Origin: a bacterium
GTDB lineage: Bacteria; Bacteroidota; Ignavibacteria; UBA10030
Length of the DNA: 64,000 nucleotides
NCBI GenBank assembly: GCA_043803945.1
Contig: JAZDJN010000056.1
Location: 1 to 64,000 of the forward strand
Direction: 5' to 3'
Below are positions 1 to 64,000 of the stretch, piece by piece. Each line of letters starts with the position of its first letter. The first letter of the stretch is position 1. The notes beneath the pieces were generated by a model. That model made no database searches, had not been told where the DNA came from, and saw only the letters and a list, made by a program, of their open reading frames with translations. Made by a program: the position numbers and the translations under genes.

Positions 1-1590
<1,590 letters not shown>

Positions 1591-1772
1591 TGTTACTGAT
1601 ATTAGTGCAATTATATCATAGTACATTGCTTCCTCAAACGCTCACGTATCTATGTCAAAGAACATTTTACTTAAGGAAGCGAAATAGTAACGTATTTATC
1701 CAAAATTCGAAGCGCTAACCCCCTATGCTTTTCATGTGCGCTCCGCTTAGCGCCCATCAGAAATTTGATGGG
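1591..1772 (-). promoter_or_regulatory. CRISPR leader with candidate promoter and inverted-repeat motif
   Basis: AT-rich region between the cas2 stop and the first repeat. The minus strand has TTGAGG-N16-TATAAT with a TG extension (TGATATAAT, 1610-1618). Inverted repeat GCGCTAA (1712-1718) / TTAGCGC (1747-1753). Confidence 0.75.
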
Positions 1773-2063
1773 CTACACAATAAGAGTGTCATCGACATTC
1801 TTGACAGCACCAGAACCATGATGCTCAACCCGGCGATGCCAGTTGGAGCCAAGATAATAGAACCGCAGGCTATCTTCTTCTGCCTTATATTTCGATAACA
1901 ATTTGTCTTTCAACGTTTCCCATTGTGCCGGATCAACATTGCACTCATACACTGAGTTTTGAACACGCAAACCATAATCAAGACAGATTTCTGAAATCTT
2001 CCTCAATCGCATAACACCGGCAGGTGTCTTTGTTGAAACGTCATAACTTACAAGAACCATCAT
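1773..2063 (-). CDS. cas2: CRISPR-associated endonuclease Cas2 (96 aa)
   Basis: MMVLVSYDV, GLRVQNSVYEC and DSLRFYYLG motifs; position after cas1. Start trimmed to MMVLV. Confidence 0.97.
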   Translation of the reverse strand: MMVLVSYDVSTKTPAGVMRLRKISEICLDYGLRVQNSVYECNVDPAQWETLKDKLLSKYKAEEDSLRFYYLGSNWHRRVEHHGSGAVKNVDDTLIV

Positions 2064-2142
2064 ATACCGTATTCCATAGTTATGTTTGGGGGATCCCATT
2101 TACCGATGTATCAGTTAGCAATATCTCCCAGGCAGAAGCGTC

Positions 2143-3174
2143 CTATGATTTCATATAAAAAGGAGGATACTCTGATAAATCTCCACGAATATACCTCGCC
2201 AATAATTGAGCCTGTATATGAGGAAGCAATCCTATTGTCATCTTTTCGCCAAGAAAGGGATGCGTAATTTCTTCTTGCTTCCGCTTTTGATATGCCGAAA
2301 TCACGGTCTTCCTTGTTTCATCAGACATTTGTACTTCACCCGATTCACGGATCTCGAAATCCTTTTTCGTTACCTGGTTCAGGTTGATGAGATTCAGCAT
2401 GATCCGATCGCCAAGATATGCACGGAACTCTTCCATAAGATCGAGAGCTAAACTGGGTCTTCCCGATCTCAGTTGGTGAAGAAAACCCACCTGCGGATCG
2501 AGTCCGGTCGTTTCAAGTGCTGACCGCACATCATTTGCAAGAATCGCATAGAGAAACGAAAGAAGCGCATTCGCCGGGTCGAGCGGTGGACGTTTTGATC
2601 GATGCGTGAATATAAAATCCTCCTGTTGCGAGACGATAAGCGAGGAAAATACATTGAAGTAGACATTGGCACATTCACCCTCATACCCGCGGAGCCCGTC
2701 AAGCGTTATCGCCTTCTGAATATCTGCCAATCGATTTCCCAGGACAGTCGCAGCAGACTCAACCGAATCGGTAGCAGAATCCGGATGATTACGCTGATGA
2801 CGAAGAAGAAGGTTTCGATAATTTGCGACCTTTGCCGCAACGATCGGACGCGCAATGGCGAGTGATTCCATTTCGTTATCAGCAATGGCGTACTGAGCCT
2901 TTCGCAACAGTACATTCCCCTGTTGCGCTCCATACACCCGTGCGAGGAATTTTCCTGTCTCCGAAAGGTAACTGACCCCAACGTTATTCTCCGCACAGAA
3001 TGCCATCAATTGGGGAGATAAGGCCTTGAATCCGAAACAGACGATATTTTCAATAGAATGCACTGGAGCCTGAAACACTTTTTTGTGATCTATTTCCACA
3101 ACGAATGTCTCGCGTTCCTTATGAACATACGCATCATCGGAAGTGATGTAAAGAGTATTCAAATGTTTTTTCAT
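2143..3174 (-). CDS. cas1: Type I-C Cas1 (343 aa)
   Basis: MKKHLNTLY start, LRGYEG, NALLSFLY, GFLH, SLALDLMEEFR motifs. Confidence 0.98.
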   Translation of the reverse strand: MKKHLNTLYITSDDAYVHKERETFVVEIDHKKVFQAPVHSIENIVCFGFKALSPQLMAFCAENNVGVSYLSETGKFLARVYGAQQGNVLLRKAQYAIADNEMESLAIARPIVAAKVANYRNLLLRHQRNHPDSATDSVESAATVLGNRLADIQKAITLDGLRGYEGECANVYFNVFSSLIVSQQEDFIFTHRSKRPPLDPANALLSFLYAILANDVRSALETTGLDPQVGFLHQLRSGRPSLALDLMEEFRAYLGDRIMLNLINLNQVTKKDFEIRESGEVQMSDETRKTVISAYQKRKQEEITHPFLGEKMTIGLLPHIQAQLLARYIRGDLSEYPPFYMKS

Positions 3175-3189
3175 GTGAATATTTCTTTG

Positions 3190-3276
3190 GTAGGACACAC
3201 ATTCTTGTGTGTCTCTCTACGCGTTGTGTGTTTTCCATGTGTGTTCAAGTAGGACATTCAAGAATGAATGTCCTAC
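3190..3276. repeat. Inverted REP doublet (REPIN-like) between RAYT and cas1
   Basis: GTAG-GACACACA-TTCT-TGTGTGTC (+, 3190-3213) and GTAG-GACATTCA-TTCT-TGAATGTCC (-, 3252-3276). The GTAG of the second copy supplies the RAYT TAG stop codon. Confidence 0.9.
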
Positions 3277-3749
3277 CCGCATTTGTCTTCATTATAATAC
3301 CACCCGGCATAGTTTTCCGGATTTTCTGTTAATCCTTTTTTCACTGGATTGTTGTACATATAATTCAACTTCTCGTCGAATTCATTTCCATCCCGCACAA
3401 TTCTATCGAACGACTCTTTCTGCCAGATCACTCCTTTAGCGTTTCGGTATTGGTTGATCTTATGCGCGCTCACACCTTTTATACCGTGCATAATTCTGCT
3501 TAAAGTAACTCCTTCCTTTGGCTTTAAAAGCAAATGCACATGATCCGGCATCACTATGACAGCATAGCAGGTGTAGAACTTTCCATCCCCTTCTTTAATA
3601 TGATCAAGAACGATGCGCTGTTCATTCCTATCAAACATCGTCTCGTACGCACAAAATGTCACAAAGTAGATGGAACCATCGATTGTCCAATGTGGCAAAT
3701 GCCGCCGCGTTATTTTCAATTCTTCTGACATATGTTTTTGTATGGACAT
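3273..3749 (-). mobile_element. REP-associated tyrosine transposase (RAYT/TnpA-REP, Y1 HUH family), apparently intact
   Basis: RRHLPHW, YFVTF, HUH motif MPDHVHLL, IWQKESFDRIVR and catalytic YMYNNPVKKGL. Flanked by REPs. The start may instead be the second Met at 3731. Confidence 0.93.
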
Positions 3750-3768
3750 TCAAGAATGAATGTCCTAC
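3744..3768 (-). repeat. REP hairpin, identical to the copies at 3252-3276 and 5706-5730
   Basis: GGACATTCAAGAATGAATGTCCTAC on the plus strand; begins 7 nt after the cas4 stop. Confidence 0.92.
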
Positions 3769-3775
3769 CGGTTAC

Positions 3776-4402
3776 CTATTGTAAATATAACTCTTTCATA
3801 TACTGATTTAACTTCTTTTCATTCATCGCTTTCGGCATACAAATTTCTTCCAGAGAACAATTTCTACACTTTACATTATATCGTGCCGCCGGTACTTTCT
3901 TTTGCGAGACAATCTCATGCACGGCAGCGATGATTTCTTCTGTTTGTTTCCGTAACTCTGCATCAATCGACACTACATTTCTTCGTCGAATTTTACCATA
4001 GAAGAATGCCCCCTGCACTATGTTCGTATTCAACATTTCTTCCAAGCAGAGAACCTGGGCACATAATTGTGCTTTATCGCATATGTCTTCTTTCGGTTTG
4101 CCGGACTTAAATTCTACTGGCAATACATCTTCCTGTTCGTTCCTACCTTTATGAAACTCCACCACATCGCATCGTCCGACAATGCCAAGCCGGGTCGAGT
4201 GGATTCTTAGCCCGCGTACGGTTTTCAATGTGCCTCTTGTTTCGTACGTGTCGCTATCTACCTTTTCGTGGAGGATGTCGCCCCGAACGGTAAAGACGTT
4301 CTCATGCCATACATCCTCGACATGGATTAACGCGCATTGCCTGGGACAGTATACATAATGTTGAAGTGCACCGATATGGATGAAGTCGTCTTCGCTATAC
4401 AT
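3776..4402 (-). CDS. cas4: CRISPR-associated exonuclease Cas4 (208 aa)
   Basis: LQHYVYCPRQCAL, GRCDVVEF, PVEFKSG, AQLCAQ and C-terminal CRNCSLEEIC Fe-S cysteines. Confidence 0.97.
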   Translation of the reverse strand: MYSEDDFIHIGALQHYVYCPRQCALIHVEDVWHENVFTVRGDILHEKVDSDTYETRGTLKTVRGLRIHSTRLGIVGRCDVVEFHKGRNEQEDVLPVEFKSGKPKEDICDKAQLCAQVLCLEEMLNTNIVQGAFFYGKIRRRNVVSIDAELRKQTEEIIAAVHEIVSQKKVPAARYNVKCRNCSLEEICMPKAMNEKKLNQYMKELYLQ

Positions 4403-4415
4403 AAATATTTCTATG

Positions 4416-4439
4416 GTAGGGCACTCATTCCTGCATGTC
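4416..4439 (+). repeat. Degenerate REP of the GTAG-GAC...CATTCYTG family upstream of cas4
   Basis: GTAGGGCACTCATTCCTGCATGTC: same GTAG foot and loop, imperfect stem. Confidence 0.65.
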
Positions 4440-4510
4440 TATTCGATGCTGTCCCAGAAGCCTTCTTTTGAAGCTCTGGGTGTGAAATAATATATGAGTT
4501 TCATAAGCCT

Positions 4511-4539
4511 TGTTGGTCGAGAAGCCTGCTCGACCAACA
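4511..4539. repeat. Second-family REP-like palindrome
   Basis: TGTTGGTCGAG-AAGCCTG-CTCGACCAACA, closely related to GTTGGTCGGGCAGTCTGCCCGACCAAC at 13256-13282 next to the second RAYT. Confidence 0.8.
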
Positions 4540-4693
4540 TTCTGGACGCCTCGCCCGATAGTTCCGATGAACATTAGGCATTATACTTCCCCCATGAGCA
4601 GGTTCGAGCTTCAGTTATCGACAACTCATTTCCGCTCGATTCATCTTCTCTGCTTTTTAGATGATAGCAATAGGTGACATCGCTAATGTGACT

Positions 4694-4777
4694 TACGTAA
4701 ATCAATTTGCATTGTCTCGGGCAAAACACGTAATGCTGCAATGCGATGAGCTGTATGTAATCGTCTTCGGTGAACAT
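4694..4777 (-). pseudogene. cas4: 5' remnant (about 28 codons) of a second cas4
   Basis: MFTEDDYIQLIALQHYVFCPRQCKLIYV matches the start of intact Cas4 at 19/28 residues, then similarity stops. Starts 6 nt after the cas7 stop. Confidence 0.85.
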
Positions 4778-4783
4778 GAGTTG

Positions 4784-5641
4784 TCAGAGCTTCTCGTCGA
4801 GTGCAATTCCCTTCGGTATGTTGCCTTTGTTAATTGTGACTTCATAATCACCCCACGCGCGGGGAAGCTCAACGTCTTTTTTCTTTTCAACATTCACGCG
4901 TTCAAATAATTCTCCTGCGCGGGCATTGCCGAGATGGCTTTCGTGTTTGAACACGATAAGTTTTCGCGGATTCATTTCGCCACGGGCAGCAGAGCGGTCG
5001 TGCTCAAACGCATTAAGCAAGGATTCCCAAAGTAATGTGAGATCATCTTCAGAAAAACCGGTTTTCGCTGCATCCACCGCAGAGACAAATCCGTGCATTG
5101 TGTAAAGGCCATAAGGGACTGTTGATTTGCGTCCCATTGTAGAAGCATATTCCCGACCTTCTTGTTTTTTTGCTTCTTCCGGTGTTGTTACGGCACAACG
5201 TGTTATTGTATGCTCAGCTTGATAGATTCGATCCTCGGAACGTGAAAAAGTAAATTGTATTGGTCCTTTTACTGTTCCCGCCCCTTGTTTTCCAACAGAA
5301 AGAACTGCACCAAAAGCTCGAATATCCCAATATTGTTCACACAAGCTCTTCTTCCTGTCTTCTATTTCTTCTCCTTTTTCATCATCTATAATTTTACCCA
5401 AAACATTCCCTTGCCTAATAAAAATTGCATGCTTACTCTTTTCAGCTGCTGTTGCTTTATCGAATTTTAGCTCAACATAGTTTCTGACTTTTCGCTTAAT
5501 ACAGACATCCGTTACAAGTCCTTCTTGATTCTCCGCGTCAACGCGGGGTAGATTGTCCTGATCAGGATCGCCGTTAGGGTTGCCGTCTTTTACATCGAAC
5601 AAGAAGACAAAGTCATAGCGGTTCTTAATTACGTTACTCAT
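4784..5641 (-). CDS. cas7: Type I-C Cas7 (Csd2)
   Basis: NRYDFVFLFDVKDGNPNGDPD, VTDVCIKRKVRNY, DIRAFGAV, TMGRK, FEHDRSAARGEM. Confidence 0.98.
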   Translation of the reverse strand: MSNVIKNRYDFVFLFDVKDGNPNGDPDQDNLPRVDAENQEGLVTDVCIKRKVRNYVELKFDKATAAEKSKHAIFIRQGNVLGKIIDDEKGEEIEDRKKSLCEQYWDIRAFGAVLSVGKQGAGTVKGPIQFTFSRSEDRIYQAEHTITRCAVTTPEEAKKQEGREYASTMGRKSTVPYGLYTMHGFVSAVDAAKTGFSEDDLTLLWESLLNAFEHDRSAARGEMNPRKLIVFKHESHLGNARAGELFERVNVEKKKDVELPRAWGDYEVTINKGNIPKGIALDEKL

Positions 5642-5669
5642 TGTATGTTCTCCTTTTATAATTTTGTTT

Positions 5670-5730
5670 GTAGGATAGACATTCCTGTCTGTCCTTTTTT
5701 AGCATGGACATTCAAGAATGAATGTCCTAC
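5670..5730. repeat. Inverted REP doublet between cas8c and cas7
   Basis: GTAG-GATAGACA-TTCC-TGTCTGTCC (+, 5670-5694) and GTAG-GACATTCA-TTCT-TGAATGTCC (-, 5706-5730). Confidence 0.9.
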
Positions 5731-5737
5731 CCATTGG

Positions 5738-6103
5738 TTACTTTGCAAAATCATGCTGCCGTTGATGATAATATCCAATGGCAAAGCTCGCCTGATCTTC
5801 TAACGAAAATGTAACAGGGAAGCGTGAACCTTCAACATTGCACATCAGTTCTTGCAGTTGTTTATCAAGATTGACAGAAAGTCCCGGTTTCTCTCCGCGT
5901 ATCTTCGATAAATGATGCTGTGAGAGTTTCATTAATCTTCCAAATGCCGTTGAAGGCGTGGTCGAAGCAGACGAGAAAAACCGTTCTCGTATGCCTGCGT
6001 TGAGGTTGCCGCCCGATGCATGATATTGGATTGATTCCAAAACGGCAAATAACCGTCCGCATATGTAGGCAATGTTTTTATTCGATTCATCGAGTATCGA
6101 CAT
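5738..6103 (-). CDS. cas11: Cas11c small subunit translated from an internal in-frame start in cas8c (121 aa)
   Basis: Internal AAAGGAGG (6114-6121) lies 10 nt before the ATG of MSILDESNKNIAYICGRLFAVLE. Internal Cas11 translation is established for type I-C. Confidence 0.8.
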   Translation of the reverse strand: MSILDESNKNIAYICGRLFAVLESIQYHASGGNLNAGIRERFFSSASTTPSTAFGRLMKLSQHHLSKIRGEKPGLSVNLDKQLQELMCNVEGSRFPVTFSLEDQASFAIGYYHQRQHDFAK

Positions 6104-7552
6104 ATACTTGGTTCCTCCTTTATGATTATTGTTTCGATTTAAAATGAATTTTAAAAGTGCAATTCTCTCGGATAAAACAATCTCCCAATGAGACATCACT
6201 TTACCCTTATCTGGTTTTGCGCTTTGTTCTGCTCTAATGCGGTTTAACACGGCACTGAGAAGCCAGAGTGGTGGTGTAGCGCCAAGTACGGCACATTTCC
6301 AGAGTGCTGCACCGATTCTTCCATATTGAACATCGTTTCCACTCTTGCTTTTAACGCTTGACACGAGGCTGTAAAATCGTGGGAACTGCGTAACGATTTT
6401 TTTACCGTCCTTGTTGTATTCTCCTATTGAGACACTCTCAAACCAGTTTGCCAAATTGGCTCGTAGATTAGGGAGGCTTGTCTCGATCCAATCACGCACT
6501 GCAATGCGCGCTGCTGCACCGCTTAGTGTGATTGCGTAAAACTTATCGATCATTGCTTTCTTCTTCTCCACAAGCGTTGCTTGGCCTGATTCAATAGATT
6601 TTATCATCTCTCGAATTTTACCTTCGTTAGGTGGTTCATCAAGCCAGCCGAGTTCCTCACTTTGTATGGAATCACGGAGCCAAAAAACGGCAGCGGTATC
6701 TTCAGAAATTCTCTGACGATTACTGTAACTATAATAATCTTTTCCGTCTTTGGTTTTCTTTTTTGTACCGGTGGAGAGTAGCCAATTCAAAGCATCAACA
6801 TATGCTTTCGCACAATGTGTACATATAAGAGAATTGTCGTTTCCCTCAAGACCGTATGATGAAAAAACATCACCCTCAAAGGAAACGAGGTAATTACCTG
6901 TTGAATTAGGATTTGGAACGCTTCGTATAGTTCCATGAGTTGAAATATCTCGTACTCGATATTCTGATGACCCGCAACATGAACATTTTTCCTTATTGGC
7001 TCCTATGAGTGCCTTTTCCTTCTCATCATACTTCTGTTTTATTGCTTCGTATAGTGATTTGTCTTTGTGAAGAACAACATCTCTGTGTCCCTTGGTCTGG
7101 ATTACGAAACCAAAGTTTGTACCTTCTTTTAGTTCTTTCGTATTTATTTTGGATTGAAAGTCTTTACGGGCTGCTTTTAATTCCTTTTTATTTTCATAAA
7201 AGGCGAGAAGTGATTTAATGCCTGTAACTTTCTGATAGTCTCTCAGTTTTATTTGATATGCTTCAAGACATTCTTTTGTCCTCTTGGTTTCAGGGAATCC
7301 CAATACATACTTAGCGTTATCTACAACTAGACGCGCTAGGACATTACTAGTCCTTCCGGCGTTTTCGGTCCTTACGAGATCTTCAACGACCGTCATGCCT
7401 TTTTCTGTTGGAATGATGCCGTTGTATTTACCCGTTTTTGTTATATATATGTACGCATCAAGTCTTTCTTTACATAGAGCGTCATGAACGAGGCTCTTGT
7501 CTATTTCATCCTTCCTAATCCTCTCAGATAAAAGAACAAGTTCTTGTATCAT
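5738..7552 (-). CDS. cas8c: Type I-C large subunit Cas8c (Csd1)
   Basis: FSSYGL, LSGAAARIAVRDW, AYICGRLFAVLE and FAIGYYHQ motifs; lies between cas5c and cas7. Confidence 0.95.
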   Translation of the reverse strand: MIQELVLLSERIRKDEIDKSLVHDALCKERLDAYIYITKTGKYNGIIPTEKGMTVVEDLVRTENAGRTSNVLARLVVDNAKYVLGFPETKRTKECLEAYQIKLRDYQKVTGIKSLLAFYENKKELKAARKDFQSKINTKELKEGTNFGFVIQTKGHRDVVLHKDKSLYEAIKQKYDEKEKALIGANKEKCSCCGSSEYRVRDISTHGTIRSVPNPNSTGNYLVSFEGDVFSSYGLEGNDNSLICTHCAKAYVDALNWLLSTGTKKKTKDGKDYYSYSNRQRISEDTAAVFWLRDSIQSEELGWLDEPPNEGKIREMIKSIESGQATLVEKKKAMIDKFYAITLSGAAARIAVRDWIETSLPNLRANLANWFESVSIGEYNKDGKKIVTQFPRFYSLVSSVKSKSGNDVQYGRIGAALWKCAVLGATPPLWLLSAVLNRIRAEQSAKPDKGKVMSHWEIVLSERIALLKFILNRNNNHKGGTKYMSILDESNKNIAYICGRLFAVLESIQYHASGGNLNAGIRERFFSSASTTPSTAFGRLMKLSQHHLSKIRGEKPGLSVNLDKQLQELMCNVEGSRFPVTFSLEDQASFAIGYYHQRQHDFAK

Positions 7553-8262
7553 AATTCCTCCTTATCCGCAACTTCTTCAGCAAGATTGAATTCATGAATC
7601 AGTTGCCTTGGATACGTTGCTATCTCACCTTGAATGTGTTTGCTTGTAAGTATTTGTTTGTACGCCTCACTGCAATCCAAAACACCATTCCGAACGGCTA
7701 CATCATAAAAGAATTTTGGCATTGGTACACCGTTCTCGTCATACCACATATCAAGGAACATACTGCCGATAGGAATTTCTTCTTGTATGGGCCTGTCATT
7801 TTCTGACACGGGTAAAAACTCTGCTGCAAACTCACGTGTCCCTAAGAATGGACGTCGCCAGCATTGCCCCTTGCGTAATCTCCGGTTGAACATCTCAACG
7901 TATTTCTTTGGAGGATTCTTTCCATCAGGCACGGATTGAAAGACCGATGCTTCGATGATGTATCCAACATCTTTGAGCACAATGCTATTACGTTGAGTAC
8001 GATTTTCTTCGATAATAATCGGCGTCTTTCCCTGTCTGGCATTGATTTCGTTGCGCTTTACCGAATGGAATTTCACCTGCTCAAGAACGCTGATCCTATG
8101 AACATGCCACGCGAACTCTGGTTTCCAGAGAATGCAATCTAATACCCCCCGCGCCGCCGAGGGAGTCATACAAGGATAGGTCATTCGTTCAACCTTAAGG
8201 TCAGGGCGGGTGAAGCAGGCAAACTCACCCGTTACTTTTACCCGAACAGAATTGTCATTCAT
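7549..8262 (-). CDS. cas5c: Type I-C Cas5c (Cas5d)
   Basis: ACFTRPDLKVERMTYPCMTPSAARG, WKPE, PFLGTREF; AGGAGG RBS before ATG 8262. Confidence 0.97.
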   Translation of the reverse strand: MNDNSVRVKVTGEFACFTRPDLKVERMTYPCMTPSAARGVLDCILWKPEFAWHVHRISVLEQVKFHSVKRNEINARQGKTPIIIEENRTQRNSIVLKDVGYIIEASVFQSVPDGKNPPKKYVEMFNRRLRKGQCWRRPFLGTREFAAEFLPVSENDRPIQEEIPIGSMFLDMWYDENGVPMPKFFYDVAVRNGVLDCSEAYKQILTSKHIQGEIATYPRQLIHEFNLAEEVADKEEL

Positions 8263-8293
8263 GATTCCTCCTTTTTTATAAAATAATGGTTTG

Positions 8294-8353
8294 GTGGGAC
8301 ACACATTCTTGTGTGTCGTTCATGACATGGTCAACCAAGAATGGTTAACCCAC
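8294..8353. repeat. Inverted REP doublet (GTGG foot) between cas3 and cas5c
   Basis: GTGG-GACACACA-TTCT-TGTGTGTC (+, 8294-8317) and GTGG-GTTAACCA-TTCT-TGGTTGACC (-, 8329-8353). Confidence 0.88.
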
Positions 8354-8358
8354 CATAG

Positions 8359-10539
8359 TTAAAACACTGTCTCAACATCTTCCGGTGCAAGTCCGATACT
8401 GTCATTGTAAGTTCCATGCCAGATGTGCAGCGAATCTTTGAAATGTTCAATCTGGTTTGAATACTTCACCAAGAAAGGGTTGTACACCTGCACGCTGAAC
8501 TGCTGCAATTTTCTGTAATGTTCTCTTTTCATCAATAAGCTGTTTTCAATTTCTTTAAGCAATAACCTACTTTCTTCTGAGTAATCTTTAATGAACAACG
8601 ATACAGTCGGTGAATCAATGAGTCTGAAGTTCTCAGCAACAGTTTTAAAATTACCCTTTTCCCTGTTTTCCGTAATATTATATTTGTCGGTATCAATAAA
8701 AAGATTTGTTAATTCTTCATAGTATTGCTCAAATGAGTCTGCTCTATGTAAAAGCTCTGGATCGTGTTTTATCATTCCTAATGCCCTATCAGCGCACGCT
8801 TTATATGTTGTATCGGGCATTTTTTGGTGTTCAAGATTAAATAGTACAACACGCCCTTTTTTTAATACGCCATTTCGGTTGCACCTACCAGCAGCTTGAA
8901 TTACTGCATCCATTGGAGCGATAGCACGATACACACACGGAAAATCGAGATCAACACCAGCCTCAACCAATTGCGTTGAGAATACCGCTATTCTTTTTCT
9001 GCTTTGAAGATCTGCAATAATATTATCGATGGTTTTCTTGCGGTGATGTGGACACATTGCAGTGGAGAGATGGTAATATTGTTCATGAATGCCAGATTTT
9101 GAAATGAACTGGTATAATTCCCTTGTGACAGCTTTTGTGTTGGCTATAACAAGAAACGACCCGGTTTCCTTTGAGAGTGTATCTGTCAATAAGTCAAAAG
9201 AGACCTCATTAAGATTCTTCATCAATTTGTAGTTCACTCTTTGCGTTGCCTTGAAATATTTCTGCGGTTTTGTTATCAGAGGTTGAATAGTATCTATACC
9301 CTCAAATCCTTCTCGCTTCTGGAATGCCGGCTGTGTTGCAGTGCAGAACAGGAATGATGTTCGTGCCAATTCAACAATATTCTTGAGCATCACAACGATG
9401 GGTTCAGCATACTGTTTCGGCAATGTTTGTACTTCATCGAAGATAACGACCGATTCCGCAATGTTGTGGTTCTTCCTACACTTGAACGGGCGATTACTAA
9501 AAAGCGACTCAAAAAATTGCACGGATGTCGTCACGATGATCGGCGCATCCCAATTTTCGCAAGCAAGCCGTTTTGACAAGTCCGAGCCTGTGCCCACAGC
9601 ATTCTCATCATACTTGTCGTTATCCTTGTCCTCTTCTATTATTCCGGAATGATGTTCAAGGACAACGTCGTCTCCAAATACATTCTTTAAAATCTTTGAT
9701 GTCTGGTCGATGATGTTTATGAAAGGAAGAACAATAATAATGCGCTTCAATTTATGATGTCGGGCGTGTAATAGAGCCCAATACATTGATATCAACGTTT
9801 TTCCTAATCCAGTTGGGAGTTGAAGTGAGAAAAATCCGACAGGAGCGTCATATCGTTTCACTGTTTCATTGCGCGCTTTTGTGCGAAGTGAATTAATGGT
9901 ATCTGTCGAATGTCCCACAATGAGTTTCTTTTGTAATTCCGTAAATATCTTTTCGAGAGCATCAATGAAAACGTCATAATCAAGCGTAGACCTTATTCGT
10001 GCGTTTGTCTTTTCCAGATTGAAATGGTGTTCGGTATCCAACCAATCCGCATCCGTCAGTGCACTGAATAAAAATCGCGTTACACACTCGACATGTAGCT
10101 TATCTTTATCGATGAGGCTATTTGCTTCGCCGAAGGATGTTTCTGCTTCAGGAAAACTTTCATAGAAACGCCTTTTCACTTCCTGGATATTATTTGTATC
10201 GTCTTCAAGTATTTCAAATGCAGAAACAAGTTCTTCTTTATCTGGCATTCCTGCATGATGACCTTTGATTGCGAATGGTAATGGAATGAATTGTTTTGCA
10301 ACTGTTCGAGCAAGGAATGCCCCAATGCCTGCATGCGGTGTTTTCGGTTTTCCCGTAGCTAAGTAACTCTGAAACCCATCCTGAAACTTGCCGACATCGT
10401 GCAAGAGTCCTGCAAGAAAAAACAAATGCCGGAGTTCATCCGAAGGAGCAAAAGAGAGTGTAAGTTCTGCCGTGCGCTCAAGATGTTCCTTTAAACTGTG
10501 CTTCTCACTCTTGTTATTTTCCGAATGAGCGTAGAACAT
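8359..10539 (-). CDS. cas3: Cas3 HD nuclease/helicase
   Basis: FYAHS, LLHDVGK (HD), HH, DAD, LPTGLGKT, DEVQ, TATQP, STQLVEAGVDLDF, QAAGRCNR. Confidence 0.98.
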   Translation of the reverse strand: MFYAHSENNKSEKHSLKEHLERTAELTLSFAPSDELRHLFFLAGLLHDVGKFQDGFQSYLATGKPKTPHAGIGAFLARTVAKQFIPLPFAIKGHHAGMPDKEELVSAFEILEDDTNNIQEVKRRFYESFPEAETSFGEANSLIDKDKLHVECVTRFLFSALTDADWLDTEHHFNLEKTNARIRSTLDYDVFIDALEKIFTELQKKLIVGHSTDTINSLRTKARNETVKRYDAPVGFFSLQLPTGLGKTLISMYWALLHARHHKLKRIIIVLPFINIIDQTSKILKNVFGDDVVLEHHSGIIEEDKDNDKYDENAVGTGSDLSKRLACENWDAPIIVTTSVQFFESLFSNRPFKCRKNHNIAESVVIFDEVQTLPKQYAEPIVVMLKNIVELARTSFLFCTATQPAFQKREGFEGIDTIQPLITKPQKYFKATQRVNYKLMKNLNEVSFDLLTDTLSKETGSFLVIANTKAVTRELYQFISKSGIHEQYYHLSTAMCPHHRKKTIDNIIADLQSRKRIAVFSTQLVEAGVDLDFPCVYRAIAPMDAVIQAAGRCNRNGVLKKGRVVLFNLEHQKMPDTTYKACADRALGMIKHDPELLHRADSFEQYYEELTNLFIDTDKYNITENREKGNFKTVAENFRLIDSPTVSLFIKDYSEESRLLLKEIENSLLMKREHYRKLQQFSVQVYNPFLVKYSNQIEHFKDSLHIWHGTYNDSIGLAPEDVETVF

Positions 10540-10620
10540 CTGAATCCCTCCTGATCAGATTATAATCCCGATTGATCCTTTTAAGAATCCATACACATCA
10601 TCCGCTTTATTCTTTCCTTT

Positions 10621-10651
10621 GGACGGGAAAGCTTCCCGTCCGACAGTGCTT
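10621..10651 (-). repeat. Third-family REP-like hairpin, copy 1
   Basis: GGACGGGAAAGCTTCCCGTCCGACAGTGCTT; 29/31 identical to 11300-11330. Confidence 0.85.
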
Positions 10652-10783
10652 TATTTTTAGAGAATGCATGCTTGGTACATCATCATCACATCCAGATCTG
10701 CCCCTTCTCTCAGAAAAGCGGAGTAATGGTAATGGAACATCGATGGAAGATGCTATCAACAACGAGCTTTCGATCTCTGCTGT

Positions 10784-11260
10784 TCATAGCTCTATTTCCG
10801 TCGAAGCAACCGTCAAGTGTCGTTGACCACCGGTACATGACAGTGTATAGTCTGCAATCAATCTCCGATTCTCCGGAAAATGTGTCTGCTTCCGTTGCAG
10901 GAGCATTTCAATAATTGCCCTGGTTTCCCCGGGATCATCTTTACCCGTTGCTTCGATGAGCTCTTGCATCTGAACGGCTTGCCCCTCCGGTGGAATCAAT
11001 GAGAGATTCCACACGGCGATAGAAAATGTCAGCGCAAGCTCGTATGCTGCATCATTGGGAGCGCTGTTCAAGAGCGGCGCTGCAAAGTGCAGCAGCACCT
11101 CAGACATCTTTTCCATTCCGGGAGGCCTCGTCCCGATCCGAACACCCTTCCAGAGACCCGATGAAGCAAGGTTCTTCAGTATCTGTGTTTTCGGACCGCT
11201 TGTGTTTCCCGAATAACCATGTTTTTTCTGCTTCTTGTGTTTTTTGTGTTTACGGCTCAT
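10784..11260 (-). CDS. Hypothetical protein (158 aa) with Lys/His-rich N-terminus
   Basis: Clean ORF with an AGGT RBS-like site; no family recognised. Confidence 0.7.
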   Translation of the reverse strand: MSRKHKKHKKQKKHGYSGNTSGPKTQILKNLASSGLWKGVRIGTRPPGMEKMSEVLLHFAAPLLNSAPNDAAYELALTFSIAVWNLSLIPPEGQAVQMQELIEATGKDDPGETRAIIEMLLQRKQTHFPENRRLIADYTLSCTGGQRHLTVASTEIEL

Positions 11261-11299
11261 TACCTGTTGATCCTTTCCGATCGATTTAGCTTTGACATA

Positions 11300-11330
11300 G
11301 GACGGGAAGGCTTCCCGTCCTACAGTGCTT
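11300..11330 (-). repeat. Third-family REP-like hairpin, copy 2
   Basis: Minus strand reads GTAG-GACGGGAAG-C-CTTCCCGTCC. Confidence 0.85.
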
Positions 11331-11599
11331 CAATCTCCATCATCCGCTTAATGCTTTCTTTTGTTCATGGAGAAAGGAAGAGTGTTCGGCAGAGAACGTT
11401 TCAATCCAACGATAGAATATAGTCGTGAGGAAATTGGAATAGAACAGTGGAAGATACGGATTGTACCCATGAGGGCGGAGTGTCAGTATTAAGCGCATAA
11501 GGTGCTGTGGAAAATGAGGATTGAACGCGCCAGAATGTAAAGAAAATATTATTGAGAATAAAACTCTCTGTTCACGCGGCAATAAAACATCGGCTCGAA

Positions 11600-12643
11600 T
11601 CACTTCCTTCTTCGTCCACCTTTGCTCTCTCTTAACAGAAACTGGTCCATGCCTGCCCTTAAATCCTGAATGCTCTCCATCTTTTTCCGAATCCGGATAG
11701 TAAAATCGAATGCTTTTGCCAATGGTGCGAGTGCAACGGCAAAATATTTATCCCTCACAAACAGCGTATCCGGTTTGAAGGTAGATCGCTCAATCACAGA
11801 ACAGATCGCATCGGCCAGCACCTGTTGATCGGATTGATCTGGCGTTGCCGGTGTTGCATTATATGTAATACCGGAGATTTGATTACAAATCGCCGGTACC
11901 CGAACAAGATATGGCCGCTCTCTGTCCATAACCGGAACCGGGAAATAGAGGATATCCGCTTCCCAGGCCGTATCGTTTCTCAGATGTTTCGATTTCAATG
12001 AATTAATCTGCGCAAGATCAAGTATTGCCGAAATACGGTTATGCGTATTCTCCGGCAATAGCGCCCAGTTTGCGTTGAACTCTGTTCGAGCATCATTAGC
12101 AGGAGAATAGACAAGGCAATTATCTTCTCGCAGCGATTCATCCGCTTCGCCCCTCTCCACTCTTCCCAGATGATGGCAAGCAGTTTGGAGTCCGAGTGTA
12201 AGAAACCGCGCTTCACTCTCATTAAGAAACCATGGTAAATACCCCGGTAACAGGCTTCTCAGTATAGGCCAGCCAGCTCGGCCTTTGTAAGACCGATTCA
12301 ACTGTTTGAGTATACGGAGATCTTCCGTCTCGAGATCTGCACGGCCACCAAATTCAGCCATCAAACCATCCTGATAAGCAAATGCATCTTCCCCGCGCTC
12401 ATCGTCTATTATTTGTCGGTAGATATGCAATCCCCGCTCTCCCCGGTACAAACAGAATCCAAAGAATGTACCGTCGCTCCCCAGCACGACACCGTACCCT
12501 GTCTCGCCCGTTGCAGGATCGCTCACACCAATGAGGTCCAGGTCATCCAACACCTCCCATGGTGTACGTGCTTTAAATCGTTCGGCGGCGTCATAGAGTT
12601 CATTCCACACAGAAAGCGAGACAACAGGTACAAATAGTTTCAT
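11600..12643 (-). CDS. Conserved hypothetical protein (347 aa), resembles DUF7309/DUF6930-type proteins
   Basis: TAAGGA RBS; WxxLYxAAxxF...PW...V.DP.TGETGY..VLG and PG..PW pattern recalled from that family, not verified. Confidence 0.6.
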   Translation of the reverse strand: MKLFVPVVSLSVWNELYDAAERFKARTPWEVLDDLDLIGVSDPATGETGYGVVLGSDGTFFGFCLYRGERGLHIYRQIIDDERGEDAFAYQDGLMAEFGGRADLETEDLRILKQLNRSYKGRAGWPILRSLLPGYLPWFLNESEARFLTLGLQTACHHLGRVERGEADESLREDNCLVYSPANDARTEFNANWALLPENTHNRISAILDLAQINSLKSKHLRNDTAWEADILYFPVPVMDRERPYLVRVPAICNQISGITYNATPATPDQSDQQVLADAICSVIERSTFKPDTLFVRDKYFAVALAPLAKAFDFTIRIRKKMESIQDLRAGMDQFLLRESKGGRRRK

Positions 12644-12803
12644 AGTTTATCCTTACTGATAAGATTACGATGTTTTCAGGGGATGCAATTTCATTGAGAA
12701 CGATATACTCACAATCGTGATGAATATATGTGGATGATATGTTATAGGTTTAGGATATTAATTGCAATGGTTAAGAACAAGGTCGAATTGGCAGGAAAAA
12801 GAG

Positions 12804-13240
12804 TCAGCATACACCATTTATGATTCCTTCTGCACAATAGGTCCACGGCCATTGGTCCCAGGACTCAACAAGTCGTGCCTTCACTGGATTATTCAGCACA
12901 TACCAAACGGTGCGTTCAAGTTCATCGCTGTCTCGGATAACATGATCATAGCTTTCATCCTGCCAGAATGCGCCATGACGGTGGAGAAGTTTGTTTGCCT
13001 TGAGTGCGGTATTCCATTTCAGCTTCCGCAATATTTCTGTTACTGTCGTTTATCTTGTTCATTCTTGATTTCAGCGAATTTGCGGTCTAATTCTTCTCGT
13101 TCTTCTCCCATCCGTTTGAAAACCTCCGCTGGCAGCAATCCTTTCAAACGAAACACTACGTGATAGCTGGCTCCCAATGGCTGATAGTGCGGTAGATGAC
13201 GACGATAGTATATGGTGTTTTTCTCTATGGTTATTTGCTC
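12804..13240 (-). pseudogene. Second RAYT, broken: stop codon, frame change and loss of the HUH segment
   Basis: The N-part YYRRHLPHYQP...YHVVFRL ends at a stop (13040). The C-part FWQDESYDHVIRD...YVLNNPVKARL is in another frame. No MPxHVH motif is present between them. Confidence 0.85.
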
Positions 13241-13255
13241 GCGTAGTATTGCCCT

Positions 13256-13282
13256 GTTGGTCGGGCAGTCTGCCCGACCAAC
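13256..13282. repeat. Perfect 27-bp REP-like palindrome upstream of the broken RAYT
   Basis: GTTGGTCGGGCAG-T-CTGCCCGACCAAC. Confidence 0.85.
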
Positions 13283-13398
13283 GTCTGTTTTATTCTCGTC
13301 GCAGATGAATCCGCCACCCCGATAAGTCCGCATGATTATCAGGACAAGCTAGTGGTGATCAATCTCTTTAGAAACTGATAGCGAATCGACAGCCCATG

Positions 13399-14376
13399 TT
13401 ATCGTAATGGATCCCAATCATCAAATCCCTTTAACACCTGTTTCGGTGTCAGCATCTTCGCTTCCGCTGCCATCAATTGACGCGACCAAGAGATTCTTGC
13501 GGCGGCATTGGCTCCGGGACCCGTACTGTTGTATTCATAGTAGCGGGCGGTTTTCTCCGCCTCTGGCTTGCTCCAGTTATGCCAGCCTTCAGGACTGATG
13601 TGATTACCCATTTCGCAATTGATGAACGCCGTGTACGCATACAGACGCCAGGGACGGCCCAGGTAGACAATTCTTTCTGTGCTATCGGCAAGGAGTCTGC
13701 AGTTCAGAAACACAAAGCCATATTCCCGGTTCGGCAATGTAGAAGCAGCCGTAATGTATGAATTCACCTTGGAGACGATTGTACAATTTTCAAAGAAGGC
13801 CGTAGCAGCTCCGAAAATAAAATCAGTGGTTCCTTCAATAGTGCAATTAACATAGTACTGACGGCTCTGCTCACCCGATGCAAAGAGCGTATCCTGATTC
13901 CCGATCAATTTACAGTTGCGGAAGACACATCGGTCGCCTTCGACATGGAGCGCCACCGCTTGCCCGACTCTCCCGGCCGAGTTTACAAACGTGATGTTTT
14001 CGAACACACAATTATTCCCTGCGACCATGCATGTAAAGGAGGTAAATGTGTTCAGTTTCTTTCCGCTGTTATCAATCTTTCCAGAATAATCATTGAACGT
14101 AATTATTGTGCTGTCGACATTCTCGCCGACAATTGTGATTCGTGTTTTCCATGTTGGGATAGTCAGCTTCTCTTCATACACTCCGTTTTTCACATAGATG
14201 AGATATTGCCGTTCGGCATAATCCCGGCAAGCTGTTACAGCTTCCTGGATGGTCGTAAAATTGCCGCTCCCGTCCTTCGCCACGATAAAATCGTATCGCT
14301 GCGGAGAATCAGCATTCATAGGAGAGTGGAAAAGAAAAGGAATTATTGCGAGTATGAACCAATAATGCTTTTTCAT
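13399..14376 (-). CDS. Pectin methylesterase (CE8)
   Basis: Signal peptide; VAKDGSGNFTTIQEAV, QAVAL, QDTL, DFIFG, LGRPW. Confidence 0.96.
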   Translation of the reverse strand: MKKHYWFILAIIPFLFHSPMNADSPQRYDFIVAKDGSGNFTTIQEAVTACRDYAERQYLIYVKNGVYEEKLTIPTWKTRITIVGENVDSTIITFNDYSGKIDNSGKKLNTFTSFTCMVAGNNCVFENITFVNSAGRVGQAVALHVEGDRCVFRNCKLIGNQDTLFASGEQSRQYYVNCTIEGTTDFIFGAATAFFENCTIVSKVNSYITAASTLPNREYGFVFLNCRLLADSTERIVYLGRPWRLYAYTAFINCEMGNHISPEGWHNWSKPEAEKTARYYEYNSTGPGANAAARISWSRQLMAAEAKMLTPKQVLKGFDDWDPLR

Positions 14377-14432
14377 GGAGTAAATCCTTTTGTTACTGTT
14401 CACCGTCTACCATCTGCCTTCCGTTGTTCCTG

Positions 14433-16416
14433 TCATTGATACAGAAGCTGCACTTTCTGTTCCCCCACAAGCATTAAGAGATCCGGTATGTCGTAGAATT
14501 GCAATACACGGGGTATGACAGAGGAGTACCAATGTTTCTCGATAGGGTTGTTTAGAATTGTTGTGAACGATGGAATCAAATTGTAGAGATTCAATTTCAC
14601 AACCCTATCGGTAAACAGCATCGCATGCAATGCAGGCAATGCTGCAATACCAGAGGCATGGAGTTCGATTGGGAGCCCTGCATAGTTTCGATTGGAGCTC
14701 ACAAAGTCTACGACTGTGAGGACGTCCTTCACACGCTGTCCGACAAGTGTCTGACCTACATGAAGCGCGAGCATGGCATTCCGGTATTCCTTGTTATAAT
14801 ATTTTGGATCGTTCAGTTCGGGCTTATCGGCCGTTTCGCCGGTTCCCCGAAGATCACATAACATCACGATAGCATTCTCTCCGCGGTATTGCTGAATGAG
14901 ACTCAGGCTCTCAGCAACTACATTCTTCCCGGCATCTGAACACCATAGAATAATCTTGTTCGCTCCGGCAGCGGGAGAGGTCACGAGCAATGGAAGCGGA
15001 AGATCATACTCCTTTCTCAGAATAACCTTCTGCCAAACGAGACTATCTTTTTTTACCTCACCTCCACATTCAGCATTCACAACAGTCGACATTTGCTTAA
15101 GGGAAAGCAACTCTTTCACCTTCTCAACAATTTCCTTCCTGCTCTTCTGCAGGAAAGTGTTTCTTCCGGAGTGTAAGTCGTCATACCGGACAACATTTCT
15201 CTGCGCAATGGTGATCTCATCCTTGTAGAATGCATTCACCTGACCCGTTGGCGTGCAGAATAACTCATTGGGAGGCAACGTGCTCAGATCCGGCTCCGTG
15301 ACGGGCGTTGTATCATTACAGAGCCATCTCCTAAACCACGACACTGCGGCTTCCCGTTTGGGTTTTGTAATGCCATGTCCATCATCAACGGTGAAGAGAG
15401 AGACTCGCTGCGGCTGTCCAATTATTTTGTAGATCTGCTTCATATCGTTCACAGCGAGGACAGTTCCAGTGTAATCGATAAAATCATACCGGCCAGCCAG
15501 CACAAGCACCGGATTCGGTGCCCCGGCAATAAGGTAATCGCACATCTCAAGATGCATCGTTCCTTCATCGGGAATCTGGGCGCATCCATCCGCCGCACCG
15601 GTAAGCTCCATCGTTCGCTCTCGATTCGAAAGATAACTGCACACCGCAGCTACTTTCACACGGCGATCGAAGGTTGAGAAATAGATGGTTTGAATCGCAC
15701 CACCAGAATTGCCTAGGCAGCCTATTCTTGATGTATCCACTTCCGGTCGCGTGATGAGATAGTCGAGTCCGCGAGCATTATCCCAGAGTTCATAGGCGGC
15801 AATCGAAGTTCCCAACAAATTTGACGATGCATTCAAGAGTGTGTGTTCTGTCGTACCACCCCGTGTTAACGGTTTACCCGATACATCGGTAATCTGATAC
15901 CGCTCTCCCTGAGAAATTGGATCGATAACCAATACCACAAAGCCATATTTCGCAAAGAGGATCGCCCATTTTTTGGTATGACTCCGTTGCCTTTGATACA
16001 TCTTCGTGGCCACAGAACAGCAGCGCTGCCGGAAAGGGACCCTTGCCTTTTGGAATGTAGAGATTCGCCGTCACATGATGCTGCTTGAAACTTTCGTAAA
16101 CGATCTTTTCGATCGAATAGCCATCCTTTTGTATACTCCCCATAAGGGATGGGTGTAAGGACGCTTTCTCCGGTAATTCTCCCAGAATCTGCAGATACTT
16201 CGCTCTACAGCGTTTGATGTATTCCAATGCAGAATTCCTTGAAGAAATAGCTTTTTGAAAAGCGGCGCGCCGACCGTCATACTGCTCGTGTAACCGCTGC
16301 ACCAGATAGGTGTTGACAGTATACTCGGTCTTCCAGTCCATGACAGTGTACTGCTTCTGTGCTACGGCAGAGGAGTAGAGAAGGAGTAGAACGACTATTG
16401 CTTTCTTCAGAATCAT
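14433..16416 (-). pseudogene. Two-domain alpha/beta hydrolase (acetyl-esterase-like) split by a single +1 frameshift near 15965-15974
   Basis: The upstream ORF (signal peptide, VTANLYIP, CGH...KATESYQK) continues in another frame as AILFAKYGFVVLVIDPISQGER...GNSGG. Confidence 0.8.
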
Positions 16417-16687
16417 ACGAGGATGGTATCCTTTGGTATTATAGGGATTTTACAATATTCATAATTAAATGTATTGACGAGAAGAATATTGATAATTAAT
16501 CATCCGTTCTGAAGTATCCGTATCACCGAGAGCGGCGCAGGCGCGTCGATAGAGCGATAGTATACCATATAGTTTCATTTTGTTCTTTAAATCCTCTGTG
16601 AGTGCACTTTTCGTCCACACTTCCAGTGATATTTCCCCACTATTTTTTTCGACGCGAGAGCGTTGAAAGAGCGTATCACTGAGGAGA

Positions 16688-16769
16688 TTACATCGATGGA
16701 CAGGATAAACAGGATTATTAAGTAGGATTGATTTGAAAGATATCTTGTCCATCCTGAAAATCGATGTAA
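16688..16769. repeat. Imperfect 28-bp inverted repeat (CAGGAT-containing family)
   Basis: TTACATCGATGGACAGGATAAACAGGAT ... ATCTTGTCCATCCTGAAAATCGATGTAA; starts 7 nt after the GH43 stop. Confidence 0.75.
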
Positions 16770-16776
16770 AACATTC

Positions 16777-18438
16777 TTATTTCTTCGAGAATCGCACCCA
16801 GTCGAAATCGGCATATCCGAGCGCACCTGACTGCTTTGCACCAACCGCAAACAATCCAACTTTTGCTCCTACCCATCTCCCTGCTTTCGCTGTAAACTTT
16901 TCTCCTAATGAATAAAATGCTTTTCCATCGATACTATAGCTAAACGTACAGACTGCTTCGGGTACGATTTCAACCCGAAGGTAGCAAGACGTGCCGGAAT
17001 ACTTTCGTCCGGCAATCTCTTTCTCTTCTGAACCTTTTGCTGCGTTGGAACAAAGAGTCTGACGAAGCCTTATTCCCTGTGCAGTTTTTTCTATGCAGAT
17101 TGCAGTGTAGTCAGATCCAAAGACGATCAATCCTGCTTTCTCTCCAACAGACTTCGGTTTGAACTCTATTTTTGTTGTCACCGTGAACTGCGGAGCCGGA
17201 AATTTCTGTGCGAGGATGTTTCCGGTATACCATAAATTCCGCGCCGTATCGAGGAGAGGTTGAGCGTTCAACCTGAGCCACCCTTCTCGAGAGCGAAGGG
17301 AATACCATCTCTGTTGAGGGTTCGATTCCCATTGCCACTGAAGGCCCAGTGATCGAGCGTTGAATTCATCCGAGGTCTGTGGGATGGCAACCGGGAATTT
17401 CCCTCCAACATTGGGTTTACGAAACCGACTCACCGGTTCGCCGACACCGTTTTTATCAACGTCAATTCCAACCAGAGGCCAATCCTCATCCCACTGCATC
17501 GGCTGAAGATGAACAATCCGCCCGTATGCATCTCGATCCTGAAAATGAATGAACCAGGATTCGCCTGCTTGTGTTTCTATCCATGCTCCCTGATGCGGGC
17601 CGTTGATTGCTGTGCTGCCCTGCTCTAAGACGATCCTGTCTTCATAAGGCCCATAAATGTTTTTCGATCGCAACACGGTTTGCCATCCCGGTTTGACTCC
17701 GCCCGCTGGTGCGAAGATATAGTAATAGCCATTTCGTTTATAGAGTTTAGGACCTTCGATAGTAGGATGATTTAGTGCTCCATCAAACACCTTGACACCG
17801 TCATCGAGTAACCGTGTTCCTTCGGTATTCATTGTATTGATTGTTAAGATACTTTTTATACCTGAGCGGCTTTTTGCCCATGCATGCACTAAATAAGCAT
17901 TGTCATCATCATCCCAAAATGGGCAAGGATCGATCCACCCTTTTGCTTCGTGGACCAGCAGCAGCGGCGACCAGGGCCCTGTCGGTTGCTTTGCCTTCGT
18001 CATGAAAATGCCATAATCCGGATCGCCATAGTAGATATAGTATTCACCCCGATGATATCGAATACTCGGAGCCCAGATGCCGTTTCCATGCTGCGGTACA
18101 TTGAACGCAGTAATGGAATATCGAGCGACAGCATGACCAATGAGCTTCCAGTTCACAAGATCTTTTGAGTGGAGTATTGGCAATCCGGGAAAATGCGAAA
18201 AACTCGACGAAGTCATGTAGTAGTCATTGCCAACCCGAATCACATCGGGATCCGAATAATCGGCATAGATGATGGGATTGGTAAAGGTACCATCACCGTT
18301 ATCCGGAATCCAGACCGATTCTTTTTTGATTTGGGCCTTTGCGTCCTCGGAACCAGATGTGTGCTTTGATTGAGCAACCATCATGCCTGAGATGTTGAGG
18401 AGTGCTATAATGCATAGAAGAGAGCGCCTGGTATGCAT
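16777..18438 (-). CDS. Glycoside hydrolase family 43 with C-terminal beta-sandwich
   Basis: NPIIYADYSDPDVIRVG, WAP, IDPCPFWD, EGPKLYK, HQG. Confidence 0.93.
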   Translation of the reverse strand: MHTRRSLLCIIALLNISGMMVAQSKHTSGSEDAKAQIKKESVWIPDNGDGTFTNPIIYADYSDPDVIRVGNDYYMTSSSFSHFPGLPILHSKDLVNWKLIGHAVARYSITAFNVPQHGNGIWAPSIRYHRGEYYIYYGDPDYGIFMTKAKQPTGPWSPLLLVHEAKGWIDPCPFWDDDDNAYLVHAWAKSRSGIKSILTINTMNTEGTRLLDDGVKVFDGALNHPTIEGPKLYKRNGYYYIFAPAGGVKPGWQTVLRSKNIYGPYEDRIVLEQGSTAINGPHQGAWIETQAGESWFIHFQDRDAYGRIVHLQPMQWDEDWPLVGIDVDKNGVGEPVSRFRKPNVGGKFPVAIPQTSDEFNARSLGLQWQWESNPQQRWYSLRSREGWLRLNAQPLLDTARNLWYTGNILAQKFPAPQFTVTTKIEFKPKSVGEKAGLIVFGSDYTAICIEKTAQGIRLRQTLCSNAAKGSEEKEIAGRKYSGTSCYLRVEIVPEAVCTFSYSIDGKAFYSLGEKFTAKAGRWVGAKVGLFAVGAKQSGALGYADFDWVRFSKK

Positions 18439-18469
18439 GGAATTCTCGTTCCCTTTTGAATAGGGGTGG

Positions 18470-18515
18470 TAAGAAGAATAGACCTTTCCCTCACACTACT
18501 GAGAGAAAGGTCTAT
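18470..18515 (-). terminator. Probable intrinsic terminator or stabilising hairpin
   Basis: 16-bp stem ATAGACCTTTCTCTCA / TGAGGGAAAGGTCTAT followed by TCTTCTT on the minus strand. Confidence 0.7.
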
Positions 18516-18575
18516 GGTATGATGTTCAATAGCGGAACCCTGACTTCCGGAAAAAATCTCCTCCTGACTATTGAA

Positions 18576-19532
18576 TTACTTTAGGATCGTCATCTTCTTC
18601 AAGAGTGTATGCCCATCAGATGTGAGCCGATAGAGATACATTCCGGAGCTGATCTTCGAAGCATCGAAGGAGACCGTGTACGTACCAGCCGATTTCGACT
18701 CGTTGACTAGCGTGGAGACAGTTCTGCCGAGCATATCGATAACTTCGAGCGTTACGTACGATTCCTTTGGGATGCTATAGACAATATTTGTTGCCGGATT
18801 AAATGGATTCGGAAAGTTCTGGTGCAATTGCATATCCTGTGGAATGATACCATGGATGTCATCGTCGACCGCCGTGGTGACCTTTGTCGTCCCTTTAATC
18901 TCTGCTAATTGCGTATAGAGGTATTTGGAATTAGAAGTTGCTCCCGTGTACCAAGGATAGATCCGAAAATAGAACGACTGTCCTGGGTTAATTGTCTTCC
19001 CGATTGCAAAAGCAACGCGCTGGGAAATCGTGACGCTGCCGGAATTATTGAGATAAATTGCGGTATCCCCTGGATTGAGTTTAGTTTTAGTCGTAAACGC
19101 AGGATCAATAGAATAGTAGATATTGACTCTTATCCCACTCGTGCCACCGCCGAGGATCCATGCAGAAGCGGAGTCTACGGTGAAGGAATTACCGGATTTG
19201 GGAGCCGCGACAAATTGAACATAGCGTGTGGAGACTTCCACACTCTCAGGTCCCCACATCGAACCGGTCGTACCGCCATCGGCAGAGGGCCACCATCGCA
19301 TATGCGATGTCCCTAAAGGGCCGTTCGGTGTACCGCTATAACTACGGATGTAGAGATTGGTACCTGTCAATCGCTCACCCGTCACATTCCCTACAATCGT
19401 CGATGGATTGGTGCTATCGGGGACAATCAGTTTCCACAACACCGATGCCGCTGTTTGACTATAGACCGTCGAGGATGAGAGGCCGATAAGAATAATGAGT
19501 GCAAGAAGAAAAATTGATATTCGTGTCTTCAT
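18576..19532 (-). CDS. Secreted protein with T9SS type A sorting domain; about 200-aa beta-rich domain of unknown function
   Basis: Signal peptide; LHQNFPNPFNPAT...SGMYLYRL...KKMTILK. Confidence 0.88.
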   Translation of the reverse strand: MKTRISIFLLALIILIGLSSSTVYSQTAASVLWKLIVPDSTNPSTIVGNVTGERLTGTNLYIRSYSGTPNGPLGTSHMRWWPSADGGTTGSMWGPESVEVSTRYVQFVAAPKSGNSFTVDSASAWILGGGTSGIRVNIYYSIDPAFTTKTKLNPGDTAIYLNNSGSVTISQRVAFAIGKTINPGQSFYFRIYPWYTGATSNSKYLYTQLAEIKGTTKVTTAVDDDIHGIIPQDMQLHQNFPNPFNPATNIVYSIPKESYVTLEVIDMLGRTVSTLVNESKSAGTYTVSFDASKISSGMYLYRLTSDGHTLLKKMTILK

Positions 19533-19656
19533 GGCGTTCTCCTTTCATGTTAGATGAGAGTGCAATAAGAGTTATTAATACAGTGAATGGATAAAGTGAA
19601 TTACATTCATCATTTTTAGAATGGTGCTGCGGCTGGGAATATCTGCCATCATTCTG

Positions 19657-20577
19657 CTACTGGAGTTTTATTAAAAATCCCATTTCTACCAGCCATTGCT
19701 CGCATAATATAATCCAGAGTTCCGTTGATCCTGGATTATTCCGCAGCGCGATGCTGTGGCCGCCCTGAGGAAAAATATGAAGGCTTGCCAGTACATGCTG
19801 ATCCTGCAACGCCTGATAGAACAAGATACTATTCTGCGGATGCACTGATTGATCATTATAAGCATGAACGAGAAAGCTTGGGGGCGTTTCGGGAGAGACC
19901 TGCAATTCATTCGAATATTTCTTAATCAACTCATTCGAAGGATTCTCTCCCAAGAGATTTCTCCGACTGCCTGCATGCGCGTAATTTCCCATACTGATCA
20001 CCGGAGAGATTAACAGCATAAAATCAGGACGGAATGAGATGCGCTCTAAGGAATCTCCAATCGCCGATACGTCATTGCGATGAGTTCCCAGCGTCGCAGC
20101 CAGGTGCCCACCAGCGGACGTGCCGAGGACACCGATCTTCTCCGGTTTGATTCGCCACTCTGCCGCATGTGCTCGTATCAAACGTATTGCCCGTTGTGCA
20201 TCCTGCAATGGGGCGAGTTCACGCTGCTTCAGGTCCGGCGAATTCGGAAGACGGTACTTCAATACAAACGCCGCAACTCCCATGGTGTTAAACCACTTCG
20301 CTAGTTGATGGCCGCTTATAAGATAGGCTAGCCGTTCATAGCCGCCGCCCGGACAGATTAATACTGCAACTCCTTTGTTTTCCTGAACGGAAGGAAAGAA
20401 TACATCCACTCCAGGCGTTCCGACTCTGAAGATTCTCTCATTTGAGATACTGTCCTTCATCAGCACCCCTTTTGAATTGGGCATGGCCTTGTCGGGCCAT
20501 AGAGGGATAAACTCCTGTGCTTCTCCATGAACCATCAAGAAGAGAAAGAGAATAAAAAATATTCCGATCCATTTCAT
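19657..20577 (-). CDS. Alpha/beta hydrolase, pectin acetylesterase (PaeX)/BD-FAE-like
   Basis: CPGGGY, YRLP, GTSAGGHLA, D..V, GGHS; signal peptide. Confidence 0.85.
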   Translation of the reverse strand: MKWIGIFFILFLFLMVHGEAQEFIPLWPDKAMPNSKGVLMKDSISNERIFRVGTPGVDVFFPSVQENKGVAVLICPGGGYERLAYLISGHQLAKWFNTMGVAAFVLKYRLPNSPDLKQRELAPLQDAQRAIRLIRAHAAEWRIKPEKIGVLGTSAGGHLAATLGTHRNDVSAIGDSLERISFRPDFMLLISPVISMGNYAHAGSRRNLLGENPSNELIKKYSNELQVSPETPPSFLVHAYNDQSVHPQNSILFYQALQDQHVLASLHIFPQGGHSIALRNNPGSTELWIILCEQWLVEMGFLIKLQ

Positions 20578-20588
20578 AGGCGTTGTTG

Positions 20589-21734
20589 TCACTGTGTGGC
20601 AGAAACCTTTATGATAAGCGGCTTCTGCACCTTTTGTGAAAAGCTGGTAAGATACTGTTCCCAATCCTTGGCATTTTTGAAATCACCGCTCCGTGTCCAC
20701 CCTGCTCCTGAATAATACACCACCGGCTTCCCCAGCGTTGCCCTGCCGATTAGCAAGACATGAACCGTATCTTCCATCGAAGAGCGCATCGATGGTTTTG
20801 GCATCAATACGGCCGTGCCGAGCGATCCGTTTTCTTCCTTATCGTTTGTCGGGCCCCACAGGCTTACCCAGCGTTCAGAGTTATTGATGCGAGACTGTGT
20901 CTTGAGCCGTTTCACTACGCCGGCAGCAAATTCAAGAGATCTTTTTTTCCCTTCTGCCGTAAAGAGCACCTCAATGGTATTCAGATTACTTCCGGCATCG
21001 AGAGAAATGCGCTCGACTTCACTGACCTTCATTCCCTTATACTCAACGGGGGCATAGTTAAGTTCAAAGATTGCTTTGAGCGGACCTGTTGTGATTATCT
21101 TATAGGATGAAAACACTCCCGGCTGAATAAGTTTGCCGTTCTCCCAAAGAGCACAACTCCCTGCTCCAAGCGTTTTCCCTACGGAAAAGAAATCGGCTCC
21201 CTCTCCCCAGTCGGTATGATACGATTTCACCGAATCATTCTTATACCATTTTTCTACTATAAGGTAACGAACACGTTTTGTCCAGACGTCGATACCGCTT
21301 TTCACATCCTTCGCAAGGGCAGGGCCGTAGGCGCGAAATGCGATACGATCATTCTCCCAGGCAACGTCTTCTCGGGGTAACACAAATCTCACATCGGTCA
21401 GTGATTGGATGGTTGGTTTCGGCGATTGCCTCTCAGACACAAGAAACTCTTTTTTTTGCCGCGATTTGAAGTCCGACTGGAAAACCAGCTCCTGACGATC
21501 GGGAATAAATTGGCAGAGCACTATTTTGCCCGATTCTGCTTCTCGAATTTCAACCGTTTCCGGCTTCAACGATGGCAACGCTGTTGAGATCTGTTTCCAT
21601 GGAATGACAACAATCTCGCCCGACCGGTCGATTGCCAACGGATTGACAACCTTGAAACGAAGTTCCTTTTGTCCGGCTATGAGAACTGCACTAAAGAGAA
21701 GAAGAACAAGAATCAAACGACGAAGAATAGACAT
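20589..21734 (-). CDS. DUF4861-like pectin-locus protein
   Basis: DVAWENDRIAFRAYGP, SGIDVWTK, YHTDWGEGADFFSVGKTLGAG, YYSGAGW. Confidence 0.8.
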   Translation of the reverse strand: MSILRRLILVLLLFSAVLIAGQKELRFKVVNPLAIDRSGEIVVIPWKQISTALPSLKPETVEIREAESGKIVLCQFIPDRQELVFQSDFKSRQKKEFLVSERQSPKPTIQSLTDVRFVLPREDVAWENDRIAFRAYGPALAKDVKSGIDVWTKRVRYLIVEKWYKNDSVKSYHTDWGEGADFFSVGKTLGAGSCALWENGKLIQPGVFSSYKIITTGPLKAIFELNYAPVEYKGMKVSEVERISLDAGSNLNTIEVLFTAEGKKRSLEFAAGVVKRLKTQSRINNSERWVSLWGPTNDKEENGSLGTAVLMPKPSMRSSMEDTVHVLLIGRATLGKPVVYYSGAGWTRSGDFKNAKDWEQYLTSFSQKVQKPLIIKVSATQ

Positions 21735-21833
21735 GAATCCTCCAGGACTTGTAAAACACAATGGATGTTCGCACCTACTGAATGAATATAACTATAGCCA
21801 CAGAGATCATCAGAACACAGAGAAAGAATATTC

Positions 21834-22667
21834 CTACCGTAATATTTCCATCGGCACCCAATCCATATCATCGAAGACCTGATTCTCACCGCCCATAGCC
21901 CAGATGAATGTATAAGCCTGTGTGGCAACACCGGAGTGAATCGACCAGCTTGTTGAAAGAACCGCCTGCTGATTTTTAACAACGATGTGACGGGTTTCAG
22001 ACGGCTCACCAAGCAGATGGAAGACGAGGGCGTTCTCAGGCAATCCGAAATACATATAAATCTCCGAGCGCCGTTGGTGAGTATGAACCGGCATCGTATT
22101 CCAGACACTTCCCTCGTTGAGCATAGTCAGTCCCATCACCAGTTGACAACTTGGTATCCCTTTGGGATGGATATACTTATAGATCGTCCGTTGGTTGGCA
22201 TCTTTCACGCTGCCGAAATTGGTTGGCTCCGCGTCGGAAAACTTCGCATGCGTCGCCGGGTACTCCTTATGTGCCGGGTAACTGACAAAATAGAATTTCG
22301 CCGGTGTTGCCATGTCGGTGCTCTTAAAGACAATCTTTTTCGATCCCTTGCCGATATACAGGGCATCCTTATGAGCCATGGCATATTCGGTTCCTTCGAC
22401 GATGATGGATCCCTGTTCTCCAATATTAATGACACCGATTTCACGCCGCTGTGTAAAATACTCCGCTGCCATCTCCTTGGTAATGGCAAGCAGTTCCAAA
22501 CTCTGCGTTACCGGCACCGCCGATCCGGTAATGGATCGATCTACATCGGCGTAGACCAGGGGAATTGTATCCGGCTGGAAGAGCGTATCGATAAGGAACA
22601 TCGCTCTTACCTCTTCTGTCGTCATTCGCTTGAAATGCTGCGCATCGGTCGTGTACCGTACTTCCAT
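21834..22667 (-). CDS. kduI: 5-dehydro-4-deoxy-D-glucuronate isomerase
   Basis: RREIGVINIG, CQLVMGLT, WNTMPVHTHQRRSEIY, WSIHSG, WAMGGENQ. Confidence 0.97.
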   Translation of the reverse strand: MEVRYTTDAQHFKRMTTEEVRAMFLIDTLFQPDTIPLVYADVDRSITGSAVPVTQSLELLAITKEMAAEYFTQRREIGVINIGEQGSIIVEGTEYAMAHKDALYIGKGSKKIVFKSTDMATPAKFYFVSYPAHKEYPATHAKFSDAEPTNFGSVKDANQRTIYKYIHPKGIPSCQLVMGLTMLNEGSVWNTMPVHTHQRRSEIYMYFGLPENALVFHLLGEPSETRHIVVKNQQAVLSTSWSIHSGVATQAYTFIWAMGGENQVFDDMDWVPMEILR

Positions 22668-22707
22668 TCTTACCTCCTAATGATTTACCATATGATCAAC
22701 AATGTGA

Positions 22708-22786
22708 GTAAAATTAAAAAATGCAAAATGAAATAATACGATACCTCATTTTATAATTTTGCATTTTACATTTTTCATTTTGCATT
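22708..22786. repeat. Inverted heptamer-repeat element
   Basis: GTAAAAT TAAAAAAT GCAAAAT GAAAT ... ATTTTGC ATTTTAC ATTTTTC ATTTTGC ATT. Confidence 0.75.
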
Positions 22787-22791
22787 GATGC

Positions 22792-23544
22792 TTATCTCGC
22801 CATCCAGCCGCCGTCAACCACCAACACATGGCCGCTGATATAATCGGAGGCTGCGGAAGCCAGAAAGACAGCGGTTCCGCCGAGATCCTGCGGTGTTCCC
22901 CAGCGGCCTGCCGGAATACGGTCGAGGATTGCCTTCGAACGAACAGGATCTTCACGCAGCGCCTTTGTGTTATTTGTTGCCATATACCCGGGTGCAATGG
23001 CATTGACATTAATACCGGAGTGTGACCATTCATTGGCCAGCGCTTTTGTGATTTGCGCGACAGCACCTTTGCTTGCTGTATAAGCAGGAACAATAATACC
23101 GCCCTGGAAGGCAAGCAAGGAGGCGATATTGATTATTTTACCATACTGCCTCTTCATCATATCGCGCGCAACAGCCTGACTGAAAAAGAAGACCGTTTTT
23201 GAGTTGACCGCCATGACTGCATCCCAGTCCTGTTCAGAATAGTCGATGGCAGGTGTACGGCGGATTATTCCGGCGTTATTGATAAGGATATCAACTTTGC
23301 CGAATGTTGTGACTGTTTTTCCCACAATCTCTTCAATCGGTTCAATTGTGGATAGATCGGCGGACAGTGTCAACACTTGCCGCCCCAGCGCTTTGATGGA
23401 CTCGGCTGTGTCTGTCGCTTCCTGGAGATCGACGAGAACGATATTCGCTCCAGCTTGCGCCAGAGAGAGTGCCATCCCCTGGCCAAGACCTGTTCCGCCG
23501 CCTGTGACGATTGCTACTTTTCCAGTTAAATCGAATGGGTTCAT
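22792..23544 (-). CDS. kduD: 2-dehydro-3-deoxy-D-gluconate 5-dehydrogenase
   Basis: SDR motifs TGGGTGLG, NNAGIIRR, YTASK, NAIAPGYMATNNT, VDGGWMAR; next to kduI. Confidence 0.95.
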   Translation of the reverse strand: MNPFDLTGKVAIVTGGGTGLGQGMALSLAQAGANIVLVDLQEATDTAESIKALGRQVLTLSADLSTIEPIEEIVGKTVTTFGKVDILINNAGIIRRTPAIDYSEQDWDAVMAVNSKTVFFFSQAVARDMMKRQYGKIINIASLLAFQGGIIVPAYTASKGAVAQITKALANEWSHSGINVNAIAPGYMATNNTKALREDPVRSKAILDRIPAGRWGTPQDLGGTAVFLASAASDYISGHVLVVDGGWMAR

Positions 23545-23576
23545 ATTCAATTCATCCCATCAAGTTAATTTATAAC

Positions 23577-23807
23577 TAACCGTTCGCTACGGACGGTTAC
23601 CGCCGTTGAGCGAACGGTTAAATCGATTAGAATTTGCATCTGATCATTCGCTTCAAATGAATATCGTGGCGAAGCGAACAGTTAGGTCGAATCAAGCAGA
23701 TGACCGGCCCTTGCTGATGGATTAACCATGGTCAGCTGACGGTTATCTCGAGATGCATCGAACCGTTCGCTCTCTATCAGATTTCAGCGAGTAGCGAACG
23801 GTTCGAT
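23577..23807. repeat. Tandem array of four 44-45-nt hairpin units, about 60-nt period
   Basis: Units start at 23577, 23641, 23701 and 23760, with arms AACCGTTCGCT...AGCGAACGGTT (units 2 and 3 degenerate) around variable cores. Confidence 0.8.
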
Positions 23808-23817
23808 CTGAATGTCC

Positions 23818-25521
23818 TTATTTAATTAACATCATCTTCTTTGAAACAGTCTGCTCCGCAGTTGAGAGCTTATAAATATAGAATCCGGAAGTCAGACCCG
23901 ATCCATCGAAGCTCACAGCATACTCGCCGGGTTTCTGTGATTCATTAACAAGTGTTGCCACCTGACGTCCAAGTAAATCAAAGACTTCAAGTTTCACTTG
24001 TGAATTTTTCATGATGGAGTACGCAATCCTCGTTGAAGGATTGAAGGGATTTGGGAAATTCTGCTCGAGAGCAAATGATGTTGGTACTGTGTTTACTTGT
24101 TCGACAGCGGATGGGGGATTTGCTAACCAAGCTGCCAATTTCGTTGGGAACCAGTTCAAATCGCCAACCGGATACGCACCGGTACCGGCCGTATAGACCG
24201 CCGCGGCGGTTGGATAGGCACAATTTAAACTGTCACGCAGCCATGCATAGCCTTTCCGATCGAAATCATTCGGATCTGTCGCTGTACCATAAGTCCATGC
24301 ACCTGGAGTATTCTTGGATTTCTTTCCACCACTTGGATCGCGGTACCAGCGCATGAGTTGCGCCATGAGCTTTGGGATCTTATTGAGCTGGAGTGATACT
24401 TTCGTAAAGGCTTTGGCTGAATCTGCACCCAACCTGCCATTGAGATGCCACGTTAATGGTGAGCCCTCACCTTTTACTCCGGCCGATGCAAACTGATTAT
24501 AAAATGCTTGTCCGGAATCAGAGATGGCATAGTAATTATTGGAAATTATCCAGCTTGTTGTCGTATTCGGGTAAGTGAAGATCCAGGTCATTCGTGATCG
24601 TCCCACTGCATCTTTTTCACCACTCGGAATGAACTCAGCCTGCCGTATGCTATCGACATCTTCGCCCAGACCGAATGGATCGATAAAGAGGTTATTGGTA
24701 ATATACGTTTTCCACCCTACTGTTCCCAGAGAGAGAATACCATGGTATGACATCCCATTGACCAGCGTATTATGATCGAATACAAAATATTCGAGAGGCT
24801 TGGTGCTGGTTGCACTGCCGGCAGGATAATGGCGAACAATACGATCCAGCCAGTTGACAAATGTGTTGTTTGTCATGATGAGAGAGTCACATGACACATC
24901 CCTGAGGTCAATAGCTTTTCCTGCTCCGAGGTTTGATCGGCCCAGATATCCCATATTGGCAAAGACTGAATTCGTGATCTTGATGGCCTTCGAAGCACCA
25001 TCTGTACGAATATGGTTTCCATTCGAATTGGAAAGTATGCAACTATCAATAGTGATGCTTAATCCACTTTGGGTTGAAGGAATATTGATCAGGGCACCTT
25101 GCATATTCCATCGATTTGAATCGACGAGTTCATAATACCCTGAGACCTGCAGGTTTTTCATTATCAGGCTTCCATTTAACTGGAACAGGTTACCCGGAGG
25201 ATTCCATGGCGTTGTTCCTGCACCGGTCGGGAACAGCATAATGACCGGCTTTTTCGTTGTTGAGCTATCGTTCGCCTTCAACCTCAGTGTCCAATTTCCC
25301 GTATTGGTGAACACGGCATTCGATAGATAGAGCCCTCCCCGCTGTAATACATACACGCGGTTTGCTAATTTTCCGTTTGCTGCTGTATCTGCCGCAATCT
25401 GTTGGTTCAGATATTGATTGCTGACGGTGTAAGGTGCTAGTCGCAATTCTTGCCCGAACAACATCACAGGAAGCAGAAGGAACAAGAAAAGGATCACAAA
25501 GGTGTAGTGCTGTCTGTTCAT
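23818..25521 (-). CDS. T9SS type A cargo protein with probable parallel beta-helix, partner of the upstream TBDT
   Basis: Signal peptide; Asn-ladder repeats (ITNSVFAN, MTNNTFVN, FDHNTLVN, ITNNLFID); LEQNFPNPFNPST...KKMMLIK. Confidence 0.85.
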   Translation of the reverse strand: MNRQHYTFVILFLFLLLPVMLFGQELRLAPYTVSNQYLNQQIAADTAANGKLANRVYVLQRGGLYLSNAVFTNTGNWTLRLKANDSSTTKKPVIMLFPTGAGTTPWNPPGNLFQLNGSLIMKNLQVSGYYELVDSNRWNMQGALINIPSTQSGLSITIDSCILSNSNGNHIRTDGASKAIKITNSVFANMGYLGRSNLGAGKAIDLRDVSCDSLIMTNNTFVNWLDRIVRHYPAGSATSTKPLEYFVFDHNTLVNGMSYHGILSLGTVGWKTYITNNLFIDPFGLGEDVDSIRQAEFIPSGEKDAVGRSRMTWIFTYPNTTTSWIISNNYYAISDSGQAFYNQFASAGVKGEGSPLTWHLNGRLGADSAKAFTKVSLQLNKIPKLMAQLMRWYRDPSGGKKSKNTPGAWTYGTATDPNDFDRKGYAWLRDSLNCAYPTAAAVYTAGTGAYPVGDLNWFPTKLAAWLANPPSAVEQVNTVPTSFALEQNFPNPFNPSTRIAYSIMKNSQVKLEVFDLLGRQVATLVNESQKPGEYAVSFDGSGLTSGFYIYKLSTAEQTVSKKMMLIK

Positions 25522-25642
25522 TGAACAGTCTCCTTATGTTATTGAATGGTACATCCGTTGATTATGGAATCACCTATGCCATTAAATGCGTGTTGCGACA
25601 TATTCGTATTGAGCATTGCGCTTGCCAAAGTTTATTCATGAT

Positions 25643-28600
25643 TTACAGAGTTACCCTCACACCAAAATCCATCGTTAATCCATATTTCTGATTCGTGTTC
25701 AGCCGTGTCCACTCATAGACTCTATTGGTGGTATAGCTGTTTTCCTCGATATCAAACAGATTGCTCACGCTGACCAGAAGGGCAATATTCGGTGTTACGG
25801 AATGTTTCACCGTCAGGTCCCAGCGTGAATAGCTTCCCGTAATACCATCTGTGAGGCCACCCGGTGAGAACCTGCTGTTGAATTCTCCCTGATGGAACAC
25901 AGAGAGTCGTGCTGAGAAATCTCCGATTTCGTAACCAAGTGTAACATTGCCGAAAAATTCCGGTTGTTGTTCAAGCTTTTGTACCCGATCAACGATCCGA
26001 TTCGTATAGGACGGTGTCCTAATTTCACCGAATTCCGATTGTTGAATTGTCCAGGTTGTATCGATCATTGTCGTGACCAAATGTGTTTCAGAACGCACAA
26101 GAGAGAAGTTGTAGGAGAGGACCAGATGCTGGAAGTACCAGGGTAGAAAACTTAAGTTTGCCTGATGTTCAAACTCGAATCCCCATACTTTCGTTGGCGC
26201 GGAAGAATTGTAAGGAACGGTCAATTGGTATCCACCTTTGGTTAATGCCGTGCTCCAGACAATCCCCAGGCTGTCGAGGAATCTACGACCGACTATACCT
26301 GCACCATTTAAAAAGTGATGTGCATCTGTGATATCCTTCAAATAGGCTGAAAGCGAGACAAGTCCCAGCGTGTTGCTATAGACAGAGGCATTCACTTCAT
26401 AATTCCATGCCTTTGCAACTTTCAAATTAGGATTGCCCACAAACAGGTTGTTCACAGTACCGGTTCCCAGCGCATAGAGTTTGATCAATCGTGCATTGTA
26501 ATCGGGCCGGGAAAGAGCACGGTATGCTGCAAGTCGCACCTGGAGATAGTCCGTCGGGCGTATGGCAAGGTGGAAATTAGGAAGCCAGACCGTCTGTGAA
26601 AATGTCGTCGATGTATCCTTCACATCACCGCTCGGTGTCGGGAACCCCCCGAGTGAACCGGTGCCCGGCACAAAGCGTGAGAGATATTCATTCGTTTCCT
26701 GCTCCATACGCACGCCAGCAATGAAGGTAACATCCTGGCCGATGCGTAAGGTGTTCATGATGTAGGCTGCTGTGATACTTTCTGTCACATCGTAGTAATC
26801 GAGCTCTGCGGTCTTATCGACATAGTACTCGATTGACGCCGCTCGTCCATTCTGATTCAACACATACCATTCATGGACGGCATCTTTATTCATTATGGGA
26901 TTGATCAAATACTTATCAAATAGATTGCGCGATACGGGAGCTGAATCGAGGAAATCCAGAAACGAGGGAAGGCGGATCAGGTTGTTGGCAAGGTACTGCT
27001 GATAGAAACTGTTGAACCGAGTACCGCTGAGATTCTTTGGCTGCCATGCAAATCCTCCCAGATAATATGGTGCATACAGTCTGCTTGCTTCCTTAAACCG
27101 TGTAATGTGTTTGTACTTGCCCCCAAGTTTCAACTCTCCGGAAAAGAGATTTCCCAAAACATAACCACCACCACCATCCAGATACACCGTTTTTTCAATC
27201 TCACGGTTTTTTTCATAGGTGGATATACCCGAATCAATACCTGCTACCGCAAAATTGTTGACTGCGAAAGGAATAATCAGTTTGGGATTGCTGCGCAATG
27301 TAAAGTTGAGTGGAATATCCATGCCTGAGGAGACATGGCCCGATGCATCTCTACGTCCAATCGTTTCTGTGAAATCGATGTAATAATCAAAGGGATTATC
27401 TGTAAGCGATTGAGCAAAGGATGCCCCCCAGTTGAATTTCAGACCGAAGAGGTAGTTTTCACCGCGTACCGAGCTATTGACGGTTGTGATTTGCTGTTCC
27501 CTGTCTCTTGCTTCATAGTATACAGGAGTGCTACCAGCGTTGAGTGTGGGGTAATTTCGTTGGAACGTGGTAAAATCCCGTTCGGTCCGATTGTAATTCG
27601 CACTCAGGCGCACCGAACCGCTGTCGGGTGTATCATAATCCAGCATGATCACTGCGCCATCACGCTTCCGGATCTCATCAATGAACTGAAGCCTGAAATT
27701 ACTGATGAAGTATGTCGCGGGAAACATATCGTAGCGATCCTGATACGCTGTTGTTGTCTGTTCATTGCTGCGGATCCGGTTTTCCAGATTACCCAGAACT
27801 TGAAGGCCAAGCTGACCATCAAAGAAGCGTTCACCGTAGCGGAGACTCAGGTCGTATTGCTTCGCTGAATTCATCAACTTATTGTAGTCTCCTTTGATAT
27901 CCGCCTGGACCGATCGATCCATGGGTGCTTTTTTGGTGACCAGATTTACTGTTCCGGCAATAGCATCAGCATCCTTATCGGGAGTTAACGCTTTAAAGAG
28001 TTCAATACCCGCAAGTGAACCCTGGGAGATTGTGCTGAGATCGACTCCGCGTGAATCAGGATCCGTTGGTGGGATTTTCACACCATCAATCGTGATGGTG
28101 GTAAATTTATCGCTCAAGCCGCGAAGGATCACCTTGTTTGCTTCACCGCCGGAGCGCAGAATAGAGACGCCGGGCAGGCGTCCGATTGCTTCAGCGGCAT
28201 TGGCATCGGGCAACTGCTTGATCTTTTCTTCCGAGACAACATTCACAATCGTGTTCGAGCTGATCTGCTGGTTGATGGCAGCCATCTGTCCGCGCAACTG
28301 TGCCGTGATCACCACCTCCTGTTCAAGGATGTTATCCGGCATCAACTCAATGTTAATGACCATCTCTTTGTCGGTTACCGTAATAGGAACGACCTTCGCT
28401 TTGTAGCCGATGTACGAGAAACGCAGCATATAGCTTCCCGCCGGAACTCCCGCGATACGAAACTTGCCTTCAATATCTGTCGATGCTCCGAGAGCAGTCC
28501 CCTGCAAATAGACATTTGCCCCAACCAGCATTTCTTCGCTCAAAGAATCTTTGACAGAACCTCTCAGCGCGGCCTGTCCAACAACAATTGAGGGAATTAT

Positions 28601-28645
28601 CAACAATATAAGAACGAGTATTCCGAAATGATACCATGTCTTCAT
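25643..28645 (-). CDS. TonB-dependent transporter (non-SusC type, 1000 aa)
   Basis: CarboxypepD-like N-domain; plug LPDANAAEAIGRLPGVS and LTPDKDADAIAGTVNL; SRPDY, GNPNL; C-terminal GVRVTL; AAGGAG RBS. Confidence 0.95.
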   Translation of the reverse strand: MKTWYHFGILVLILLIIPSIVVGQAALRGSVKDSLSEEMLVGANVYLQGTALGASTDIEGKFRIAGVPAGSYMLRFSYIGYKAKVVPITVTDKEMVINIELMPDNILEQEVVITAQLRGQMAAINQQISSNTIVNVVSEEKIKQLPDANAAEAIGRLPGVSILRSGGEANKVILRGLSDKFTTITIDGVKIPPTDPDSRGVDLSTISQGSLAGIELFKALTPDKDADAIAGTVNLVTKKAPMDRSVQADIKGDYNKLMNSAKQYDLSLRYGERFFDGQLGLQVLGNLENRIRSNEQTTTAYQDRYDMFPATYFISNFRLQFIDEIRKRDGAVIMLDYDTPDSGSVRLSANYNRTERDFTTFQRNYPTLNAGSTPVYYEARDREQQITTVNSSVRGENYLFGLKFNWGASFAQSLTDNPFDYYIDFTETIGRRDASGHVSSGMDIPLNFTLRSNPKLIIPFAVNNFAVAGIDSGISTYEKNREIEKTVYLDGGGGYVLGNLFSGELKLGGKYKHITRFKEASRLYAPYYLGGFAWQPKNLSGTRFNSFYQQYLANNLIRLPSFLDFLDSAPVSRNLFDKYLINPIMNKDAVHEWYVLNQNGRAASIEYYVDKTAELDYYDVTESITAAYIMNTLRIGQDVTFIAGVRMEQETNEYLSRFVPGTGSLGGFPTPSGDVKDTSTTFSQTVWLPNFHLAIRPTDYLQVRLAAYRALSRPDYNARLIKLYALGTGTVNNLFVGNPNLKVAKAWNYEVNASVYSNTLGLVSLSAYLKDITDAHHFLNGAGIVGRRFLDSLGIVWSTALTKGGYQLTVPYNSSAPTKVWGFEFEHQANLSFLPWYFQHLVLSYNFSLVRSETHLVTTMIDTTWTIQQSEFGEIRTPSYTNRIVDRVQKLEQQPEFFGNVTLGYEIGDFSARLSVFHQGEFNSRFSPGGLTDGITGSYSRWDLTVKHSVTPNIALLVSVSNLFDIEENSYTTNRVYEWTRLNTNQKYGLTMDFGVRVTL

Positions 28646-28708
28646 AATGGTGTACTCCTTAGTTAGAATTGTATAAGAACTCTCCAGTGACATTAGTTAG
28701 TTCATTGA

Positions 28709-30163
28709 TCAGGCGCTATACGCTGTTGAGGCCGTATCCCCTCCGCGCCCGGTCCAATTCGTATGGAAAAATTCACCTCTCGGTTTATCTATCCGCTCGT
28801 ACTGATGTGCACCGAAATAGTCACGCTGTGCCTGCAACAGGTTCGCGGGGAGCCATTTATGCCGGTACCCGTCGTAGAATGCGAGAGACGAGCTCATCGA
28901 AGGGACAGGAATACCCAGCTCGGTAGCCGTGACAACCACTTTACGCCATGAATCCTGACAATTCTTCATCACTTTTCTGAAATACGAATCGAGCAGCAGG
29001 TTCGTAAGTTGAGGATTCTTCTCATAGGCCTCTTTGATCTTGCCCAGGAAGAGGCTTCGGATGATGCATCCCCCGCGCCAGAGCAGGGCTATTCCGCCGT
29101 AGTTGAGGTCCCATGTATTTTCTTTCGCTGCTTCGCGCATCAACATAAAGCCCTGGGTGTACGAAGTAATCTTTGAAGCATACATTGCTTTCCGAATGTC
29201 TTCGATGAATGCCTTCTTCTTTGCGATTGCTTTTTTCTTCGAAGGTCCCTTCAACAGCTTCGATGCAACGACACGCTCATCTTTGAGCGCGGAGAGGCAT
29301 CGGGCGAATACCGCTTCTGAAACCATCGTCATCGGAATGCCCAGATCGAGCGCCGCAACGCTTGCCCATTTTCCCGTCCCTTTTTGACCGGCAGTATCGA
29401 GAATGTAATCGAGCGCGTATTTTTTCTTTTCATCCTTGTAGGCAAGAATATCTCTGGTGATTTCAATGAGATACGAGCTTAACTCACCTTCATTCCATTC
29501 CTTGAATACTTCATACATTTCCTGATTGGACATCCCCAATCCTTCTTTCATCACCTGATAACACTCGCAGATCAACTGCATATCGCCATACTCGATGCCG
29601 TTATGCACCATCTTTACAAAGTGGCCCGCACCATCATTCCCAACCCAGTCGCAGCATGGCGTGCCGTCGGCGACCTTTGCGGCTATTGCCTGGAAGATCG
29701 GTTTTACGTGAGGCCACGCAGCCGGTGAGCCGCCCGGCATAATTGAAGGACCGCGAAGTGCACCTTCTTCACCGCCCGACACGCCTGTGCCGATGAAGAG
29801 GAGGCCTTTCGACTCGAGGTACTTGGTCCGTCGGATGGAATCGGGAAAATGTGAATTGCCGCCATCGATGATGATATCGCCCGCAGAGAGATGCGGAATG
29901 AGCTGCTCGATGAAATCGTCGACCGGTTTGCCAGCTTTCACCATTAACATGATCTTTCTTGGTGAAGCGAGCGATACTACAAGCTCTTGCAGGGAATGCG
30001 TCCCGATAAAGTTCTTTCCCTTTCCCCGTCCATTGAGGAAGTTATCTACTTTCTCGACGGTTCTGTTATACACTGCTACGGTAAATCCATGACTTTCCAT
30101 GTTCAAGACAAGATTCTCTCCCATAACTGCCAAACCCACTAAACCAATATCAGCCTTGTTCAT
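28709..30163 (-). CDS. gnd: 6-phosphogluconate dehydrogenase, decarboxylating
   Basis: GLAVMG, DGGNS, GVSGGEEGA, KMVHNGIEYGDMQ, QKGTGKW, QAQRDYFGAH. Confidence 0.98.
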   Translation of the reverse strand: MNKADIGLVGLAVMGENLVLNMESHGFTVAVYNRTVEKVDNFLNGRGKGKNFIGTHSLQELVVSLASPRKIMLMVKAGKPVDDFIEQLIPHLSAGDIIIDGGNSHFPDSIRRTKYLESKGLLFIGTGVSGGEEGALRGPSIMPGGSPAAWPHVKPIFQAIAAKVADGTPCCDWVGNDGAGHFVKMVHNGIEYGDMQLICECYQVMKEGLGMSNQEMYEVFKEWNEGELSSYLIEITRDILAYKDEKKKYALDYILDTAGQKGTGKWASVAALDLGIPMTMVSEAVFARCLSALKDERVVASKLLKGPSKKKAIAKKKAFIEDIRKAMYASKITSYTQGFMLMREAAKENTWDLNYGGIALLWRGGCIIRSLFLGKIKEAYEKNPQLTNLLLDSYFRKVMKNCQDSWRKVVVTATELGIPVPSMSSSLAFYDGYRHKWLPANLLQAQRDYFGAHQYERIDKPRGEFFHTNWTGRGGDTASTAYSA

Positions 30164-30224
30164 ACAGCAATCTCCATTGTTCCGTTAATGTTACTATGAA
30201 TAAAATCCCTTTTGGGTTTCCAGT

Positions 30225-31496
30225 TTATTGAAACCTCTCCTTGTAGGCCCATAGTCCCAGCGCAGGATTGGAGATGTAAAAAACCTCCTCTCCATCCGGC
30301 AATAGATTGAAACCATCTTTGAGTATTTCAGGATTGTATCGTTTGAGCATGTCCGGCAAATTGGCATAGCTAAAATTCACACCTTCAATTTCCTGCCGGC
30401 TCAAGAAGCCCGGACAGTACGTTATGCTAAACCTGTTCTCTGACGATCCATGGATAAGGTGTGCCGCCGCGCTGAGACTATTTTTCAAGTCCTCATTCTC
30501 TTCGACAAATCTGAGCACCTCGGGAGTCGTTTTGTAACCGTATTTTCTGATCAAACCATCGATCTCCTTATCTTCGCCAAACTCTTTCAATCCGGGTGCA
30601 AGCACAATGAGTTCTCCCTCATCGGCAATAACCATACGGGTTCGATAGATGCTCTTGTTGCCAAGCCAGGTACTTTTGAATTCATGCGGATCGAGATAGA
30701 CGACCACTTTCTTCAACGGGCTTTCCATCATCTCAAAGTTTACCTGGAGCGACAACTCGGAGGCACACTTGAAGCATTCTTCATCATCACCGATGTAAAG
30801 CCCTTTCATCACAAGAGAGCCATGCTCATCCTTTCCGATCACTGTCTGAACATAGACGATCGGAAGGTGTTTTGCAAAATGTCCGGAAGCATAATTGAGC
30901 ACCCGCCGAACCGGCGTGTCAGCGCGGCCCATCATCCGCTCCATCCCATAGACAGCACCGAGGAAATGACTCTTGTTGATCCCCTCACGCCCGCCTGTGC
31001 CGACAAAGATATTCTTGTTGTAATTTGCCATGCCGATCACTTCATGGGGTACAACCTGGCCGAGCGAGAGAATGAGATCATAGCCGCCTTCCACGAGAAG
31101 TCGGTTTACCTGCGCGGGCCATGGGTAATTCACCTTTCCTTCCGACACCTCAAAAAGAAAACTTGCCGGAACCTCACCGAGTGTGACCAGGTCTTCCCGC
31201 CAGCGATGAACTCTGAATAAATCTTTCGGTACACTGCCGAACATCGTTTCGATCTGGTCTTCCGTCATCGGCGAATGTGTGCCGAGAGCAGGCAGGATGT
31301 CTGTCAACCGATTCCCGAAATAGTCGTAGGAATATCTCGTCAGTTCACCAGCCCGTGAATGAAAGCGTGTAATATCAGGTGGAATGGCCAGCACCTTATT
31401 CCGCTTCCCCATCTTCTCGAATGCAGAATACAATCCCTCCCGAATATCACCTTCGGTCAACGCCGAGGTGACAGATCCCTTTGCATAGTAGAGCAT
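30225..31496 (-). CDS. LarA (lactate racemase) family nickel-pincer epimerase, putative D-mannonate/D-gluconate 2-epimerase
   Basis: PPDITR, ALGTH, VPHEVIGMANYNK, SH and NK motifs match the LarA catalytic and cofactor residues. Substrate inferred from context. Confidence 0.75.
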   Translation of the reverse strand: MLYYAKGSVTSALTEGDIREGLYSAFEKMGKRNKVLAIPPDITRFHSRAGELTRYSYDYFGNRLTDILPALGTHSPMTEDQIETMFGSVPKDLFRVHRWREDLVTLGEVPASFLFEVSEGKVNYPWPAQVNRLLVEGGYDLILSLGQVVPHEVIGMANYNKNIFVGTGGREGINKSHFLGAVYGMERMMGRADTPVRRVLNYASGHFAKHLPIVYVQTVIGKDEHGSLVMKGLYIGDDEECFKCASELSLQVNFEMMESPLKKVVVYLDPHEFKSTWLGNKSIYRTRMVIADEGELIVLAPGLKEFGEDKEIDGLIRKYGYKTTPEVLRFVEENEDLKNSLSAAAHLIHGSSENRFSITYCPGFLSRQEIEGVNFSYANLPDMLKRYNPEILKDGFNLLPDGEEVFYISNPALGLWAYKERFQ

Positions 31497-31511
31497 TCGT
31501 TGCTTCCCTTC

Positions 31512-32597
31512 TTATCGTTTAATCCTTGCACTGCCGCCACCCATCACATGCCGAAGTTCTTCCATTGTAACCATACTTGTATCGCCGCGGGTCGATTGAA
31601 GCAGAGCGCCATGCGCCGTTCCCATTTCGACACACTCCTGCGGCGGCATCCCCTGCAGCAAGCCATAAATGAATCCGCTGCAGAAACCATCGCCGCCGCC
31701 GACACGATCTTCAACCTCAAGATTTTTATAGTTTCGTGATTCGTAGAACACACCGTTATAATACATGATGGCCGACCAGTTATTGACCAGTCCGCTAATA
31801 ACTTCGCGGAGGGTCGTACCGACCGCCTGGATATTCGGATATGCGGCAACAACTTTTTTTACCATCGCTTTGTATCCATCGACCGGCAGCAAATTGAGAT
31901 GTTTATCGGCACCTTCAACTTCAAATCCAAGCACCTTTTGAAAATCTTCTTCGTTCCCGATGAGTACATCGATATAGGGAACAAGCTTCTTCGTCACGTC
32001 AATGGCTTTCTTGCTTGACCAAAGCTTCGAACGGAAATTAAGATCGTAACTAACGATAGTCCCGGCCTCATGCGCTGCTTTCATGGATTCAAGTGCGACC
32101 TTGGCGCAACTGTCGCTGAGTGCGGTAAAGATACCGCCCGTGTGGAACCAGCGAACTCCCCTTTTTGTGAACACCTTCTTCCAATCAACATCACCCGGTT
32201 TCATATGGGCAGCCGCAGTATGGCCGCGATCATAGAGGGTGACACTTGCCCGGACACCAATGCCCACTTCGGTAAAGTTCAGGCCGATTCGGTCTGCACG
32301 GCCCGACCCATCATACGGCACCCAGACAACTTCGCTGATGTCCATGCCGCTGGTGCGTGCGTGATTTTTAATGAAGTGCCCAAGGGGATTATCTACCAGG
32401 CGCGAGACCCAGCTTGTCCGAAACCCATAACGGGCAAGAGCATACGTGACATTATATTCACCGCCACCGGCATAAGCTTCAAATAGTGGTGTGAGCTCGA
32501 TGCGTTGGTGACCCGGAGGGCTGAAGCGAATCATGCATTCCCCGAGCGAGAGAACATCGAATTCATTTTCTGAAGCAGATTTTATTTTCAATGACAT
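31512..32597 (-). CDS. PfkB-family sugar-acid kinase (KdgK-like), copy A
   Basis: LGECMIR, GGGEYNV, SYDLNFRSKLW, GNEED, DRVGGGDGF. Confidence 0.9.
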   Translation of the reverse strand: MSLKIKSASENEFDVLSLGECMIRFSPPGHQRIELTPLFEAYAGGGEYNVTYALARYGFRTSWVSRLVDNPLGHFIKNHARTSGMDISEVVWVPYDGSGRADRIGLNFTEVGIGVRASVTLYDRGHTAAAHMKPGDVDWKKVFTKRGVRWFHTGGIFTALSDSCAKVALESMKAAHEAGTIVSYDLNFRSKLWSSKKAIDVTKKLVPYIDVLIGNEEDFQKVLGFEVEGADKHLNLLPVDGYKAMVKKVVAAYPNIQAVGTTLREVISGLVNNWSAIMYYNGVFYESRNYKNLEVEDRVGGGDGFCSGFIYGLLQGMPPQECVEMGTAHGALLQSTRGDTSMVTMEELRHVMGGGSARIKR

Positions 32598-32631
32598 AGC
32601 CTTCCTCTGATAATATCCTCCTTGAGATTGG

Positions 32632-33720
32632 TTATCGCTGAATACGCGCCGAGCCGCCTTTCGCGAATGCCCGAACGTGTTCAACCGTTGCCATCGTCGT
32701 GTCGCCGGGGAAGGTCGTCAGCAATGCACCATGCGCCCAGCCTAATCTCACTGCTTCCTCCGGAGTCTCACCGTTCAGCAAGCCATAGATAAATCCGCCA
32801 GCAAATCCATCGCCGCCGCCAACACGATCGTAGACGTCGAGCTCGCATGTCGGAGCTGTATAGGTCTGCCCTTCCACCCATGCAACAGCACTCCAGCTAT
32901 GCCGGTTTGTTGAATGCACTTCGCGTAATGTGGTAGCAACCGCTTTTACATTCGGGTACTTCGCTGTGACGCTTCCAATCATTCCGAAAAACGCGCTTGG
33001 GTCAAGCTGTGATTTAGCGGCAACCTCGGGGCCCGGGACACCAAGTCCCTTTTGCAGGTCTTCTTCATTGCCTACCAGCACATCGACATTTTCAACAATG
33101 CGTTTAATCGTATCGACAGCTTTTTGCTGGCCGCCCCAAATACTCCAGAGTTTCTCGCGGTAGTTTAGATCGAAACTCACGATTGCACCCACCTCTTTCG
33201 CCGCTTTCATGCCTTCAATAATGACCTCGCCGGTTGTGGCTGAAAGTGAAGCAAAGATGCCGCCGCTATGAAACCATTTGACCCCTCCGGTAAAGATGTT
33301 TTTCCAGTCAAAATCGCCGGGCTTTAATTGTGCTGCCGCTTCATTCGATCTGTTATAAAAAACGACCGGAGCACGCACGCCTAATCCCTGATCGCTATAG
33401 ACGGTTGCCATATTGGGCCCGTTGACACCGTTATGTTTGAAGTGTTTATAGAATGGCTTTACTCCCATGGCACGCACCCGCTCGGCGATGAGATCGCCAA
33501 TCGGATAGTCGACCATGGCGGTGGCAATCGCTGTGTTCATGCGGAAGCAATCAGAAAGATTTGCTGCCACGTTAAACTCGCCGCCGCTCACATGGATGCG
33601 GCATTTGGTTGCTTTCCGGAATGGAACGATTCCGGGATCCAGCCGATGCACACACGCACCAAGAGAGACCAGATCGAGCACTGCCGTTTGATTAATCTTC
33701 AAACCATGATTCATTCCCAT
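32632..33720 (-). CDS. PfkB-family sugar-acid kinase (KdgK-like), copy B
   Basis: SGGEFNVA, SFDLNYREKLW, GNEED, DRVGGGDGF. Confidence 0.9.
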   Translation of the reverse strand: MGMNHGLKINQTAVLDLVSLGACVHRLDPGIVPFRKATKCRIHVSGGEFNVAANLSDCFRMNTAIATAMVDYPIGDLIAERVRAMGVKPFYKHFKHNGVNGPNMATVYSDQGLGVRAPVVFYNRSNEAAAQLKPGDFDWKNIFTGGVKWFHSGGIFASLSATTGEVIIEGMKAAKEVGAIVSFDLNYREKLWSIWGGQQKAVDTIKRIVENVDVLVGNEEDLQKGLGVPGPEVAAKSQLDPSAFFGMIGSVTAKYPNVKAVATTLREVHSTNRHSWSAVAWVEGQTYTAPTCELDVYDRVGGGDGFAGGFIYGLLNGETPEEAVRLGWAHGALLTTFPGDTTMATVEHVRAFAKGGSARIQR

Positions 33721-33815
33721 ACATTCTTCCCTTCAACTATATGTTATACAAAGCAACCGTCTTCATAGAAAGGGCTGAAGCCCTGTGTGGTATGTTTGGA
33801 TTTTTCATATCCCTT

Positions 33816-33934
33816 GAGGGTGACTAAAAAGAAAATATTACACTAACCCGAAGGCGTCTCGCCGAGGGAGATAGCGAAATTATTATGCTCGGCGAGGACG
33901 CCTTCGCACTAGAAAATACTTTTGGGTCAGCCTC
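33816..33934. mobile_element. MITE-like element A: 16-bp terminal inverted repeats enclosing a palindrome doublet
   Basis: GAGGGTGACTAAAAAG ... CTTTTGGGTCAGCCTC; inside, CGAAGGCGTCTCGCCGAG ... CTCGGCGAGGACGCCTTCG. Confidence 0.7.
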
Positions 33935-33982
33935 AACCAAGAATTTCATATACCAAATTACATTCTTTTGAGATCCTTTTCA

Positions 33983-34816
33983 TTATACACCTGAGTACGC
34001 AGAGAATCCGCCGTCAATCGGCAGAACAATCCCCGTAACAAATTTTGAAGCAGGTGAAAGCAGCCACAGTGTCGCTCCCAGCAAATCATCCGGAGCGCCG
34101 AAGCGTCCCATCGGTGTATGATCGAGGATTTTCTTTCCCCGCGGAGTGAGCTCACCCGTCTCTTTGTCGGTCAGGAGAAATCGATTTTGATCCGTCAGAA
34201 AGAATCCGGGGGCAATGGCGTTCACGCGGATATTCGGTGAATACTCCTGCGCCATATGGACTGCAAGCCACTGCGTAAAGTTGCTCACCGCAGCTTTTGC
34301 CGCCGAGTAGGCAGGAATTCTCGTCAACGGACGGAATGCATTCATCGAAGAGACATTGAGAATGATACCCTCCTTTTGGTTCACCATGATCTTGCCAAAA
34401 ACCTGGCTTGGCAGAATTGTGCCGATCAGATTCAGGTCGGCGACGAATTTAATCGCATCCTCGGGTAGATCGAAGAACGACTGCTGTGGATTTGTCGTGG
34501 CCTTTGGATTATTGCCGCCGGCACCATTGATGAGGCAGTCGACCTTGCCAAATGTTTTGATAACTTCATCAGCGGCTTTTTCGAGGGACTCCTTTTTGAG
34601 AACATCTCCATAGACCACAAGATGTTTTCCACAGTTCGTTTCAAACCGCTTGACAAGTTTCTCGGCCAGCGACGGATCCCGATCAACTATTACGACATTG
34701 GCGTTGCAGCTAACGAGGGCGCACGCCATTTCACCGCCAAGGACACCGGCTCCTCCTGTGATTACGACTGTGCGGCCTGTAAAATCATACATTTGCATTA
34801 AAGTATTCTTATACAT
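33983..34816 (-). CDS. uxuB: SDR-family D-mannonate oxidoreductase (fructuronate reductase)
   Basis: TGGAGVLG, LINGAGGN, SSMNAFRPLTRIPAYSAAKAA, HTPMGRFG, DGGFSAYSGV. Confidence 0.88.
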   Translation of the reverse strand: MYKNTLMQMYDFTGRTVVITGGAGVLGGEMACALVSCNANVVIVDRDPSLAEKLVKRFETNCGKHLVVYGDVLKKESLEKAADEVIKTFGKVDCLINGAGGNNPKATTNPQQSFFDLPEDAIKFVADLNLIGTILPSQVFGKIMVNQKEGIILNVSSMNAFRPLTRIPAYSAAKAAVSNFTQWLAVHMAQEYSPNIRVNAIAPGFFLTDQNRFLLTDKETGELTPRGKKILDHTPMGRFGAPDDLLGATLWLLSPASKFVTGIVLPIDGGFSAYSGV

Positions 34817-34832
34817 GGTTGATCGCTCCTGA

Positions 34833-36149
34833 TTAAATTTCTACACGCTTCATTTTAGGTGCCAAGGCATTGAAGATTACCCAAGCAATGAGATAAGCTG
34901 ATCCGCAAATAAGGAACATCACATAATACCCTGTTTCAATGGAGTTGAGGGCTTTATAGTGATCAAGTAACAAGCCGGCAATTTTTGCAATGAAGATACC
35001 GCCTACGGCCCCGGCCATACCTCCAAGACCAGTAACAGAAGCAACCGCCTTCTTCGGAAACATGTCTGAAGTTGTTGTAAAAATATTTGCAGACCAGGCT
35101 TGATGTGCCGATGCCGCAATTCCGACAATGAGAATCGCAAACCAATAGCTGTATTGTCCTAATGCTTGAGCCGTTGCGACAGGCAATGCACAGAGAGCAA
35201 AGATAAGCATTGCGAGTCTTCGGGCTTTGAATACCTCCCACCCCTTTTTAATCAAATAGCCGGAAAGCCATCCGCCGAAGATACTTCCAATGGTAGTCAT
35301 TGTATAAACAACAGCAATGGGTAGCGCCAAGTCCGTCTTCGACATCCCATATTGCTTATTCAAGAACGAAGGCAACCAGAATAAATAGAACCACCAGATA
35401 GGATCCGTTAGGAATTTGCCAACGATAAATGCCCATGTCTGACGAAAGGTGAGGAGTTTGAACCAACTAACTTTTTCCTTCTCCAGTGATTCAGGAACTA
35501 CTTCATCGAGATCGCTGTGAATATAATCGAACTCGGCTTTCAATAATTTGCTGTGCTTGCTGGGGATTTCATACATGGCAAACCAGAAAAACAACCAAAG
35601 TAGTCCGATGGCACCGGTAAGAATGAATGCCCATTCCCATCCCCACCACATAGCAATTAACGGCACGGTTAACGGTGCGATGATCGCACCCACGTTCGTG
35701 CCTGAATTAAAAATTCCTGTTGCCAGGGCACGTTCTTTCTTTGGAAACCATTCTGCAACAGTTTTTATTGCTGATGGGAAATTTCCCGCTTCACTGATAC
35801 CTAAAACTCCGCGAGCAACCATGAAACCCAAGGTATTGCGCGCAAAAGCATGACCAATCGCAGCAAAGCTCCAGATCAGAAGCGATAAAGCATACCCTAT
35901 TTTTGTTCCTATTTTATCGATGATCCAGCCAACACCGAGCATACCAATCGCGTATGAAATTTGAAATACAATGATGATATCAGCGTAATCCGACTCTGAC
36001 CATCCAAAGAGCGGTTCAAGATAATCGTCTTTTAGCAAGCTGATGACCTGGCGATCGAGATAGTTAATGGTTGTGGCAAAGAAAACCAGTGCCAAGATAA
36101 CCCAGCGGTAGTGGCCGATTTTTTTCTGCATTCCGGCTTGTTCTGTCAT
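34833..36149 (-). CDS. exuT: MFS hexuronate transporter
   Basis: RWVIL...NYLDRQ, EWFPKKERALATGIFNSG, DPIWWFYLFWLP, HQAWSAN. Confidence 0.93.
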   Translation of the reverse strand: MTEQAGMQKKIGHYRWVILALVFFATTINYLDRQVISLLKDDYLEPLFGWSESDYADIIIVFQISYAIGMLGVGWIIDKIGTKIGYALSLLIWSFAAIGHAFARNTLGFMVARGVLGISEAGNFPSAIKTVAEWFPKKERALATGIFNSGTNVGAIIAPLTVPLIAMWWGWEWAFILTGAIGLLWLFFWFAMYEIPSKHSKLLKAEFDYIHSDLDEVVPESLEKEKVSWFKLLTFRQTWAFIVGKFLTDPIWWFYLFWLPSFLNKQYGMSKTDLALPIAVVYTMTTIGSIFGGWLSGYLIKKGWEVFKARRLAMLIFALCALPVATAQALGQYSYWFAILIVGIAASAHQAWSANIFTTTSDMFPKKAVASVTGLGGMAGAVGGIFIAKIAGLLLDHYKALNSIETGYYVMFLICGSAYLIAWVIFNALAPKMKRVEI

Positions 36150-36205
36150 AAAATTTATCGTGTTAGTGATGGTTGTGAGTGGTTGTATTTTAAGACATCC
36201 AGTAC

Positions 36206-37621
36206 CTATGTTGCATCAAATCCAAAATACTCCTTTGCATTCCTGTAGCAAATATCCGAGACCATGCTGCCGACGAGGGAAAGATCATTCGGGAGCATTC
36301 CTTTTTCCATTTCCTCTCCCAGCAGGTTGCATAAGACCCGGCGGAAATACTCGTGACGCGGATACGAGAGAAAACTTCGTGAATCGGTCAACATACCGAC
36401 GAAGCGGCTCAGCAAACCCATGTTCGACAATGCTTGTAGTTGACGTTCAATGCCATCTTTTTGATCGAGGAACCACCAGCCGCTGCCGTACTGCATTTTC
36501 CCGGGACTTGTTCCATCCTGGAAATTGCCGATCATTGTTGCCATCAATTCATTGTCGCGTGGATTTAAATTATAGAGAATCGTTTTGGCCAGTTTGTCAT
36601 TGTTCGCCAGTCGTCCGAGCAATTTTGCCAACGGCCGGGCAATTTCGAAATCGCCAATCGTATCATATCCGGTATCCGGTCCGAGCACCCTGAACGAATG
36701 CGGATTGACATTTCGGAGTGCACCGATGTGGAACTGCTGGGTCCATCCCTTCTCCGCATCCATCACACCAAAGAGGTACAACATTGCAGATTTAAATTGA
36801 AGCACTTCGGCAGTGCTCAGTGTTTTCTGACTGAGAGCTTTTCCGAAGATGTTTTCAACTTCCTGTTGGGTGTACTCTTCGGCATAAATCGTTTCAACGC
36901 CGTGATCCGAAAGCCGGCAGCCATTTGCATGAAAATAATCATGCCGGCGGTTCAATGCATCGAGGTATTGGGAAAAATTGGTGATATGGCTGTTTGCCGC
37001 CTCACCGAGTTTGTTCACCCAGCCGGCAAAGGCTTCTGTGTTTTCAACCATCATCCCCTTGTCGGGCCTGAATGCCGGAAGCATCCGGAACGGTACTTTC
37101 GATTGCCGGCAAAGCGCCTGGTGGTATTCCAGCGTATCGATGGGATCATCGGTCGTGCACACCACCTTCACGTTCATTTGTTTGAGAATTCCCTGTGTGG
37201 AGAATTTATCGCTCTTCAGTTTCCGGTTGCATTCATTCCAGATTGATTTCGCCGTCTTACTGTTCAATAATTTGTCGGAGATGCCAAAGGGGCTCTTCAA
37301 CTCCATATGCGTCCAATGATAGAGCGGGTTTCTCAGTGTTTTTGGAACAGTGTCTGCCCACGCCAGAAATTTCTCCCAGTCCGAGGCATCGCCGGTGATA
37401 AATCGTTCGTCGACGCCGTTGGCCCGCATCGCCCGCCATTTATAGTGGTCGCCGAACAACCACATTTGTGTCATGTTATCAAACTTCCTGTTCTCCGCAA
37501 TATCTTTTGGTGAGAGATGGCAATGATAATCAATAATGGGCTGCCCCTCTGCGTAGGTATGATAGAGTTTGATGGCAGTCTTTGAATTCAGGAGAAAGTT
37601 CTTCGTGATAAAAGTCCTCAT
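36206..37621 (-). CDS. uxaC: Uronate isomerase
   Basis: IIDYHCHL, GDHYKWRAMR, NPLYHWTH, CTTDDP, GSGWWFLDQ, GMLTDSRSFLSYPRHEYFRR. Confidence 0.98.
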   Translation of the reverse strand: MRTFITKNFLLNSKTAIKLYHTYAEGQPIIDYHCHLSPKDIAENRKFDNMTQMWLFGDHYKWRAMRANGVDERFITGDASDWEKFLAWADTVPKTLRNPLYHWTHMELKSPFGISDKLLNSKTAKSIWNECNRKLKSDKFSTQGILKQMNVKVVCTTDDPIDTLEYHQALCRQSKVPFRMLPAFRPDKGMMVENTEAFAGWVNKLGEAANSHITNFSQYLDALNRRHDYFHANGCRLSDHGVETIYAEEYTQQEVENIFGKALSQKTLSTAEVLQFKSAMLYLFGVMDAEKGWTQQFHIGALRNVNPHSFRVLGPDTGYDTIGDFEIARPLAKLLGRLANNDKLAKTILYNLNPRDNELMATMIGNFQDGTSPGKMQYGSGWWFLDQKDGIERQLQALSNMGLLSRFVGMLTDSRSFLSYPRHEYFRRVLCNLLGEEMEKGMLPNDLSLVGSMVSDICYRNAKEYFGFDAT

Positions 37622-37848
37622 CGAGTAAACTCCTTGTTGTTCATACTTATTGAACGTATTTGAGTGTTATTGATAAATGTCAAATTCTACACAATCACGA
37701 TATTCATTGCTATCGTGATGGCAACTACTTATTTCAAATTTTTCTTTTCGCGTTGTGTGAAATCCTCATCTTATTTTTACTTTATTGATGACGCTGTTTT
37801 TTCTCTCCCATCAACAACAATCAAAGAGTATCAAAATAACCATATTGG

Positions 37849-39117
37849 TTATTGCGTTGTAAAGTGCCAGAGCGGACCTGAAAGCGTATCCTTCTCTGTA
37901 ATTTCATTCACCCGCCAGTAATAAGTCGTTTTACTCTCAAGGATCCCTGTATTGAACACCGTTTGTTGTTGATTGCCTTGAAATTCAGGATTGGTACTTT
38001 TTCCGAAATAGACATTGTGCGATACTGCATTTCGTGTCGCTACCCATTGCAGCAGAGAATTCTCGGCCGGTATTCGATACGATCCATCACGCGGCTTCGG
38101 CTGGAACACATAGGGCAGAACAGCGGGCATCGTTCCTTCCGGATCCCACTTCCCTGCAAATGTCCATTTTGCTGTGATGTCACTTTCTTTCGGCGAGCCC
38201 TCAGCCGTCGAGAGATTATCCCGAAACCAATCGTAGTCCCCGCCTTCCCGATGACAATTATAATAGTAGTGGCGCTCGCCCCATTTCCAGGTCCGGGCGT
38301 TGGGCGATACGGGAAGATAAATCTGCCGGTCGGCCATCGATCGGGAGAAGATGCAATCGAGAAGATAGGTCTGGCCATCCCGGTGATGCCGGCCCAGCGG
38401 AAAGTTTGGAACTCCGTCGAAACTCGAATACCGGATCACAAATTTCTGATCCTTGTCATAGCCACCATCATGCCAGAGTGAGGCACTGAGGTTGTGGCCG
38501 AAAAATTTACTGTCGGTAATGTAGCACCATCCGCGCGGACAGACATAATCGACCCACCCTTCAAAGGAACAATCGGCATGGTAGTACATTCCCGTCTCTT
38601 TGTCCCATAAACTTACCGTGTCACCTCCATCCGCAATGACCGTGCAGGCAAGAATGATGATACGCGTGCCTTCGCCGCGGATAGCAAATTGGTGCTCCGC
38701 GGTGTTATGGAGCGATCCATAGTTATTATGGATTGTGAGGTTCGCAAGGATGAGATCGGTGACAGTTGAATCGATGTTGACTGTTGCCGATCCCCAATCG
38801 CTTCCGTTCTGTGCCGCAATCCAGTTCTTCCGGAGCTCCGGGAAGACAATCCGTGTGCTGTCGCGGCTCTCGCCGACAAGTGTGACATAACTTTTTTGAA
38901 TGAACAGCTTTTCCTGATAGAGGCCATTCTTTATGAGGATGATGATTGGGGATGCATTACTTGCCGGGATCGAGTTCAGAGCATCCTGGATAGACCGGTA
39001 GTGGCCGCTGCCGTCCTGGGCAACAATAATATGAGCACGCTCTCCGGTCGATCCGAAGACCAGCAGAGGAAGTAAAACAAGAAGCTGCAAATATTTTTTT
39101 AGGACAACCTTTATCAC
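37849..39117 (-). CDS. Pectin methylesterase (CE8) with C-terminal Fn3-like module
   Basis: VAQDGSG, GGDTVSLW, VDYVCPRG, LGRHH; tail YYWRVNE...WHFTT. Confidence 0.88.
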   Translation of the reverse strand: MIKVVLKKYLQLLVLLPLLVFGSTGERAHIIVAQDGSGHYRSIQDALNSIPASNASPIIILIKNGLYQEKLFIQKSYVTLVGESRDSTRIVFPELRKNWIAAQNGSDWGSATVNIDSTVTDLILANLTIHNNYGSLHNTAEHQFAIRGEGTRIIILACTVIADGGDTVSLWDKETGMYYHADCSFEGWVDYVCPRGWCYITDSKFFGHNLSASLWHDGGYDKDQKFVIRYSSFDGVPNFPLGRHHRDGQTYLLDCIFSRSMADRQIYLPVSPNARTWKWGERHYYYNCHREGGDYDWFRDNLSTAEGSPKESDITAKWTFAGKWDPEGTMPAVLPYVFQPKPRDGSYRIPAENSLLQWVATRNAVSHNVYFGKSTNPEFQGNQQQTVFNTGILESKTTYYWRVNEITEKDTLSGPLWHFTTQ

Positions 39118-39159
39118 ATTATTCCTTTTTGGACATTCTCTCGTTCAAACCTTCACACC

Positions 39160-40857
39160 TTACTGTATTGTTACTGCTCCCTTTCGTTCTTTCTCTTTGA
39201 AAAAAACTGGAACTTTTATTTTCGAAAGATCAACCTTGTTCACCACGATGCCATTTGTTTCATCATCCAATACGGCAATTCCCGTCTCCGCCGAAGGAGA
39301 AACCGTACCATCCTTGATGGTCATATTCTTTGCACCGAGGAATGCAAACGCAGGGCCACTGGTTGTTTTTAATGTAAACCGATTCAGCATCCAACCTTCG
39401 GTATCGGCAAAGAAAGCACCGTACTGTGCACTGATGGTGACATCGGTCAGCGTAATGTTTTTGATCGGCGATTCCGGAACGCCAAACACTGCAAGAGCCC
39501 TCTTTGCGCCGGTGCAGACAATATTCCGGATTGAGAAATCCCTGAAGTAAGGTGTCCGGTTTGTGACCGGTTCCTGCTTGCGCCATCCCTCGCTTTGGAC
39601 GCGCGTTTCGGTATTCCCCTCTTCATAATAGTAGTCGAAGAGAATGGCATCGGTGGCAATGTTCTTCATACGGATACCATCAATATATATTTTCTCTGTG
39701 ATGCCACCGCGATCCCGCGTCGTCTTGAACCGGAGACCGATATCGGTATCGATGAATGTACAGTTCCGGACTGAGACATTGCGCGTACCGCCGTACGATT
39801 CCGAACCGATAACAAATCCCCCATGGGCACGGTAGACGATGCAATCAGCGATGACGATATTTTCACAAGCTACTTTCCAATCTTTTCTCGATCCAAACCC
39901 GCCGGGTTTCAGACAAATCCCATCATCACCCACATCAACAACCGTCTTGTAAATCAGCACCTGATGGCTCGAGGCAATATCGATCCCATCGCCATTCTGT
40001 GCGTTCCATGGATTGCGCACCGTAATGTTTCTGATGATCAAATGTTCGCACTCCATTGGATGGATGTTAAACCGCGGGGAATTTCGAAATGTCGGACCAT
40101 CCAGTAATACTCTTGTGCAACCTACGATCTCCACCATATCAGGGCGCAGGAATTCCCGCGCTTTGCTGAAGTCTTTTGCTGTGGGATCTTTTTTTTGCAC
40201 TTGTAATTCTTTGAGGTACTTCTCTCCGTTCATCGCTTCTTTTGATGGCCACCATTCCGTGCCCTTCTCATTCACCACCCCGCCCGATTTGATTAATTCC
40301 TTCCATTCCCGTTCTGTATATTTTTCCTTTTTCACGTAGCGCCATACTTCTCCTGAACCATCGATCACTCCTTCGCCGGTGATGGCGATGTCAGTCAACG
40401 CGAATCCCGAGATGGGCGGTGTATAGCGAAATGATTTCGAAGTCGGTGTTCGCCGGATGACAGGAAAATCGTCAATGCTCTTGCTAAAGAGAATCATTGC
40501 ACCGCGTTCCAGATGGAGATCAATCTTGCTCGCAAGCTGAATGGGGCCCGTCAGCCAGAGTCCCGAAGGAACGACGACATGGCCGCCGCCGGCTTTTGCA
40601 CATGACTGAATTGCTTCGGCAAATGCACGTGTGTTCATAGTGAGGCCGTCGCCCACCGCACCAAACTCGAGGATAGTGACAGAGCGATCGGGAATTTCCG
40701 GAAACTGCAACTCAGGCATTGTAAAGGGAAGGTTCGCGGTATAGGCCTGCAGTTCCTTTTTATCACGGTTCAGAGGCTGGGCCTTCAGATGCTGTGCGAT
40801 CATTCCCATCATGAGGCAGCCAATCATTATTGTGACAACTATTCTGTGATACTTCAT
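39160..40857 (-). CDS. Glycoside hydrolase family 28 (polygalacturonase)
   Basis: FGAVGDG, NGDGID, GDDGICLK, HGGFVIGSE, RFKT. Confidence 0.95.
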   Translation of the reverse strand: MKYHRIVVTIMIGCLMMGMIAQHLKAQPLNRDKKELQAYTANLPFTMPELQFPEIPDRSVTILEFGAVGDGLTMNTRAFAEAIQSCAKAGGGHVVVPSGLWLTGPIQLASKIDLHLERGAMILFSKSIDDFPVIRRTPTSKSFRYTPPISGFALTDIAITGEGVIDGSGEVWRYVKKEKYTEREWKELIKSGGVVNEKGTEWWPSKEAMNGEKYLKELQVQKKDPTAKDFSKAREFLRPDMVEIVGCTRVLLDGPTFRNSPRFNIHPMECEHLIIRNITVRNPWNAQNGDGIDIASSHQVLIYKTVVDVGDDGICLKPGGFGSRKDWKVACENIVIADCIVYRAHGGFVIGSESYGGTRNVSVRNCTFIDTDIGLRFKTTRDRGGITEKIYIDGIRMKNIATDAILFDYYYEEGNTETRVQSEGWRKQEPVTNRTPYFRDFSIRNIVCTGAKRALAVFGVPESPIKNITLTDVTISAQYGAFFADTEGWMLNRFTLKTTSGPAFAFLGAKNMTIKDGTVSPSAETGIAVLDDETNGIVVNKVDLSKIKVPVFFKEKERKGAVTIQ

Positions 40858-40933
40858 AGTATCTGCGCTTTCAATATGATTTAGGATTCACTCAGCATAT
40901 TCAATAGCCCAACGCTTATTTTCTTTCCAATAT

Positions 40934-41063
40934 GAGGTCGTCTATAAAGAAAAAACACTAGGGCGTCACGAACCACTTCGTGACGCAAAATACGAAAAAC
41001 ATTCAGGTTTAATGTGTCACGGTGTGGACCGTGACACCCTTGGCGTCCTTTTTAGTCAGCCTC
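40934..41063. mobile_element. MITE-like element B: same terminal repeat family as A, different internal hairpin doublet
   Basis: GAGGTCGTCTATAAAG ... CTTTTTAGTCAGCCTC; inside, GCGTCACGAACCACTTCGTGACGC and GTGTCACGGTGTGGACCGTGACAC. Confidence 0.7.
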
Positions 41064-41170
41064 GAGATATTCCTCATACAACAACATTTCATTAATCAGG
41101 TTATTCTGCATTTTGTTAGACATGAAAATCACATTGAGGCTGTGATGATCACACTGAGCAATTACTTGGA

Positions 41171-42214
41171 TTATTTCTTTCTTGATCCGGCAATTTTCCT
41201 AACGCAGGTTTTGCATAGCACCAGCTTAGTCGGCAGAGTGATATGCTGATACACAAACTCCTCCTTGTTTCTAAGATTTTCGAGCGTCAGATCAAATGCT
41301 TTTCGTCCCAATTCCGTCGTTGGTTGTTCAACATAACTCATCGGCGGTGAGAGAAATTGATTCAAGCCGCTATTGCCAAAGCAGATGAGGTCAATATCGT
41401 CGGGGATTTTCAATCCCAATTCTTCCGCCGCACGATACACGCCCAGCGCTACAGGGAACGTAACGGCGAAAATAAATTCCGGCATGCTGCCGGCCTCATA
41501 CATTTTAATAAACCCGCGATAGCCATCATCTTCACTGAATCCTCCGAACGTAACCCACTCCGGACGAAGAGAGACACCATTATCTTTTAACGAAGTTTCA
41601 AAGCCCTTAAACCGTTCTTTGCCGATATTTGTATGCTGATATCCGCCGATGTGCCCCAATTTTTTATACCCGATGCTGATGGCCTGTTCCGTTGCGGCAT
41701 AGGCGCCGCCACGGTCATCGGCCACAACAGTGTTGAATCCTTTCAGGTTTACCACGCGATCCATAAAAATAATCGGGACTCCCATTTTCTTCACTGTCTC
41801 AAAAATCGAATAATCTTTCGTCTGCTGCGTGACCGAGACGATCATGCCATCGACACGCATGGAGAGCAGCGATTGAACGTGGCGCAATTCTTTCTCGACA
41901 CTTTCCTGGGAAACGGTCAGAATGATTTCATAATTATTCTGAAATGCTGCGTCATAAATAGACTCAATGACAGACGAAAAGAAGAAGTGGGCAATCTTAG
42001 GTACAATGAGCCCGATGGTATTGGTTTTCCGTGACGAGAGATTTCTTGCATGAAAATTGGGGTAGTATCCCATATCGCGGGCAATTTTTTTCACCTTCTT
42101 TGCGGTAAGTTCGGAAATATCCGGGTGGCCGCGAAGCGCCTTGGATACGGTAACCTTTGTGACTCCAAGCTTCTTGGCAATATCACTCAACGTTACTTGA
42201 AATCCCTTTTTCAT
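41171..42214 (-). CDS. LacI-family transcriptional regulator
   Basis: TLSDIAKKLGVTKVTVSKAL HTH, YYPNFHARNL hinge, periplasmic-binding-protein-like core. Confidence 0.97.
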   Translation of the reverse strand: MKKGFQVTLSDIAKKLGVTKVTVSKALRGHPDISELTAKKVKKIARDMGYYPNFHARNLSSRKTNTIGLIVPKIAHFFFSSVIESIYDAAFQNNYEIILTVSQESVEKELRHVQSLLSMRVDGMIVSVTQQTKDYSIFETVKKMGVPIIFMDRVVNLKGFNTVVADDRGGAYAATEQAISIGYKKLGHIGGYQHTNIGKERFKGFETSLKDNGVSLRPEWVTFGGFSEDDGYRGFIKMYEAGSMPEFIFAVTFPVALGVYRAAEELGLKIPDDIDLICFGNSGLNQFLSPPMSYVEQPTTELGRKAFDLTLENLRNKEEFVYQHITLPTKLVLCKTCVRKIAGSRKK

Positions 42215-42272
42215 CTGCGTCCTTTTCTGGATGACTCATGGATCCTGATCATATCGCTGTCCCCTGCGCAGT

Positions 42273-43841
42273 TCAGGAATTTAATTGCCTGAGCGGCTTG
42301 AGATGGCGTTCAAAATGTTTAATAAGACATTGATAGTGCACCTCTTCGTTCTTCTTCAGACACTCCATAAGGCGATCTTGAAAGATCAGGCGGCCGTGCT
42401 CATCTTTCGAGGAGAGAATCGTACCAAAGGTCACATGCAGAATCTGACGGGCATTCTCTTCCATTAACAATGATTGCAGTTCAGCATCCGTGTACTCACA
42501 GGCTCGCTTCATTTTTGCAATCTCGGCTGTCACATGATACGATTGCCGGTCATTCTGATAGTGTGCTCGGGCATAGTCGAGAATTTCCCTGAAGAGCTGC
42601 GGTTCTGCGATTGCGATGGCACGCAGCGCTTCGAGCCAGCTTGTGCCGGCAGTTTTGACATGCACCGCACCGGATTTCAATGAACCGACAGCTTCATAGA
42701 CAAGGAACTTATCGCTTCCCGAATGAATACTGATTTTGTACGGACCGGAATATTGGGCAATCAGCAGATGTTTTCGATACTCTTTCGTAAACTCGCAAAG
42801 GTCGCCTTTATATTCGATTCCCTTTTCGAAATCACCAATGAACCGCGGCGCCAGACTGACCAGCGTTATGTGAAGACGCTTACATTCATTTGCAATAATA
42901 AAATGTTCAAGCGGAGATGTCGGCGTATCGGTCTCATCCACCGAAAGCTCAATTTCGTACGGTTTGCTTCCCCATTTCTGTTTCAGGTGATTGGCAAGTA
43001 CAACTGTCTGCGCGATGGCAGCGCCATATTTTACCAATGCCCTGAGGACTAGATCGGTTTCTGGAACGAGCACAAAATCGTCGGCAAACGTGAATTGCTG
43101 CCCGGCATAGCGGTCAACCATGGATTCCAGCGAATCCTGCAGCAGGTTCCATGGCAATGCGGCGGCTCGCTGTTTCACTTCTTCCAAAGGCATCCGGGCA
43201 GCTTCATTCACTACATGAGCACCGATATCCAGGGTGAACATTGTAAATCCGACACTTGCGTAGCGGTCAATATCGGCGGAGGTTTTCAAATGATCGCCAT
43301 CCGCTCCGAAGCCGTCTTTGTATCCCTCCTGGAACACAGCCCAGGTTGCTGCATCCATAACGTCGCCGGCTTCCCGTTTTGTCCGCTCCAGCTCACGTAC
43401 GGATTGCTGTGCAAGAATCGGTTTGAAGCCGCTGCCTGTCATTGCACGAAGATGTCCGGCATTGGCAATTCCAAGACGATCGCCGCACCCGAGTGAATTG
43501 TGCAGGCCAAGGACCGTAGGGCACGTGAAGGGAAAGAGCATTCTCAATGAATCGGCATTGCGATGATGCATCGGGCAAAGTTTCACAGTCGCTGACTTAT
43601 TTCCACCTGAGTATGTGAACAATATTCCTTCGAAGAGACGGGATACTTCAGTTTCTTTTTCCTCTGTCAGAATACAGAGAAATTTTTCCGAGCCGTTCTT
43701 CCCGACAAAGATGAATGTGTTATCAACCCCCTGAACCGATTTTGGATAGACCGTCAGTTGGATCTGCGATGTGAGCGAGAGTTCAGCCGGAGTTGTGCTC
43801 TGGTTTGGATTCGGTTGTGGAAGAATATCTTGGATGCTCAT
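42273..43841 (-). CDS. uxaE: Tagaturonate/fructuronate epimerase
   Basis: GDRLG, AQQSVRE, GADGDH, ELSVDET, GDFEKGIEY, SIHSGSDKF, HVKTAGTSWLEALR. Confidence 0.93.
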   Translation of the reverse strand: MSIQDILPQPNPNQSTTPAELSLTSQIQLTVYPKSVQGVDNTFIFVGKNGSEKFLCILTEEKETEVSRLFEGILFTYSGGNKSATVKLCPMHHRNADSLRMLFPFTCPTVLGLHNSLGCGDRLGIANAGHLRAMTGSGFKPILAQQSVRELERTKREAGDVMDAATWAVFQEGYKDGFGADGDHLKTSADIDRYASVGFTMFTLDIGAHVVNEAARMPLEEVKQRAAALPWNLLQDSLESMVDRYAGQQFTFADDFVLVPETDLVLRALVKYGAAIAQTVVLANHLKQKWGSKPYEIELSVDETDTPTSPLEHFIIANECKRLHITLVSLAPRFIGDFEKGIEYKGDLCEFTKEYRKHLLIAQYSGPYKISIHSGSDKFLVYEAVGSLKSGAVHVKTAGTSWLEALRAIAIAEPQLFREILDYARAHYQNDRQSYHVTAEIAKMKRACEYTDAELQSLLMEENARQILHVTFGTILSSKDEHGRLIFQDRLMECLKKNEEVHYQCLIKHFERHLKPLRQLNS

Positions 43842-43877
43842 TGATTATTCTTTCTAGAAGTTTACTACGTTTTGTTT

Positions 43878-45398
43878 TTACCGGATCTCACTGTGAGAGT
43901 TCCCGGAGGTTTTCTCCAACAACCATTGAAAGAGATTTTTTGCCGCCTTCCAATTTTCGTACTCCGGAGGCAGCTTTCGGTCGTCGAAGTATTCATTATA
44001 TAACCATGGATCACCGACAGCAACAACGGTTCCTTTCCCGAAGGCTGAAACCGCCATGAGGATGAGATCGTTTTCTGTGAGAAGTGCCTCTGCGGGTTTT
44101 GTCAATTGCTGAGAGGCAACCTCTTTTGTATAAATCTGTTTGACGTCGCGAAAAATTGGGTGTGCCGGAAAACGATCGGTCTTCCCTTTCTCAAAATCTT
44201 TGCCGACAACACGATGATGGCTATCCTCGTTGAAATGAATTCCAAAATGTGCAGCGAGCGCATTAAAATGTTCAAATTCGGCATTACCCTTATCGTTTGT
44301 GAAGAGTACTAATACTCCTCCCGCCTTTACCCAGTCGACAATTGCCGCACTGTGCTCAGGAAGAATGTAATTCGGAACCTGCGTCTCCGCGGGAGTATCC
44401 GGATCAACAATGATATAGATTTGAAATCGTTTCAAGTTATCTGCTGTCGGCGCCGATCGGAGGGTATCGAGATCACCGCCGAGCCGATCAATCGTCCTGC
44501 CAAGTTCTGAAAATCCACTATTCGTCGTATCTTCCCAGGTGTAGTGGAATTGCTCCCGAACTCCCGGTTTTTTCTCACGGAATTCACAATTGAAATAGTA
44601 GTCCAGGCCGACAACAACCTTGTGTTGCGCTGCTAATGAGGGCGGGGATTTGACTAATTCTGCAGCGAGCGGAAGGGGAAGATCACGAACTCCATCAGCA
44701 GCCAAACCGGCGATCGTCAGCGCGCCAATGCGGGTAAAATGTGTGTTATCTTCTTTGCCTTGCGGTAATGCCGCATACTCATTTGGCTTTATCCAGAGGA
44801 ATAACTCCTTCGACTTCTCCGGCCCCACTTTGACGAGAAGATCCTTGCTTCGTTGATGAAGATCAATGAGCGGGACACGCTCTTGTCGCGCCACTTCCCG
44901 CACAACATCTGGATACTCACCATGTTTATCGACAAATGCTCCTTTTGAATCAAATCCCCTGCGGTTGACCGGCGTAAGAAGAATTGGTATCGCCTGTTTC
45001 TCTCTCGCCTTCCTGATGAAAAAGAGAAGGTTCGTTTTATAATCGCCCTGTGGAGATGCATACCGGGCTGTGTCCTCAACTTTCGAATCATTATGACCGA
45101 ACTGGATGAAGAGATACTCGCCCGGCTTGAGTTGATTGTACACTTTTTCCCAGAGGCCTTGATTGATAAAGCTTTTTGTGCTTCGGCCATTACGGGCATG
45201 ATTTTGAATTTTCACCCGGTTGCTGAAATACAGAGGGAACATCTGTCCCCACCCATGCTCCGGGTTATCGATCAATGGTTTGTCGGCCATGGTGGAATCG
45301 CCGATGAGGTGGATCGTTATTGGATCCGGAACAATCCATGCGGCGAAGATACTGACAAGTGCAAATGGAGCAAGAAGTTTGATGAAACGTTTCGTCAT
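43878..45398 (-). CDS. CE12 SGNH (rhamnogalacturonan/pectin) acetylesterase fused to a C-terminal GATase-like/DUF4350-like domain
   Basis: GDST, GWGQ, NGRSTKSF, QFGHND, DNTH; then VGLDYYFN...FHYTWED...IIVDPD...VGDPWLYNEY. Confidence 0.85.
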   Translation of the reverse strand: MTKRFIKLLAPFALVSIFAAWIVPDPITIHLIGDSTMADKPLIDNPEHGWGQMFPLYFSNRVKIQNHARNGRSTKSFINQGLWEKVYNQLKPGEYLFIQFGHNDSKVEDTARYASPQGDYKTNLLFFIRKAREKQAIPILLTPVNRRGFDSKGAFVDKHGEYPDVVREVARQERVPLIDLHQRSKDLLVKVGPEKSKELFLWIKPNEYAALPQGKEDNTHFTRIGALTIAGLAADGVRDLPLPLAAELVKSPPSLAAQHKVVVGLDYYFNCEFREKKPGVREQFHYTWEDTTNSGFSELGRTIDRLGGDLDTLRSAPTADNLKRFQIYIIVDPDTPAETQVPNYILPEHSAAIVDWVKAGGVLVLFTNDKGNAEFEHFNALAAHFGIHFNEDSHHRVVGKDFEKGKTDRFPAHPIFRDVKQIYTKEVASQQLTKPAEALLTENDLILMAVSAFGKGTVVAVGDPWLYNEYFDDRKLPPEYENWKAAKNLFQWLLEKTSGNSHSEIR

Positions 45399-45474
45399 AA
45401 AGTTCTTTCGACAGAATTCAAGATTGGGCAATAACGTCTTGAGTGTTGGTATCTTCTGATGAAAAGCATCCTCG

Positions 45475-46719
45475 CTATTTCAATGCGCCCACGCGTTCAA
45501 GCTCAATAGCAGCCATGAGAAATGGCCCATACCCCTTAAAATCGTTTGTTCGTTTGGGCTCGCTGATATAATATTCAAAACTGCCATCACGGTACGGATT
45601 ACCGCCAAGTCCGGAGACCTGGACGGTGTTATGCAAAAACACCATGCCTTGATCATCGACGGTGACAAACTCTTTGAGCATCGCATCGAAGAGTGCCTTT
45701 GCGGTGGTTTTGTATTTTGCACCAAGGTAGCCGTTGCTCGCGCCTTTGATAAACGCATAGGTGAACATGGAGGAGGAGGAAGCTTCGAGATAATTCCCCT
45801 TCCGATTCCCTTGATCAACCACCTGATACCACAATCCGGTTTTGGAATCCCGGTAGCGCAAGAGTGTTTGCGAGAGCGTTTGAAGCTGTGTGATTAACTC
45901 GCCGCGAGAACGATGATTCCCTGGTAGATGATCGAGCACATCAACGAGTGCCATCATGTACCAGCCAATGGCTCTTCCCCAGAAATTTGGCGATTGGCCC
46001 GTTTTCGGATTGGCCCATTGTTGCTGCTTGCTCTCATCCCAGCCATGATACAGCAGTCCTGTCTTTGGATCCCGGTTATGCTTCCAGATGAGCTGGAACT
46101 GTTTGGCAACATCATCGAGCGCAGATGGTTCTTTGAACATCACCGCATAGTGGGTGTAAAAAGGTTCTGCCATGTAAAGACCATCGAGCCACATTTGATA
46201 CGGATAAATTTTCTTATGCCAGAAGCCGTTTTCGCTTGTGCGCGGGTGGTGCGCGAGCTGCTTGCGGAGTGTGTCAGCAGCAACTTTATATTTCAGATTG
46301 TTGGTGCGCCGGAAGAGCGTAAGCAATTGTCTTCCGGGAGGAATGTTGTCGAGATTAAAGCTCTCGTATTCATAGGTGTTGATCGAGCCATTCTCTTCAA
46401 TGTAGAGATCGATGTTCTGCTTGATGAAGTTGAAATACTTTTCATCACCCGTCTTCTTCCACATCATCCGCATGGCTTCCAGCATCACGCCTTGTTCGTA
46501 ATTCCATTTTCTGCTCTTTGCCTCTGTTCCGTACTTGATGGTATCGGGATTCGATTTCATGAAGGAAGCGGCTATGCGTACAGACCACGGAAGTGACCGA
46601 TCGATAGCTTGTGCTGAAAGTGCCTGATGCAGTACAAGGTAAATCAAGAGCAGTGATGCCACCCGCAACACGAGAGACGAGAGTGCGGATTGTGAAAAAG
46701 AGAATACGGTCTTCATCAT
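45475..46719 (-). CDS. Unsaturated (rhamno)galacturonyl hydrolase GH105
   Basis: WNYEQG, FWHKKIYPYQMWLDGLYMAEPF, YHGWDES, WGRAIGW, YLEAS. Confidence 0.95.
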   Translation of the reverse strand: MMKTVFSFSQSALSSLVLRVASLLLIYLVLHQALSAQAIDRSLPWSVRIAASFMKSNPDTIKYGTEAKSRKWNYEQGVMLEAMRMMWKKTGDEKYFNFIKQNIDLYIEENGSINTYEYESFNLDNIPPGRQLLTLFRRTNNLKYKVAADTLRKQLAHHPRTSENGFWHKKIYPYQMWLDGLYMAEPFYTHYAVMFKEPSALDDVAKQFQLIWKHNRDPKTGLLYHGWDESKQQQWANPKTGQSPNFWGRAIGWYMMALVDVLDHLPGNHRSRGELITQLQTLSQTLLRYRDSKTGLWYQVVDQGNRKGNYLEASSSSMFTYAFIKGASNGYLGAKYKTTAKALFDAMLKEFVTVDDQGMVFLHNTVQVSGLGGNPYRDGSFEYYISEPKRTNDFKGYGPFLMAAIELERVGALK

Positions 46720-46722
46720 TTC

Positions 46723-48414
46723 TTATCTCACCAGAAGAAGTTTGCGTGATTGCGTTCTTCCCCGCGAAACCAGTTGAGCAATATAGACTCCGGATGCGAC
46801 ATTCCGCGACTGTGTGTCTTTTCCATCCCATCGAATGGTGTAGTGGCCCGCCGGTTGCTCCCTCTGCATCAGCTCTTTCACAAGCACCCCGCGAAGATCA
46901 TAGATCCTGAGTGCCACAACGCCTTGTTTTGAGAGGGAGATAGAGATCAGCGTTTCTGGATTAAATGGATTGGGATAGTTTTGATAAAGAACAAAATCGG
47001 AAGGTACTGATCTCTCTATGCTCCCGGTCGTGGTGATCACGTTCCCGGTAACAAGGCTATTGAGATATTCTTCGAGTTTTGTATATCCTTGAGCATTTTT
47101 TAAATTCCGATCACCTGGATCGGCGGGATTGAGGCCCTGTGCCTGTTCCCATGCATCCGGCATACCGTCATGATCGGTATCCATGGGCGGTGGTGCAGTC
47201 GCCAGAAGAGGCCAGCCGCCGACATCACTTTGTGAATCGATAATTCCAGACCGTGCTCCGGTTTTTCCACCAAACAATGCCACTCCATTTTCTACTTCCC
47301 ACACTATTCGTTTGTCGATCGTATCTCGTTTCGGCAGGCTCGCTCCACCATATTTAAGGACTAACCTATATGCTACTTCTGGTTGATGTTGAACAATTGG
47401 AGTGTATGGAAACGGCTCCGTTGCTTTGATAGAATCGAACAAACTGGTGGCTACACCCTGCACCCCAAAGGCCCAATTATCTGTAGTTGCCTGAGGATAT
47501 CCATCCACATAATTCTCATTGATATACCATTTTCCATATCCATGGCTCTCTGTTGATGGATTCACGATCCTATATCTCGTTGAACCACTACTCGTGGAAG
47601 GGCCTGCCTTGTAGTAATTTGCCACAACATTGATCCTGCTTGGCTGTACTTCATTTGCTTCACCACCGTAGCAACTGTTGAATGTCCAGTTATAAACAAC
47701 ATTATTACGGTGGTCTACATTTTCTACTCCACGATCGAAACGTGGATTACGACTCGAGTGATGAGCTAATAAGTTATGATGCCATGTAGTGTTCTTCCCA
47801 CCCCAGATACCTCCATAGCCATGAGCACCTTTGACATGATGTGAGTTACGCAGACTCTCTGCAATGAAGCACCATTGAACGGTCCACTGTTCGATTCCGG
47901 AATAAGCACTCAACGTTTCATCAATCGACCAGCTGATTGAGCAGTGATCGAGGATCACATTCTTAGAGTTCTCGCCATCAAATGCATCATCATCATAGGT
48001 AGAGTCGACATCGCCCAACCGGAATCGTAGATATCTGATTATTACTTCATTCGCCTTCACCGTGAAGTTAAAATCACGGAGACAAATTCCATCGCCAGGA
48101 GCTGATTGCCCTGCAATTGTTAGGTTTCCTCTCGTGACAGATAATCGCGATTTTAATCGAATAGTACCTGAGACACGAAAGACTATTGTTCTGGGTCCAG
48201 TTTTACCAATGGCTTCGCGCAAGCTACCTGGTCCGCTGTCATTGAGATTTGTCACTTCATAGATATCGCCGCCGCGGCCTCCAACCGTATATTGACCAAA
48301 TCCCTCAGCTCCCGGAAATGCTTTCTGCTGACTATGCGAGAGTGTAGCAGTCAGAAAAATGAATTTGAAACCGAATGCAATTACAGTGAATGTATGTTGA
48401 AGTCCAAAGTTCAC
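46723..48414 (-). CDS. Pectate lyase PL1 with FlgD-like T9SS sorting domain
   Basis: AFPGAEGFG, GGRGG, TIAGQSAPGDG, DHCSISWSIDE, SRNPR, DTDHDGMPDAWE; QNYPNPFNP...WDG...ASGVY. Start uncertain (GTG). Confidence 0.92.
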   Translation of the reverse strand: MNFGLQHTFTVIAFGFKFIFLTATLSHSQQKAFPGAEGFGQYTVGGRGGDIYEVTNLNDSGPGSLREAIGKTGPRTIVFRVSGTIRLKSRLSVTRGNLTIAGQSAPGDGICLRDFNFTVKANEVIIRYLRFRLGDVDSTYDDDAFDGENSKNVILDHCSISWSIDETLSAYSGIEQWTVQWCFIAESLRNSHHVKGAHGYGGIWGGKNTTWHHNLLAHHSSRNPRFDRGVENVDHRNNVVYNWTFNSCYGGEANEVQPSRINVVANYYKAGPSTSSGSTRYRIVNPSTESHGYGKWYINENYVDGYPQATTDNWAFGVQGVATSLFDSIKATEPFPYTPIVQHQPEVAYRLVLKYGGASLPKRDTIDKRIVWEVENGVALFGGKTGARSGIIDSQSDVGGWPLLATAPPPMDTDHDGMPDAWEQAQGLNPADPGDRNLKNAQGYTKLEEYLNSLVTGNVITTTGSIERSVPSDFVLYQNYPNPFNPETLISISLSKQGVVALRIYDLRGVLVKELMQREQPAGHYTIRWDGKDTQSRNVASGVYIAQLVSRGRTQSRKLLLVR

Positions 48415-48419
48415 ATGAA

Positions 48420-49961
48420 TCACCAGGGAATCTGATACGAGAGACTGGCAATAAGATTGTTGCGAATTTCCCGATTGATACTTACGGCGTTTGACCACGT
48501 ATCGATAAACTTCATATCAGAATACTCGTAGGTCACGTTTACGCGGAGGCTGGCAATATTCATTTCGCCGCCCAGAGAATAGACTGGATACTTAATCGGC
48601 TCTCCACGTATTGCCTTCGACAATGGTTGGAAGACTTCAGCATTTTCCGAGACCCCGCCTCGAACGATGAGCCATGAATTCGCTCGATACTGTGCTCCCG
48701 CGTGCCATAAGGAAGCGGAAAGCCAGGGATTGATTTCCTGGCCGCCGGCGTCGGTGTACGTTGCCGATGAGTATGGACGAATTTCATATTCAATACCGAT
48801 GGTAAAATCGGGACGCACTGCAATTGAAACTCCCAGTGATGCGCGAAGCGGAAGGTTGATTTTATCTTCGCCGCTGGATGAGGTGGTTGAACGGAAGTGA
48901 AGCGAATCAACCCGGGAGCTTAATTTGCTCACGGTAGTAACTGAGTCCAACGATGATGATGAGGAAAATTTCCTTGTAATGACTGTCGGGGGCTTCACCG
49001 AGAATCCAGCCGTGAACGACTGGCCGGTGTACGTGCCGCCCAGTGTAAATTCCTTGCCGCTGTAATCCGATGTACCGGTTTTCGCATAGCTGAGCATCCC
49101 CTGCTTATCAAGGCGAAGCGAACTGGTAAAGAACAGCATTCTTCCGCGGCCGACCCGTACTTCACTATCGTCCGTGCTTCCTTCCAGAATCAACCCGCTG
49201 GCACCAAGTGAGAATTGATCGGAAAGAGCCACAGAGAGAGCAGCACCATAGCCTTTGATTGACCCGTCGCGTTGCTGATAGTACTGGTACCACTGCGTAA
49301 GATAGGGATTCGCATTCAGACCGGATGTGGCAATCGTTCCGTTCAGCACCGAGAGAACCGATGGAGAAAAGCAATTATTGTTCTGGTAATACCAATTGAG
49401 ATTCGCGTATTCAACGAATCCGACTCCAAGTACCACCCGAACATCCTTCAGGGAAAACGGTGCTGCGAGGAATGCTTGAACGGGGGCGCTGTTCGATTTC
49501 GACCGATTCCAGTTTGGCCCGAGGTTATCGAATGGCCGTTGAACCGAGTCGCTTTGATCGATCACACGGACCTGTGTAGTGCCGTAAAACTTTGTCGTAT
49601 CCGGATTACTGAGCAATCCTGTCGTACCCTCCACAAGGGGACTGAACGCCGAATGCGATTGTATTCCACCGTAGCGCTGATCCTGTTTACTATAGGTCGA
49701 TTGCTGCAAACCACCGAGGGATAATTGTAATCCTTGAAGCGAGCCTAGCATTGCCGGATTTGAAAACATCAGGGAGGCATCGTTTTTTATTCCCAGCATG
49801 GTACCTCCTGCTGCGCGCGACGATACCGAAGGCGTTGTTGTACGATTCAATCCCTGCATGGAAAGCGGGTTATCGTACCCTTGTGCAAATGCGTCCTGTC
49901 CAAGCACAAGACACAGACAGAACATTGCGAGATAGGCGATTGTGTTCTTTGGCTGTTTCAT
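48420..49961 (-). CDS. Outer-membrane beta-barrel, FadL/PorV/PorQ-like, with large loops
   Basis: Signal peptide; SRAAGG...ASLMFSNPAML hatch motif; amphipathic strands; aromatic C-terminus. Confidence 0.75.
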   Translation of the reverse strand: MKQPKNTIAYLAMFCLCLVLGQDAFAQGYDNPLSMQGLNRTTTPSVSSRAAGGTMLGIKNDASLMFSNPAMLGSLQGLQLSLGGLQQSTYSKQDQRYGGIQSHSAFSPLVEGTTGLLSNPDTTKFYGTTQVRVIDQSDSVQRPFDNLGPNWNRSKSNSAPVQAFLAAPFSLKDVRVVLGVGFVEYANLNWYYQNNNCFSPSVLSVLNGTIATSGLNANPYLTQWYQYYQQRDGSIKGYGAALSVALSDQFSLGASGLILEGSTDDSEVRVGRGRMLFFTSSLRLDKQGMLSYAKTGTSDYSGKEFTLGGTYTGQSFTAGFSVKPPTVITRKFSSSSSLDSVTTVSKLSSRVDSLHFRSTTSSSGEDKINLPLRASLGVSIAVRPDFTIGIEYEIRPYSSATYTDAGGQEINPWLSASLWHAGAQYRANSWLIVRGGVSENAEVFQPLSKAIRGEPIKYPVYSLGGEMNIASLRVNVTYEYSDMKFIDTWSNAVSINREIRNNLIASLSYQIPW

Positions 49962-50995
49962 TAGAATCCCACTCCTAAGCTTATCCGATGGACATTTCCA
50001 AGGTTATAATTGAGCGCTCCGTAACTATAGTCGAAGGAAAATCGTGTTGCTCCAAGGCTCTGCTTAATGCCACAGCCCGCCGAAAATCCATCAGCATCAT
50101 AATTAAATTTGTTGCCGACTCGAAGGGCAACCATTCCGGCAAATTCATATTCCATGCCAAGGTGTGCCTGTTGGGCATAATCATTGGGTTGAAAAAGATC
50201 GAACGCTACGCTGAAGCGGTTATCATCGCTCTCCATTAGAAGAGCGTTACGGCCCATCAAGTCTGCAGCGATACCGGTACGGAGTGCCATCGGAATCGAA
50301 TTTGATTCGGATGCATACTTGACGTTCGCGCCAAAATTCTGGACCGATGCCGCGAGTTGAACCGACCGGAATCCGGTGTTATACCGCAAACCGAAATCAA
50401 AGAGAACACCGTTTGCCCAGGTCTTTACTTCTTCAGCGACACCTTTACTATTAACCGCCATAACTTGCCCTCCATCATAGAGAGACTCATGAGCATACTT
50501 GACAGTCAATCCGGTAGCGAACTTATCGGTAATCTCCTGTGCGTAACTCAGGCCGATCAGATAGGCGAACGGGCGAAAGGTCTTTCCCGTCAATCCGGGA
50601 AACTCGATATCATCCTTGTAGGGTGATGTCCAGAGCGCTTCTTGAATTTCTCCAAAGTCCACGTATTGAACCTGGAGCCCGACGGATCCGAGAGAACCAA
50701 GCGAGGTTGCGAACGAGAGTGCTCCCTGTCGCGTATCAAAAATCCAATTCAGGTATGTCAGAGAAATCTCACGATCTCTCGATAAGGCAACGCCGGCTGG
50801 ATTCCAGAACACCGCTTCTGCGCCTGTTGCCCAGACACTGTATGCATCACCCAATGCGGTCGCTCGTGCACACGGCATAACCTTTAAAAATTGCATGGAA
50901 CTGCTACCGACCTTTTGCGAAAATGCCATCGGTGAGGACAATAAGATCGCAAACATCGGCAAGAGGTATAGTGTAATTTTCTTCATCGCTCTCAT
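49961..50995 (-). CDS. PorV/PorQ-family outer-membrane protein
   Basis: KVGSSSMQFLKV...ARATALGDAY...AVFWNPAG; SVQNFG; GMEY; FDYSY; HRISLGVGF. Confidence 0.88.
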   Translation of the reverse strand: MRAMKKITLYLLPMFAILLSSPMAFSQKVGSSSMQFLKVMPCARATALGDAYSVWATGAEAVFWNPAGVALSRDREISLTYLNWIFDTRQGALSFATSLGSLGSVGLQVQYVDFGEIQEALWTSPYKDDIEFPGLTGKTFRPFAYLIGLSYAQEITDKFATGLTVKYAHESLYDGGQVMAVNSKGVAEEVKTWANGVLFDFGLRYNTGFRSVQLAASVQNFGANVKYASESNSIPMALRTGIAADLMGRNALLMESDDNRFSVAFDLFQPNDYAQQAHLGMEYEFAGMVALRVGNKFNYDADGFSAGCGIKQSLGATRFSFDYSYGALNYNLGNVHRISLGVGF

Positions 50996-51005
50996 GTCCT
51001 TTATT

Positions 51006-53363
51006 TCAATGAATGATGACAAATTTACCTGTTGCCCGGGTTCCTTCATCAAGATCTTCTACAACGTAGAAGTACACTCCGGCGGCAATACGCTGACTAT
51101 TTCGCGAAATCTGAAACCACTCATGCGAATAGACATTTGCCGTATGCTCAATTGTTCCAACCAGTTGTCCGCTATAGGAGAAAATCCGAATCACCGCATT
51201 CTTCGGCAGGCCATAAAATCCGATCTTATCGTTAATGTCCCCTTCTTTGGTTGATCCTCCAAAACTGCTGGAGAGAATGAGCGGATTCGGAGCAACATAA
51301 ATTTTTCCACCCAAGTGTTCTACCGCCCCTTTTTGTGTTGAGTGGTAGGTAATATTGGTGTATCCACTCTTCCCGCCAACAGAATCGACAGAAAGAACAC
51401 AGTAGTAATAGTTCTCGCTTAAAAGACTCTGCGTGTCCTTGAAGACATACATATCGGGATATTTTTCATCTTTGTTGTAATAGCGCGGATCTCGTATCCC
51501 GACACTGTCCAGCCGTGTCCAGGGGCCTAATCCATCTGGTGATTTCATGACGAGGTAGTGACTTAATCCGGAGCGAATTCTGCCAAGAGCCGCTGCTGCT
51601 TTAATAGCCGGCATCGAGGTGAAGCTTTCAACCTGCGGTCCCCAAACGATTTTATTCTTGACATCCGCCGCATCATAAACATTCAAGACAGGCGCGGGAA
51701 ATGGTATATGGATCTTGGATACACCATACAAGCCGGTCGCGGGAGAATTTTCCGGTTTAAATTGAACTGCATCATAGTCAACCAGCGGTCCGCCGGTATA
51801 GATCTGAATGGCTCTATCAGCAACGTCACGCAGAGAAATGACCGGGGATGGATCGACATTCGAGATTTTTCCTGCAACATACCAGGGAAGTTTATGGGCA
51901 TTGTTTTTCAAATAGGCGCTTCCCATGTAGTTGATGCCCGATAAGCCCGAGAGGCCGGGGTAGGTAAGCGAATCATACCAGGAGATCACCGGCTCATAAT
52001 ATGCTGTCGACGATGAGAACGCTCCCCCCGCATCCCGGTAGACCGTGTCTGCCGCAGTACCGGGTCCGTACCCGACGAGCGTGGCAATTGCAAACTTGAG
52101 GTGTTTCCCCCTGGGAAACACATAGGGTCCGAACGATGTATAGTGCATCGATGTTTGTGTATAGTTGCCGGAGGAGAGAGCTCTCGGTTTTGCACGGCCC
52201 TGCCAGTAATTCATGAGTTCGAGATTCACGGCAGGATTTTGTGCTATCGACGGTCCATAGTACGTTGCCCAATTTACTGAATCTGTTTTGACGGTACTCG
52301 TTGTTGATTTGAAATCAAACGACGTGTAGGGACGGGAGGAGAGTGTCAGTCCGTACGCAATAGCCCGCGAGGCACTTAAATCGACGTTTCTGTTCGGTAC
52401 TTGTTGAGCCGTATAAGGCTGTAAAAATTTGCCATTCTGATCCCACGCGCGAGCAGTATCCGTGAGTGTATAGCTTGTCATGCTCTTGGGCTGTAAATTT
52501 TCATAATCATAATGGAGCACCATCAATCCCACACCTTGTGGTGAATTCAATCCGCCGCGATTACCCTCAGTCGACCAGGCATTAAAGTATGTCGGATCGG
52601 GAAATCCATCTCTGCTGTGCACATACAACATGTACCGGGTAAAATTATAACGTCCATACACTTCACGCGCGCGGGTCGTTACAGAAGACTCGTTCCAGAC
52701 ACCATACCTTCTCTGTATTCCTAACGCCGAAGGGCAGAGACCATTGAAAAACATCACCATTCCGTCGGTATAATCCACAGCATCGGTGTTGACGATATCG
52801 TATTCAATAATAATGAATGCATCGTACCCGGGAAAACTCCATGCGCGGCTGGTTTGAGTAATCAAAAGTTTCATCGGGTTCGTGGTGGTATACTGTGTGA
52901 CAATGATTTCTTCAGCCTCATTAGGATTGTATGCAGTATTGAGGCTGCCATCTGCTAATAAAGGGTAGTTTTCCGTTCGGGTAATACTCCCGGGAATAGA
53001 GTATATACCTGCAATTGTTGTCGCATTGCCGGATCCGTCGGTAATTCCACCGCATGCTTTCGCAACATAGGTGCCGTTAATCTTTGCCTGAAACAGGATG
53101 CCGCCTCCGAAAGAATTCTGATGCCCCCAGTACACAATCTGATTCAGCGTTTGTCGTGAATTGGGGGGCCACTCCAGGGAAGAGGTCCCCTCCGGCAGAC
53201 CGACCGTCGTCGAATTGCTGGCTTCAGTAGCTCTTCCTATCTCCCCGGTGTTGTAAATCGTCTGGCGCACCATGCTGCGCGTATGCGTCTTGAAATCGCG
53301 CTGCGATACGGCAAGAGACGAAACCAGGGCCATCATGAGAAAAATATATACGAGATGTTTCAT
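51006..53363 (-). CDS. Large secreted protein (785 aa) of unknown function with an atypical T9SS-like C-terminal domain
   Basis: Signal peptide MKHLVYIF with AGGA RBS; C-terminus IYVAPNP...IGFYGLP...IRIFSYSGQLV...IAAGVYFYVV...GKFVIIH. Confidence 0.8.
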   Translation of the reverse strand: MKHLVYIFLMMALVSSLAVSQRDFKTHTRSMVRQTIYNTGEIGRATEASNSTTVGLPEGTSSLEWPPNSRQTLNQIVYWGHQNSFGGGILFQAKINGTYVAKACGGITDGSGNATTIAGIYSIPGSITRTENYPLLADGSLNTAYNPNEAEEIIVTQYTTTNPMKLLITQTSRAWSFPGYDAFIIIEYDIVNTDAVDYTDGMVMFFNGLCPSALGIQRRYGVWNESSVTTRAREVYGRYNFTRYMLYVHSRDGFPDPTYFNAWSTEGNRGGLNSPQGVGLMVLHYDYENLQPKSMTSYTLTDTARAWDQNGKFLQPYTAQQVPNRNVDLSASRAIAYGLTLSSRPYTSFDFKSTTSTVKTDSVNWATYYGPSIAQNPAVNLELMNYWQGRAKPRALSSGNYTQTSMHYTSFGPYVFPRGKHLKFAIATLVGYGPGTAADTVYRDAGGAFSSSTAYYEPVISWYDSLTYPGLSGLSGINYMGSAYLKNNAHKLPWYVAGKISNVDPSPVISLRDVADRAIQIYTGGPLVDYDAVQFKPENSPATGLYGVSKIHIPFPAPVLNVYDAADVKNKIVWGPQVESFTSMPAIKAAAALGRIRSGLSHYLVMKSPDGLGPWTRLDSVGIRDPRYYNKDEKYPDMYVFKDTQSLLSENYYYCVLSVDSVGGKSGYTNITYHSTQKGAVEHLGGKIYVAPNPLILSSSFGGSTKEGDINDKIGFYGLPKNAVIRIFSYSGQLVGTIEHTANVYSHEWFQISRNSQRIAAGVYFYVVEDLDEGTRATGKFVIIH

Positions 53364-53394
53364 TTGGGATTCCTGCATAATGGTAAATGATTTT

Positions 53395-56388
53395 TCAAAA
53401 TTCAAATGACAGTCCGACAAAGAACGATCGCGGTGCATTATCGTACAGCAGGAACGAGTGATCCACGGCGAACGCGCCTCCAAGATTCTGATCATCCCAG
53501 TAGAGTACGCCATTATTCGGATCATTGAATGCATAAGTGGAGTACCTCCGAGTAGCCTCATTCTGATCAATCTTGTTCGCCGTATTGAACAAATACGAAT
53601 AGTTGAAAATTTTAGTGCTGAACAAATTAAACACTTCGACATAGAGCGTTGCAGAGACCCCGATGAGGTTTTTCATAGCCTTCGAAACTCGGAGATTTGT
53701 GTTATATTCAGTCGGTGAACGAAGGCCGTTCACGTCGCTCGCATCATCGGGCGAAGTGTAAGGACGTCCGCTGCGGCCAAACGAATTGATCGAGATGACC
53801 ATGCTTTCTAAAGGATGGAGACCTCCTATGTCGGGACCGAATTGCTCAGGCGTCATGTATGCAATATTGACGATGACATTGTGCGTCCGGTCAAAGTTCA
53901 ACAGCACATCCTTGATCGGAACTTTCGACACCACATCCGTCGAAATGACACCTGAGAGATTCTTAGTAATTGCCATGGGAGCGTTCGACGAGGAAGAGCT
54001 CTTTCCAGTCGCCACGCTGAATTGATAGTTGATCGATCCTGTAATGGCACCTCTCCTTTTTGCCAGTGAGACCCGGAAACCACGAACGTCTGCGTAGTCT
54101 CTATTAAAGAAGGAGTAGTAGCTTGTACCAGTCGAAAGGTTTGTGAAGACCGCTTGTTCGATCAGATCCTTGATGTCTTTGTAATAGCCGCTGACATCAA
54201 GTGTAAATCCCGCATCTAATCCTTGCATGAGACCGATATCGTACTGATTCGTCACCTGCGGCTTGAGCCTCGGATTGCCCAGGCTTGAGACCGAAGCAGG
54301 AGATGGCGGGGGCGGCATTTTCTGTGTCGAGCCGATGACATTTTGAAATGAGGGCCGCTGCATAAACGTTCCATAGTTCAGGTGGAAGACTGTCCCCACC
54401 GAAACGGGAAATGAAACACCGACGCGAGGCTGCAGCCGGGCAATGGGTTTGGATTTTACTTTTGGAGCCAGGTTGGCGTCATAGTTCAGCGTCGGTCTGC
54501 CCAATGAATCGCGCAGGACGAATGGATCGAACTCATCGAAATAGTACTCATTATTGGAGTCCCACACATCCCAGCGCATGCCGACATTGGCAATCATCCC
54601 CTCGAATTCCATCTTATCCTGAACGTAGAGTCCCAGTTCATAGGGCTGTCCTGTATATTTTGTTACTGAGATGCTGCCCTTCGATTTGATATTCCCCACA
54701 TTATCGCGGCTAATTTCATAATAGTTCGCCTGAATACCCGTATTGAGGAGATGGGACTTCGTCACCTGACTGGTAATCGATGCATCCAGGGATGCAGTAA
54801 AAGTTTTATCATTGGTAAAATTACCCAGAGTATTTGCGAGGTAAAAGAATGTCTTACCGACCATGTTCTGGTAGTACATGAAATTCATCTCTCGAGTAAT
54901 AATAGCCGTGCCGGTTTCTGTATTGCGTACCTGATCAGAGACCGTGTCGTACCACGGAGACGTACCCAGCCTGTTTGTTGTCCGCAGAGTGTTCAATTTA
55001 ATTTCATAGAAGGTGCTCGGACTGACCGCCTGCGTAAACCGGGCTCCAAGCTGAAGGTTGGTTCGTTCCTGATACGCGATTCCCAGAATCCTGTCCCAGG
55101 TCCATTGATAGAATCCTGTTCCGCCTCCTAAGATATTGTCAAATTCGTACTGATAGCCGCCGCTCAGTCTGAGTGCGGCACTCGCACCCAGGTCGAATAC
55201 AATATTTCCCATCACCTGTTGCTGCTTGTTCGGCTCTTCAGTCATAACGATGGAATTGTCATTCTCCGAGCGAAGGGCGAGAAAAGCCGTTACCCCTGAG
55301 GCGAGCGGACCGCCGAAGGCGCCTTCAATACTATAGTCAATTTGCGATTTCCAGTATTTGCTGTTCAAGTCTTTTGCTGTCGCACTTTTCCAAAGAGTCT
55401 GTGCAGCCTGGAGCATGACCGTCGAATCACCGCCGAAGTCCGAAGCAGTCCATCCAAGAATCGATTTATATCCTGTTGTTGCATCTCCATTCTTCCAGAA
55501 GTTCGGATCGGCAAGCTTTTGGAGGTAGGGCTGTGCGTTTTCGTCGTAGACGCTGGGGCCGAAATATTTTAACCCGGGTGCTCGCGCCCGCACCTCAAAC
55601 TTCGAACGCCATTTATCCGACTTTCCTTCTTTCATGGTTATGTTGACCACACCCGATTGTGCATTTCCATACTGGGCGCCAAAACCGCTGGTAATCACCT
55701 CTACTTCTTCGACAGCGCTCATAATTGGTCTGAAGGCGGCGGAGGCATCGAGCGGATTTGTGATTCCCATGCCCTGTAACATGTAATACTCTTCATTGGC
55801 GCGGCCGCCGCGAAAGTGACCGTCGGTAATATCTGCCGCTAAACCAATAACATCGTTCACGTCCCTCATACCCGCGAGCGCCTGCACTTCATCACCGCGG
55901 ATGATTGTACTCGTGGACGTTTTTTCCCGTTCCACATCCGGGCGTGTTGCCTGAATGATCACCGCTTCCTTCTCAACCGCTGATGATTTCAATTTGAAGT
56001 CTGCGTTGGTGGTTCGTCCGGAATTTACGATAAGGTCACGCTGGACAACTTTTTCATAACCGATGATGGAAGCCTGCAGGTCGTACTTCCCGGGCGGGAT
56101 ATTGAGAATAAAGTAGGTTCCTTCCACGTCTGTCACTGCTCCCAGTTTTGTACCGAGGAGCATGACATTCGCACCAATCAACGATTCTCCAGTATCAGCA
56201 TCCTTAATGCTTCCCGACAACTTTCCGGCAGTTTGCGCCGTCAACATATTCAACGCAAAAAGAACCAGGAGAACAACACTGAAAATCTTAATGACTCTCC
56301 ATGGTAATACTTGAGGTTGTACATACGATGGCTGCAATTTTTTCTTGCACCCCGCATGCACTGATTGCAGGTAAGGATTCTTTGTCAT
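53395..56388 (-). CDS. TonB-dependent transporter (non-SusC type)
   Basis: CarboxypepD-like N-domain; HFRGGR, GFGAQYGNAQSGVVNI plug; QPRVGVSFP, GNPRLKP; ends in SFEF; TAAGGAG RBS. Confidence 0.95.
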   Translation of the reverse strand: MTKNPYLQSVHAGCKKKLQPSYVQPQVLPWRVIKIFSVVLLVLFALNMLTAQTAGKLSGSIKDADTGESLIGANVMLLGTKLGAVTDVEGTYFILNIPPGKYDLQASIIGYEKVVQRDLIVNSGRTTNADFKLKSSAVEKEAVIIQATRPDVEREKTSTSTIIRGDEVQALAGMRDVNDVIGLAADITDGHFRGGRANEEYYMLQGMGITNPLDASAAFRPIMSAVEEVEVITSGFGAQYGNAQSGVVNITMKEGKSDKWRSKFEVRARAPGLKYFGPSVYDENAQPYLQKLADPNFWKNGDATTGYKSILGWTASDFGGDSTVMLQAAQTLWKSATAKDLNSKYWKSQIDYSIEGAFGGPLASGVTAFLALRSENDNSIVMTEEPNKQQQVMGNIVFDLGASAALRLSGGYQYEFDNILGGGTGFYQWTWDRILGIAYQERTNLQLGARFTQAVSPSTFYEIKLNTLRTTNRLGTSPWYDTVSDQVRNTETGTAIITREMNFMYYQNMVGKTFFYLANTLGNFTNDKTFTASLDASITSQVTKSHLLNTGIQANYYEISRDNVGNIKSKGSISVTKYTGQPYELGLYVQDKMEFEGMIANVGMRWDVWDSNNEYYFDEFDPFVLRDSLGRPTLNYDANLAPKVKSKPIARLQPRVGVSFPVSVGTVFHLNYGTFMQRPSFQNVIGSTQKMPPPPSPASVSSLGNPRLKPQVTNQYDIGLMQGLDAGFTLDVSGYYKDIKDLIEQAVFTNLSTGTSYYSFFNRDYADVRGFRVSLAKRRGAITGSINYQFSVATGKSSSSSNAPMAITKNLSGVISTDVVSKVPIKDVLLNFDRTHNVIVNIAYMTPEQFGPDIGGLHPLESMVISINSFGRSGRPYTSPDDASDVNGLRSPTEYNTNLRVSKAMKNLIGVSATLYVEVFNLFSTKIFNYSYLFNTANKIDQNEATRRYSTYAFNDPNNGVLYWDDQNLGGAFAVDHSFLLYDNAPRSFFVGLSFEF

Positions 56389-56478
56389 TTGCGCTCCTTA
56401 TCAATTGATGACAAGTATCGGTTAAATGCTCTCTTCGTTTTATCACTCACAAATTGATGGAAAAACTTCTCATCAGAC

Positions 56479-58020
56479 TTATTTTGAATTTCTCGAACTC
56501 GATTGATAGGTTAGACGAACATTGATCATCGTCAAGTCTTTGACATTCTCGAGCACATTCGGTTCGGCAACATTGTTGAAGGTGCAATTCTCCAGGGAAA
56601 TTTTCGTTGCCGGAGAGCGATCGTAGGCCCGGATCCAAATACCAAATCGACTTTTGCTGCAAACCACATTTCTGACATCAATATTGCGGACGATGGGGGT
56701 AAAATTCCCCTTCTCTCCTTCTTCATAATAGAAATCAATTTTTACCACAGCTTCAGCAACCTGCCCGACAGTTACGTTTCGCATATAAATATTCTCGATC
56801 ACTCCGCCGCGTACGGCATTCGTCTTAATCCTAAGCACCCTATCGAGATTGGGACTGTCCATGGAACAATCTTCTGCATAAACATTCCTGACACCGCCAC
56901 TTATTTCACTGCCGATAACCACACCGCCATGGCCATTCTTCATGAAACATCCCTGGATGATAATGTTCTTGCTGGGAGCATTCACCCGCCTGCCATCGTT
57001 GTTTCTGCCCGATTTGATGGCGATACAATCATCACCATTGTTGAACTTGCAATTCTTGATGAGAACGTCCGTGCAGGATTCCGGATCGCAGCCATCGTTG
57101 TTCGGACCCTGGCCTTCTGTCGTTACACCGAGAATTGTAACATTCCGACATAACACAGGGTGAAGAAACCACATCGGTGAATCCTTAAACGTCACACCCT
57201 CGACCAGCACATTCTTACAGCGTACTGGCGTAAAAAAATTGGGGCGCAGATATGAGCCTTCGCCGAACACCCTCTGCGGTACCGGAACACCCTCTTCTCC
57301 CATTGCCCCCAGTTTTTTGCGGGCTTCATTTTGATTCTGTTTGTTCGCGCCGGTTTCCTTACTCCCTTTCCAACTCCACCAGTTTTCAACTGCACCCTGA
57401 CCGTCGAGAATTCCTTTTCCCGTAACAGCAATATTCTCCTGCTCGAACGCATAAATCAATGCCGAATAATTCATGCATTCGATTCCTTCCCAACGAGTAA
57501 AGACCAACGGGAGATACTTTTGGGATTCGGTGCTGAATTTGAGAATTGATCCTTCTGCGAGATGAAGATTGACATTACTTTTCAGGTGTATCGAACCGGT
57601 GAGATAGACTCCTTTCGGAATCACCACACGGCCTCCCTTTTCTTTTGAACACTTCTCGATTGCTTGTGCTATCGCCGCACTGCAATCTGTGACACCATCT
57701 CCCTTAGCACCGAATGCGGTGATCTCATAATCTTTTTTGGGAAACACTGGAGCAGTAATACGCTTGAGGATCGCCGGAACGACATCCCACCCCTGCAGTT
57801 TCGAACTGTGCTGCTGCGCTTGGAGCGGAATCAGGAAAACAAGGGAGAGAAGAAGAGAAAGAAGAAGGGAGAGCACATGGATTGGGATTGTTGAATGGGT
57901 GTGCGGGATGTGGAATGTTTTCATCTCCGCAGTACACCAACGTATTGTATTTGGTTTCTCGGTCATTGATGGTAAGACGCTGAAATTGTGCAACGGATAA
58001 AAATGTTTTACTCGGATCAT
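56479..58020 (-). CDS. Glycoside hydrolase family 28
   Basis: FGAKGDG, NNDGCDPES, GDDCIAIKSG, HGGVVIGSE, RIKT. Confidence 0.96.
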   Translation of the reverse strand: MIRVKHFYPLHNFSVLPSMTEKPNTIRWCTAEMKTFHIPHTHSTIPIHVLSLLLSLLLSLVFLIPLQAQQHSSKLQGWDVVPAILKRITAPVFPKKDYEITAFGAKGDGVTDCSAAIAQAIEKCSKEKGGRVVIPKGVYLTGSIHLKSNVNLHLAEGSILKFSTESQKYLPLVFTRWEGIECMNYSALIYAFEQENIAVTGKGILDGQGAVENWWSWKGSKETGANKQNQNEARKKLGAMGEEGVPVPQRVFGEGSYLRPNFFTPVRCKNVLVEGVTFKDSPMWFLHPVLCRNVTILGVTTEGQGPNNDGCDPESCTDVLIKNCKFNNGDDCIAIKSGRNNDGRRVNAPSKNIIIQGCFMKNGHGGVVIGSEISGGVRNVYAEDCSMDSPNLDRVLRIKTNAVRGGVIENIYMRNVTVGQVAEAVVKIDFYYEEGEKGNFTPIVRNIDVRNVVCSKSRFGIWIRAYDRSPATKISLENCTFNNVAEPNVLENVKDLTMINVRLTYQSSSRNSK

Positions 58021-58134
58021 TTGGGCTCCACCGTACGTGTAATTAAATCCTGGTGTTCAGCAGAAGCGAAAGAATTCACTTCCTTGGTCCTCAGTCGATC
58101 AAATCTTGAGTTGGAGGTGCAATTTACTTAATCG

Positions 58135-58183
58135 ATAGCTTTATCGGTAAAGCTATTGTACAGAAATAATTGAAATCTGTCAA
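58135..58183 (-). promoter_or_regulatory. Sigma70-type promoter of the pectin locus with overlapping LacI-type operator
   Basis: Minus strand TTGACA (58183-58178)-N17-TACAAT (58160-58155). Palindrome ATAGCTTTATCGGTAAAGCTAT (58135-58156) with a central CG covers the predicted +1. Confidence 0.8.
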
Positions 58184-58488
58184 GAAAAATATTTTCTGCA
58201 AGCACAGATGAGCAACAATCATGAAATCGTTTCGGTTACCATCTCGCCCTCAGCGTCTCAAGGGAAATTGTGAACGAAAAAGAATACTGAGAATCAATCT
58301 CTGCCCAAGCAATAAAAAGCTTGTAAAAAAAGTTGAGTGAAATAACTGTTGAAATTCTTCAAAATTTCTAAATTCTTACCTGTCAGGAATAGGAATCTCC
58401 AGGACTCGATTGGTTTGCATTCAAGAAAAAAACTCTTACAATGCACTCATCGTACCACAGTCCTGAACATTTGAATAAGGATTACACT

Positions 58489-59409
58489 ATGGCAACACCT
58501 GAGTTTGTGTTTTTCGATGGCAAGATTATCCCTTATACAGAGGCCAAAGTAGGCATTCTCACCCATGGATTAAACTACGGCACCGGAGTATTTGGAGGAA
58601 TCCGGGGATACTGGAACAATGAAGAGCAGCAACTCTTTATTTTCCGTCCTCTGGACCATTACAAGCGTTTCTTAGAATCGACAAGGCTGATGAGAATGGA
58701 ATTATCGTATACAAAAGAGGAGTTAGTCCAACATACCATAGACGTTGTTCGAAAGCATAACTATCGAGAAGATTGCTATATCCGCCCTCTCGCATTCTAT
58801 GGTGACGAAATTATCGGCGTACGGCTTCATAACCTGACACCACGGCTGGCAATCGCCGCCGTTCCATTCGGGCGATACATTGACAAGGAAGAGGGTGCCC
58901 ATGTGACAATTTCCTCTTGGTGGCGTGTCGACGATAATATTATTCCGGCACGAGGAAAAATCGCAGGGGCTTATGTGAATTCCGCATTGGCAAAAACCGA
59001 TGCGCAACTCTCCGGTTTTGATGAGGCCATCGTGCTCAACCACAGCGGCCATGTCTCCGAGGGCTCAGCGGAGAATATCTTTCTCATCAAAAATGGTGTT
59101 CTCGTTACTCCCTCGGTGACAGAGAATATTCTTGAAGGTATTGTGCGAAGAACACTGATTCATTTGTTCAAGGAAGATCTGGGACTTCAAGTTGTTGAGA
59201 GGTCAATCGACCGGACAGAACTTTTTCTGGCAGACGAAGTTTTCTTCGCCGGCACAGGAGTCCAGATTGTGGCAATCACCCAAATTGATCATCGTAAAAT
59301 CGGTGATGGTGTAATTGGGGAAATTACTTCAACACTCCGCGATTTGTATTTTAATATTGTACGGGGGAAAGTTAAGAAATATCGAGATTGGTGTTTACCT
59401 GTGTACTAA
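58489..59409 (+). CDS. ilvE: Branched-chain amino acid aminotransferase
   Basis: HGLNYGTGVF, YIRP, KIAGAY, SEGSAENIF, ILEGIVR, GTG; TAAGGA RBS. Confidence 0.95.
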   Translation: MATPEFVFFDGKIIPYTEAKVGILTHGLNYGTGVFGGIRGYWNNEEQQLFIFRPLDHYKRFLESTRLMRMELSYTKEELVQHTIDVVRKHNYREDCYIRPLAFYGDEIIGVRLHNLTPRLAIAAVPFGRYIDKEEGAHVTISSWWRVDDNIIPARGKIAGAYVNSALAKTDAQLSGFDEAIVLNHSGHVSEGSAENIFLIKNGVLVTPSVTENILEGIVRRTLIHLFKEDLGLQVVERSIDRTELFLADEVFFAGTGVQIVAITQIDHRKIGDGVIGEITSTLRDLYFNIVRGKVKKYRDWCLPVY

Positions 59410-59439
59410 TTCTCTTATCTTTTTGAATATGCCTACCTC

Positions 59440-59472
59440 AGGGTCGGAGTTTATCTCTGACCCTTTTCTTTT
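59440..59472 (+). terminator. Intrinsic terminator after ilvE
   Basis: AGGGTCGGAG-TTTAT-CTCTGACCCT followed by TTTCTTTT. Confidence 0.8.
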
Positions 59473-59719
59473 ACCATCGACCAATTAGTGTCTCGACTCA
59501 CAAATATCTTGAATAAGCCCCAAGGTCTCAATAGAATTTCCCTTCCTGGAGCCAGCGTGCCGGGCCATACGATTTGGTCCGGAATTCATGCTCTTTAAAA
59601 ATACGGTCAACCGTGAGCAACGATGGATTCGTTGCTTGCCCTCGCAACACTGGAGTTGCAATAAGGAACAGGAAGAAAAGAAAAAGTCTCTTTTTCATAA
59701 AGCCCATCGAGGCTGAGTG

Positions 59720-61117
59720 TTAGTGTGCCTGTGCGGTGTAATGCTCGATCATTTGCTGAATTGCGATCTGACAAACAAGGCAAAATTCATTCTTCGGGTG
59801 CGAAATCATGATGCAGTACACCATCGGTCGGAATAATCCTTTCGATGAATACCCGGCACCTTCAAAGACACCGACCTTATCGTTCAAGGGTGAGTATTGT
59901 TTCCGAATAGATTGAATCTTCTCTTCAATCTCCTTTGCCTTATCACGATTGTTCCGGCGTTCTTCCTGAAGGGCTTCTATTTCATCCTTTCCATACTTTG
60001 TCGGAATATCGATCCCGGGTGAGAGTTGTTCCTGCCATTTCACATGGGTGGGATCCAGCAACGCCGTGATGTTCGGTTCCAGGGGTTCGACTCCTTTAGG
60101 ATACAGATCGTTGTAGGCAACATCGGAGGTGTAGTATTCATCAGCAAGTCCGGCAAAGGAATGGCCAAATTCATGAATCATCACCATCTTGCTCGCATTA
60201 TTGTCCGCTGTGGATATTGCATAATCGCCATAAATTCCCCCGCCGCCATATCGTTTACTGTTTACAATAATAACTATGGCATCACAAGGAACCTGCGAAG
60301 CAACATCATGAATGCGGCGATTTTCTTCCGTCAACATATAGCGATCGGTATCAAACGCATTGAACGATGCGTTGAAGGTGGTCTTCTTAAATTTTCCCTG
60401 TCTGGGTTCATCCATCGCGCTTTCGGCCGATGGGCGGAGCACACCAAACACATTAAACTTTGCTTTAGCACTTTTATACGGTTCGACTTCAAAAAGGTAT
60501 CCCATCATCCGGTCAACATCTGCCTTGAATTTATCCTTCTCCGATGCCGTATATCCCTCACCAAGCAGTACCAGATCAACATGCTGTTTCGGATCGCCAT
60601 TATTCAATGCGGTATAGATGTAGTCATTCGGCTCCATGCTTTCTTTGAGAATGTGGTAATCCGCTGGATCAATGGTGATTGTAAAAACCGGGGAAAGCAA
60701 ATTCTTCTTGTCGCGGCTTTCGAGAACGAACTGGACCGACCGTTTCGGAAACGGAATCCGTACCGACTTATCATACACCCGTTTTACACCATTGAGAGCC
60801 GGTGTCGTTGTTCGATATTCGGCGAAGATGGAGCTAAAGCTCTTTGTAAATATGAGCTGATTGGAGGCGACATCAACCACCTTGAGAACATAGGGACCAT
60901 AGTTATACGGTTCAATCAACCCTGCAGGATTTTCAGACCATATCCCCTCCTGCTTGATACGATCGACTGTAACAATCTGCTCCTTCGCATCACCGGTAAA
61001 AAAGAGATCGATACGCATTGTTCGATCGAGAAAAAAGGTGTTAAAATCAGGCTTACTCTGACTCAATACAACAATATGAGAAAGAACGAGGAAGAGGAAA
61101 AGAATCAGTTGTTTCAT
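59720..61117 (-). CDS. Peptidase M64 (IgA peptidase family)
   Basis: Signal peptide; LGEGYT, YGGGGI, HEFGHSFAGLADEY, EGAGY...RP...C.M...FC.VC. Confidence 0.93.
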   Translation of the reverse strand: MKQLILFLFLVLSHIVVLSQSKPDFNTFFLDRTMRIDLFFTGDAKEQIVTVDRIKQEGIWSENPAGLIEPYNYGPYVLKVVDVASNQLIFTKSFSSIFAEYRTTTPALNGVKRVYDKSVRIPFPKRSVQFVLESRDKKNLLSPVFTITIDPADYHILKESMEPNDYIYTALNNGDPKQHVDLVLLGEGYTASEKDKFKADVDRMMGYLFEVEPYKSAKAKFNVFGVLRPSAESAMDEPRQGKFKKTTFNASFNAFDTDRYMLTEENRRIHDVASQVPCDAIVIIVNSKRYGGGGIYGDYAISTADNNASKMVMIHEFGHSFAGLADEYYTSDVAYNDLYPKGVEPLEPNITALLDPTHVKWQEQLSPGIDIPTKYGKDEIEALQEERRNNRDKAKEIEEKIQSIRKQYSPLNDKVGVFEGAGYSSKGLFRPMVYCIMISHPKNEFCLVCQIAIQQMIEHYTAQAH

Positions 61118-61223
61118 ATGCTCCTCAATAAATCGTGTTCATTATCAAGATAAAAGAACTGCAATACTGTTTTAGCGTGACGGATAATTTGCAAAATGTA
61201 TTTGTGTGCATGATCTCAGATTG

Positions 61224-63452
61224 TTATTTCGTGATGACATCAAAGGCTCCATCCAATCCCTCCTCGGAATTCGTTCCTATCCATACTTTAAACTTCCCCG
61301 GTTCAACAACGTATTGGAGTATTTGGTTGTGAAATCCGAGTTGTTGAGCAGCGAGATGGAATATCACTTTTTTCGACTCACCCGCCTTCAATTCGACACT
61401 CTGGAATTCCTTCAACTCCTTTACCGGACGCGTCATACTCCCTGCAATATCCTGAACATAGAGCTGGACTGTTTCTTTTCCCGCTCGTACTCCGGTATTC
61501 TGCAGGATTACACTAATCGTGACTGAATCGGAGAGTTCTATCTTCTTACTGCTCAATGCAAGATCGGCATAGCGAAAGCTGGTATAACTCAATCCATACC
61601 CAAAGGGGTAAAGCGGCGTTGTGGCAACATCAAGATATTTTGACGAAAACTTATCCTTTGTTGCAGGCCGACCCGTGTTCTTATGATTATAATAGAGCGG
61701 TACTTGTCCCACCGTCCGCGGCACTGTCACGGGCAGCTTTCCACTGGGATTGTAATCACCAAACAAGACATCTGCGATAGCATGTCCCGCCTGCACTCCG
61801 CCGAACCACGTCTCAAGAATGGCCGAGACATTCTCAGTAATCCAGGGAATCGAAAGAGGCCGCCCGTTCATCAGCACAACGACAACGGGTTTTCCTGTGC
61901 CATGCAATGCTTTAACCAGCTCGAGTTGTTTTCCGGGCAGATCGAGCGATGAGCGGCTGGCAGCCTCTCCGCTCATATCACCTCGCTCACCCACAACGGC
62001 AAGAATAACATCGGCTTCTTGCGCCAGTCGAACCGCTGACTCTATCTCTCTTTCATCATCGCCCTCAATTGCACAACCTTTTGCGTACAGTACGCGGGTC
62101 TTCTGAGAAACCGCTTCTTTAATGCCCTGAAGAAGTGTGACCACCTCTTCCGAACGGCCTTCACAGAACCAGGAGCCAAGCGGGTCAAGTTTACTGTCGG
62201 CAAGAGGTCCAATGACTACCAGAGTTGAAATCGATTTCGCCAGCGGCAATACACTGTTGGTGTTCTTAAGTAAGACGATTGATTCCCGCGCCATCTGGCG
62301 TGCGGTGTTGAGATGATCCGGATGAAGAATTTCTTTCTTCTCCAGATCAGGATTTGTATACGGTGTATCGAATAAACCGCTTAAGAATTTTATTCTAAGA
62401 ATTCTTCGAACCGCCTCATCGACAACCGCCATCGAAATCTGTTTCTTTTCAACCATCGCGGTGATGTGTTCCGCATAAATATCTCCCTCCATATCCATAT
62501 CCACACCGGCGTTCAACGCTTTTTCTCCAGCCTCCGCCGGTGTTGCAGCAAACCCATGGTTCACCAACTCTTTAATCGAAGCCCAGTCACTGACAACGAA
62601 GCCCTGGAAACCCCATTCATTTCTTAAGACTTTCTTTATTATAAACTCATTTGCTGATGCAGGGATGCCGTTGAGGTCTTCAAATGCGCTCATGATGGTC
62701 CCTGCCCCTGCGTTCACTGCAGCCTGGAACGGCGGAAGGTAAATATCGTACAACGTTGATAGAGACATTTCAACTCCATTGTAATCCCGCCCTCCTTCAG
62801 CGCCGCCGTATCCGACATAATGCTTTGCACACGCGACGATTGATCCCTCGTCGCTCATCGATGCGCCTTGGAATCCTTTCACCCGTGCTGCTGCCATCAC
62901 CGAACCAAGGTAGGGGTCTTCGCCGGCTCCTTCCGAAATGCGTCCCCATCGAGGATCGCGTGCAATATCAAGCATCGGCGCAAAGGTCCAACGCGTACCG
63001 GATGCATATGCTTCACGAGCTGCTACCGATGCCGCTTTCTGAACAAGCTCAGGATTCCAAGATGCTGCCTCTGCCAGTGAGATTGGAAAGATTGTCCGGT
63101 ACCCATGGATCACATCGTTGCCGAAGACAATTGGTATTCCCAACCGGGTCTTTTCAACGGCGATCTTTTGAAGCTCATTCACGACAGCAACATTACGGAC
63201 ATTGAGGAACGAGCCGACCTTCCCTGCGGCAAGAAGTTTCTTCAAGTCCCCGGCTTCTCTTGCATTGAAAGAATATTGTGCCATCTGGCCGAGTTTTTCA
63301 GTCAGCGTCATTTGCTTTAAAAGTTTTTCGATTTTCTGTTCGACTGCATCCTGAGGTTTGAGAAGCTGGCCATACAGAAGACATTGGAAAAGCAGCAAGA
63401 TTCCTACAACGCTCATACCTTTTCTCATACCGTGCTCTTTCATATTATTCAC
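61224..63452 (-). CDS. bglX: GH3 beta-glucosidase
   Basis: MTLTEKLGQ, DVIHG, RDPRWGR, KHY, SDW, SGEAASR, GYGLSYT, Fn3-like C-domain. Exact start uncertain. Confidence 0.93.
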   Translation of the reverse strand: MNNMKEHGMRKGMSVVGILLLFQCLLYGQLLKPQDAVEQKIEKLLKQMTLTEKLGQMAQYSFNAREAGDLKKLLAAGKVGSFLNVRNVAVVNELQKIAVEKTRLGIPIVFGNDVIHGYRTIFPISLAEAASWNPELVQKAASVAAREAYASGTRWTFAPMLDIARDPRWGRISEGAGEDPYLGSVMAAARVKGFQGASMSDEGSIVACAKHYVGYGGAEGGRDYNGVEMSLSTLYDIYLPPFQAAVNAGAGTIMSAFEDLNGIPASANEFIIKKVLRNEWGFQGFVVSDWASIKELVNHGFAATPAEAGEKALNAGVDMDMEGDIYAEHITAMVEKKQISMAVVDEAVRRILRIKFLSGLFDTPYTNPDLEKKEILHPDHLNTARQMARESIVLLKNTNSVLPLAKSISTLVVIGPLADSKLDPLGSWFCEGRSEEVVTLLQGIKEAVSQKTRVLYAKGCAIEGDDEREIESAVRLAQEADVILAVVGERGDMSGEAASRSSLDLPGKQLELVKALHGTGKPVVVVLMNGRPLSIPWITENVSAILETWFGGVQAGHAIADVLFGDYNPSGKLPVTVPRTVGQVPLYYNHKNTGRPATKDKFSSKYLDVATTPLYPFGYGLSYTSFRYADLALSSKKIELSDSVTISVILQNTGVRAGKETVQLYVQDIAGSMTRPVKELKEFQSVELKAGESKKVIFHLAAQQLGFHNQILQYVVEPGKFKVWIGTNSEEGLDGAFDVITK

Positions 63453-64000
63453 CAGATGTGATTTCGTGGACTGTTTTAAAGAAACCCTTCTTTCGCACCG
63501 AGCTGATCTTCCAATTTACCGGCACGCTTTGATAACCCTCATCATACAATTCGCCTTCTCTCCGGTAATCAAAGAATCCCCATGAAGCATAGACTTGCAC
63601 TGCTGCGACCAAATTATTGAATGGTTTCTCAAAATCATAATGATCATCCTCATTAAAGAGAATAGGCATTGGCTGGTAGCCGTCGACTTTTTTCGTTTCC
63701 TGCACCATTTCTTTAATTCTATTGGGATCGCTCACACCATTTCCATGGATGAGAATGAAATCGGAAGCTTGCACGACATTTGACGTTGGAATGGTGTTGC
63801 CGCCATAACTTGTTCCCACAAGAAAACGGAATCCCTTTCTTGCCTTATTCTTCACTCTGAGAATAAGTTCATGCACACGATCTTTTTTGAGAATTTCGTG
63901 GTCATAACTTTTAACGCTGCACTCATTATTGATCTCGATAAGGAGATTGGAATATTTATGATCGAATAGCCAATCTATCGTTCGATCAACTGCATACACC
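63445..64000 (-). CDS. Partial (3' end) hypothetical protein, possibly a TIM-barrel glycoside hydrolase
   Basis: Open frame running off the window edge; EINNEC and FNEDDH acidic motifs. Confidence 0.5.
   Translation of the reverse strand, partial: VYAVDRTIDWLFDHKYSNLLIEINNECSVKSYDHEILKKDRVHELILRVKNKARKGFRFLVGTSYGGNTIPTSNVVQASDFILIHGNGVSDPNRIKEMVQETKKVDGYQPMPILFNEDDHYDFEKPFNNLVAAVQVYASWGFFDYRREGELYDEGYQSVPVNWKISSVRKKGFFKTVHEITSGE

Follow-up and report, generated by a model that had tools for sequence, protein, structure and literature searches.

Eight short hairpins at junctions between genes of a type I-C operon encoded on the minus strand, all located between positions 3190 and 8353 of the window (the whole 64,000-nt stretch of DNA analysed), are probably GTAG/GTGG-footed REPs with BIME/REPIN-like doublets, belonging to a REPtron with a single RAYT (REP-associated tyrosine transposase) located between cas4 and cas1. 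The operon has the order cas3-cas5-cas8c-cas7-cas4-RAYT-cas1-cas2-array (Table 1). An earlier, sequence-only reading had proposed a maintained structure and a non-random placement, both of which stand, and cassette boundaries, which are not supported; the REPtron cause was named there only in passing.

Hairpins at the junctions of the cas operon

A pattern search of the window, allowing up to 2 mismatches, returned exactly eight matches against 0.08 ± 0.27 expected, a number reached by none of 100 shuffles. Each has a GTAG or GTGG foot, an 8-bp stem and a TTCY loop, and most copies are arranged as inverted doublets of unlike stems, of which the window has three and contig C54 one more. Pfam identifies the flanking ORFs as cas3, cas5, cas8c (Csd1), cas7, cas4, Y1_Tnp, cas1 and cas2; therefore, the assignment of eight copies of one family to cas junctions in the sequence-only reading is correct. 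The sense copies which it placed 5–7 nt past the cas3, cas8c and cas4 stops have measured stop-to-GTRG gaps of 5, 7 and 7 nt. Doublets are missing from the cas5/cas8c, cas7/cas4' and cas1/cas2 junctions. As RNA, the hairpins are predicted to be stable (z-scores −3.1 to −5.7). The cas1 ORF as listed extends to a GTG at 3198, within the REP at 3190–3213, and the REP at 3253–3276 has a second foot on its other side (3249–3252), making a full palindrome.

Table 1. Features of the locus; the strand given for a REP is that on which it reads foot-first.
Feature	Position	Strand	Basis or remark
CRISPR array, 24 full 32-nt repeats at 45–1590 and one more truncated where the window begins	1–1590	−	sense repeat 3' end ...ATTGAAAC
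cas2	1773–2099	−	PF09827, E 7e-24
cas1	2143–3174	−	PF01867, E 2e-102; start taken as ATG 3172–3174
REP, stem GACACACA, inverted on mRNA strand	3190–3213	+	pattern search; ends 15 nt before cas1 ATG
REP, stem GACATTCA	3253–3276	−	pattern search; GTAG foot includes RAYT stop TAG
RAYT, 152 aa from Met 3729–3731	3273–3731	−	NF047646; PDB 4ER8
REP, stem GACATTCA	3745–3768	−	pattern search; 7 nt past cas4 stop, directly upstream of RAYT start
cas4	3776–4402	−	PF01930, E 6e-27
Degenerate REP (6/8 stem pairs)	4416–4439	+	pattern search; ends 13 nt before cas4 ATG
Palindrome assigned to a second family of low copy number (GTTGGTCGAGCAG...CTCGACCAAC)	4520–4546	.	outside the REP family
cas4' remnant	4574–4777	−	cas4-like in first ~27 codons only (about 4697–4777), rest of ORF unrelated
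cas7	4784–5641	−	PF05107, E 7e-95
REP doublet cas8c/cas7, GTAG feet outside	5670–5730	.	5707–5730(−), stem GACATTCA, 7 nt past cas8c stop; 5670–5693(+), stem GATAGACA, 28 nt before cas7 ATG
cas8c (Csd1)	5738–7552	−	PF09709, E 1e-112
cas5	7549–8262	−	PF09704; ATG 8260–8262
REP doublet cas3/cas5, GTGG feet outside	8294–8353	.	8330–8353(−), stem GTTAACCA, 5 nt past cas3 stop; 8294–8317(+), stem GACACACA, 31 nt before cas5 ATG
cas3 (HD nuclease + helicase)	8359–10539	−	Pfam

The claim that the stems differ yet stay paired holds for seven window copies, which pair at 8/8 positions and show compensatory changes, but not for the pre-cas4 copy at 4416, which pairs at only 6/8. In an alignment of 10 copies (the eight of the window and two from contig C54), 97.5% of cells are paired, and both sides have changed in three of the eight stem pairs. 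Covariation is seen at two central pairs. The alignment scores 0.447 for covariation as compared with 0.135 after shuffling (matched by 0/500 shuffles), and shifting the partner columns by 1–3 lowers pairing to 26–41%. Selection on the structure, as had been suggested, is thus supported by the compensatory changes that have kept the hairpin. This covariation would reflect recognition of the foot and the structure, not of the stem sequence, and is uninformative on cas function. Stem covariation, inverted doublets and a place just past stops are described as features that GTAG REPs have in general (Di Nocera 2013, PMC3733652). The same source describes doublets with feet outside or inside, doublets of unlike stems, positions between co-directional ORFs near 3' ends, and RAYT genes with REPs beside or overlapping them.

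Copy number and the RAYT in related genomes

The 5.54-Mb assembly contains only 10 copies, eight at the cas operon and the other two as a doublet within a type I restriction-modification operon, so that all lie within two defence operons; the same 10 were returned by two independent full genome scans. A covariance model found no match beyond the eight over the 88-kb contig. In the whole-assembly search, 150 of 4676 first-look candidates were scored; scores above 38 bits were confined to the 10 training copies, the next best reaching 20.8 bits. The statement that the other ~55 kb of the window are free of the family was thus upheld by both methods, and with eight of 10 genomic copies within 5.2 kb the placement is indeed non-random. 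Equal density elsewhere, which had been named as a refutation, is not seen in this genome, but the family is dispersed genome-wide in relatives. With a strict pattern, this genome (G000) has 10 copies, G004 47, G020 17, G042 41 and G039 29 (reversed control 0 in all five). Copies cluster locally around the RAYT, with 8/10 at the cas locus here and 14/47 in G004. In G004, doublets are also found at hypD/hypE, radical-SAM/PFOR and PFOR/DHODH. Since the dispersed copies of relatives (17–47) also punctuate housekeeping operons, the family is not cas-specific. The low copy number in this genome is most plausibly explained by arrival of the element together with cas DNA.

The RAYT scores 94.2 bits (cutoff 80) with the NCBIfam model REP_Tyr_transpos (NF047646), and its best PDB match is TnpA-REP (4ER8; E value 8e-4), in an alignment that matches both the HUH motif and the Tyr. 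The HUH motif (HVH) and the catalytic Tyr (YMYNNP) are intact, H64, H66 and Y124 are invariant across 15 orthologues, and dN/dS (0.07–0.18) indicates purifying selection. A survey of 277 genomes of the order yielded 28 RAYT loci in 27 genomes (48–100% identity), all 28 with REPs within 1.5 kb; the number per locus within about 1.5 kb ranged from 1 to 17 with up to 2 mismatches. Among 80 metagenome loci, REPs lie beside nearly every RAYT of at least about 50% identity and beside almost none below. The cognate RAYT is situated between cas4 and cas1, and the arrangement is therefore that of a classical REPtron.

Eight of the 28 RAYT loci lie within I-C operons, far above random placement of a housekeeping-like RAYT, while 20 have no cas gene within 1.5 kb; hitch-hiking alone may not explain everything. 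The I-C-located RAYTs derive from at least two lineages, a single clade being rejected by the AU test (p = 1e-6), and occupy cas4/cas1, cas7/cas4 or a position upstream of cas3. A co-oriented RAYT lies between cas4 and cas1 in seven of 30 related cas1 loci, and elsewhere in the I-C operon in G027 and several metagenome contigs. Neither RAYT nor these REPs are present at 20 of the 30, cas4 and cas1 abut at 11 (10 of these 20, and G027), and the I-C operon of G044 is compact and REP-free. Of two genomes of one genus, G090 has an empty site and G091 a filled one; apart from a short divergent stretch in cas4 and the final ~40 nt that precede the insert, their flanks are 84–97% identical. The RAYT is thus dispensable for the cas module, as the 20 loci, G044 and the G090/G091 sites attest. 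It is also less diverged synonymously than the flanking cas4 and cas1 (dS 0.49–1.35 vs 2.4 or more, or saturated), a difference that would fit movement between operons, although mobility of tnpA-REP is described as without evidence in PMC8266576.

The proposed REPtron and comparison with known systems

By analogy with the enzymes of E. coli and Stenotrophomonas (for REPtron biochemistry see PMC8266576), the HUH/Tyr enzyme would bind both the REP, folded as a single strand, and the GTAG foot on its 5' side and would then cut and rejoin nearby, so that REPs and doublets would be copied mainly close to the RAYT; its activity, cut sites and local copying are presumed from those systems. Surviving copies would be confined to intergenic gaps, and would therefore seem to punctuate a compact operon, typically a few nt past stops. 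RAYT and REPs would travel with, and between, the type I-C operons of the order. As a side effect, hairpins would come to lie within the polycistronic cas mRNA, replacing an ancestral cas4/cas1 start-stop overlap, and these probably change expression.

The closest known systems are the Group-3-type REPtrons of Stenotrophomonas maltophilia, Marinomonas and Pseudomonas (REPIN/RAYT), which share a short perfect palindromic REP after GTAG, inverted doublets, one RAYT flanked by its REPs (here overlapped too), compensatory stem variation, and dispersed intergenic copies, here seen in relatives (PMC8266576, PMC3733652). They differ in that the host here is an Ignavibacteriota genome (the taxa listed for GTAG repeats in the 2013 survey are limited to Proteobacteria, Cyanobacteria, Chloroflexi and the PVC group; PMC3733652), in the low copy number (10 here and 17–47 in relatives, strict pattern), in the RAYT lying inside a type I-C operon at 8/28 loci, and in signs of a RAYT block moving between operons. 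That the copies are few and undispersed here, unlike classical REPs, counts against the REPtron reading, as do one sharp identity break at a REP doublet, the frequent placement of the RAYT in I-C operons and its low synonymous divergence. The REP/BIME system of E. coli with TnpA-REP (4ER8) is similar in its GTAG foot, doublets of unlike REPs, position between co-directional genes directly past stops, and aligned HUH/Tyr motifs; however, its REPs are longer, with a stem bulge required for activity (PMC8266576) in place of perfect 8-bp stems, protein similarity is weak (E value 8e-4), and its copies number in the hundreds. IS200/IS605 elements share the Y1 HUH transposase, flanking hairpins in the same direction on the RAYT coding strand (as left-end and right-end hairpins), and the occurrence of both an empty and an occupied site, in two congeneric species. 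Unlike these, the RAYT falls below the IS200 model cutoff (30 vs 55 bits) and above that of the RAYT model, TnpB is absent, the hairpins also occur by themselves as dispersed doublets, and no conserved target motif could be seen at the left end in five loci.

Alternative roles of the hairpins and the RAYT

Co-option of the doublets as RNA elements tuning the cas transcript is unlikely; in that reading, post-stop hairpins would lower the output of cas3, cas8c or cas4, or shield upstream mRNA from 3' exonucleases, with cas1 uncoupled from cas4. The REPs all lie in one co-directional operon, fold stably by prediction and follow three stops after 5–7 nt; G091 keeps the cas8c/cas7 doublet with the same two stems, and doublets also occur before cas7 in G118 and after cas3 in G004. 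In 2015, Liang, Rudd and Deutscher reportedly found translation to be lowered by REPs that lie no more than about 15 nt from a stop codon. REPs are generally considered to act on mRNA, but nearness to upstream stops is likewise generic (PMC3733652). The hairpins may plausibly influence cas mRNA; the setting of Cascade stoichiometry proposed in the sequence-only reading would be a generic REP role, not a new one. Furthermore, related I-C operons are REP-free (G044 and the 20/30 loci), and occupancy varies among close relatives, G091 being without the cas3/cas5 doublet and G004 without the cas8c/cas7 doublet but with one at cas1/cas2. The shared cas8c/cas7 doublet lies in a recently common, 91–98% identical block, and its retention is therefore explained by descent. 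No sense-strand terminator-like site coincides with a REP. Cleavage of the hairpins by Cas5c has no sequence support, because the ATTGAAAC handle is absent at 1600–10600, the operon outside the array. A working role of the RAYT in adaptation, as an HUH single-strand nuclease acting with Cas4-Cas1-Cas2 and leaving REPs as by-products, is extremely improbable: the intact ORF, its invariant catalytic residues and its recurrence in I-C operons would be compatible with such a role, and yet 20/30 closely related modules lack it, 20/28 orthologues stand apart from cas genes, 28/28 are REP-flanked like any REPtron, and its operon position is not fixed. Purifying selection (dN/dS 0.07–0.18) is the norm for RAYTs. 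They are termed single-copy and vertically inherited in the RAREFAN preprint.

A third possibility, which we consider very unlikely, is the cassette idea of the sequence-only reading recast with REPs as exchange points, with REP-bounded segments (cas5-cas8c, RAYT, cas4) moved between operons by RAYT strand transfer or REP-stimulated recombination. The operon is indeed mosaic in the one pair profiled, this locus and G091 (the closest operon), with dS of 1.70 for cas3, 0.22 for cas5, 0.46 for cas8c, 2.7 for cas7, 2.4 for cas4 and 0.49 for the RAYT, and saturation for cas1 and cas2; identity jumps from 46–62% to 91–97% exactly at the cas3/cas5 doublet. Compared with G004, effector proteins are 28–46% identical and cas4-RAYT-cas1-cas2 79–87%, and five RAYT-bearing loci carry duplicated cas4 5' stubs upstream of cas4. 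However, four of the five identity breaks are intragenic (cas3 ~9900, cas8c ~6820 and ~6060, cas7 ~5500), the cas8c/cas7 doublet lies mid-block in 91–98% identity to G091, G091 has no REP in its 18-nt cas3-cas5 gap, gene order is constant, and the G091 segment differing from G090 extends over the 3'-terminal ~35 nt of cas4, a pattern that resembles ordinary recombination. The integron-like cassette boundaries of the sequence-only reading are unsupported. As with attC sites, successive genes are separated by imperfect palindromes able to fold as single strands, but these form inverted doublets where each cassette would have a single oriented site, several junctions have no site, I-C gene order and content are canonical in every operon examined, only one of the five identity breaks falls at a doublet, and Pfam found no integron integrase among the 10 ORFs at 1773–11260.

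In the REPtron reading, REP/RAYT is a known kind of element found in a new and recurrent context, the type I-C cas operon. Judging from the genomes compared, the unusual part is that a RAYT lineage recurs inside the CRISPR operons of related bacteria.

The REP hairpins and their transposase

The punctuation of the type I-C cas operon by REP hairpins is real. A 24-nt degenerate pattern gives exactly eight matches in the 64-kb window, all within 3190–8353, against a chance expectation of 0.08 ± 0.27 in shuffled sequences (eight reached in 0 of 100), and a repeat finder splits the eight by orientation, four and four. Their consensus is (G)GTRGG-ACA-NN-CA-TTCY-TG-NN-TGT-C, with the foot, GTAG in six window copies and GTGG in two, directly 5' of the palindrome; G5, T6, G8 and G9 are invariant across ten aligned copies. 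The palindrome forms an 8-bp stem with a 4-nt loop, all stem pairs being present in seven window copies and six of the eight in the copy preceding cas4. In the ten-copy alignment the stems pair in 97.5% of cells, with both-sided changes at three of the eight pairs and a covariation score matched by 0 of 500 shuffles, while shifting the stem partners lowers pairing to 26–41%; fold z-scores range from -3.1 to -5.7. Inverted doublets with the feet outside number three in the window and one on contig C54 of the same assembly. The sense-strand copies start 5, 7, and 7 nt past the stop codons of cas3, cas8c, and cas4, respectively, and a GTAG foot supplies the TAG stop codon of the Y1 transposase-like ORF between cas4 and cas1. 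The pattern search found no copy at the cas5/cas8c, cas7/cas4' (the 5' cas4 stub) and cas1/cas2 junctions. Exact stems are common to copies distant from the Y1 ORF and copies flanking it (GACATTCA at 3276, 3768, and 5730; GACACACA at 3190 and 8294). The sequence-only reading had described eight copies, pairing stems and a stop spacing of 5–7 nt, and was right in every particular checked. At its gathering thresholds, Rfam gave no match in the whole window.

The product of the Y1 ORF scores 94.2 bits against the NCBIfam equivalog REP_Tyr_transpos (NF047646; cutoff 80) and 30.1 bits, below the cutoff of 55, against the IS200 model NF033573. Its sole match among solved structures is the E. coli TnpA-REP (PDB: 4ER8), with which the HUH motif and the YxxNPV tyrosine align. 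The HVH residues (H64 and H66) and Y124 within YMYNNP are invariant among 15 orthologues. On these features the ORF is assigned to the REP-associated tyrosine transposases (RAYT). The eight hairpins have the makeup of GTAG-type REPs of the known REP/RAYT class. The GTAG/CGTC repeats of a 2013 survey (PMC3733652) have a tetranucleotide foot, a short palindrome and feet-outside inverted doublets with unlike stems, and the survey also describes a RAYT gene flanked and partly overlapped by its REPs; the window hairpins agree with the GTAG REPs in all of these. The REPtron literature (a REPtron being a RAYT with its REPs) sets apart a group with short perfect palindromes (PMC8266576), which the window hairpins resemble. 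The elements belong to this known class, and the host phylum is absent from the list in the 2013 survey (PMC3733652).

Features of the cas locus, related palindromes and cas4 stubs (positions refer to the window unless a contig, C, or a locus cut from a genome of the order, L, is named)
Feature	Position	Strand	Remarks
Type I-C locus, complete	1–10539	-	seven Pfam families found (cas3, cas5c, cas8c (Csd1), cas7, cas4, cas1, cas2) and adjoining array
cas3	8359–10539	-	
cas5	7549–8262	-	
cas8c	5738–7552	-	
cas7	4784–5641	-	
cas4 5' stub (cas4')	ORF 4574–4777	-	homology about 4697–4777
cas4	3776–4402	-	
Y1 transposase-like ORF (RAYT)	3273–3731	-	
cas1	2143–3174	-	
cas2	1773–2099	-	
CRISPR array		-	24 full repeats; extends past window start
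REP doublet outside window	C54 38740–38804 (L001 8741–8805)		between DUF559 gene and hsdM, type I R-M operon
cas4 5' stubs, other loci	L014 9925–9993, 11459–11500; L017 2889–2969, 4099–4178; L019 714–756; L022 584–682		
Second palindrome family	4520–4546 and 13251–13277; contigs C12, C95, C98, C99		
Degraded RAYT-like pseudogene	12849–13204	-	35% identical to cas-embedded RAYT

The second palindrome family, GT[AT]GGTCGRGCAG...CTGCYCGACC[AT]AC, is low in copy number (about seven copies in the assembly), with one copy in the gap before cas4 and one adjoining a degraded RAYT-like gene. The latter retains an N-terminal RRHLPH-type and a C-terminal YVLNNPV-type piece, and its HUH region is gone. 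Several further Y1 paralogues (21–31% identity) occur in this genome. Upstream of cas3 in G004, another genome of the order, a 98-nt unit that joins one REP to a different GC-rich hairpin occurs 2.3 times in tandem (L014, 3431–3660).

Distribution of the REPs around the RAYT

A covariance model built from ten copies (eight from the window and two from C54) recovered only these training copies, at 38–46 bits, from the 5.54-Mb, 118-contig assembly; the next match had 20.8 bits, and scoring covered 150 of the 4676 first-look candidates. Two complete genome scans, one with a hairpin-aware script and one with the strict pattern, gave the identical ten copies. In this genome the REPs are thus neither many nor dispersed, being confined to two loci, and the earlier statement that none lie in the other ~55 kb of the window holds nearly genome-wide, the doublet on C54 being the sole exception. 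The stems of that doublet, GATAGGCA and GACAAACA, form the commonest pair genome-wide in G004. The DUF559 ORF beside it extends into the REP, and the type I R-M operon is broken up by DUF559, YhcG-nuclease and ORF6N genes.

The same model matches 22 of 61 related genomes, the present one included. With the strict pattern, G004, G042, G039, and G020 hold 47, 41, 29, and 17 copies, respectively, on many contigs, the reversed-pattern control giving 0 in the same genomes. In G004, doublets occur in both arrangements, feet-outside and feet-inside, and lie also at the hypD/hypE, radical-SAM gene/PFOR and PFOR/dihydroorotate dehydrogenase gene junctions. The count of copies genome-wide versus cas locus, as proposed in the sequence-only reading, therefore bears out the concentration in this assembly (8 of 10 copies in the cas locus) but not in relatives, where copies are dispersed. 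That the REPs mark defence islands was suggested by all ten copies of this assembly lying in cas and R-M operons; the idea was dropped on account of the G004 doublets in hydrogenase-maturation and PFOR operons, which argue for a generic intergenic REP rather than a cas or defence element.

The REPs keep company with the RAYT. Only one copy of this RAYT lineage is present in the assembly (other Y1 paralogues are at most 35% identical), and 26 of 27 genomes have a single match, G257 having two. All 28 RAYT orthologue loci (48–100% identity; 27 of 277 genomes of the order) carry these REPs within 1.5 kb, with 1 to 17 copies per locus within ~1.5 kb when up to two mismatches are allowed. Among the best 80 metagenome loci, REPs lie beside nearly all RAYTs of at least ~50% identity and almost none below. 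Of the 47 strict copies in G004, 14 fall in the 15 kb around the cas locus, which also contains its RAYT. In every genome looked at, the REPs cluster around the RAYT. We infer that the resident RAYT copies REPs locally and that copies survive only in intergenic gaps, which together would give the cas operon its gene-by-gene look.

Residence of the RAYT in type I-C operons

Cas1 orthologues with 70–88% identity were found in 34 of 277 genomes, and the cas4/cas1 junction was surveyed in the 30 best Cas1 loci, the present one among them. The RAYT lies between cas4 and cas1 in seven, and upstream of cas4 in one (G027); two (G132 and G039) have a REP doublet alone at this junction, and 20 have neither. 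The two genes abut in 11 loci, i.e., ten of the 20 and G027, and abutment is taken as the ancestral state. The G044 operon is compact and has no REP at all; this operon and the 20 loci with neither element indicate that the RAYT is dispensable for the cas system. Among the RAYT-less loci with a gap, ten in number, most gaps contain other hairpins or MITE-like palindromes, so that the junction seems generally permissive to palindromic insertions. Such gaps, of 50–833 nt with hairpins or nested MITE-like palindromes, were seen in L033, L034, L036, L040, L042, L046, L052, and L056, that of L036 also having an apparent decayed REP.

In the Cas1 DNA tree, five RAYT-bearing loci and the REP-only G132 group together (support 90/88), and G091, G260, and G027 fall elsewhere; the scattered presence of the RAYT calls for at least four changes for the seven cas4/cas1 loci, and five with G027. 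In the RAYT tree, seven cas-embedded copies and four that do not adjoin cas genes form one clade (support 100/99), within which 7 of 11 genomes have the RAYT inside a I-C operon. The G260 copy, at cas4/cas1, falls in a different clade, and a grouping of all eight is rejected (AU p = 1e-6); a second RAYT lineage probably entered this junction independently. Overall, the RAYT is inside I-C operons in 8 of 28 genome loci and 7 of the 80 best metagenome loci (6 of 17 contigs at 63% identity or above). It occupies at least three operon junctions (cas4/cas1, cas7/cas4 and upstream of cas3), and in all cas-linked loci listed it runs in the direction of the cas genes. At L067 (G016:C4:645000-660000), a cas4-RAYT-cas1-cas2 module was seen; the 10.6 kb upstream of it showed no I-C effector genes, and 6 kb away there is another cas1-like match, a distant one (32% identity). 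In the literature on RAYTs and REPs with CRISPR-cas, we found no report of either inside cas operons; supplements to it could list such neighbours.

Two genomes of one genus, G090 and G091, differ by a clean block of ~600 nt at cas4/cas1, present in G091 and missing in G090. It takes in the final ~35 nt of cas4, followed by the RAYT between two REPs and then an inverted REP. Its flanks are 84–97% identical except for a short divergent stretch in cas4 and the ~40 nt that directly precede the insert. The synonymous divergence of the RAYT (Nei-Gojobori) is below that of the flanking cas genes. These comparisons hint that the RAYT block may move between operons.

Operon mosaicism and the meaning of the REPs

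The closest whole operon is that of G091, a genome of another family. Protein identity to it is 69% for cas3, 95% for cas5, 86% for cas8c, 78% for cas7, 80% for cas4, 81% for the RAYT, and 87% for cas1. The corresponding dS values (Nei-Gojobori), which are qualitative only above 1, are 1.70 for cas3, 0.22 for cas5, 0.46 for cas8c, 2.7 for cas7, 2.4 for cas4, and 0.49 for the RAYT, with cas1 and cas2 saturated. This strikingly uneven divergence means that the cas genes have incongruent histories, which had been predicted from the sequence. Amid saturated neighbours, cas5 and parts of cas8c are 91–98% identical in nucleotides to G091 (window 5500–8260 compared with locus L068), which points to recent inter-family exchange of effector-module pieces. 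Relative to G004, the effector genes are 28–46% identical and the cas4-RAYT-cas1-cas2 block 79–87%, which shows that modules have been exchanged at a point between cas7 and cas4, the place at which 5' stubs of cas4 pile up. Five RAYT-bearing loci (the present one, G004, G118, G016, and G027) have, upstream of the complete cas4, partial copies of its first 40–80 nt; those of G004 stand on either side of inserted genes, a BRO-N-like ORF among them. RAYT-less loci show single cas4 matches, although many of them have short flanks. The source operon of the window stub is not traceable, because its ~80 nt are 72–88% identical to almost every cas4.

The sequence-only reading had proposed the REPs as integron-like boundaries for shuffling cas cassettes, with breakpoints expected at the REPs. 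Against G091, the cas3/cas5 break (46–62% to 91–97%) does fall at a doublet, one that G091 does not have, but it is the only one; the sliding profile places the other breaks mostly within genes (cas3 at ~9900, cas8c at ~6820 and ~6060, cas7 at ~5500). The cas8c/cas7 doublet lies inside a block 91–98% identical to G091 and was simply inherited. As exchange points, the REPs would have at most weak, single-case support, and the patchwork is of the kind that homologous recombination between related operons should leave. Integron arrays have one oriented site per cassette and an adjoining integrase, whereas the operon has inverted doublets, junctions without sites and a constant gene order (cas3-5-8c-7-4-1-2, kept in G004, G044, and G091). 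Pfam detected no integrase among the ten ORFs at 1773–11260 (nine of the operon and one upstream), which gave only Cas families and Y1_Tnp, two having no match. With neither a single oriented site per cassette nor variable order or content, the operon gives no support to an integron-like reading.

The same reading had also offered the REPs as mRNA elements. As RNA, each REP is a stable hairpin, and in the cas3/cas5 doublet both feet pair too; where G090 has an overlapping stop/start (ATGA), the insertion at cas4/cas1 puts about 600 nt. Given these hairpins and the lost overlap, effects on the stability or translation of cas mRNA would be likely in kind. The regulatory reading would be a generic one, and close relatives differ in which junctions are occupied, an argument against any fixed layout under selection. 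As the identity of the REPs, intrinsic terminators were rejected: terminator-like sites (a GC-rich hairpin with a U run) number 13 over the two strands, where shuffles give 8.2 ± 3.1, and none of those on the sense (-) strand falls on a REP. Cleavage by Cas5c was likewise set aside, no ATTGAAAC handle being present at 1600–10600, the operon outside the array. A search for sigma-70-type promoters gave no signal (19 sites versus 20.9 expected), with a consensus that may not fit the host phylum.

The attractive new mechanism of integron-like cas cassettes gives way to a known element class, and the main point of interest becomes the recurrent stay of the RAYT in I-C operons, from at least two lineages. 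The usual description of a RAYT is of an immobile gene, single-copy and housekeeping-like. In contrast, several genera have this lineage within a defence operon that is exchanged horizontally; in one genus its site is empty in one genome and filled in another, and at synonymous sites it is younger than its neighbours. It is possible, but in our view rather doubtful, that one RAYT/REP lineage is resident in I-C operons, that its block moves between diverged operons as a mobile REPtron, and that its REPs contribute to both patchwork recombination and expression of the cas genes. Annotators should not take every hairpin array in a cas locus for CRISPR-related RNA. The observations should be of moderate interest to REP/RAYT biology and CRISPR evolution: if the association holds, it would provide a natural system for how REPtrons move and a test of REP effects on the recombination or expression of cas operons.

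Follow-up and report, generated by a model that had tools for sequence, protein, structure and literature searches.

Gene organization of the locus

Five genes were located on the minus strand between positions 46723 and 56388 of a 64,000-nucleotide stretch of DNA (hereafter the window) from an Ignavibacteria-like bacterium, and they belonged to a pectin-degradation locus that encodes a PL1 lyase, two GH28 enzymes, a GH105/88 enzyme, two CE8 enzymes and a GDSL esterase (Table 1). With the called starts, the intergenic gaps from the TonB-dependent transporter (TBDT) gene to the lyase gene were 31, 10, -1 and 5 nt, respectively, the value of -1 standing for the one base shared by the stop codon of the PorV/PorQ-family barrel gene and the start codon of the second-barrel gene. 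The gene calls agreed with the places and gaps given in a preliminary description of this DNA. The starts of the 785-aa protein (hereafter the cargo) and the 344-aa protein were backed by homologues aligning from residue 1, and the start of the lyase was taken at a GTG (48414), the longest ORF beginning at 48498.

Judging from its context, the GH28-type gene upstream of the TBDT gene is likely to be the first gene of the transcription unit. The top promoter-like match of the region (58183-58155) was located upstream of this gene, although such matches were not above chance: in the promoter and terminator scan of the region, the counts were no higher than in shuffles. The gene block may be controlled by LacI; a scan with a LacI-type operator consensus gave 4 matches, of which 0 fell in the intergenic regions heading the locus.

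Table 1. Positions of the genes and domains in the window
Feature	Position	Strand	Basis or remark
TBDT, 997 aa	53395..56388	-	CarboxypepD_reg-like N-domain and TonB-dependent barrel
Cargo, 785 aa	51006..53363	-	Secreted; outside curated families; divergent T9SS CTD
Cargo body, aa 29-546	51726..53279	-	Super-beta-sandwich in the model; putative glycan-binding head
Cargo FN3-like domain, aa 552-679	51327..51710	-	FN3 structural matches
Cargo C-terminal domain, aa 681-785	51009..51323	-	Alignments and tail-class profile
PorV/PorQ-family barrel, 344 aa, 14-strand	49961..50995	-	NF033709 match
Second barrel, 513 aa, FadL/BamG fold	48420..49961	-	AF2 model and structure matches
PL1-type pectate lyase, 563 aa, type A T9SS tail	46723..48414	-	PelZ NF041900, TIGR04183
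GH28 polygalacturonase-type gene, 90 nt upstream of TBDT	56479..58020	-	PF00295 at 8.4e-34
567-aa CTD protein	23818-25521		Por_Secre_tail match
318-aa CTD protein	18576-19532		Por_Secre_tail match

Sequence and fold of the transporter and the cargo

In the TBDT, a signal peptide precedes a CarboxypepD_reg-like extension at the N-terminus (aa 57-145), and a TonB barrel follows, with Pfam matches to PF13715 and PF00593. Against the SusC/RagA model TIGR04056 it scored 44 bits (cut-off 368) and was matched over aa 56-169 only, that is, over the N-terminal extension; judged by this model, it is not a member of the SusC/RagA family. In the search for related solved structures, none was found past the N-domain.

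No family was found above its cut-off when the cargo was compared with Pfam and NCBIfam. Sub-threshold matches of its tail were recorded for CHU_C (20.9 bits, cut-off 27), TIGR04183 (19.5 bits, cut-off 23) and the PorZ C-terminus (29.9 bits). The cargo thus passed neither for type A (TIGR04183 below cut-off and PF18962 absent at E<=0.01) nor for type B (PF13585 CHU_C below cut-off), and its tail retained the general type A architecture with weak type A matches. The 381 homologues of the cargo are labelled 'hypothetical' or 'T9SS C-terminal target domain-containing protein'. As read from the sequence, the signal peptide at the N-terminus (MKHLVYIFLMMALVSSLAVSQRD) lacks cysteine, and the cargo is therefore taken not to be a lipoprotein. 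In the Pfam scan, no SusD family was found in the cargo at E<=0.01, and the modelled fold is an all-beta sandwich plus FN3, not the SusD fold.

In the cargo, a conserved N-terminal segment was followed first by the super-beta-sandwich body, then by the FN3 domain and last by the divergent T9SS tail (AF2 model with pLDDT 73.5 and pTM 0.77). The fold of the body was searched exhaustively against 48,161 chains by VIA-align. The top match was the N-terminal sandwich of dextran dextrinase 9ju0 (Z 15.7, 253 aa, rmsd 3.6), with further matches to the sandwich domains of GH94 phosphorylases (4zle and 2cqs, Z 14.6 and 14.3, respectively) and of GH15 enzymes (1ulv and 1lf6, Z 13.3 and 12.7, respectively); on the whole, the body was similar, at Z 13-16, to sandwich domains that have no catalytic role in GH94, GH15, GH65 and GH116 enzymes. 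These body matches came from VIA-align only, Foldseek against the PDB giving the tandem of FN3 and tail only. The FN3 domain gave FN3 matches at Z about 11 (rmsd 2.0-2.3), and by sequence profile the PorZ C-terminus alone was matched in the PDB (E 0.025). No catalytic domain was found in the cargo by the family scans, the PDB profile search or VIA-align, in agreement with the preliminary description, in which no recognisable catalytic family had been seen.

Tail class of the cargo

In the alignments, the tail class was marked by VAPNP, about 17 extra residues, F-x-G-L-P and GKFVIIH, in this order. On a profile of the cargo-type tail, the cargo scored 115 bits versus 28, 20 and 17 bits for the lyase, the 567-aa protein and the 318-aa protein, respectively, all three of which match Por_Secre_tail; the cargo CTD is indeed unlike the three other CTDs of the window. 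Fourteen ORFs of the genome carried a cargo-type tail (57-127 bits), and none of 79 other CTD-like ORFs exceeded 41 bits. Leave-one-out scores of the 14 members were 57-116 bits, the best non-member scoring 41, and the one member outside the training set was recovered at 82 bits. By these profile scores the cargo tail is a discrete class, as had been proposed, and the profile is a simple and specific search handle. A specific kinship of the cargo tail with PorZ was considered and rejected, as the PorZ and PorU tails of the genome scored on the tail-class profile like ordinary tails (32 and 37 bits, respectively).

By hhalign, the 785-aa cargo had the tail alone in common with the cargo of one other module of the genome (C32) and the FN3 and tail alone in common with that of another (C104). 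The tail-class cargo proteins of other modules, on this comparison, bear unrelated heads, for which reason glycan binding can be no more than a putative role for the tail class as a whole. The 510-aa product of the 'fifth gene' of other loci matched the 567-aa CTD protein of the window in the tails only.

PorV-like barrel and its predicted pairing with the cargo tail

The 344-aa barrel matched PorV_fam NF033709 with 203.6 bits (cut-off 90; aa 32-344 on model positions 2-326) and stayed below the equivalog cut-offs of PorV NF033710 (68.5 vs 250 bits) and PorQ NF033711 (104 vs 220 bits). Its profile matched F. johnsoniae PorV 6h3i_F at E 2.7e-15. PorV-substrate complexes have already been solved, and the entries 8gl* carry the PorV sequence matched by the barrel profile.

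Eighteen PorV_fam genes of the genome were above the cut-off; 14 of them were TBDT-linked, each with one tail-class ORF, and the gene order TBDT, cargo, barrel was found in 13 of these 14 modules. The PorV paralogue that the preliminary description had assigned to the cargo is in this way matched throughout the class, each of the 14 tail-class members having a PorV-family gene of its own, and the approximately 79 other CTD-like ORFs were without a private barrel. Since the canonical SprA, PorU-PorV, PorQ and PorZ are encoded elsewhere in the genome (PorV with 358 bits on NF033709 and adjoining PorU, PorQ with 239 bits on NF033711 and PorZ with 298 bits), the 14 TBDT-linked barrels are extras.

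The complex prediction covered the cargo tail and the 344-aa barrel, for which the cargo-PorV interface suggested earlier was returned with a score of 0.92 (0.92, 0.90 and 0.93 in the respective runs), a value that may reflect likeness to known structures and not pair specificity, because PorV-substrate complexes have been solved. The best control, in which the barrel was replaced, scored 0.61. This mark was attained in 116 of 157 solved complexes and in 2 of 215 mismatched pairs. The runs shared at least 84% of contacts with a partner pLDDT of at least 80, and the predicted interface was formed by the VAPNP region, which is specific to the class, together with the beginning of the insert. The cargo tail is thus predicted by the model to bind the 344-aa barrel.

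The tree of 22 PorV-family and second-barrel proteins was star-like, and the TBDT-linked barrels were not separated in it from canonical PorV. Mantel tests gave r 0.41 for tail versus barrel and r 0.59 for TBDT versus barrel. Since all parts of the module co-vary, these values point to the duplication of modules as units and not to specific co-evolution, and the co-phylogeny of cargo CTD and PorV that had been suggested as a test says nothing specific about this pair.

Second barrel and lyase

The AF2 model of the 513-aa barrel (pLDDT 77.5) had its best structure match in BamG 9n2d_B (Z 32.7, 352 aa, rmsd 3.7), with other matches to FadL 3dwo and 1t16 (Z 31.6 and 31.5, respectively), TodX (Z 29.8) and PorV 6h3i_F (Z 26.9), the next unrelated barrel being at Z 20.1. 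According to this model, the 513-aa protein has a 14-strand FadL-type fold; by sequence it remained below the cut-offs of the BamG equivalog (42.6 vs 250 bits) and of Toluene_X (25.5 vs 29.7 bits). In the orthologous loci it was next in 59 of the 60 with at least 1500 nt of room, whereas in the modules of the genome a second barrel was detectable by tblastn in only 3 of 14; for the latter reason the protein, which the preliminary description had suggested as a possible further subunit, is regarded as accessory and not as core.

The lyase matched PelZ (PL1) NF041900 over aa 18-423 at E 2.2e-43 with 148.7 bits (equivalog cut-off 840) and Pfam Pectate_lyase_4 with 16.8 bits (cut-off 24), and its tail passed for type A (TIGR04183, 34.2 bits). 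A PL1 catalytic match was present in 23 of 80 related loci.

Conservation and distribution of the module

A TBDT homologue was found directly upstream of the cargo gene in 77 of 80 related loci, and a PorV-like barrel directly downstream in 61 of the 62 loci in which the cargo was complete and the room was at least 400 nt. The synteny of TBDT, cargo and PorV put forward in the preliminary description was therefore confirmed, and the triplet, which is a quartet here with the second barrel, is strongly conserved. In loci of 15 kb or more, genes of the pectin pathway were present in 34 of the 40 whose cargo was at least 41% identical, versus 2 of the 8 with a more distant cargo. The 14 modules of the genome adjoin varied enzymes (PL6-like, GH97 with heparinase II/III, GH94 and M19 peptidase), and different modules, to judge from these neighbours, serve different substrates.

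Outside this class of bacteria, 20 sites in 13 genomes of other classes were picked blind to the neighbouring genes, and TBDT, tail protein and PorV_fam barrel were all present at 20 of the 20. Of 301 genomes sampled from the phylum, 158 had the tail class, which also matched 5,976 representative proteins (E<=1e-10) in a set of 1.84 billion; by these searches the gene set is widespread. No description of a module of TBDT, CTD protein and PorV-like barrel was found in the literature searched (open-access papers and bioRxiv), and in the available text of the genome accounts of Caldithrix (PMC5317091) and Melioribacter (PMC3534657), TonB receptors or one SusCDE operon are given and the module is absent.

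With respect to SusD, 85 of the 301 sampled genomes had the tail class and SusD, 73 the tail class only and 78 SusD only. The anticorrelation of module and susD predicted beforehand failed in its strict form, and, because both co-occur in these 85 genomes, the module does not simply take the place of SusD. The locus itself is without SusD, as had been described, but the genome is less clearly so: on another contig a true SusC (TIGR04056, 496.7 bits) precedes a 509-aa protein whose SusD match, at 19.2 bits, is below threshold. The tally for the genome is accordingly 14 modules versus one probable SusCD pair.

Discussion

The gene set probably does the job of SusC/SusD in a way so far undescribed in print. 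We infer that, in a locus for the use of pectin (homogalacturonan), the five genes would provide the core for capture and import at the outer membrane, with T9SS parts replacing the SusD lipoprotein. The cargo would be exported by Sec, folded in the periplasm and taken across the outer membrane through the T9SS via its C-terminal domain. In ordinary cargo of type A, the tail is lost and the protein becomes attached to lipopolysaccharide; the tail of the 785-aa cargo would stay on, clamped by the co-encoded PorV/PorQ-family barrel as PorZ is by PorQ and PorU by PorV, and would tether the putative beta-sandwich glycan-binding head, with FN3 as a spacer, at the cell surface beside the TBDT. The head may capture oligogalacturonides produced by the T9SS-secreted PL1 lyase and the GH28 enzymes and hand them to the TBDT, which would make the cargo a functional analogue of SusD or of a surface glycan-binding protein, and the FadL/BamG-fold second barrel may act as a scaffold that is accessory to the pectin-type modules and to a few others. 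A probability of about 0.55 is assigned to the reading that the cargo is a T9SS-delivered, non-lipoprotein glycan-binding partner held by its private barrel beside the TBDT, as a functional analogue of SusD.

The private PorV-like barrel could instead be a dedicated shuttle that collects the cargo from the SprA translocon and does not anchor it, in which case the tail would be cleaved and the cargo would be released or linked to lipopolysaccharide as a free or loose binder, with no stable TBDT complex. Canonical PorV acts as such a shuttle (PMC10202324), and the type A architecture of the tail with its weak type A matches, together with the PorU and PorZ encoded in the genome for tail processing, would fit. 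This is unlikely in our estimate, since 14 shuttles paired one-to-one with 14 cargo proteins, always beside a TBDT, are hard to explain when so many other CTD-like ORFs have no private barrel. In addition, PorZ-PorQ and PorU-PorV, the only private pairs described in the available text of PMC10202324, are stable: the PorU and PorZ tails are kept and bound by PorV and PorQ, respectively, and cognate PorV-like barrels are proposed there as shields of the tails against cleavage.

That the cargo works at the surface as an enzyme of a carbohydrate-active family not yet described (such as a pectin lyase or esterase), cutting the polymer at the transporter instead of forming a passive lid, is distinctly unlikely. 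The conservation of the body is unusually strong, with a mean column identity of 59% over 33 sequences and many invariant Glu, Asp, Arg, His and Trp residues, the sandwich fold occurs in enzymes too, PL26 (5xq3) and GH174 being among the weaker matches at Z 10.1, and the cargo subfamily tracks pectin loci. The best fold matches, however, are non-catalytic N-domains, no known catalytic domain or family was detected by the searches above, and the locus already encodes the enzymes listed above. A cassette for export or envelope biogenesis, in which an Oar-like TBDT takes part in protein secretion or BamG-like barrels in assembly, is very improbable, for although an Oar-type TBDT is needed for protease secretion in Myxococcus (PMC6434023) and BamG is the best structural match of the second barrel, the modules are part of catabolic loci that also encode enzymes to match, pathways for sugar acids, an MFS transporter and a LacI regulator, the second barrel scores below the BamG equivalog cut-off and the cargo bears a T9SS export signal of its own.

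As a putative barrel-held glycan-binding partner of a TBDT, the cargo invites comparison with several known systems. Like SusC/SusD (RagA/RagB) and the utilisomes, the module combines a TBDT that bears the same N-terminal extension domain with a variable surface partner whose gene comes directly after it, and it occurs in many copies per genome, each in a substrate-specific catabolic locus. It differs in that the TBDT fails the SusC model and in that the partner has no SusD fold or family match, is a non-lipoprotein, carries a T9SS tail and has its own PorV-family barrel. BtuB-BtuG and XusA-XusB are Bacteroidota TBDTs with a non-SusD surface lipoprotein that captures the ligand; unlike these lipoprotein partners, the cargo would be T9SS-delivered and barrel-anchored. 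In PorZ-PorQ and PorU-PorV, as in the module, a tailed T9SS substrate is paired with a FadL-type PorV/PorQ-family barrel, and the same kind of contact is supported by the model for the cargo tail and the 344-aa barrel; the former are single-copy housekeeping parts of the secretion machine, whereas the latter is one of 14 extra pairs in the genome, each tied to a nutrient transporter. To our knowledge, the known type B cargo proteins are adhesins and not transporter partners. Type B CTD proteins pair with a co-encoded PorP/SprF-like barrel for surface anchorage (PMC9143113, PMC10202324), so that here, too, each member of a distinct tail class stands beside a private outer-membrane barrel, but the cargo tail is below the CHU_C cut-off and its partner is of the PorV/PorQ family. 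In BamG-BamH of the Bacteroidota BAM complex, the 14-strand barrel belongs to the FadL family; it is docked on a larger barrel and retains a surface protein whose fold is of a carbohydrate-binding type (PMC12611786). The likeness is that BamG is the nearest structure to the second barrel (Z 32.7), which differs in failing the BamG equivalog and in being encoded in a catabolic locus.

For many FCB lineages (Ignavibacteria, Calditrichia, KSB1, Rhodothermales-like and others), a wider reading, given about even odds with its parts taken jointly, is that nutrient capture would rest on another principle than in Bacteroidia, that T9SS-exported, non-lipoprotein ligand-binding heads with a fourth, uncleaved tail class would be held by a private FadL-type barrel docked on a non-SusC TBDT, and that tail and barrel would form a portable anchor onto which unrelated heads are grafted for different substrates. 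If true, it would amount to a modular alternative to surface-lipoprotein export and to a second major function of the T9SS in addition to its roles in secretion and gliding.

In Bacteroidota, SusC/SusD pairs are generally accepted as the sign of glycan uptake, and polysaccharide utilisation loci are located and tallied in genomes and metagenomes on this basis. If the module does the SusC/SusD job, such surveys miss most uptake systems of the Ignavibacteria, Calditrichia, KSB1 and their relatives, which are bacteria of soil, sediment and groundwater. PorV/PorQ-type barrels would then extend from secretion housekeeping to a general, multi-copy anchoring device, and a further functional class would be added to the T9SS tails.

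Pectin locus and five-gene cassette

Family scans identified the window as a long, minus-strand pectin utilisation locus, and its encoded functions, together with the other features considered here, are collected in the table. Five genes (TBDT, a 785-aa protein referred to as the cargo, PorV-like barrel, second barrel and lyase) are separated by spacers of 31, 10, -1 and 5 nt, in that order, and the ORF coordinates agree with the places and the tight packing reported in the preliminary description. The starts of the 785-aa and 344-aa proteins are backed by homologues aligning from residue 1.

Features of the window, of its genome (G000) and of related loci
Feature	Sequence	Coordinates	Strand
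GH28 (two), GH88/105, CE8 (two), GDSL esterase, GH43	window locus		
UxaC, UxaE, KduI, KduD, PfkB kinases (two)	window locus		
MFS transporter, LacI-family regulator, TBDTs (two)	window locus		
TBDT	window	53395-56388	minus
Cargo, 785 aa, no family	window	51006-53363	minus
Cargo aa 21-44	window	53232-53303	
PorV/PorQ-family barrel, 344 aa	window	49961-50995	minus
Second barrel, 513 aa	window	48420-49961	minus
Lyase, 563 aa	window	46723-48414 (start assumed)	minus
UxaE, PfkB (two), LarN-like, 6-phosphogluconate dehydrogenase	window	28709-33720 and 42273-43841	
Second TBDT, 1016 aa	window	25643-28693	minus
Region of second TBDT and 567-aa protein	window	23818-28693	minus
~510-aa type A tail protein	L020	14820-16352	
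~510-aa type A tail protein	L043	14892-16445	
Variant module site	L084 (G000:C87)	20000-39000	
842-aa TBDT-like ORF	G000:C61	36010-38538	
Tandem PorV-family-like genes	L097 (G000:C34)	8052-9904	
Sole SusC/RagA-family TBDT	L098 (G000:C9)	392-5131	

In the family scans, the TBDT was resolved into a CarboxypepD_reg-type N-terminal extension and a TonB barrel, and its match to the SusC/RagA model (44 bits against a cut-off of 368) was confined to that extension. The 344-aa barrel belongs to the PorV/PorQ family (203.6 bits), although not to the PorV or PorQ equivalog; the 513-aa barrel gave weak FadL and BamG matches, and the lyase was aligned to PelZ (PL1) and carries an ordinary type A tail. No family match above cut-off was obtained for the cargo, whose sub-threshold T9SS-tail matches were confined to the last ~100 residues (type B, 20.9 against a cut-off of 27; type A, 19.5 against 23; PorZ C-terminus, 29.9).

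Elsewhere in the window, the tagaturonate epimerase UxaE, two PfkB kinases, a LarN-like protein and 6-phosphogluconate dehydrogenase are encoded beside UxaC, KduI and KduD, and the locus is therefore presumed to use the epimerase route of galacturonate catabolism as opposed to the classical UxaB/UxaA route. The second TBDT of the window precedes a gene for a 567-aa protein of no family, which carries an ordinary type A tail; no PorV-family gene accompanies the pair. This arrangement recurs on contigs C27, C105 and C13, and may represent an alternative pairing of TBDT and T9SS protein in which no barrel takes part.

Conservation among related loci

The detected cargo homologues numbered 381 and were named either 'hypothetical' or 'T9SS C-terminal target domain-containing protein', with no family assignment beyond an occasional tail match. 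One genome per species was scanned, 219 encoding stretches were obtained, and 80 loci from MAGs labelled Ignavibacteria, Calditrichia, KSB1, Rhodothermales and others were retained, in which the neighbouring genes were identified by tblastn with the window's proteins. The triplet of TBDT, cargo and PorV-like barrel whose synteny was in question proved to be conserved: the TBDT lies directly upstream of the cargo in 77/80 loci (including L017, with a partial TBDT at the contig edge; absent in L011, L033 and L053), and the gene immediately after the cargo encodes the PorV-like barrel in 61 of the 62 loci having a complete cargo and room (absent in L053). The second barrel was next in order in 59/60 loci and a PL1 catalytic match was found in 23/80. 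In the loci of 15 kb or longer, genes of the pectin pathway were present beside cargos at least 41% identical in 34/40 loci against 2/8 for more distant cargos, and thus the window-type cargo subfamily tracks pectin. In many related pectin loci (L020 and L043 in the table) a ~510-aa family-less protein is encoded between the second barrel and the lyase; its gene is absent from the window, where the lyase adjoins the second barrel directly.

Modules across the genome and beyond the class

The genome to which the window belongs (5.54 Mb; marker completeness 100%) contains 18 genes above the cut-off of the PorV family model (NF033709). According to ORF maps and Pfam scans, a TBDT, a family-less protein of 633-1264 aa and a PorV-family gene follow one another at 13 sites, and at one variant site, L084, the TBDT is directly followed by the PorV-family gene, with the tail-class protein encoded three genes upstream. 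A canonical PorU-PorV pair is also present, with PorQ, PorZ and SprA elsewhere in the genome. By tblastn, full-length cargo paralogues were found at two other sites only, and the last 100 residues were matched at eleven more.

A profile of this tail recovered 14 ORFs at 90-127 bits, against at most 41 bits for 79 other tail-like ORFs of the genome; the leave-one-out scores of the 14 were 57-116 bits, and one member had been detected at 82 bits before its inclusion. The tail class is distinguished from type A tails by a ~17-residue insert after the PNP motif and by a GKF-x-I-I/V-basic end. A distinct CTD class with its own PorV-family paralogue, as proposed in the preliminary description, was thus borne out, with one private barrel for each tail-class protein. 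The enzymes adjoining the modules vary (PL6-like, GH97 with heparinase II/III, GH94, M19 peptidase, racemase), and so do the cargos: by hhalign, the cargo on C70 was aligned with the pectin cargo almost end to end, that on C104 over the FN3 domain and tail only, and that on C32 over the tail only. The tail is the common denominator of the modules, and the module is general.

On contig C61, an 842-aa TBDT-like ORF lies ~550 nt upstream of the module's TBDT on the same strand; its score on the profile of module TBDTs was 500 bits, no other non-module TBDT exceeding 200 bits, and it may be a tandem or truncated duplicate. At L097, the gene for a 521-aa protein bearing a type A-like tail precedes a tandem pair of PorV-family-like genes, both very divergent, and no TBDT is nearby. 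Two further PorV-family genes away from TBDT modules are on contigs C54 (PorQ equivalog) and C95.

Outside the window's class, 20 tail matches in 13 genomes were picked blind to their neighbours, and a TBDT and a PorV-family gene adjoin the tail protein at 20/20 sites, in the standard order at 19/20, these sites not being independent as some of the genomes are close kin. The variant order, TBDT, PorV-family barrel and tail protein, was seen at L116 of another class. Searching 1.84 billion representative proteins with the tail profile gave 5,976 matches at E<=1e-10; a few top matches are giant multi-repeat proteins, and most others listed are single C-terminal matches. The strongest (P0121-P0128), 1,500-3,900 aa long and with 9-29 stretches that match internally, consist of Ig-like repeat arrays akin to the tail and do not represent C-terminal signals.

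Relation to SusD

No SusD was found in the window locus by family scans, and no SusD match above cut-off in the genome. The genome has a single true SusC/RagA-family TBDT, at L098 (TIGR04056, 496.7 bits); the next gene, shortly before the contig end, encodes a 509-aa protein whose SusD_RagB match (19.2 bits) is sub-threshold. This protein is probably a divergent SusD, giving one probable SusCD pair against 14 modules.

Across 301 sampled genomes of the phylum, related by kinship and counted raw, the tail class (E<=1e-12) was present in 158 and SusD (E<=1e-6) in 163; a hand tally of the two listings gave 85 with both, 73 with the tail class only, 78 with SusD only and 65 with neither, 63 of the last belonging to one family. 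The anticorrelation with susD that had been suggested is therefore not strict. Within the window's class, the tail class was present in 72/74 genomes (highest copy number at least 16) and SusD in 17/74 (1-2 copies each); four other families carry SusD in 44/45 genomes and the tail class in 1/45, and several families carry both. From this distribution, the two systems look complementary in dosage, not mutually exclusive.

Predicted complex and folds

Complex prediction was performed with barrel residues 24-344 (24-row alignment) and cargo residues 548-785 (33-row alignment). The expected pairing was supported by the model, with a score of 0.92 (runs 0.92, 0.90 and 0.93); the two controls with a substituted partner each scored 0.00, and the control with a substituted barrel scored 0.61. 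The mark passed is reached by 116/157 solved complexes and 2/215 mismatched pairs. The runs share at least 84% of contacts, with partner pLDDT of at least 80. The predicted interface comprises tail residues 687-701 (VAPNP motif and start of the class-specific insert), 726-736, 753-769 and 776-785, and on the barrel the invariant N-terminal segment 27-39 and extracellular loops. Since PorV structures with bound substrates exist (PDB matches include 6h3i and 8gl* entries) and the alignments were author-built, the pass may reflect likeness to a known kind of complex, not specificity. That the barrel is a shuttle only, with the cargo released or LPS-linked, is considered unlikely.

The AF2 model of the cargo (33-sequence alignment; pLDDT 73.5, pTM 0.77) has three parts: a super-beta-sandwich (29-546), an FN3 domain (552-679, Z ~11) and the tail. 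The sandwich was best matched by the non-catalytic N-terminal domain of dextran dextrinase (Z 15.7, 253 residues, rmsd 3.6), other best matches being those of GH94 phosphorylases (Z 14.0-14.6), GH15, GH116 and GH65; PL26 and GH174 were weaker (Z 10.1). No catalytic domain was found by structure search of the model, in line with the earlier reading of the cargo as lacking a recognisable catalytic family, and a surface enzyme of a new family is judged improbable. Right after the signal peptide, cargo residues 21-44 have pLDDT <50 despite conservation (Q21, R22, H27, R29 and T39-R44 invariant or nearly so across 33 homologues), which would fit a candidate segment that becomes folded only upon contact with a partner (TBDT or second barrel).

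The model of the second barrel (pLDDT 77.5) is a FadL-family barrel, matching BamG of three Bacteroidota BAM complexes (Z 32.1-32.7), FadL (31.5-31.6), TodX (29.8) and PorV (26.9), the next barrel type being at 20.1. PMC12611786 describes BamG as a FadL-type barrel that is bound to BamA and retains the lipoprotein BamH at the surface, an arrangement that offers a helpful parallel for a putative scaffold role of the second barrel. That the cassette serves export or biogenesis is very doubtful.

Proposed mechanism

The preferred reading is that the cargo would be delivered by the T9SS and kept at the surface beside the TBDT by its private barrel, with putative tail retention and TBDT contact, and that its sandwich head would capture substrate, at this locus presumably the pectic oligosaccharides that the secreted enzymes, PL1 and GH28, liberate. 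A rough probability of 0.55 is given to the whole chain, whose weakest links are the putative tail retention and the putative cargo-TBDT contact. According to the review PMC10202324, the tails of PorU and PorZ are not lost but remain attached to PorV and PorQ, and cognate PorV-like barrels were suggested to protect tails from cleavage. By analogy, the private barrel of each tail protein, the constant TBDT linkage, the lack of a lipobox and the sandwich head of sugar-enzyme type would fit this tail-holding principle being reused many times in the modules.

No description of a module of TBDT, T9SS-tail protein and PorV-like barrel was found in the open-access literature or bioRxiv. Its parts are of known kinds; what is new, within the systems of a TBDT plus a surface partner, is a T9SS-delivered partner for a non-SusC TBDT, with anchoring by a barrel as the proposed mode.
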